Of a DNA stretch of 25,743 nt, positions 1 to 25,743 are shown piece after piece. The DNA lies in contig JBBIOR010000014.1 in the NCBI GenBank assembly GCA_037443265.1, positions 1 to 25,743 on the forward strand. The letters run 5' to 3'. The position numbers were made by a program, and so were the translations under genes. This DNA comes from Candidatus Fraserbacteria bacterium (GTDB taxonomy: Bacteria; Bipolaricaulota; Bipolaricaulia; RBG-16-55-9). Numbering within the stretch: the first letter of the stretch is position 1; every line of letters begins with the position of its first letter. Under the pieces are notes generated by a model. The model did no database searches. It saw only the letters and a list, made by a program, of their open reading frames with translations, and had not been told where the DNA came from.

Positions 1-7
1 GCCCCTC

Positions 8-36
8 TTGACAGCCCTCTCTCCCTCCGCTATAAT
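8..36 (+). promoter_or_regulatory. sigma70-type promoter for hsp20
   Basis: TTGACA (8-13), 17 bp spacer, TATAAT (31-36): perfect consensus. Confidence 0.92.
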
Positions 37-40
37 CCAG

Positions 41-67
41 TTAGCAGTCTCCATATTAGACTGCTAA
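41..67. promoter_or_regulatory. CIRCE element (HrcA operator)
   Basis: TTAGCAGTC-N9-GACTGCTAA, a perfect inverted repeat. It differs from consensus TTAGCACTC-N9-GAGTGCTAA by one symmetric change per arm and lies over the predicted start site of a heat-shock gene. Confidence 0.92.
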
Positions 68-103
68 ATCCGGGATCATGCCCCATCAAAGGAGGGAGCA
101 AAG

Positions 104-541
104 ATGGTGCGACTTCCAGACCTCTGGAGGGAGCCGTTGCGCTTGAGTCGACGCATGGAGCGGCTCTTCGATGAGTTCTTCAACGATTGGCCGTTTGAGG
201 CAGCCACCCTCGGACGAACGGATATCTATGAAAAAGACGGTCAGCTCGTCTATGAGACGGAGTTGCCCGGAGTCAAGCGCGAGGACATCCACATCCGCGT
301 CGAGGAGGATCGCTTGATCGTCTCCGGCGAGATCCGGCGCGAGGAGCAGATCGCGGAAGAGAATTATCTGCGCATGGGGCGCCGCTATGGGAAATTCCAG
401 CGCTCCTTCCCCCTTCCTGAGGAGATCACAGACCCGAAGAAGATCAAGGCCAAGTTCGAGGACGGCATCCTAAAAATCAGCGTGCCTCTTAAGGAATCCC
501 TCAAAGGACGCCCGCGCCCGATCGAGATCGAAGTCGAGTAA
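104..541 (+). CDS. small heat shock protein, Hsp20/alpha-crystallin family
   Basis: ELPGV..EDI, RYGKFQRSFPLP, AKFEDGILKI motifs; GGAGG RBS at 91-95. Confidence 0.95.
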   Translation: MVRLPDLWREPLRLSRRMERLFDEFFNDWPFEAATLGRTDIYEKDGQLVYETELPGVKREDIHIRVEEDRLIVSGEIRREEQIAEENYLRMGRRYGKFQRSFPLPEEITDPKKIKAKFEDGILKISVPLKESLKGRPRPIEIEVE

Positions 542-554
542 AGCAGTCCGGCTG

Positions 555-593
555 GCAAGAGCCCCCGGTCGTGCCCAGGCGGCTCTTTGCTTT
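555..593 (+). terminator. possible intrinsic terminator after hsp20
   Basis: GCAAGAGCC...GGCTCTTTGC imperfect stem followed by TTT. Confidence 0.4.
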
Positions 594-615
594 GATCCCC
601 ACCCCGTTCTATAAT
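587..615 (+). promoter_or_regulatory. sigma70-type promoter for pyrB operon
   Basis: TTGCTT (587-592), 17 bp, TATAAT (610-615). Confidence 0.7.
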
Positions 616-624
616 GACCGCTAA

Positions 625-1547
<923 letters not shown>

Positions 1548-1548
<1 letters not shown>

Positions 1549-2012
1549 TGTCTGAGGAACTGAAAGTCTCCAAGATCCGACGTGGGACCGTAATTGATCA
1601 CATCCGGGCCGGCATGGCTCCAGCCGTCTTGAGAATCCTGGGCATCGACCGTGGCTTCTCCGATGTCGTGGTGGTCGCCATGAACGTGAGGAGCACTCAG
1701 CTGGGCAGCAAGGACATTGTCAAAGTGGAGAATCAAATTCTGGACGAAGAGACATTGAAAAAGATCTCGATCATTGCGCCCCAGGCCACGATCAACATCG
1801 TGAAGGACTATCAGATTGTGGAGAAGCGCGGCATCTCGCTCCCTCAGGAGCTGCGCGGGATCTTAAGATGCCCCAATCGCAACTGCATCACGAACTTCCC
1901 GGCTGAGAGGGTGCAATCCTTCTTCATCTGCGAAAAGGAAAATCCTCCGCAGTTCCGCTGCCATTACTGCGAGGAGCTGGTCGAAGAGGCGCGGGTTGAG
2001 CTGATCCTCTGA
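1548..2012 (+). CDS. pyrI: aspartate carbamoyltransferase regulatory subunit
   Basis: GTVIDHI, KDIVKVE, Zn ligands CPNRNC and CHYC; TGATG coupling to pyrB; GGAGGAGG RBS. Confidence 0.96.
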
Positions 2013-2581
2013 TGCGGGCTTTTTTCTGTCTTGAACTCGAAGCTCTTCTGCAGCAAGAGCTGGATCACATCACGCAAGAATTGAGAAAGACCCGCGTGAG
2101 GGCCAGTTGGGTGAGGGCAGAAAATTTGCACGTCACTGTAAAATTTCTTGGAGAGATCAGCGAAACACTTGTGCCGCAGCTCTCCGCCGCCGGGCGCGAG
2201 GCCATCCTCAAGAGCGGAACCACTCAGACGATCGAGTGGGAACTGGATCGACTCGGCGCGTTCCCGAACGTAGAACGACCACGGGTGGTCTGGGTGGGCT
2301 CTTCTCGCGAGCCTGAGGCTCTGGGACAGCTCGCAACTCAACTGCAAGAGAAGCTGCAGCCGTTGGGCTTTGCCCCGGAGCGAGATCATTTTGTGACGCA
2401 TATCACACTCGGACGGGTCAAGGAGAACGGCCCAGGGGTTCGAGCCCTTACGCAGGCTCTTCGCTCCATCCAGCCCTTTTGCTTCAAAGCGCGCGCGCGC
2501 GAGCTCACGCTGATGGAGAGTCAACTCACGCCTCAGGGTTCGATCTATAAACCCGTCTTTAGGCTTCCCTTCTCGAGGTAG
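2012..2581 (+). CDS. thpR: RNA 2',3'-cyclic phosphodiesterase (2H phosphoesterase, LigT/ThpR family)
   Basis: two HxT motifs (HVTV, HITL), GAFP..PRVVW, ESQLTPQGSIY; TGATG coupling. Confidence 0.93.
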   Translation: MRAFFCLELEALLQQELDHITQELRKTRVRASWVRAENLHVTVKFLGEISETLVPQLSAAGREAILKSGTTQTIEWELDRLGAFPNVERPRVVWVGSSREPEALGQLATQLQEKLQPLGFAPERDHFVTHITLGRVKENGPGVRALTQALRSIQPFCFKARARELTLMESQLTPQGSIYKPVFRLPFSR

Positions 2582-2589
2582 GAGCCCAC

Positions 2590-3015
2590 ATGCCCTTTGA
2601 GTATCGCGAGCATACAGGGGAGGTTCATCTCGTGGGAATCGGAAAGAGCATCGAGGAGGCGTTTGCCGAGGGGGCGAAAGCCCTCTTCAACCTGATGGCG
2701 AATCTCGACCACATTGAGCCCAAAGAGGCCGTCGAGATCTCGTGCCGAGGCGAGAACCTCGAGATGCTTTTTGTGGAGTGGCTGAACGCGCTAATCCTGC
2801 ACAAAGACGCCCAAGGCTTTGTCTTCTCGCGCTTCGAGATCGAGCCCATCCGCAAGACGACTCAGGGGTATGAACTCGCCTCGAACGCGTGGGGTGAGCC
2901 CTTTAATCCCAAAAAGCATGAGAGCCGCGTGGACGTGAAGGCTGCCACATACGCGGGCCTTAAGTGCGAAAAGACCTCTGAAGGCTGTCGCGTGGAGTGC
3001 GTGGTGGATATTTAG
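2590..3015 (+). CDS. archease
   Basis: N-terminal EHTGEV, LFVEWLNAL, VDVKAATY, C-terminal VVDI. Confidence 0.92.
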   Translation: MPFEYREHTGEVHLVGIGKSIEEAFAEGAKALFNLMANLDHIEPKEAVEISCRGENLEMLFVEWLNALILHKDAQGFVFSRFEIEPIRKTTQGYELASNAWGEPFNPKKHESRVDVKAATYAGLKCEKTSEGCRVECVVDI

Positions 3016-3509
3016 TCCATGCGGGCTTCGCCGCGCTTGACCAGGGGATCTCGGCCGCTGGCTCCCGGATGCCTCTCTGTCAGCATCTCTTTGGTGTAGA
3101 TCATCTCTTCTCGGGTGTAGCCCGAAAGCTCATACTCGTCACTGAGCACGATGCAGTCGACGGGGCAGATCTCCTCGCAGTCTCCCACGAAGATGCAGCG
3201 CAGCAGGTTGATCTGAAACTCTTCGGCATAGCGATGGGATTTCGAGATGGGCTGGTCTTTGGGATTGGGGGCGTCCTTCACATAGATGGCCTGAGCCGGG
3301 CAGACGATCTCACAGAGATGGCACGCGATGCAGCGCTCCAAGCCGTCTTCCCAGAGCCTCAAGTAATGACGCCCGCGGAACATCGTCGGCGGCTTCCGCT
3401 TCACATCGGGATATTCGATCGTTATGGGCTTCTCAAAGAGATAGCGGAAGGTGACGCTCATCCCTTTGAGCATGGCCGACAGGCCTTCTAAGGCGTTCTT
3501 CACAGACAT
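3012..3509 (-). CDS. nuoI: complex I NuoI-like ferredoxin subunit with an altered second Fe-S motif
   Basis: TIEYP, FRGRH, ERCIACHLCEIVCP, then RCIFVGDCEEICP (Val where Cys is canonical). Confidence 0.92.
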   Translation of the reverse strand: MSVKNALEGLSAMLKGMSVTFRYLFEKPITIEYPDVKRKPPTMFRGRHYLRLWEDGLERCIACHLCEIVCPAQAIYVKDAPNPKDQPISKSHRYAEEFQINLLRCIFVGDCEEICPVDCIVLSDEYELSGYTREEMIYTKEMLTERHPGASGRDPLVKRGEARMD

Positions 3510-3516
3510 GATTCGA

Positions 3517-4689
3517 TCACCGATCCACGTCTCCTAGCACAGGATCAATGCTGGCGATGGCCACGACGGCATCGGCCAGATACCCGCCCTCAATCAGAAG
3601 GGGCAGCGCTTGGACGTTGGCAAACGAAGGCGAGCGCATCCGTACTCGAAGGGGCTTGTTGCTCCCGTCGCTTATGACCCAGTAGCCCTTCTCGCCTCGA
3701 GGCGACTCGATGGTGACGTATGATTCGCCCGGCGGGACAAAGTGTCCCTTATGCGGATGAGGCTTCTGAATGCGACGATCTTCTACGATCACCGGGCCTG
3801 CCGGCAGCCTCTCGAGGGCCTGCTCGATGATCCGAAGACTCTGCTCCATCTCGGCCATCCGGATCAGATAGCGCGCATAGGCATCCCCGGCCTGCTGCGT
3901 GGGAATCTCAAATTGAAAATCGCCGTAGGCAGAGTACGGGAACGCTTTTCGTACATCATAGGCGACGCCACAGGATCGCAACATCGGCCCGGTCAGCCCA
4001 TAGGCATAGCATTGCTCTGGGGTGACGACCGCCACGCCCTCGTTGCGCATCCTCCAGATGGGATTCTTCGTCAGAAGATCATGATACTCTTCGAGGTGAG
4101 GGCGAAACTCTCTGATGAAGTTTCGGACGGCATCCTCGAAGCCACGGGGAAGATCGCGCATCACGCCGCCAACTCTGAAATATCGCGGGAACATCCGGGC
4201 CCCCGAGACCATCTCAAATAGATCCAAGACGGCCTCGCGGTCGCGGAAGCAGTACATGAACACGCTCGAGACGTTGAGTTCCAGCGCACCGGTCCCCAGC
4301 CAGACCAAGTGACTCGCGATCCGGGCCAGTTCGCAGATCATCACGCGTATGTATTGAGCGCGCTTGGGGGCCTCAATCCCGAGGAGTTTCTCGACGGCCA
4401 GCACGTAGCCCATCTCTTCGTTGGGCGCGGAGAGATAATCCATGCGGTCGATCAACGGAATGGCTTGATGATACGTGCGGTACTCGCATTCTTTCTCAAT
4501 GCCTGTATGCAGATAGCCGATGTGGGGCTCACAGTGGACGATCCGCTCTCCGTCGAGCTCGAGCACGAGACGCAATACGCCGTGCGTGCTGGGATGCTGG
4601 GGTCCGAGATTGAGCACCATCGTCTCTGGACCCTTAATCTCGTCCGTGGGCACTCTTTCTAGATTCAGATCCCAGTGTTCTTTATTCAT
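3517..4689 (-). CDS. nuoD: NADH-quinone oxidoreductase subunit D
   Basis: [33 protein letters not shown]-terminal DPVLGDVDR; no hydrogenase CxxC. Confidence 0.96.
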
Positions 4690-5215
4690 GTTGTTTGGGG
4701 ATGATTTCGCTCGGGAGCTTCTGGCTGATGGCTCCCTTGAACTCCACGGGCTCTTCCGTAAGCGGGTAGTCCTTTCGCAAGGGGTGTCCGATCCACTCGT
4801 CGGGCATGAGGATTCTCCTCAGGTGGGGATGCCCTTCAAAGCGAATTCCGTAGAAATCGAACAATTCTCGCTCGAACCAGTTGGCCATGGGCCAGAGCTT
4901 TGTGGCCGAAGGCAGCAGCGGATCATCGCGCCCCACTTTCACTTTGAGGATCAACTTGACGAGCTGTTCTGACGAATGAAGCACATAAATCACATGAAAG
5001 TACGGCTCGATTTCCAGATAATCCGCTGCGGTTAGATCATAAAGCACGTTGAATTGAAGCTCCTCTTTGGCGAACTTCAAAAGATCCATCAGAGCCTCTT
5101 TCTTGACCACGAGCATCGTCTGGCTGGATTTAAGGACGATCTTTTCGAGGATGGCCTCGGGGTATCGCTCGCGCATTCGGGCCACGGCCTTCTCTAGGTG
5201 CTCTGCGTTCTCCAC
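4682..5215 (-). CDS. nuoC: NADH-quinone oxidoreductase subunit C
   Basis: [27 protein letters not shown]...GHPLRKDYP signature; GTG start. Confidence 0.95.
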
Positions 5216-5253
5216 GGCGCTTCTTCGTAAACTCCTTTGAAAGGGTTGCGCCT

Positions 5254-5282
5254 ATATTACCAGAAACCCCACGCAGCATCAA
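5254..5282 (-). promoter_or_regulatory. candidate sigma70 promoter for nuoCDI
   Basis: minus strand TTGATG, 17 bp, TAATAT with a TG extended -10; AAAGGAG downstream. Confidence 0.55.
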
Positions 5283-6616
5283 TGATGAGCATAAGGGAGC
5301 GTCGGCCACTGCGCGGCTACCTCCCCAGCCAAGTAGAACGAGCCTGTAATGCAGAGCACATCATCTGGATGAGTGAGCTGGCAGGCTCGCTGGAGCGCTC
5401 TTTCTATATCGAGCTCAGCCTCACACACGAATCCGGGGCAAAGCTCTTGGGTGATCCCTCGAAGCTCTTGGGGATCGATGCCCCGAGGGTGGCCAATGCC
5501 AGTGAAGACGGCGCTCTGGGCAATCGGCAGGATCTCGCGCAAACTGGCTCTGATGTCTTTGTCTCGCGACATTCCCATCAAGAGCACGATCCGCTTGCTT
5601 GGGTAATGCGCTTTCAGCGTCTCACGGAGGGCTCGCAGTGCCGCCGGGTTATGGGCCACATCCAGAATGACCGTAGGGTGCTCCGATAGCACTTCGATTC
5701 GACCGCGCAGGCGCACGCTCGCCAAGCCGCTGCGGATTTGATCTTCTCTGAAGTTGATCTTCAAGCTTGCGCCCAGGGCTTCGAGGGCTGAAACAGCGAC
5801 CGCGGCATTCTTCCGTTGATGTGCTCCTAAGAGGGGCAAACGGAGATGATCATATTGCCGTCGCCAGGTTTCGACGGCAAACTCTTCGGACGACTCTTTC
5901 AACCGAAAATCTCTCTCCATCACAAAGAGTGGGGCTCCTCTGACTTCGGCCGTCTCTTGAATCACGCCCGCCGGGCCAGGATCAGAGACGCCGGAAACTA
6001 GGGGAATCCCCGGCTTGATGATGCCCGCTTTCTCTTGCGCAATCTTCTCAAGGGTGTCGCCCAAGATGTGCATGTGGTCGTAGGCGATGCTGGTGATGAC
6101 GCAGACGACCGGCCGGACGACGTTCGTGGAGTCGAGTCGCCCACCCAAGCCGACCTCCAGGACCACAAAATCGACGTTCATTTCGGCAAAATACGTCAAT
6201 GCCAGGACCGTGATGAGATCGAAGAACGTCAGTGGATTGCCTGCCACGCGTTGCCTTTCCAGATGGAGATGGAGACGATTCATCATCTCCACGAAGTCTC
6301 CATCCGGGATGTCGTGTCCGTTGATAGAGATTCGCTCGTTTAATCTGATCAGATGCGGCTTCGAGAAGAGCCCCACCCGATAGCCGGCTCTGCGCAACAT
6401 GGAAGCCACCATCGCGCACACAGAGCCTTTGCCCTTCGTTCCCGCCACATGAACGATGGGGTATTGCCCGTCGGGATTGCCCAGTGTGGTCAAGACAGCT
6501 CTCACGCGATCGAGATCCAACACATCCCGGCTGTAGCGGAAATCCGCGATCCGCTCATAGTTGGTGAACTGAGCGATATAGCTGTACGCATCGGAAAACG
6601 TCTTAAACGGCCTCAT
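5279..6616 (-). CDS. folC: folylpolyglutamate synthase/dihydrofolate synthase
   Basis: HVAGTKGKGS, EVGLGGRLDSTN, EKAGIIK, LDVAHNP, TGSFYL. Confidence 0.96.
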   Translation of the reverse strand: MRPFKTFSDAYSYIAQFTNYERIADFRYSRDVLDLDRVRAVLTTLGNPDGQYPIVHVAGTKGKGSVCAMVASMLRRAGYRVGLFSKPHLIRLNERISINGHDIPDGDFVEMMNRLHLHLERQRVAGNPLTFFDLITVLALTYFAEMNVDFVVLEVGLGGRLDSTNVVRPVVCVITSIAYDHMHILGDTLEKIAQEKAGIIKPGIPLVSGVSDPGPAGVIQETAEVRGAPLFVMERDFRLKESSEEFAVETWRRQYDHLRLPLLGAHQRKNAAVAVSALEALGASLKINFREDQIRSGLASVRLRGRIEVLSEHPTVILDVAHNPAALRALRETLKAHYPSKRIVLLMGMSRDKDIRASLREILPIAQSAVFTGIGHPRGIDPQELRGITQELCPGFVCEAELDIERALQRACQLTHPDDVLCITGSFYLAGEVAAQWPTLPYAHH

Positions 6617-6728
6617 AGCTGCTCCGGATCCTCCATTTCAGCCATAGTAGCATAATGGGAGATCTTGCACCTCTTGAGCGGGTTATGCTATCATCAGGCA
6701 ACATTTCAAAAGCGGGGTGGATCCATCC

Positions 6729-7211
6729 ATGGCGACGCTTTCCCAGCGATTGCTGAGGGAATTGCAGGAGGTTCGTGAAGAACTCGTCAGCGTGGCCAGC
6801 CGGCTGAAGCCTGAGGAATTCGATTGGCATCCACGGCCGGACATGAAATCTCCCAAAGAGCTGCTCCAAGAGATCGGCACAATGGAAAAAATCTGTATGA
6901 CGGTTGTGGCCAGAGGCCCTAAGCTGGACTGGGATCGCGCCGTCTCCTGGAGCGGGAATGATGTAAAGGCCTTTTTGAAGGATCTTGAGGCCATTCGAGC
7001 CGAGACCGTCCGTCATCTCCAGTCCGCACGCGATGAGGAGTTGCACAAGCCAGTTCCCTTGCCTGAAAACTGGCATCAGTACTTCGGAGGGCCTACTGTG
7101 GAGCCCGAGGAGATCGTCCGCTGGGTTGCGCGTCACGAGTATTATCATCTGGGGCAGCTCATCACCTACCGCTGGCTGCTCGGTTATAACCCGTACAAAG
7201 AGGCATCATAG
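6729..7211 (+). CDS. DinB/DUF664-like four-helix protein
   Basis: DWHPRPDMKSPKELL N-terminal pattern and HEYYHLGQL C-terminal His motif; start at ATG 6729 (GTG 6717 is an alternative). Confidence 0.8.
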   Translation: MATLSQRLLRELQEVREELVSVASRLKPEEFDWHPRPDMKSPKELLQEIGTMEKICMTVVARGPKLDWDRAVSWSGNDVKAFLKDLEAIRAETVRHLQSARDEELHKPVPLPENWHQYFGGPTVEPEEIVRWVARHEYYHLGQLITYRWLLGYNPYKEAS

Positions 7212-7343
7212 CCTACAAACTCAGCCCTGAGATCGCTGTTCGCGGCAGCGATGAAGATCAACTAAAGTGGTGGCGACGGCTGCTCGACTTCGTGGTCTAT
7301 ACGCATAAAGGGGCAGCAGCTGGGAGACGACGTGGAGAAAGCC

Positions 7344-7595
7344 TCAGTCGGGACAGCAGCCGGCGGGAACGAGTTCACCCTCCCTTTCAAGCTTTTGGGC
7401 CTCGACGACCGCGATGGCCGCGAGATTCGGGAAGATCAAGATGTTTGCCGGCTCTTTGACAGGGTTCAGCGACGCCGGGCGTGTACGCCAGAGAGAGAGA
7501 TCCCGCTGAGTGGGACACGGCTTAGTCGGAGTGATCTCCAGTTTGCCGGGCGGTCGCCTGCTATGATAATCCAACGCCTCTTGTTTGAGTACCAT
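7344..7595 (-). pseudogene. maeB: collapsed NADP-malic enzyme (MaeB type with PTA-like domain) relic
   Basis: MVLKQEALDYH..PGKLEITPTKPC.TQRDLSL, then AYTPGVAEPC in a shifted frame after the (GA)5 tract at 7491-7500, joined directly to C-terminal pieces KEPANILIFPNLAA and IAVVEAQ; AGGAAGGGG RBS. Confidence 0.85.
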
Positions 7596-7691
7596 AGGCC
7601 ACCCCTTCCTGTTCTGCTTCCACTCTAGTTCGCCGCCTTTGTGAGCGCCATGATCAGCGACAGCTTCCTCTGTGATTGCGATCAGGGCGAC

Positions 7692-7790
7692 GGCTGCGCC
7701 ACGCACGCCCTGCCGGGCCAGATGCCGCTGATCGTCCGGGTCTATGACCAAGATCATTGCTGAGCGCGTGAGGTATAGCGAGACTGAGAG
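7692..7790 (+). pseudogene. C-terminal remnant of a [NiFe]-hydrogenase large subunit (MvhA/HoxH-like)
   Basis: GCATHALPGQMPLIVRVYD from 7692 (distal half of the DPCxxCxxH motif plus cleavable tail), then KIIAERVR in another frame; directly upstream of a maturation protease. Confidence 0.78.
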
Positions 7791-7791
7791 T

Positions 7792-8304
7792 ATGAAGACG
7801 CTGGTGCTAGGCTTGGGCAACGAGGTCTTAAGCGACGATGGGGTAGGGATCCTAGCCGCGCGGGTCCTCAAAGAAGCGCTAGATGGCCGAGCGGACGTGA
7901 TTGAAAGCTCGCTGGCAGGCCTGGCGCTTCTGGAGTACTTCATCGGCTACGAGCGGGCCATCGTGATCGATGCCGTGAAGACGGGCCGCTGTCCGGCAGG
8001 GACCATCTATGAGCTGAGCCCGGACGAGCTCGACTCCGCTCTCGCTCCCTCGCTGCACTGCGCGGGGGAGATGCTGGCGGTCGCCGAAAGACTCAAGCTC
8101 GATTTTCCCAAGGAGATCAGGATCTTTGCGGTCGAAGTGGCAGATCCCTACACGATTGGCGGCCCTTTAAGTCCGCCTGTCCGCAAGGCTTTCAAAGAGC
8201 TCCTGCAACGAGTAGAATCGCTGGTGAAGCGGTGGCAGCAAGAGGCCGTCCCTGCCCTCGCTACGCGTCTCTACGCAAATCCGGAGGAAAGGAGCTGGGA
8301 ATGA
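7792..8304 (+). CDS. hydrogenase maturation protease (HycI/HybD family)
   Basis: MKTLVLGLGNEVLSDDGVG, IVIDAV, PSLH, LSPPV; ATGA overlap with the thiolase. Confidence 0.88.
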   Translation: MKTLVLGLGNEVLSDDGVGILAARVLKEALDGRADVIESSLAGLALLEYFIGYERAIVIDAVKTGRCPAGTIYELSPDELDSALAPSLHCAGEMLAVAERLKLDFPKEIRIFAVEVADPYTIGGPLSPPVRKAFKELLQRVESLVKRWQQEAVPALATRLYANPEERSWE

Positions 8305-9470
8305 CTGAAGTGGTGATTGTCGATGCGGTAAGAACCCCCATGGGACGCTTTCAAGGGCGCCTGTCTCAATTCACAGCTCCAGAGCTGGGTGCGGCGGTGA
8401 TTCGGGCCCTCAAAGAGCGCAATGATCTTGAGGGTGACGAAGTCGATGAAGTGATCATGGGCAACGTCGTTCAAGCCGGAGTGGGGCAGGCCCCGGCCCG
8501 ACAGGCCTCGATTCGCGCTGGGATCTCTGCAGCTGTTCCGGCCGTCACAGTCAATAAAGTCTGCGGCTCGGGGCTCAAGGCCGTGATCCTGGCCGCCCAG
8601 GCGATCAAGTGTGGAGATGCCCAGATCGTCATCGCAGGAGGCATGGAGTCCATGAGCAACGCGCCGTATCTGCTCTTCGGCGCTAGAGGCGGCTTCCGCT
8701 ACGGCGATCAGAAGCTTATCGACGCGCTGATCCACGATGGGCTGTGGTGCGCCTTTGAGCAGCAGCACATGGGGAACGCCGCAGAGTACACAGCGGGAAA
8801 ATCGAAGATCTCGCGCGAAGAGCAGGATCGCTTTGCCTATGAGAGCCACCGGAAGGCCGTCAAAGCGATGGAATCTGGGAAGTTTGCCAATGAGCTCATC
8901 CCGCTTCAGGCTAAAGATGGCCCCATCGACAAAGACGAGACCCCTCGGCCGGACACGTCGCTGGAGAAGCTGGCCAAGCTGCGCCCGGCTTTCAAAGAGA
9001 ACGGCACCGTGACGGCGGGAAACGCGCCCGGTCTTAACGACGGCGCTTCGGCTCTGCTTCTGATGTCGAACGAAGAGGCCAAGAAGCGCGGCTATAAGCC
9101 GCTGGCCACCATTGTTGATTATGCCATCGCCGGGACGGAGCCGATCGATCTCTTTTACGCGCCCATCTTCTCAACGCGCAAGCTCCTGGAGAAGATGGGC
9201 CTCACAATCGATCACTTTGATCTCATCGAAGTCAACGAGGCGTTTGCGGCTCAGGCGCTGGCCGATGGGAAAGAGCTGGAGTGGGACTGGTCGCGGGTGA
9301 ACGTGAACGGCGGCGCGATCGCGCTGGGCCATCCCATCGGCGCAAGCGGCGCCCGGATTTTGACCACTCTTGTGTGGGCGATGAAGGATCGCGCCGCACA
9401 GACCGGCCTGGCCACGATCTGCATGGGCGCAGGCAACGGGATCTCGCTAGCCGTGAAGGCGGGGCGCTAA
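8301..9470 (+). CDS. acetyl-CoA C-acetyltransferase (thiolase)
   Basis: NKVCGSG, NEAFA, GGAIALGHPIGASG, CMGAG. Confidence 0.96.
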   Translation: MTEVVIVDAVRTPMGRFQGRLSQFTAPELGAAVIRALKERNDLEGDEVDEVIMGNVVQAGVGQAPARQASIRAGISAAVPAVTVNKVCGSGLKAVILAAQAIKCGDAQIVIAGGMESMSNAPYLLFGARGGFRYGDQKLIDALIHDGLWCAFEQQHMGNAAEYTAGKSKISREEQDRFAYESHRKAVKAMESGKFANELIPLQAKDGPIDKDETPRPDTSLEKLAKLRPAFKENGTVTAGNAPGLNDGASALLLMSNEEAKKRGYKPLATIVDYAIAGTEPIDLFYAPIFSTRKLLEKMGLTIDHFDLIEVNEAFAAQALADGKELEWDWSRVNVNGGAIALGHPIGASGARILTTLVWAMKDRAAQTGLATICMGAGNGISLAVKAGR

Positions 9471-9631
9471 AGCGGGCGCTCCCTCAGTGAGAAGCTTTTC
9501 AGACGATCGTCTGCTCCGTCTCTGGAGGAGAGAAGCGTACGGTTCTGCGGCATGATCTCTGTCATGGACGTGGCGTTTGCTATTAGCTATATTCACATCT
9601 GAAAGTCTCAATTGAAGCTGCGGAGGGATGG

Positions 9632-9911
9632 GTGCTCTATTCTGGAACCTGCGAGTACGCCATACGGGCGTTGACGCATCTCGCGCTCTATCAGGCAAAG
9701 CACGGGCCGCAAGCGATGTGCCGCGTCAACGAGATCGCCGAGACCGAAGGGATTCCTCGTCTTTCAAATGCTCGTGCGGGCAGGGATTCTCCATTCGTCG
9801 AAAGGCTGCAACGGTGGCTTCGCGTTGGCCAGACCCGCCAGATAGTACTTGGAGCGGACGACGCTGCGCGATGTGGCAGAGGCCGTGGATACCGAACGTG
9901 CCCGAGGCTAA
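9632..9911 (+). pseudogene. Rrf2-family regulator pseudogene with internal deletions
   Basis: MLYSGTCEYAIRAL..EGIPR, frameshift near 9760, FQMLVRAGILHSSKGCNGGFALARPA, TAG at 9843, then YLERTTLRDVAEAV to TAA 9909-9911; parallels the intact Rrf2 at 15455; GGAGG RBS. Confidence 0.88.
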
Positions 9912-9928
9912 ATGCGGGAAATGAACGG

Positions 9929-11971
9929 CTAACGCGCGCGCTCAATGCGCGCGGCGCAGACCTTCAGCTCAGTGATCCCGCAGATGGGGTCGACCGCGTC
10001 GTTGGTGAGGGTATTCGTAGGCACCTCGGCATAGTGGAACGGCATCCAGAGGACGCCCGCTTTGATCTCTACGATCTGGGCCTTCACCGTGAGTACGCCA
10101 CGGCGGGTGCGCACCTGCACCCGATCTCCAGCTTGAATGCCCAACCTCTGAGCATCTTGGGCGCTGATCTGCACGAAATTCTCCGGCTCGCCCCGGCCCG
10201 CTTTGGTCCGGCGGGTCATCGTCCCCGCGTTGTACTGCATAAACGTCCGGCCCGTCGTCAGCAAGAAGGGGTACTTATCGTCAGGGGGCTCTGCGGGCGG
10301 GAAGTACTCGACCCCGCTCAGAAGAGCCCGCCCCCGCCTGAACTTCTCCTTGTGCAAGAACTTCGTGCCCGGATGCCTTTCATCGGGGCAGGGCCACTGC
10401 AGCCCGTAGCTCCTCTCTAAACGGTTATAACGGATCCCCGCGTAGATGGGCACTAATCTTCTGATCTCTTCAAAGATCTCTTCCGGGTGGGAGTAGTGCA
10501 TGGGGTAGCCCATGCATTGGGCAAGTTCACATAAGATGACCCAATCAGGCTTGCTATTCCCAATGGGCTCAATCGCTTTTCTTATGCGCTGAACGCGTCG
10601 TTCGGAGTTGACGAACGTCCCGTCCTTCTCAGCAAAGCTGGCCGCGGGCAAGACCACATGGGCAAATTGAGTGGTGCGGCTGGGGAAGATCTCTTGCACG
10701 ATGAGTAGCTCAAGGCTCTGTAGAGCCTTCTCGACTTTGGCGATGTGGCCCTCGGTGAGCGCCGGGTCGCTCCCAATGATATAGAGCGCCTTGAGTTCGC
10801 CCATGAGCGCGCGCTCCCACATCCGCGAGCAGAAGAGGAAGTAGTCCTTCTGGGGCACCGGCAGCTTCACGCCCCAAGCCGCCTCAAACTTCTGGATGAC
10901 TTGAGGATCTTCCCAGCTCTGGTAGCCGGGGAGCCACTCGGGAGCGCACATGTCCGTGGCGCCCTGGACGTTGTTTTGCCCGCGCAGCGCGTTGATCCCG
11001 CTCGATTCCCTGCCCAAGTTGCCCGTGATCAAGGCGAGGTTGCCCAGTGCCTTGACGTTGTCCACCCCGGTGCGATGCTCGGTCACTCCCAGACCGTAGA
11101 CGATGCTGGCGGGCTTTGCGCGGGCGTACAGTTCCGCAGCTTCTTTGATCTGGGGCGCGCTCAAGCCGCAGAGTCTCTCTACGGACTCGGGAGTGTACTT
11201 CCGTACGACGCTCCAGAAGCGATCGAAGTGCTCGCAGCGCTCCTCGATGAACGCTGCGTCATGGAGACGATGGGCGATGATGTGCTGGGCCATGGCATTG
11301 AAGAGCGCCACTTCCGTCCCTGGCTGGATCTTTAAGTGAATCGTTGCAAGCTTGGCCAACTCGGTAGTCCGCGGATCGATGACGATGAGCTTGGCCCCAT
11401 TTCGGATGGCTCTTTTGATCCAAACGGTCCAGATGATAGGGTGGGCGTGGGCGGTGTTGCTGCCCACAATCAGAAAGGCTTTGGGGCCGGGCTCTAGGAA
11501 CTCCGAGATCGAGTTGGTCATGGCTCCACTACCCAAGACCTCTTTGAGCGCGATGGCTGTTGCCGAATGGCAGATGCGAAAGCATTGATCCACGTTATTG
11601 GTGCCCAGCACCGCGCGCGCGAACTTCTGCGCTAAATAATTCTCCTCGACGGTGGCGCGCGCGGAGCTGATCACCCCGATGGCGTCAGGGCCATAGCGCT
11701 CTTGGATGCGCTTGAGCTCCTTGGCTATAAAAGCATAGGCTTCGTCCCAGCTGATCTCGGCAAGCTGGTCGTTTTTGCGTAGGAGTGGCTTGGTAAGGCG
11801 TTCTGCGTGATGGACGACCTCATACGCCGTGGCGCCTTTGGGGCAGAGCGTCCCGCGGCTGATGGGGTGCTCCGGGTCAGGACGCAAGCCGATGACTTTG
11901 CCCTTCGCAGTCTTCAGAAGCAAGCCGCAGCCGACGCCGCAGTAGGGGCAGACGGATTTGACCTCTTTCAT
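9929..11971 (-). CDS. fdhF: formate dehydrogenase alpha subunit-like molybdopterin oxidoreductase (FdhF family, Cys type)
   Basis: CPYCGVGC...LCPKG [4Fe-4S] motif, RICH metal ligand (Cys, not Sec), LRGQNNVQG, EKDGTFVNSERRVQ, PFLLTTGR; start placed at MKEVKSV (11971). Confidence 0.88.
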   Translation of the reverse strand: MKEVKSVCPYCGVGCGLLLKTAKGKVIGLRPDPEHPISRGTLCPKGATAYEVVHHAERLTKPLLRKNDQLAEISWDEAYAFIAKELKRIQERYGPDAIGVISSARATVEENYLAQKFARAVLGTNNVDQCFRICHSATAIALKEVLGSGAMTNSISEFLEPGPKAFLIVGSNTAHAHPIIWTVWIKRAIRNGAKLIVIDPRTTELAKLATIHLKIQPGTEVALFNAMAQHIIAHRLHDAAFIEERCEHFDRFWSVVRKYTPESVERLCGLSAPQIKEAAELYARAKPASIVYGLGVTEHRTGVDNVKALGNLALITGNLGRESSGINALRGQNNVQGATDMCAPEWLPGYQSWEDPQVIQKFEAAWGVKLPVPQKDYFLFCSRMWERALMGELKALYIIGSDPALTEGHIAKVEKALQSLELLIVQEIFPSRTTQFAHVVLPAASFAEKDGTFVNSERRVQRIRKAIEPIGNSKPDWVILCELAQCMGYPMHYSHPEEIFEEIRRLVPIYAGIRYNRLERSYGLQWPCPDERHPGTKFLHKEKFRRGRALLSGVEYFPPAEPPDDKYPFLLTTGRTFMQYNAGTMTRRTKAGRGEPENFVQISAQDAQRLGIQAGDRVQVRTRRGVLTVKAQIVEIKAGVLWMPFHYAEVPTNTLTNDAVDPICGITELKVCAARIERAR

Positions 11972-12055
11972 ATGTGAATTCTCACCGCCGCCCTTTCCAG
12001 AGATTCCAATCTTCATAGTCCTTGACATTGTAGGGGGAATGTGTTTCAACTCACT

Positions 12056-12288
12056 ATGACGAAGATCATCCGAGAGATACGCGAGGGCCGTCCCTTGGAC
12101 TCCGCTCGCTTGCGCTACGCCGCTGGACATGCCGCGATCTTTCTGGGCATTGGCCTGGACGTCGATCCGAAGCCCATCTATTTGAAGGGCACGACCGGCA
12201 TCTGCTACAAGAGATCCAGGCGCGCATGGATCGCGACTGGGATGCGCTGGTGAGCAAATGCCGCGGTCGCAAGCCCATCGCGATCTGA
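12056..12288 (+). pseudogene. collapsed relic of a GltD-like gene joined to a PorB-like C-terminus
   Basis: KIIREIREGRPLDSAR, LRYA and HAAIFLGIGL occur in the same order as segments of the 20451-22121 protein; then PKPI.YLKG and, in another frame, HLLQEIQARMDRDWDALVSKC (PorB-like end), TGA at 12286-12288. Confidence 0.72.
12062..12108 (+). repeat. 47 bp dispersed repeat, inverted relative to 21907-21953
   Basis: 12071-12105 is the exact reverse complement of 21910-21944 (35 bp); 3 mismatches over 47 bp. Confidence 0.95.
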
Positions 12289-12324
12289 ATGAGTATACGC
12301 CCTTGGCGGAGGAGGCGAAGCGCT

Positions 12325-12807
12325 ATGGAGCTTAAGATCGTCAAGATTCAAAAACCTGAGGAGATCAATCTCATCTTGGGCCAAGCGCATTTCATCAAGA
12401 CGGTAGAAGATTTGCATGAAGCGCTCGTGACGGCCGTGCCCAGGATCAAATTTGGGCTGGCGTTCTGTGAGTCGTCCGGGCCAGCACTCGTGCGCTTTAG
12501 CGGGACGGACCCTGAACTTCTGGAGCTGGCCAAGCAGAACGCGTTCCACTTGGCTGCGGGCCATAGTTTCATCATCTTCCTGCGAGACGCTTTCCCGGTC
12601 AACGTGCTAAGTGCCGTCAAGAACGTGCCGGAAGTCTGCCAGATCTTCTGCGCTACGGCCAATCCGGTTGAGGTAGTTGTAGTAGAGACGGAGCAAGGGC
12701 GAGGCATTTTGGGCGTGATCGATGGAATAAAATCCAAAGGCATTGAGAACGAGCCGGATATTAAACAGCGCAAGGAGTTCCTGCGCAAGATCGGCTACAA
12801 GCTATAA
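12325..12807 (+). CDS. DUF355 family protein (often annotated adenosine-specific kinase)
   Basis: [59 protein letters not shown]. Confidence 0.88.
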
Positions 12808-12943
12808 GGTAAGGAAAGAAGGAAAGATCTAAGGGAGCGCACCCAGGGCAGGGTAAGAGCTGGCCAGCTCGTTTCCCTCAACCAGATGGCCCTCGCTGGC
12901 TTTCGCTGGCCGACTTTGGTTTAATCTTTGAAGAGGAGGACGG

Positions 12944-15412
12944 ATGAGCCAGAGACTTTCACCTGAGCAACTTCGACGTGTGTTCGACTCGAAAGAGCTG
13001 GGATGCGATACGACTGAAAATTTCCCGCCGCTTGTAGACATCATCGGCCAGGAGCGCGCCGTAAAGGCCCTCAAATTCGGTCTAGGCATCCAAGCTGTCG
13101 GCTTCAATACGTACGTGGCCGGACCTCCGGGCATCGGCAAGATGACAGCAGTTCAAGCGTTTCTGCAGGAGCTAGCGAAGAAGAAAGAGACTCCGCCGGA
13201 TTGGTGTTACGTCAACAACTTCGCCGATCCCGATCAGCCCAAGGCGCTCAAGCTCCCCACGGGCCGCGGCCGCGAGCTTCAGCGGGACATGAAGAATTTC
13301 ATCGAACACGTCCGACGCGAGATCCCCAAGGCCTTCGAGAGCGATGAATATGAAGCTCGACGCGAAGAGATCATCAAGACGTTTACCGAGCAGCGCGAGG
13401 CAGTGCTGGCGCACATCAGCGCGCACGCGATGGAAGCTGGCTTCACTCTTCAGGCGACGCCCATGGGCGTGCTCATGATCCCCGTCGTGAAGGGACAACC
13501 CCTAAGTGAAACGGAATTCCTTGCCTTGCCCACTGAGGAGCGTGAGAGACTGCAGCACCGCCGTGAGGAGCTCCAAGAAGAACTGAAGGTGGCCTTCAAA
13601 CAGACCCGCGAGTTGGAGCGGCAGGCACAGGAGAAACTGCAAGAACTGGATCAGCGAGTGGCGCTGTTCATCGTCGGCGGCCTCATCGAAGACCTCTTCG
13701 AGAAATACAAAGACTTGCCGGAGGTCACGGAATATCTCAAGAGCGTCCAGAAAGCTATCCTCGAAGATATCGAGTCTTTCAAAGCCAAGCCGGCCAGTGA
13801 GCCACAGCCATCTCCGGATGGCGGGCCTCCGATGCCCTGGGTACAAGACCTGCCCTTCCGCAAGTATCAAGTGAACGTGCTGGTAGACAACAGCCAACAG
13901 CAGGGGGCTCCGGTCGTGGTGGAACTCAACCCCAGCCACAGCAATCTCTTTGGACGCATCGAAAAGGAGACGCTCTTTGGGGCGCTATACACGGACTTTA
14001 CGATGATCAAGGCCGGCGCGCTCCATCGCGCGAATGGGGGTTATTTGGTCCTGCCCATTGAAGATCTTCTGAAGAATCTTTTCAGCTGGGATGGACTCAA
14101 GAGGGCCCTGCGCAGTCGGCAGATCGAGATCGAGGAGATGGGAGAGCGTTTGGGCTTTGTGTCTACCAAGAGCCTGCGGCCTCAGCCGATCCCACTCGAT
14201 GTGAAAGTGATCCTCGTCGGGCACCCCCTGTTCTATTATCTGTTGCACGCCTACGATGAGGAGTTTCCTGAACTCTTCAAAGTCAAAGCCGATTTCGATA
14301 CTCGCATGGACACCAACGAAGCGAACATTCGCGCGTTCATCTCGTTTCTGTGCACCCTCTGCCAGAAGGAGAAGTTGAAGCATTTAGACGCGGGGGCCAT
14401 CGCCCAGATGCTCGAATATGCGGCGCGCCTAGCCGAAGATCAACAGAAGCTTTCTACGCACTTTGGGGCGATCGCGGATCTGGTGCGCGAGGCACACTTC
14501 TGGGCCTCACAAGATCGCTCGCGCTATGTCACCGCCCAACATGTCAAGCGGGCTCTCGAGGAGAAGGTCTATCGCTCGAAGCTGCTCCAAGAGCATATTG
14601 CAGAGCTGATCGCTCGAGGGACCCTGCTCATTGACACCCGGCAGCAAGTCATAGGCCAAGTCAACGGGCTCTCCGTGATCAATCTAGGGGATTATGAGTT
14701 CGGAAGACCGGTGCGGATTACGGCGAGTGTGGCTCCAGGTCGTGAGGGGATCATCGACATCGAGCGCGAGGTGGAGCTGGCCGGCCCGATCCACAGCAAA
14801 GGGGTCATGATCCTGGGCGGGTATCTCTCCTACCAGTACGCCCAAGGGATGCCGCTTTCTCTGGCCGCGCGGCTCGTCTTCGAGCAGAGCTATGAGGGCA
14901 TCGAAGGCGATAGCGCTTCGAGCGCCGAACTGTACGCGCTGTTATCGGCGCTTTCTGGGTTGCCCCTCAAGCAGGGCATTGCTGTGACAGGCTCCGTCAA
15001 TCAGCGAGGGGAAGTCCAGGCCATCGGCGGTGCCAACGAGAAGATCGAGGGCTTCTTCGAGATCTGCAAGCTCCAAGGACTGACCGGAGAGCAAGGCGTA
15101 ATGATCCCGGCCAGCAACGTGCAGCACTTGATGCTGCGGGAAGACGTGATCGAGGCCGTGCGCCAGGGCCAGTTTCATATCTGGGCCGTCAAGACCATCG
15201 ACGAGGGCATCGAGATTCTGACGGGAGTGCCGGCCGGTGAGCGCAGCCGTGACGGCACATTCAAGAAAGGGACTGTGAACTACCGCGTTCAGCAACGCCT
15301 GAAAGAACTGGCCGAGTGCCTGCAGGAGCTGCCTGAAGGAGCTCCACCCAAGAAGCGAGGGAAATCGCCACGCAAGAAACGTCCCTCTCCTCCAAAGCGA
15401 CAAAGGACTTGA
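12944..15412 (+). CDS. Lon-like (LonC/AAA_32 type) protease
   Basis: IIGQERA, GPPGIGK, coiled-coil insert, LHRANGGYL, GQVNGL, EGDSAS (Ser) and EKIEGFF (Lys) dyad; GAGGAGG RBS. Confidence 0.92.
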   Translation: MSQRLSPEQLRRVFDSKELGCDTTENFPPLVDIIGQERAVKALKFGLGIQAVGFNTYVAGPPGIGKMTAVQAFLQELAKKKETPPDWCYVNNFADPDQPKALKLPTGRGRELQRDMKNFIEHVRREIPKAFESDEYEARREEIIKTFTEQREAVLAHISAHAMEAGFTLQATPMGVLMIPVVKGQPLSETEFLALPTEERERLQHRREELQEELKVAFKQTRELERQAQEKLQELDQRVALFIVGGLIEDLFEKYKDLPEVTEYLKSVQKAILEDIESFKAKPASEPQPSPDGGPPMPWVQDLPFRKYQVNVLVDNSQQQGAPVVVELNPSHSNLFGRIEKETLFGALYTDFTMIKAGALHRANGGYLVLPIEDLLKNLFSWDGLKRALRSRQIEIEEMGERLGFVSTKSLRPQPIPLDVKVILVGHPLFYYLLHAYDEEFPELFKVKADFDTRMDTNEANIRAFISFLCTLCQKEKLKHLDAGAIAQMLEYAARLAEDQQKLSTHFGAIADLVREAHFWASQDRSRYVTAQHVKRALEEKVYRSKLLQEHIAELIARGTLLIDTRQQVIGQVNGLSVINLGDYEFGRPVRITASVAPGREGIIDIEREVELAGPIHSKGVMILGGYLSYQYAQGMPLSLAARLVFEQSYEGIEGDSASSAELYALLSALSGLPLKQGIAVTGSVNQRGEVQAIGGANEKIEGFFEICKLQGLTGEQGVMIPASNVQHLMLREDVIEAVRQGQFHIWAVKTIDEGIEILTGVPAGERSRDGTFKKGTVNYRVQQRLKELAECLQELPEGAPPKKRGKSPRKKRPSPPKRQRT

Positions 15413-15454
15413 AAGACGTGCCCCCATGTGCTATAAAGATCTGAAGCTCTCATT

Positions 15455-15898
15455 ATGATCTACTCAAACGCTTGTGAGTATGCGATTCGAGCTCTGACCT
15501 ATCTGGCGCGGAATTCTGAGCAGGCGTGCCTAGCTAAAGAGATCTCACAAGGCGAGAAAATCCCGCATTATTTCCTGAGCAAGATCCTCCAAGATCTGGC
15601 AAGAAAGGGACTGCTCAAGTCTATGAAGGGACCTGGAGGTGGCTTCCGATTAGCCAAATCAGCCGAGAAACTCACGCTCTACGAGATCAAGAAGGCCATC
15701 GACGGTGTGGCCGATCTGGATGAGTGCGCCGTGGGACTTGCTCGGTGCAACGATCATATGCCTTGCCCGCTGCACGATACGTTCAAGCCTCTGCGCGAAC
15801 AGATTAAAGAATATTTGCAGACGACCACGCTGGCAGACATGGCGAGTGCTGTCGAGAAAAAGAGGGCTTCAAAAGCCCGAAGAAAAGCCGCTAGATGA
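15455..15898 (+). CDS. Rrf2-family transcriptional regulator with three C-terminal Cys
   Basis: EYAIRAL, FLSKILQDL, KGPGGGF, C-AVGLAR-C-NDHMP-C-PLH. Confidence 0.93.
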   Translation: MIYSNACEYAIRALTYLARNSEQACLAKEISQGEKIPHYFLSKILQDLARKGLLKSMKGPGGGFRLAKSAEKLTLYEIKKAIDGVADLDECAVGLARCNDHMPCPLHDTFKPLREQIKEYLQTTTLADMASAVEKKRASKARRKAAR

Positions 15899-17001
15899 GC
15901 CGCGTCCAGATCGCACTAGAGAGAGCTATTCCAGAGTTCATTTTTGATCGTTCCCCCTTGCTTGTCTATTGGGAGGCTACACGCGCGTGTGATCTGGCCT
16001 GTGTGCATTGCCGTGCTGAAGCCATCCCGAAGAGACACCCGCTGGAGCTGAGCACAGCAGAAGCCAAGGCCCTCCTCTGCCAGATTGCGCAGTTTGATGA
16101 AAACCACGCCCCGCACGTGGTGATCACGGGTGGGGATCCGCTCCAACGTCCAGATCTCTTGGAGTTGATCAGGTATGGAAGGGAGCTTGGTCTCTCCATC
16201 TCCGTCACGCCGGCGGGCACTCAAAGACTCACCCCCAGAGCCATACAGGAGTTGCAAGAGGCAGGAGTGAGCAGCTTAGCGCTCAGCCTCGACGGCTCAG
16301 ATGCCACCACACATGATGCCTTCCGCGGAGTCCCCGGCTCTTTTGGGTGGACGGCCCTAGCCGCCCAAGCGGCCGAGGCCGAAGGCATTCCGCTGCAGAT
16401 CAACACCATGGTCACGGCCCGGACGCTGAACGATCTCCCCCGCACCTATGAGCGGGTGAAGAGCTGGAGAGTTACCCGCTGGGCACTCTTCTTTTTGATT
16501 GCTACGGGGCGAGGGCGAGCTCTCGAGGAGATCACACCTCAGCAGAGCGAGGCATGGCTCAACTGGCTCTGTGACCTGGCTGAGTCAGGGGAGACGCCTT
16601 TTGCCATCAAGACGACGGAAGCTCATCACATCCGCCGGATCGCATTTTTGCGGATGCAAGCACGGGGGATGGATGAAGAGCAGATTTTGAGAACACCCAT
16701 AGGCCGTGGCTTCGGCGTGCGCGATGGGAACGGCATCGTCTTCGTGTCGCACCTTGGCCAGATCTACCCCAGCGGCTTTCTCCCCTTGGCGGCGGGGAAT
16801 ATCCGCTCCGCACGCTTGGGAGAGGTCTATCGCCACAGCGAGCTGTTTCGTGCACTGCGAGATACGAATCGCCTGAAGGGCAAATGCGGCCGCTGCCCGT
16901 TTCGCGTGATCTGCGGCGGCTCGCGGGCGCGTGCTTATGCCCTAACGGGCGATCCGTTGGAGAGTGATCCCCTCTGTCCCTATCAGCCAAAAGCTTCATA
17001 A
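15895..17001 (+). CDS. radical SAM/SPASM protein (NirJ/Ahb-related, resembles TIGR04053)
   Basis: WEATRACDLACVHCRA, ITGGDPL, SLDG, HDAFRG, CGRC...CGGSRARA...DPLC; ATGA overlap with rrf2. Confidence 0.9.
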   Translation: MSRVQIALERAIPEFIFDRSPLLVYWEATRACDLACVHCRAEAIPKRHPLELSTAEAKALLCQIAQFDENHAPHVVITGGDPLQRPDLLELIRYGRELGLSISVTPAGTQRLTPRAIQELQEAGVSSLALSLDGSDATTHDAFRGVPGSFGWTALAAQAAEAEGIPLQINTMVTARTLNDLPRTYERVKSWRVTRWALFFLIATGRGRALEEITPQQSEAWLNWLCDLAESGETPFAIKTTEAHHIRRIAFLRMQARGMDEEQILRTPIGRGFGVRDGNGIVFVSHLGQIYPSGFLPLAAGNIRSARLGEVYRHSELFRALRDTNRLKGKCGRCPFRVICGGSRARAYALTGDPLESDPLCPYQPKAS

Positions 17002-17480
17002 ATAGCAAGGACGAAGAGATCGACCCTGCCGAGCTTCGTCGGCTCATCCTGGCATTTCTCGAAAAGACGCGGGTCATGGCCGTGGCCACGTGCGTCAATC
17101 ACACGCCTTGGGCGGCCACCGTGGCCTTTGCCTACGATGGGGAACTCAATCTGTATTTCATCTCGAGTGCCACAGCCCGTCATATTCAGATGATCGCGCA
17201 GAACCCGAAAGTGGCCGTCGCCATGCATGAACACCAGAGCCCTCGCTATGACATGACCAAAGTGAAGGGACTTCAGCTGGAAGGAACGGCGGAGATACTA
17301 GCAGGCCGCAAGGCGATCCGCGGCCTGGAAGTCTTCGTAAGACGCTTTCCTAAGGCACAAGTGCTCTCCATTGAAAAGCTCTTTGCAATATATAACGCAC
17401 GGATCATTCGCATCCGACCTGAGCGGATCTTCTTCCTGGACAAGGAACGCTTCCCCGAAAGGGTTGAATATCCCTTGTAA
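16998..17480 (+). CDS. pyridoxamine 5'-phosphate oxidase-like split-barrel protein; start uncertain
   Basis: MAVAT, PWAATVAFA, LYFISS...RHIQMI..NPKVA, GLQLEG; the frame stays open upstream of ATG 17076 to ATA 16998, adding a family-like helix (ELRRLILAFLEK). Confidence 0.75.
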   Translation: MNSKDEEIDPAELRRLILAFLEKTRVMAVATCVNHTPWAATVAFAYDGELNLYFISSATARHIQMIAQNPKVAVAMHEHQSPRYDMTKVKGLQLEGTAEILAGRKAIRGLEVFVRRFPKAQVLSIEKLFAIYNARIIRIRPERIFFLDKERFPERVEYPL

Positions 17481-17555
17481 AGACACGCGAATCTCAGAGT
17501 CTACAGTGTACTAAGATCAGCCGGCCCCCTCGAAGGAGCTTGACTCAGGCAGGAC

Positions 17556-17861
17556 TCAATCTTCGCCGAACTCCTTGATCAACCCATCGGTCTCCTTGGT
17601 CCAGTTCACCCCAGCCCCTAGCTGTTCGACCAACTTTGCATACGCGGGCCAGTGGGTTTTCAAATAGCCCTCCAGCGCCACGGCAGCGGATTCGTTGTCC
17701 GTCGTGGCGATGAAATGCGCAAGCCAGGAAGGCCCGACCTTCTCGATCACCTCATCCAACACGACTTGGAGCGCCCAACACTGCGGCCCCCGCTCGCCAC
17801 ACTCGGCCAAAAGACTGGCCGTCTGTCCGATCGCTTCCTCCTCATCCCAATGCTTCTTCAT
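17556..17861 (-). CDS. hypothetical protein, last gene of the kor operon
   Basis: 101 aa ORF whose ATG abuts the korC stop, AAAGGAG RBS; no family recognised. Confidence 0.7.
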   Translation of the reverse strand: MKKHWDEEEAIGQTASLLAECGERGPQCWALQVVLDEVIEKVGPSWLAHFIATTDNESAAVALEGYLKTHWPAYAKLVEQLGAGVNWTKETDGLIKEFGED

Positions 17862-18413
17862 TTAGATCGCTCCTTTCACGGCCCGCTCGGCCAGCTGCTC
17901 TCCCGCCTCTAGAGCTTGTTCATTGAGAGCGCGGAAGCGCTCCGGCACGCGCTTAGAGACGGCCTCTCGCAAACTTTCGGGTGACACCAGACCCACTAAG
18001 GCATTCATCACCCCCAAGGCCACTACATTGGCCACCACTCTGCTGCCGACTCTGACCGCTGTCTCCGTGATCGGGAAGGCGCGCACCAACTCACCCAGGT
18101 GTGCCCCGCAGTCGACATGGCTGGAGTCGAGGATCATCAAGGTGTCAGAGTTAGTCTGCGAGCGATATTTCTCGAAGGCATCTTGAGATAAGCAGAGCAA
18201 GATGTCGGGCTTTGTGACTTGGGGATACGCGATCTTCTTTGTAGAGATGATGAGTTCTGCCTTGCTGGCTCCTAGCCGCGCCTCGGGGCCGTAGCTCTGC
18301 GTCTGCACCACGTTCTTGCCGTCGAGGACTGCCGCTTCAGCCAAGATCACTCCTGCTGTGATCAGGCCCTGACCTCCAGCGCCGCTTAGGCGGATCTGCA
18401 CAGGATCTTTCAT
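17862..18413 (-). CDS. korC: 2-oxoacid:ferredoxin oxidoreductase gamma subunit
   Basis: IRLSGAGGQG, QTQSYGPEARLGAS, ANVVALG; start MKDPVQ with ATGA overlap with korB. Confidence 0.92.
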   Translation of the reverse strand: MKDPVQIRLSGAGGQGLITAGVILAEAAVLDGKNVVQTQSYGPEARLGASKAELIISTKKIAYPQVTKPDILLCLSQDAFEKYRSQTNSDTLMILDSSHVDCGAHLGELVRAFPITETAVRVGSRVVANVVALGVMNALVGLVSPESLREAVSKRVPERFRALNEQALEAGEQLAERAVKGAI

Positions 18414-19240
18414 TCCGAGCCTACCCTGGCGCTCCGAGCCATCTGGCAGAGTTGCCGATAGAGCTCCGTGTACTCTATCCTCTGCTCGTCTTTGAAGACG
18501 CCCGTAGGCAATCTCCCCATCGACTTCGCTTCGTCGAGGACCGCTGCCTCCTCCAGGGGAATGGTAGTTTCTTTGAGGTAGTGCAGCATCTCGTAAGGCT
18601 CGCGCAGATCGTTCAGGCGCCCAAAATACGTCGGGCAGGAAGTCAAGACTTCCACCACTGAAAAACCCTTGTGGGCTAGAGCCCGTTTGAGCAATGCGCG
18701 CAGTTCTTGGAAGTCGAAGACGGTGGTGCGGGCAACGAAGCCGGCTCCGGCCCCGAGCGCCAATTGGCACAGATCAAACGCCGGCTCGATGCTGCCCAAA
18801 AGGCTCGTCGTGCTGCGCTTGCCTTGAGGCGTTGTGGGCGCAAGTTGGCCTCCGGTTTGGCCGTAGATCGCGTTATTGAATACGATGGCCGTAAGATCAA
18901 TGTTGCGCCGGCAGGCATGGATGAAGTGATTCCCCCCGATGGCCGCGGCATCGCCATCCCCCATGGCTACGATCACCCTCAGATCCGGACGTGTGAGTTT
19001 TATGCCTGTGGCGAAGGCGAGCGCCCGCCCATGGGTCGCATGCAATGTGTTATAGTCTAGAAGGAAGGGCGTGCGCCCCGAGCAGCCGATGCCCCCCACG
19101 ACGACAACCTCATCTTTCTCCCATCCCAAGGCAGCCACGGCGTCTACTAAGGCCTTGACGATGACTCCGTTGCCGCAGCCGGGGCACCAGACGCTCGGCA
19201 GCTCCTCTGCTCTCAGATACTCTCTGTAGTACTCACTCAT
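18410..19240 (-). CDS. korB: 2-oxoacid:ferredoxin oxidoreductase beta subunit (TPP-binding)
   Basis: WCPGCG, GIGCSG, HGRALAFATG, GDGD..IGGNH, NNAIYGQTGGQ, CPTYFG. Confidence 0.94.
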   Translation of the reverse strand: MSEYYREYLRAEELPSVWCPGCGNGVIVKALVDAVAALGWEKDEVVVVGGIGCSGRTPFLLDYNTLHATHGRALAFATGIKLTRPDLRVIVAMGDGDAAAIGGNHFIHACRRNIDLTAIVFNNAIYGQTGGQLAPTTPQGKRSTTSLLGSIEPAFDLCQLALGAGAGFVARTTVFDFQELRALLKRALAHKGFSVVEVLTSCPTYFGRLNDLREPYEMLHYLKETTIPLEEAAVLDEAKSMGRLPTGVFKDEQRIEYTELYRQLCQMARSARVGSE

Positions 19241-19244
19241 GTCC

Positions 19245-20420
19245 TTAATCCCTCTCTTCTTTTCTTTCGCCTTTTTGATCGCGTTGACGGATGTGCTCAT
19301 AAATCTGCTGAGGTGTGATGAGGCTGCCGTCGACTCGGCCCAAGTGCTCGACAGGAAGAGATCGACCCGGAAGCCCCTGTACCGCCCGCTGGACCTCGCG
19401 CACCAGCTGGCCCAAATTCAACTCCGGCACCAGAATGTGCTCGATCTGAGGGGCAAGCTCCTCGAAGAGGAAGTCCGGGAAGGGCCAGAGCGTCTTCAGA
19501 TTCAGCAAGCCTGCGGGAACACCCTCTGCGCGGAGCTGCTCGACGGCCATCGCCGCGGCACGGCTGGTGATCCCGTAGCTTACGATCAGCATCCGAGTGT
19601 CGTCGAGATAGAGCTCCTCATAGAGGGCCAGCTCTGCGGCATTCTGGTTGATTTTATGGATGATGCGGCGCAGCTGTCGCTCGGCTTCTTCTCCCTGCAC
19701 CGGGAAGCCCCACTCATCGTGGGCCATGCCCGTGACGTTGAAACGCACTCCTGCTCCAAACGGGAGGAAGCCCTGATCCGCAAACGGCTTGAAGTCAGCT
19801 AGACTGGTCGGCCGTCGGCGCTCGAGCACCAACAGCTCCCCCGGCTCGGGCATTTTTATATTCTCGCGCATGTGGGAGAGCACCTCATCGAGCAATACAA
19901 TGACGGGCACCCGGTACTGCTCAGCGAAGTTAAACGCAGCCACCGTCATCTCGAAGACGTCGCGCACGTGCGAGGCTGTCAAGACGATCACAGGGTGATC
20001 GCCGTGGGTGCCCCAGATGGCTTGCATCACGTCTCCTTGCGAGGTCTTGGTGGGCTGCCCTGTGGAAGGCCCCCAGCGCTGGCAGTCCACGATCACGCAG
20101 GGGGTCTCTGTGATGGCCGCGTAGCCGATGCCCTCTTGCATGAGCGAAAAGCCCGGGCCGCTGGTGGCCGTCATGGCCTTCACGCCAGCCCAAGAGGCAC
20201 CGATCACGGCCGAAATGGAAGCGATCTCATCTTCCATCTGGATGAAGACTCCGCCCAGTTTGGGCAGCTCTCTGGACATGAGTTCCATGATCTCGGAGCT
20301 GGGCGTGATGGGATAGCCCGCATAGAAGCGACAACCCGCGTAGAGCGCTCCGAAGGCGCAGGCCTCGTTGCCCTGGATGAGCCGCTGCTGCTCCTTCGCT
20401 TTCACGTGGCGTTCAGGCAT
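19245..20420 (-). CDS. korA: 2-oxoacid:ferredoxin oxidoreductase alpha subunit
   Basis: GNEA, YPITPSSE, QMEDE, ATSGPGFSLMQE, GPSTGQPT, ELNLGQ. Confidence 0.94.
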   Translation of the reverse strand: MPERHVKAKEQQRLIQGNEACAFGALYAGCRFYAGYPITPSSEIMELMSRELPKLGGVFIQMEDEIASISAVIGASWAGVKAMTATSGPGFSLMQEGIGYAAITETPCVIVDCQRWGPSTGQPTKTSQGDVMQAIWGTHGDHPVIVLTASHVRDVFEMTVAAFNFAEQYRVPVIVLLDEVLSHMRENIKMPEPGELLVLERRRPTSLADFKPFADQGFLPFGAGVRFNVTGMAHDEWGFPVQGEEAERQLRRIIHKINQNAAELALYEELYLDDTRMLIVSYGITSRAAAMAVEQLRAEGVPAGLLNLKTLWPFPDFLFEELAPQIEHILVPELNLGQLVREVQRAVQGLPGRSLPVEHLGRVDGSLITPQQIYEHIRQRDQKGERKEERD

Positions 20421-20450
20421 CTTGAGCTCTCTCTTCTCTTCTGTTTTAGA

Positions 20451-22121
20451 TTAGATAAGATCTCCGGCTGGCTGCCTCAGGACCGGGCGCGACTTGACCA
20501 TCCAGATGGCAAAATCCGGGCAGCGGGCTTCACACAGCCCGCAGAAGATACACTTCCCAATATCTCTTAACGCGATCTTGCTCTTTCCATCCAGATAAAG
20601 AATGCCGGTAGGGCAACTATTGACGCACAGGGCGCAACCCTTGCAGAGGGCACGGTTGACGGCTATATAGTTCTCCCCTTGGAAGTGCTGGCGTATGCCA
20701 CCCTCCTCTTGCACGGAGATTTCAAGTCTGGGGGGCTCTGCTTCTTTCTCCGCCTGAGCCGATAGATAGCGATGGATGGCCCAGGCGGCGACTCTGCCGT
20801 CTCTTACGGCCTCCACGACCGTGCCCCCGCCGCTCACGCAGTCCCCACCTGCAAAGATATAGGGCTTGCTCGTTTGATACTGCTCATTGATCTGTACCAG
20901 ACCCGCTTTGTGCTCAAGGCCTAGCTGCTCCAGCAGCTCTCGGTGGGGCTGCTGGCCGATGGCCTTGATCACTGCGTCCGCTTCGAGGATGAACTCCGAG
21001 CCCGGCACGGGTTCTGGTGTAGGGCGACCCGACACATCCGCTGCGCCCAGCCTCATGGCGATGCACTCGACTCCTTCGACTCTTTCATTGCCGAGAAACC
21101 GGATCGGGGCTGTTAACCAGAGGAATCGAACCCCTTCTTTCTTGGCCGCGCGTACTTCATGGGCATACGCCGGCATCTCCTTCTCGGTGCGCCGGTAGAG
21201 CACGACGACGTCCTTCGCTCCCAGCCGGACGGCCTCGCGGGCACAATCTATGGCCGTGTTGCCGCCACCGATGACCACGACCCTCTCGCCTACCTGGAGT
21301 TCATTCAACCGCCCACGCTTGAGCCGCTCGATGAACTCAAGGGAATCCCAAACGCCTTCTAGACGCTCCCCTGGAAGATGCGCCTGGACGTCTTTGCTGA
21401 GCCCTACCCCCAAGAAGATCACAGAGTGTCTCTTTTCGAGATCTTTAGACGAGAGATCCCGGCCCACCGTGACGTTGAAGCGGAACTCGACTCCCAAGCC
21501 TCGAATGAGTTCGAATTCTTGGGGCAACGGGTCCAGCAGCTGCTTGTAAGGGGCAATGGCCTGCGTGATCAGGCCGCCCGGCAGCTCTTTACGCTCGTAG
21601 ACTGTGATCCGATAGCCGAGCTTGGCCAGTTCTGCGGCGCACGCGAGTCCGGCCGGTCCCGCGCCGATCACCCCCACGCTCGCACGGGGAGGCTGTCTGG
21701 ATGGGATGCGATTTCGAGCCTTGCGAGCAACAGAGAAGCTATTTTGGCTGTTCTTGAGGGCCCAGTCGGTCGCGTAGCGTTGGAGCCGCCCAATGGAGAC
21801 CGGCCGACGCCCTTCCCTGTGGAGCACGCAGGCTCCTTCGCACAGCACCTCCACCGGGCAGACGCGGGCGCAGCTGCCTCCAAGAATATTCGCTTCCAAG
21901 ATCGTCCGGGCGGAGTCCAAGGGACGGCCCTCGCGTATCTCTCGAATGAACTTGGGGACGTCGATGTGCGTAGGACAGGCAACGGTGCAGGGAGCCGGAG
22001 CGTAGGGCCCGCCACACTCTAGGCAGCGCGTGGATTCAAACAAAGCTTGCAATTCTGTCAGCGGTGGATGGATTTCTGTGAAGACGTTGGGCGCATCCGC
22101 TATGTGCTCTTTCTCAGGCAT
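20451..22121 (-). CDS. GltD/SudA-like NAD(P)H flavoprotein fused to a C-terminal 2[4Fe-4S] ferredoxin (KorD-like)
   Basis: CLEC..PC..ACP and CARVCP..CEGAC Fe-S motifs, GAGPAG, GGGNTA..YRR, FAGGD, then CKGCALCVNSCP and CIFCGLCEARCP; AAAGGAG RBS. Confidence 0.9.
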   Translation of the reverse strand: MPEKEHIADAPNVFTEIHPPLTELQALFESTRCLECGGPYAPAPCTVACPTHIDVPKFIREIREGRPLDSARTILEANILGGSCARVCPVEVLCEGACVLHREGRRPVSIGRLQRYATDWALKNSQNSFSVARKARNRIPSRQPPRASVGVIGAGPAGLACAAELAKLGYRITVYERKELPGGLITQAIAPYKQLLDPLPQEFELIRGLGVEFRFNVTVGRDLSSKDLEKRHSVIFLGVGLSKDVQAHLPGERLEGVWDSLEFIERLKRGRLNELQVGERVVVIGGGNTAIDCAREAVRLGAKDVVVLYRRTEKEMPAYAHEVRAAKKEGVRFLWLTAPIRFLGNERVEGVECIAMRLGAADVSGRPTPEPVPGSEFILEADAVIKAIGQQPHRELLEQLGLEHKAGLVQINEQYQTSKPYIFAGGDCVSGGGTVVEAVRDGRVAAWAIHRYLSAQAEKEAEPPRLEISVQEEGGIRQHFQGENYIAVNRALCKGCALCVNSCPTGILYLDGKSKIALRDIGKCIFCGLCEARCPDFAIWMVKSRPVLRQPAGDLI

Positions 22122-22804
22122 GGGTACTCCTTTGAGAGGGGGCTGGGCTCGAGGTTCTTGCCCAGGGGAATCACGTGCAGAACTTCAAATCCCAGGGCCT
22201 TAAAGTAAGAAAGAAGATCGCCTTCAAACCAGTCCACCAGCGTCCGCACTCGGGTGACGCCTCTCTTTGTGAATTCCGCCATCAAGGCCTCCCCGAGCCG
22301 TCGCCCTATGCCTAAGCCCCAAAACTCTGGATCTACTCCCAAGACCTCGATCCAGCCGGTCTTCTCTCCGCTGGCAAACTCCCACAGGCGAATCTCTCCT
22401 AAGGCGAAGCCAACCAGCCGGACGTTCAAAAAAGCCCCCAGGCATGGCTGGCCCTGAGCGATCCGCTGGCGTGCCATCTCTTCCAAGTACAGCAGGCGCT
22501 TCTGGCCGGCCAGGCCGCGATCCTCTTCGATGCTGCTTTCGAGGCACAAGAGCGTCGGAAGATCCTGCAGAGTGAGAGGTCGGATGACGATGTCGTAGAA
22601 GGCCCGCCAGAGCTTCGCGTTGCCCACCTTGCGGCAACGAACTTGGCCCTTGGCTCTGAGGATTTCCAGATATTTCGCGGCGGTGTGCCGGGTGATGCCC
22701 AGCTGCTCGGCCAGCTGCTCGGTGTGCACTTCCGCTTTGGCCTCCTTGAGGATGGCCAGGATCTCCGCTTCGATGGCCCGCTGCACGCCCGCTGCCTCTG
22801 CCAT
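22100..22804 (-). CDS. winged-HTH plus GNAT acetyltransferase fusion protein
   Basis: N-terminal TEQLAEQLGITRHTAAKYLEIL...KVGNAKLW; C-terminal GEIRLWEF and VLGVDPEFWGLGIG acyl-CoA motif A. Confidence 0.85.
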   Translation of the reverse strand: MAEAAGVQRAIEAEILAILKEAKAEVHTEQLAEQLGITRHTAAKYLEILRAKGQVRCRKVGNAKLWRAFYDIVIRPLTLQDLPTLLCLESSIEEDRGLAGQKRLLYLEEMARQRIAQGQPCLGAFLNVRLVGFALGEIRLWEFASGEKTGWIEVLGVDPEFWGLGIGRRLGEALMAEFTKRGVTRVRTLVDWFEGDLLSYFKALGFEVLHVIPLGKNLEPSPLSKEYPCLRKST

Positions 22805-22856
22805 GTGGGCCACTCCCCCCTTCTGGTAACCCTTAGCGGTCACCAAGGGACAATCC

Positions 22857-22921
22857 ACTGTAAAGGGGCTTCGGCGATTCTGCCGTGAGGGTTCTCACAG
22901 CAGAGTGTTGGCTTTCTCACA
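22857..22921 (-). promoter_or_regulatory. tandem Crp/Fnr-type boxes with a class II promoter
   Basis: minus strand TGTGA-GAAAGC-CAACA (22921-22906) and TGTGA-GAACCC-TCACG (22899-22884); -10 TACAGT at 22862-22857 puts the proximal box centre near -41.5. Confidence 0.7.
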
Positions 22922-22925
22922 GCGC

Positions 22926-23615
22926 CTAGAGGAGGGCTTGCAGGCGGGCTCGATCCAAGAGCAAGATCTTTCGGCCTTCCGTGGCAATCAGCCCACGGGC
23001 TTTGAACCGACTGAGCGTGAGAGAGGCCGTCTCGCGGGCGACCCCGATCATCTCTGCCAACTCCGCGCGAGAGAGCTCCAGATCGATGAGAGTTCCTTGG
23101 GGATGCGTACGGCCGTGCGCAGAAGCCAGTTGAAGCAAGAGGTACGCCAACTTGCTAGGGGCGCCCTGCCGTGTGGTCGCAAAGATGCGCTCTTGGAGGC
23201 GGGCCACTTCATCCGAGAGTTTTTCAATGAGTGCCGCGGCCAGCTGTGGGTATCGCTCCAGAAGCCGCGCAAAGTGCCCCTTGTCCACGAAGCCTACGCG
23301 GGTCTTCTCCAGCGCTTCGGCCTCCCAGCTTAGGCGGCCGGAGCGCATCGCCTCCAGCCCCAGAATGTCCCCAGGGCCAAGCACAGCGACGATGAGCTTC
23401 TTGCCATTGGCCAGATGCCGGATGAGCTTGACCGTTCCTTCACAGATGATCGAGTAGCCATAGAGGGGAGCGCCCTGCGGAAAGATCAGTTGACCCGGCT
23501 CGTATTCGAGAGTCTGCGTGAAATCCTCCGGACGAAACGAGAACTCCTTGCGGCTCACATCCAGCAGGATGCAAGCCTCATTGAGGCAGTATCTGCACGG
23601 CTCGTGGCTCGTCAA
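22926..23615 (-). CDS. Crp/Fnr-family transcriptional regulator with an N-terminal Cys cluster
   Basis: CRYCLNEAC, cNMP-like barrel (IFPQG, EGTVKL, GPGDILG), HTH LSRAELAEMIGVARET; TTG start. Confidence 0.92.
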   Translation of the reverse strand: MTSHEPCRYCLNEACILLDVSRKEFSFRPEDFTQTLEYEPGQLIFPQGAPLYGYSIICEGTVKLIRHLANGKKLIVAVLGPGDILGLEAMRSGRLSWEAEALEKTRVGFVDKGHFARLLERYPQLAAALIEKLSDEVARLQERIFATTRQGAPSKLAYLLLQLASAHGRTHPQGTLIDLELSRAELAEMIGVARETASLTLSRFKARGLIATEGRKILLLDRARLQALL

Positions 23616-23619
23616 CCCC

Positions 23620-24807
23620 CTAGATCACTCCCAGCTCTTGTCCGACTTTCCGGAAGGCCGCAATGCCCTGGTCTAGATCTGCGCGCCGGTGGGCGGCCGA
23701 GATCATCACCCGAATGCGGGCCTGGCCCTTTGGCACCGTCGGATACCCGATGGCCATCGCGAAGACCCCCTCTTCGAAGAGCCTTCGGCTAAACTGCTGA
23801 GCCAACGGAGCCTCCCCCAGCATGATGGGCACAATCGGAGTCTGGCTTCGACCCATCTCGAAGCCCAGCTGGGCCATCTGCTCTTTGAAATAGCGCGTAT
23901 TCTCCCAGAGCCTGTCGACCAGCTCTGTGGAGCGCTCGAGCAGATCAATCGCGGCGAGGCAGGCGGCCGTGTCGGGAGGGGTCGTCGCACTGGAGAACAA
24001 GAAGGGGCGTGCCCGCTGTCGCAGATACTCGATGATGAGGGCCCTTCCGGCCACGTAGCCGCCCACCACCCCGAAGGCCTTCGACAGGGTGCCCACTTCG
24101 ATGTCCACTCGCCCGTGCAGGCCGAAGTGATCGACGATGCCTCTTCCTCCGCGGCCCAGCACCCCTTCCCCGTGCGCGTCGTCCACCATGAGGAGTGCTT
24201 GGTGTTCTTCACAGATCTCAGCTATCTTATCCAGAGGCGCAATATCCCCGTCCATGGAGAAGACGCCGTCCGTGATCACGAGCACTCTCTGATAGCCCTT
24301 CTGCGCCGCCTCCTTAAGACGAGCCTCCAAATCCTGCACATCGCAGTGTTTATAGATCATGCGATCAGCCTTGCTGAGCCGCACCCCATCGATGATCGAG
24401 GCGTGATTGAGCTCATCGCTGATGATGAGATCCCCTTCACCCATGAGCAGCGGGATGACGGCTTGATTCGCATTGAAGCCCGATTGCAAGGCAATGGCTG
24501 CTTCCACGCCTTTGAAGCGTGCCAACCTTCTTTCGAGCTCCAAATGGAGATCCAGCGTGCCCGCGATCGTGCGCACCGCGGCCGGACCGACACCGTATTT
24601 TTCAATCGCAGAGATCGCCGCGCGGCGCAGCTCTGGGTGGTTGGCCAGATTTAAATAATTATTGGAGCAGAAGTTGAGCACCCGCTGGCCATCGACGATG
24701 AGCCACGCCCCCTGAGGCGATTGGATCGTGCGAATATCGATATAAAGGCCGGTCTTTTTCAGCTCTTCTAGGCTTTGGCGGATGAAGGCGAGCTTCTCGC
24801 TCGACAT
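23620..24807 (-). CDS. kbl: glycine C-acetyltransferase / PLP-dependent alpha-oxoamine synthase
   Basis: [53 protein letters not shown]; BioF-like activity not excluded. Confidence 0.85.
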
Positions 24808-24852
24808 AGTTCCTCCTCCCCTATGTGACCATTCCGTCCCTCTCAAGCACGC

Positions 24853-24882
24853 ATTATAGCTCCCGTCTCCCGGCCCTGTCGA
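24853..24882 (-). promoter_or_regulatory. candidate sigma70 promoter for kbl
   Basis: minus strand TCGACA, 18 bp, TATAAT. Confidence 0.6.
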
Positions 24883-24913
24883 TGGGGAGAGGTGCGAGAA
24901 AGAGCGCAGCTAT

Positions 24914-24942
24914 TTGATCCGCCAGGAACGAGCCCATACTAT
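24914..24942 (+). promoter_or_regulatory. candidate sigma70 promoter for the RluA-family gene
   Basis: TTGATC, 17 bp, TACTAT. Confidence 0.5.
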
Positions 24943-24957
24943 GGATCGCGATCTCCC

Positions 24958-25692
24958 ATGGTGCCGGCTTTCACCCAAGAGGAGCTTCAGCGGAGGATTG
25001 TCTATGAGGACAGTGAGCTGCTCATCATCGATAAACCCGCGGGCTGGCCGATCCACGGTGACCGCCACCACCCGAGCCATCAGACCCTTTGGGCCTTGGT
25101 GTTACATTATCTGCCCCCTTCGGACTTTCGGCCGGCTTTTGCCCATAGGCTCGACCAGGCTACCTCCGGCCTGGTGCTTCTGGCCAAGACGCGCACGGCT
25201 CTGCGAGCTGTGAACCGTCAGCTCAAGTTCAAAGAGATGAAGAAGATCTATCAGGCTCTTCTGGCTGGAGAGACCCGCCCCAAGGGCTCGATCCGCCTGC
25301 CGCTCAAGAAGCAACTGGATCGCCAGAGGTGGCTGGCGCTCATGGTCCCCGTGCGCCGAGGCGGCCTCTATGCCCAGACGGACTATCGACGCCTGGAGTT
25401 ACTCCAATACAGAGGCGAGAGGTTCTCCCTCGTTGAGGCGCAGGCCAAGACTGGGCGTACCCACCAGCTGCGCGCGCATTTTGCAGCGATAGGTTGCCCC
25501 ATCGTAGGCGATGATCTGTACGGGCAGCCAGAGCTGAATGAGCGACTCCGCCGGGAGCTGGGCTTACATCGACAATTGCTACACGCCGCAGCCTTGGAGT
25601 TCACGCACCCGGCCACAGGGCAACTCGTCCGCCTAGATGCCCCCTTGCCCGTGGATTTCGCGGATTTCTTACAACAACTCAGACGGAGCTGA
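24958..25692 (+). CDS. RluA-family pseudouridine synthase (no S4 domain)
   Basis: IVYED..LIIDKPAG, HRLDQATSG, TGRTHQLRAH, IVGDDLYG, LHAAAL; start uncertain (ATG 24958 preferred). Confidence 0.92.
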   Translation: MVPAFTQEELQRRIVYEDSELLIIDKPAGWPIHGDRHHPSHQTLWALVLHYLPPSDFRPAFAHRLDQATSGLVLLAKTRTALRAVNRQLKFKEMKKIYQALLAGETRPKGSIRLPLKKQLDRQRWLALMVPVRRGGLYAQTDYRRLELLQYRGERFSLVEAQAKTGRTHQLRAHFAAIGCPIVGDDLYGQPELNERLRRELGLHRQLLHAAALEFTHPATGQLVRLDAPLPVDFADFLQQLRRS

Positions 25693-25695
25693 GCC

Positions 25696-25733
25696 CATGA
25701 TATAGATCATTCTCCCTCGTGATGCAGATCATT
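25696..25733. promoter_or_regulatory. tandem Crp/Fnr-like boxes
   Basis: ATGAT-ATAG-ATCAT (25697-25710) and GTGAT-GCAG-ATCAT (25719-25732), 22 bp apart. Confidence 0.55.
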
Positions 25734-25743
25734 TGAAATCATA

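Follow-up and report, generated by a model that had tools for sequence, protein, structure and literature searches.

A candidate NADP-linked 2-oxoacid oxidoreductase operon with a putative wHTH-GNAT regulator and a conserved 20-bp palindrome in an uncultured Fraserbacteria bacterium

The window analyzed here (25,743 nucleotides; contig JBBIOR010000014.1 of Candidatus Fraserbacteria bacterium) carries, in minus-strand order, kbl, crp/fnr, two tandem TGTGA-type boxes, and the genes for a wHTH-GNAT protein, a GltD-ferredoxin fusion (GltD-Fd), KorA, KorB, KorC, and a 101-amino acid ORF. The contiguous arrangement from crp/fnr to this ORF, as described in the initial annotation, was reproduced by Pfam and NCBIfam analyses, every listed gene being found at its place. 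Three features were absent from that annotation: a 20-bp palindrome, a co-oriented kbl upstream of crp, and a paralogous Kor cluster. The host is an uncultured anaerobe, and its genome (1.69 Mb) is 88% complete. Intergenic distances from the wHTH-GNAT gene to the ORF were -22, +30, +4, +2, and 0 nt, and no convincing minus-strand terminator was found within this unit. The kbl gene (23620..24846, minus strand) encodes a kbl-type glycine C-acetyltransferase of the BioF/Kbl family (TIGR01825, 597 bits with a cut-off of 535; NF005394, 562 bits with a cut-off of 460). Since kbl ends 4 nt ahead of crp in the same orientation, crp is probably co-transcribed with it; a sigma-70-like promoter (TCGACA-18-TATAAT; 24853..24882, minus strand), called from its consensus match alone (11/12 positions), lies ahead of kbl. 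The Kbl-Crp neighborhood was also present in L060 and L061.

The three subunits of a 2-oxoacid:ferredoxin oxidoreductase (OFOR) are encoded by separate genes on the minus strand. KorA, the α-subunit (19245..20420; POR_N and PFOR_II), reached the equivalog level of NF006412 (535.3 bits; cut-off, 411) and matched the α-subunit of Pyrococcus furiosus (1yd7_A; E = 1.4e-118). KorB, the β-subunit with putative TPP and [4Fe-4S] sites (18410..19240; start moved from 19300 to 19240 by comparison with the paralogue), contained TPP_enzyme_C (2.1e-34) and the cysteine motifs WCPGCG, GCSG, and SCPT; its score with the best equivalog, NF007207, fell short of the threshold (318.6 bits; cut-off, 364). KorC, the γ-subunit (17862..18407), contained the POR γ domain (1.9e-32) and scored 165 bits with NF006323, below the cut-off of 235. 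The 101-amino acid ORF (17556..17861, minus strand) directly abuts korC and had no Pfam or NCBIfam match. It belongs to a small unnamed family with 15 representatives among 1.84 billion proteins, homologues being found also 3' of korC on C6 and in L060 and L064, and its predicted structure was all-helical (pLDDT, 69.8).

The gene upstream of korA (20451..22121, minus strand), with its own Shine-Dalgarno sequence (AAGGAG, 5 nt ahead of the ATG), encodes a protein of 556 amino acids (Fer4_20, Pyr_redox_2, and a C-terminal 4Fe-4S dicluster), in which a GltD/NfnB-like module for FAD, two [4Fe-4S] clusters, and NADP(H) is fused to a δ-type ferredoxin for two [4Fe-4S] clusters. The NfnB/GltD/SudA signature was present: Fer4_20 with eight cysteines, the FAD motif GxGxxG, and the NADPH motif GGGNxA...YRR. 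The closest solved relative was NfnB of Thermotoga maritima (4ylf_B; E = 2.6e-103). The window protein shares with NfnB and GltD the fold family, the eight cluster cysteines, and the FAD and NADPH motifs, but differs from both in its fusion to an OFOR δ ferredoxin and in having no NfnA (FAD/2Fe-2S) or GltB partner in the operon; furthermore, no match to the NfnA/PyrK-type Fe-S domain (PF10418) was found in its own 88%-complete genome. The flavoprotein scored below the NCBIfam gltA/gltD cut-offs. GltD-Fd fusions formed 104 clusters, and, in a motif alignment covering 47 of them, the 16 cluster cysteines, GAGPAG, GGGNxA, and YRR were invariant or at least 90% conserved. The ferredoxin domain contained two CxxCxxCxxxC motifs, and its best NCBIfam model was OorD (45 bits; cut-off, 93). 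Assignment to PadH, the ε-subunit of phenylglyoxylate:NAD+ oxidoreductase (PadEFGHI), was rejected (NF045765, 19.1 bits, E = 3e-4; cut-off, 475).

Elsewhere in the genome, a bzd-type benzoyl-CoA reductase operon (bzdNOPQ), headed by a paralogue of the wHTH-GNAT gene, contains another Kor copy with about 80% identity to that of the window. In this paralogous cluster, a free δ-type ferredoxin gene (91 amino acids) lies directly ahead of korA; the window operon has no other such gene, and its fused ferredoxin domain was 67-69% identical to the free protein. Among related loci from several phyla, an OFOR came directly after GltD in 12 of the 16 whose identity was 48% or higher, and in none of 17 at 43% or below. 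Together with the conserved FAD, NADPH, and cysteine motifs, these results favor the earlier proposal that the oxidoreductase is wired to NADP(H). The modules and their order (δ-α-β-γ) are those of the four-subunit OorDABC/KorABGD oxidoreductases, and the unit most likely encodes an enzyme of this type acting on 2-oxoglutarate. Unlike in OorDABC/KorABGD, the δ module bears an N-terminal NADP(H) flavoprotein of 460 residues, and free ferredoxin is therefore probably bypassed.

The Crp/Fnr-family regulator (22926..23615, minus strand; cNMP_binding and HTH_Crp_2 in Pfam) contained three N-terminal cysteines (C7-x2-C10-x4-C15) and C58, all four of which were kept in 6/6 orthologues. This spacing differs from the pattern generally given for Escherichia coli FNR, and the protein is not an Fnr equivalog because it scored 61.5 bits with the NCBIfam Fnr model (cut-off, 228). 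Two boxes on the minus strand precede the wHTH-GNAT gene: a distal one, TGTGAGAAAGCCAACA (22906..22921; about -63.5), 22 nt upstream of a proximal one, TGTGAGAACCCTCACG (22884..22899; about -41.5, the class II position). The former spacing was conserved in L060, L061, L069, and L070, while that between the proximal box and the -10 hexamer was exactly 21 nt in four genomes (the window, L060, L069, and L070), the corresponding stretch of L061 consisting of N. The predicted -10 hexamer, TACAGT (22857..22862, minus strand; without a -35 element), was placed by alignment with TAGAAT of L069 and L070 and TAATCT of L060. The conserved cysteines and the class II geometry are consistent with the Fe-S Crp/Fnr activator proposed in the initial annotation, with the cluster itself being putative. 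Since the genome carries at least 14 Crp/Fnr paralogues, another of these could use the boxes.

The wHTH-GNAT protein (22100..22804, minus strand) consists of HTH_11 and Acetyltransf_1 (Pfam). ATG 22804, preceded by a G-rich Shine-Dalgarno sequence, is its likely start because the alternative GTG at 22858 falls within the predicted -10 hexamer. The wHTH was 60-86% identical to those of other GNAT-linked proteins and of 11/14 wHTH-GltD-Fd fusions compared, with five more diverged copies at 26-55%, and the recognition helix (RHTAAKYL) and wing (GNAKLW) were the best-conserved parts of the protein. A candidate operator for this wHTH is the 20-bp palindrome GGTGACCGCTAAGGGTTACC (GGTGACC-GCTAAG-GGTTACC; 22825..22844, minus strand), located at about +6 to +25, downstream of the -10 hexamer. 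Its general form, GGTnACC-N6-GGTnACC, was found between the -10 hexamer and the start codon in the 10 wHTH genes compared, and a partial copy was visible in L061; it accompanied each wHTH gene compared, with or without GNAT or the boxes. For example, L066 has kept the palindrome next to a sigma-70-type promoter, and the boxes are absent there. A strict-pattern search of the 1.69-Mb genome found the palindrome as a single copy, besides one degenerate match on C6. The protein was classified here as a putative wHTH-GNAT regulator by the presence of both domains and of GGTnACC-N6-GGTnACC between the -10 hexamer and the start codon. The paralogue at the head of the benzoyl-CoA reductase operon and the palindrome downstream of the -10 hexamer argue for an acyl-CoA-linked HTH-GNAT regulator, as had been suggested. 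The pairing of the wHTH with the palindrome, and of Crp with the boxes, is proposed from position and co-occurrence only.

These observations on domain content, gene packing, conserved motifs and DNA sites, and fusion patterns can be combined into one reading, in which complex formation, NADP+ specificity, reaction direction, substrate, and the ligand of the wHTH-GNAT protein are predicted from sequence, and which we regard as rather probable as a whole: an NADP-linked Kor with a δ-flavoprotein fusion, activated by Crp/Fnr and repressed by wHTH-GNAT through the palindrome. KorAB would decarboxylate a 2-oxoacid with CoA on TPP, and electrons would pass from the β-subunit cluster to the two δ clusters, next to both clusters of GltD, and finally by way of FAD to NADP+. 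With this path through the fused δ-GltD, acyl-CoA, CO2, and NADPH would be made without free ferredoxin, an output like that of the 2-oxoglutarate:NADP+ oxidoreductase of Azoarcus evansii. The paralogue with the free ferredoxin, on the other hand, would deliver low-potential ferredoxin in the benzoyl-CoA reductase operon. The -35-less promoter would require the four-cysteine Crp/Fnr encoded next to it, which would occupy the sites at about -41.5 and about -63.5, while wHTH-GNAT would bind the palindrome just downstream of the -10 hexamer and be released by a CoA thioester.

In an alternative model, which we consider unlikely, GltD-Fd is not part of Kor but acts independently as an NADPH:ferredoxin oxidoreductase: a three-subunit KorABC reduces the ferredoxin pool, GltD-Fd keeps that pool in balance, and electrons enter GltD-Fd through the ferredoxin domain. 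Within the same taxonomic order, the reading frame of most GltD orthologues spans about 450-475 amino acids, too short for a ferredoxin domain, and the fusion therefore does not prove a stable complex everywhere; in addition, GltD and ferredoxin are separate genes at the Gemmatimonadota loci, and G104 has a complete second OFOR between them. However, this model leaves the window operon without a δ ferredoxin, whereas the paralogous korA is preceded, in precisely the place of the fused domain, by the free one with the 67-69% identity described above; moreover, among the loci compared, only this subclade of GltD shows the adjacency to OFOR. The reverse carboxylation suggested in the initial annotation would require the complex to act as an NADPH-driven 2-oxoacid synthase, its NfnB-type flavin bifurcating with a second high-potential acceptor. 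Although NfnB, the nearest relative of solved structure, is a bifurcating protein, and G098 and G099 have a second GltD-like gene after korC, the window operon contains no second flavoprotein, and no NfnA/PyrK-type domain was detected in the 88%-complete genome. With standard potentials of about -500 mV (2-oxoacid couple) and -320 mV (NADPH), the oxidative direction is strongly favored, and an NADPH-driven reaction is thermodynamically unlikely without bifurcation; this proposal was not sustained, and we judge the synthase very improbable.

On the regulatory side, the wHTH-GNAT protein might instead be an enzyme in the first place, an acyltransferase using the acyl-CoA product of Kor to modify Kor itself, GltD, or a small molecule, its wHTH being a structural or protein-protein module and the palindrome a hairpin in the 5' leader RNA. 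Throughout the family, the pyrophosphate-binding loop of GNAT (GxGIGRxL) has been conserved; in G104, both wHTH and GNAT belong to the flavoprotein chain itself (wHTH-GNAT-GltD as one ORF of 718 amino acids); and the palindrome could form a 7-bp stem as RNA, in which 64/70 stem cells pair. Nevertheless, its center (G8, T10, and A11) is also conserved and symmetric, the copy in L064 is a perfect 20-bp palindrome with no loop left, and the co-occurrence with every wHTH gene compared and the conservation of the helix and wing also speak against this model, which we judge quite unlikely.

Returning to the NADP-linked Kor under dual control, its closest counterpart is the 2-oxoglutarate:NADP+ oxidoreductase (KGOR, KorABC) of A. 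evansii, reportedly described by Ebenau-Jehle, Boll, and Fuchs in 2003 and said to be a two-subunit KorAB type (fused γ-α) with one flavoprotein. Compared with that composition, the α-, β-, and γ-subunits are separate here, and δ is fused to the flavoprotein; the likeness is one of family placement. As in Azoarcus, the host also has a bzd-type benzoyl-CoA reductase. To our knowledge, the wHTH-GNAT/Crp regulators of the window are not known from Azoarcus. In both systems, the korAB genes for a TPP/Fe-S 2-oxoacid oxidoreductase are accompanied by one for a GltD/NfnB-like flavoprotein, by which NADP+ would become the acceptor here as it is in A. evansii, and the GltD-like subunit of the A. evansii enzyme was placed in the tree of GltD homologues presented in PMC10134865. 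The initial annotation knew of no characterized example of its combination, which, for the NADP-linked 2-oxoacid oxidoreductase, this precedent, as covered by that tree (PMC10134865), contradicts: given also the recurrent GltD-OFOR adjacency, the core enzyme is of an already known kind. For the regulation, Azoarcus sp. CIB provides a parallel at PN, the promoter of its bzd operon, in the account given in PMC6678401, with AcpR (Fnr family) at -41.5 and BzdR over -10 and +1. BzdR consists of an XRE-HTH and a shikimate-kinase-like domain, recognizes a TGCA-repeat operator, and responds to a CoA thioester (PMC6678401). The predicted layout of the window likewise has a putative Crp/Fnr-family activator at about -41.5 and a repressor operator over the -10/+1 region, and the putative repressor joins a DNA-binding domain to an enzyme-derived sensor domain, for which a CoA-thioester response is proposed; as far as described in PMC6678401, it differs in consisting of wHTH and GNAT, in the operator GGTnACC-N6-GGTnACC, and in the cysteine spacing of Crp/Fnr.

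The novelty at this locus lies in the regulatory part, not in the enzyme core: neither this family of regulators nor the DNA site proposed for it appears to have been described. A wHTH-GltD-Fd fusion was found in 18 of the 104 GltD-Fd clusters and in G098, G099, and G102, and relatives with the wHTH inside the flavoprotein polypeptide keep the candidate operator palindrome ahead of the gene. In trigger enzymes such as PutA and BirA, a DNA-binding domain resides on a redox or ligase enzyme; the fused relatives resemble these, unlike the window, in which the wHTH sits on a separate GNAT protein. We tentatively suggest, as a possibility, that the wHTH-GltD-Fd and wHTH-GNAT-GltD proteins are trigger enzymes, that is, oxidoreductase subunits and repressors of their own operons that would leave the GGTnACC palindrome upon a change in the redox state of the flavin and Fe-S clusters, in the occupancy by NADP(H), or in a CoA thioester; the sensor of the window may then have split off as wHTH-GNAT, so that a single acyl-CoA signal would govern both the NADP-linked Kor and the benzoyl-CoA reductase operon. 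If so, anaerobic 2-oxoacid metabolism would have, in this family, a switch comparable to PutA.

Six-frame ORFs, Pfam and NCBIfam bore out the gene list of the initial annotation on the minus strand: crp/fnr (23615-22926), a regulator gene with HTH_11 and Acetyltransf_1 domains (22804-22100; referred to as wHTH-GNAT), a 556-aa GltD/NfnB-like flavoprotein ending in a 2x[4Fe-4S] ferredoxin domain (22121-20451; GltD-Fd), korA (20420-19245), korB (19240-18410), korC (18407-17862) and, from the six-frame ORFs, a 101-aa ORF (17861-17556). The observation was therefore confirmed, and its interpretation was largely sensible. The gap between crp/fnr and wHTH-GNAT was 121 nt, the intergenic distances from wHTH-GNAT to the 101-aa ORF were -22, +30, +4, +2 and 0 nt, and no convincing minus-strand terminator was found inside the unit. 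A gene for a kbl-type glycine C-acetyltransferase (24846-23620, minus strand; TIGR01825, 597 bits against a cut-off of 535) ended 4 nt before crp, and a sigma-70-like promoter matching 11 of 12 consensus positions was located ahead of it. The source genome comprises 1.69 Mb in 44 contigs and is 88% complete. Elsewhere in the window (15455-17001, 12944-15412), the gene for an Rrf2-family regulator shared 4 nt with that of a radical SAM/SPASM protein (TIGR04053, 449.7 bits; cut-off 395), and a LonC-type Lon-like protease was located just upstream; 3012-5215 and 9929-12130 held an isolated NuoC-NuoD-ferredoxin (NuoI-like) trio and a 733-aa molybdopterin oxidoreductase adjoining a thiolase gene.

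Residues 13-456 of GltD-Fd aligned with NfnB from Thermotoga maritima (4ylf_B, E 2.6e-103) and NfnI from P. furiosus. A homologous-protein search gave 104 clusters of GltD-Fd fusions, named in the database only as "FAD-dependent oxidoreductase", "glutamate synthase small chain" or "PreT"; the relatives included cluster P0082, with the NCBI name Candidatus Bipolaricaulia. In an alignment of 47 of these 104 clusters, from which those truncated or bearing a wHTH were excluded, the eight cysteines of Fer4_20, the GAGPAG motif (FAD), GGGNxA and YRR, and the eight cysteines of the C-terminal ferredoxin domain were each invariant or at least 90% conserved. By analogy with GltD/NfnB, we take GGGNxA and YRR to be the NADPH motifs. 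The fused ferredoxin domain was 67-69% identical to a free 91-aa ferredoxin encoded directly before a paralogous korA on contig C6 of the same genome, and its best NCBIfam model was OorD (45 bits, under the cut-off of 93). PadH (phenylglyoxylate:NAD+ oxidoreductase) was rejected as a relative of the flavoprotein, with only 19 bits for NF045765.

The architecture that had been proposed proved to be conserved in its GltD-OFOR part. Among 33 related loci compared, a 2-oxoacid oxidoreductase (OFOR) directly followed GltD in 12 of the 16 with a GltD at least 48% identical to that of the window, but in none of the 17 at 43% identity or less. Two layouts were observed: GltD and ferredoxin followed by KorA, KorB and KorC, with the first two fused in the window and in three related loci (L005, L009 and L011) and encoded separately in Gemmatimonadota loci; and GltD followed by the gamma, (delta-)alpha and beta subunits of another OFOR subfamily (Pfam), in Balneolaceae, Actinomycetes and Thermoleophilia MAGs. 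Of the 35 genomes of the window's taxonomic order, 26 had a close GltD orthologue (E 1e-100 or better), mostly as open frames of ~450-475 aa, too short for the ferredoxin domain. Other GltD arrangements were also noted. The source genome encodes a second, different GltD-type fusion of 819 aa (C7:75032-77491; L073:3032-5491, minus strand), with a 2Fe-2S domain at the N-terminus, DUF7508 at the C-terminus, and a 4Fe-4S dicluster and a GltD-like module in between. In the related genome G104, a whole second OFOR of a different subfamily (gamma, alpha, beta; L060:7938-11201) was inserted between wHTH-GNAT-GltD and ferredoxin-KorABC, a double-OFOR layout also found in a Balneolaceae locus (L006). 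Two genomes of the same family as the source (G098 and G099) carried a second, unfused GltD-like gene after korC (L069:3038-4537 and L070:9695-11194; 31-45% identical), and a two-flavoprotein complex might be formed there.

A paralogous Kor was encoded in a bzd-type benzoyl-CoA reductase operon (C6:1-13854; L072) headed by a wHTH-GNAT paralogue (53% identical) and continuing with an amidohydrolase, a dienoyl-CoA-hydratase-like protein, bzdN (499.8 bits against an NCBIfam cut-off of 453.8), bzdO (642 against 448.6), a BzdP-like activase, bzdQ (447 against 380), the free ferredoxin, KorABC and a copy of the 101-aa ORF. Upstream, C6 encoded an acyl-CoA dehydrogenase and an O-methyltransferase. 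KorA, KorB and KorC of this cluster were 82%, 82% and 80% identical to the window copy, respectively, and the ORF copy, cut by the contig end, was 72% identical. Judged from gene content, the genome combines a predicted ferredoxin-type Kor, linked to an ATP-dependent benzoyl-CoA reductase (C6), with a Kor that has an NADP module (window). A tie of the GltD-Kor operon to aromatic degradation in general was weakened, because bzdO exceeded its cut-off in only 5 of the 35 genomes of the order, against 26 with the GltD orthologue; the association of GltD with OFOR is therefore older and broader than the aromatic pathway. Full-length wHTH-GNAT was found in seven of 184 genomes of the phylum searched, and bzdO in five of these seven.

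The 101-aa ORF followed korC in four loci (window, C6, L060 and L064). Its family, with only 15 representatives among 1.84 billion proteins, consists of ~100-aa helical proteins (single-sequence model, pLDDT 69.8), with G43, F98 and G99 invariant and the motifs GPWxxAHF and, at the C-terminus, DFGxD conserved. We propose no function beyond that of a small accessory protein. A divergent copy was found right after the RNase HII gene (C2:39939-40223; L074:2939-3223), and one representative (P0110, 340 aa) was RNase HII fused to a domain of this family.

The end of wHTH-GNAT and the start of GltD-Fd overlapped by 22 nt (22100-22121), with the GltD frame offset by one base. A frameshift artefact was rejected because GltD-Fd had its own AAGGAG, 5 nt 5' of the ATG and within the 3' part of wHTH-GNAT; we conclude that these are two genes coupled in translation. 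In G104, wHTH-GNAT and GltD formed one ORF. No canonical slippery heptamer was seen in the 22-nt overlap on inspection by eye, but a low level of frameshift fusion may still occur. A complex prediction for wHTH-GNAT and GltD-Fd (score 0.00, mark 0.32) was evidence neither way.

By sequence comparison, the wHTH domain, whose best-conserved stretches were the recognition helix RHTAAKYLEIL and the wing GNAKLW, is one family. That of the window was 78-86% identical to the orthologues in L060 and L061 and 53-71% identical to six GNAT-linked paralogues compared, a count outside which the C6 paralogue lies. The domain was carried by 18 of the 104 GltD-Fd clusters; for 14 wHTH-GltD-Fd fusions compared, identity to the window wHTH was 64-70% in 10 and 26-55% in the other four. 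In G098 and G099 the order was Crp, wHTH-GltD-Fd, KorABC and the second GltD; in G102, cut by a contig end, the wHTH-GltD-Fd layout was present but Crp was not seen; one ORF of 718 aa in G104 (wHTH-GNAT-GltD) was followed by the second OFOR, ferredoxin, KorABC and the small ORF. This variable fusion is Rosetta-stone evidence that the wHTH, GNAT, GltD and ferredoxin modules work together, short of proof of a complex in this organism.

The second regulator, Crp/Fnr, scored under the Fnr equivalog cut-off (NCBIfam), and C7, C10, C15 and C58 (window numbering) were kept in all six orthologues, in which the recognition helix RETASLTLSRF was near-identical. At least 14 Crp/Fnr-family genes were present in the 1.69-Mb genome, many for its size. 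An alignment was made of the regions between crp and wHTH in the window, L060, L061, L069 and L070 (three genera), L061 being N over the -10 stretch and readable for the boxes and the right arm of the palindrome. Tandem TGTGA-type boxes were found, the distal as TGTGAGAAAGCCAACA (window) and TGTTAGCAATCCAACA (L069), and the proximal, exactly 22 nt downstream, as TGTGAGAACCCTCACG (window), TGTGAGAATTCTCACA (L060) and TGTGGACTCGTTCAAC (L069). A -10-like hexamer (TACAGT, TAATCT or TAGAAT) followed the proximal box at exactly 21 nt in the window, L060, L069 and L070, and no -35 element was found in the five aligned regions (L061 partly N). The proximal box is thereby centred at -41.5, where class II Crp/Fnr activators bind. 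AcpR takes this position at the PN promoter of Azoarcus (PMC6678401). TGTGA-N6-TCACA-like boxes with at most one mismatch numbered 47 in the source genome as a raw count.

Also shared by the aligned regions, between the -10 and the ribosome-binding site, was a 20-bp palindrome, GGTGACC-GCTAAG-GGTTACC; its strict pattern occurred once in the genome, with one degenerate match on C6. G1, G2, C7, T10, G14, G15, T16 and C20 were invariant in the 10 copies compared. As an RNA stem, 64 of 70 stem cells could pair. On the other hand, the centre was symmetric and the L064 copy was perfect, leaving no possible loop, which favours reading by a dimeric DNA-binding protein rather than an RNA hairpin. Promoters of the wHTH-GNAT paralogues (C6 and L062-L065) were organised likewise, a perfect TGTGAGAAATCTCACA lying upstream; L066 had a sigma-70-type promoter with the palindrome kept and without boxes, and no element was evident upstream of L067. 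Because the palindrome accompanies the wHTH gene and the boxes accompany crp, we infer that they are the candidate sites of wHTH and Crp/Fnr, respectively.

In the proposed mechanism, a 2-oxoacid would be oxidatively decarboxylated on KorAB, and the electrons would pass through five [4Fe-4S] clusters and FAD to NADP+. The standard potentials are ~-500 mV for the 2-oxoacid couple and -320 mV for NADPH, so that the oxidative direction is strongly favoured. The reverse carboxylation considered in the initial annotation was therefore judged unlikely without bifurcation, for which no partner was found in the 88%-complete genome (an NfnA/PyrK-type Fe-S domain, PF10418, was not found there). Expression would require the predicted Fe-S Crp/Fnr, acting as an anoxia or redox signal. 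The wHTH, bound at ~+6 to +25, would also have to be released from the DNA, probably when the GNAT domain senses a CoA thioester. Such control would follow the same logic as that of AcpR and BzdR in Azoarcus, with unrelated parts.

The suggestion that this combination had not been characterised held only in part. In PMC10134865, the "2-oxoglutarate:NADP+ oxidoreductase subunit" that Ebenau-Jehle et al. 2003 described (Azoarcus evansii) falls, like NsoC, within a clade of GltD/NfnB homologues; the idea that A. evansii KorC is a small FNR-type protein was dropped, the flavoprotein being GltD-like according to that paper. An NADP+-linked KGOR with a GltD-like subunit is thus of a known kind, from which the window enzyme differs as a four-subunit form with a delta-flavoprotein fusion, a variant. 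No mention of GltD, glutamate synthase or a flavoprotein occurred in the accessible part of a 2026 review on PFOR diversity (PMC13768988), nor of oxoacid, GltD or NfnB-like in a 2019 review on Nfn (PMC6405883). As no paper describing a GltD/NfnB-OFOR fusion or the wHTH-GNAT regulator was found in the literature outside subscription journals, both are apparently undescribed. Two features merit further work: the conserved promoter with its two predicted regulators, and the wHTH module, which is joined in some proteins to a GNAT sensor and in others to the flavoprotein.

2-Oxoacid:ferredoxin oxidoreductases route electrons from central carbon to a low-potential ferredoxin pool or to the NADPH pool. 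Two nearly identical Kor enzymes were encoded in one genome, one with a free ferredoxin beside an ATP-dependent benzoyl-CoA reductase and the other with a built-in NADP(H) module, suggesting a simple genetic way to split flux between ferredoxin and NADPH. The delta-flavoprotein fusion, widespread in uncultured phyla, offers itself as a candidate for a decarboxylase that generates NADPH without ferredoxin. The wHTH family represents a compact and testable regulatory system with a sharply conserved 20-bp site, fused either to a sensor domain or to an enzyme; in the latter case an enzyme subunit may double as a repressor.
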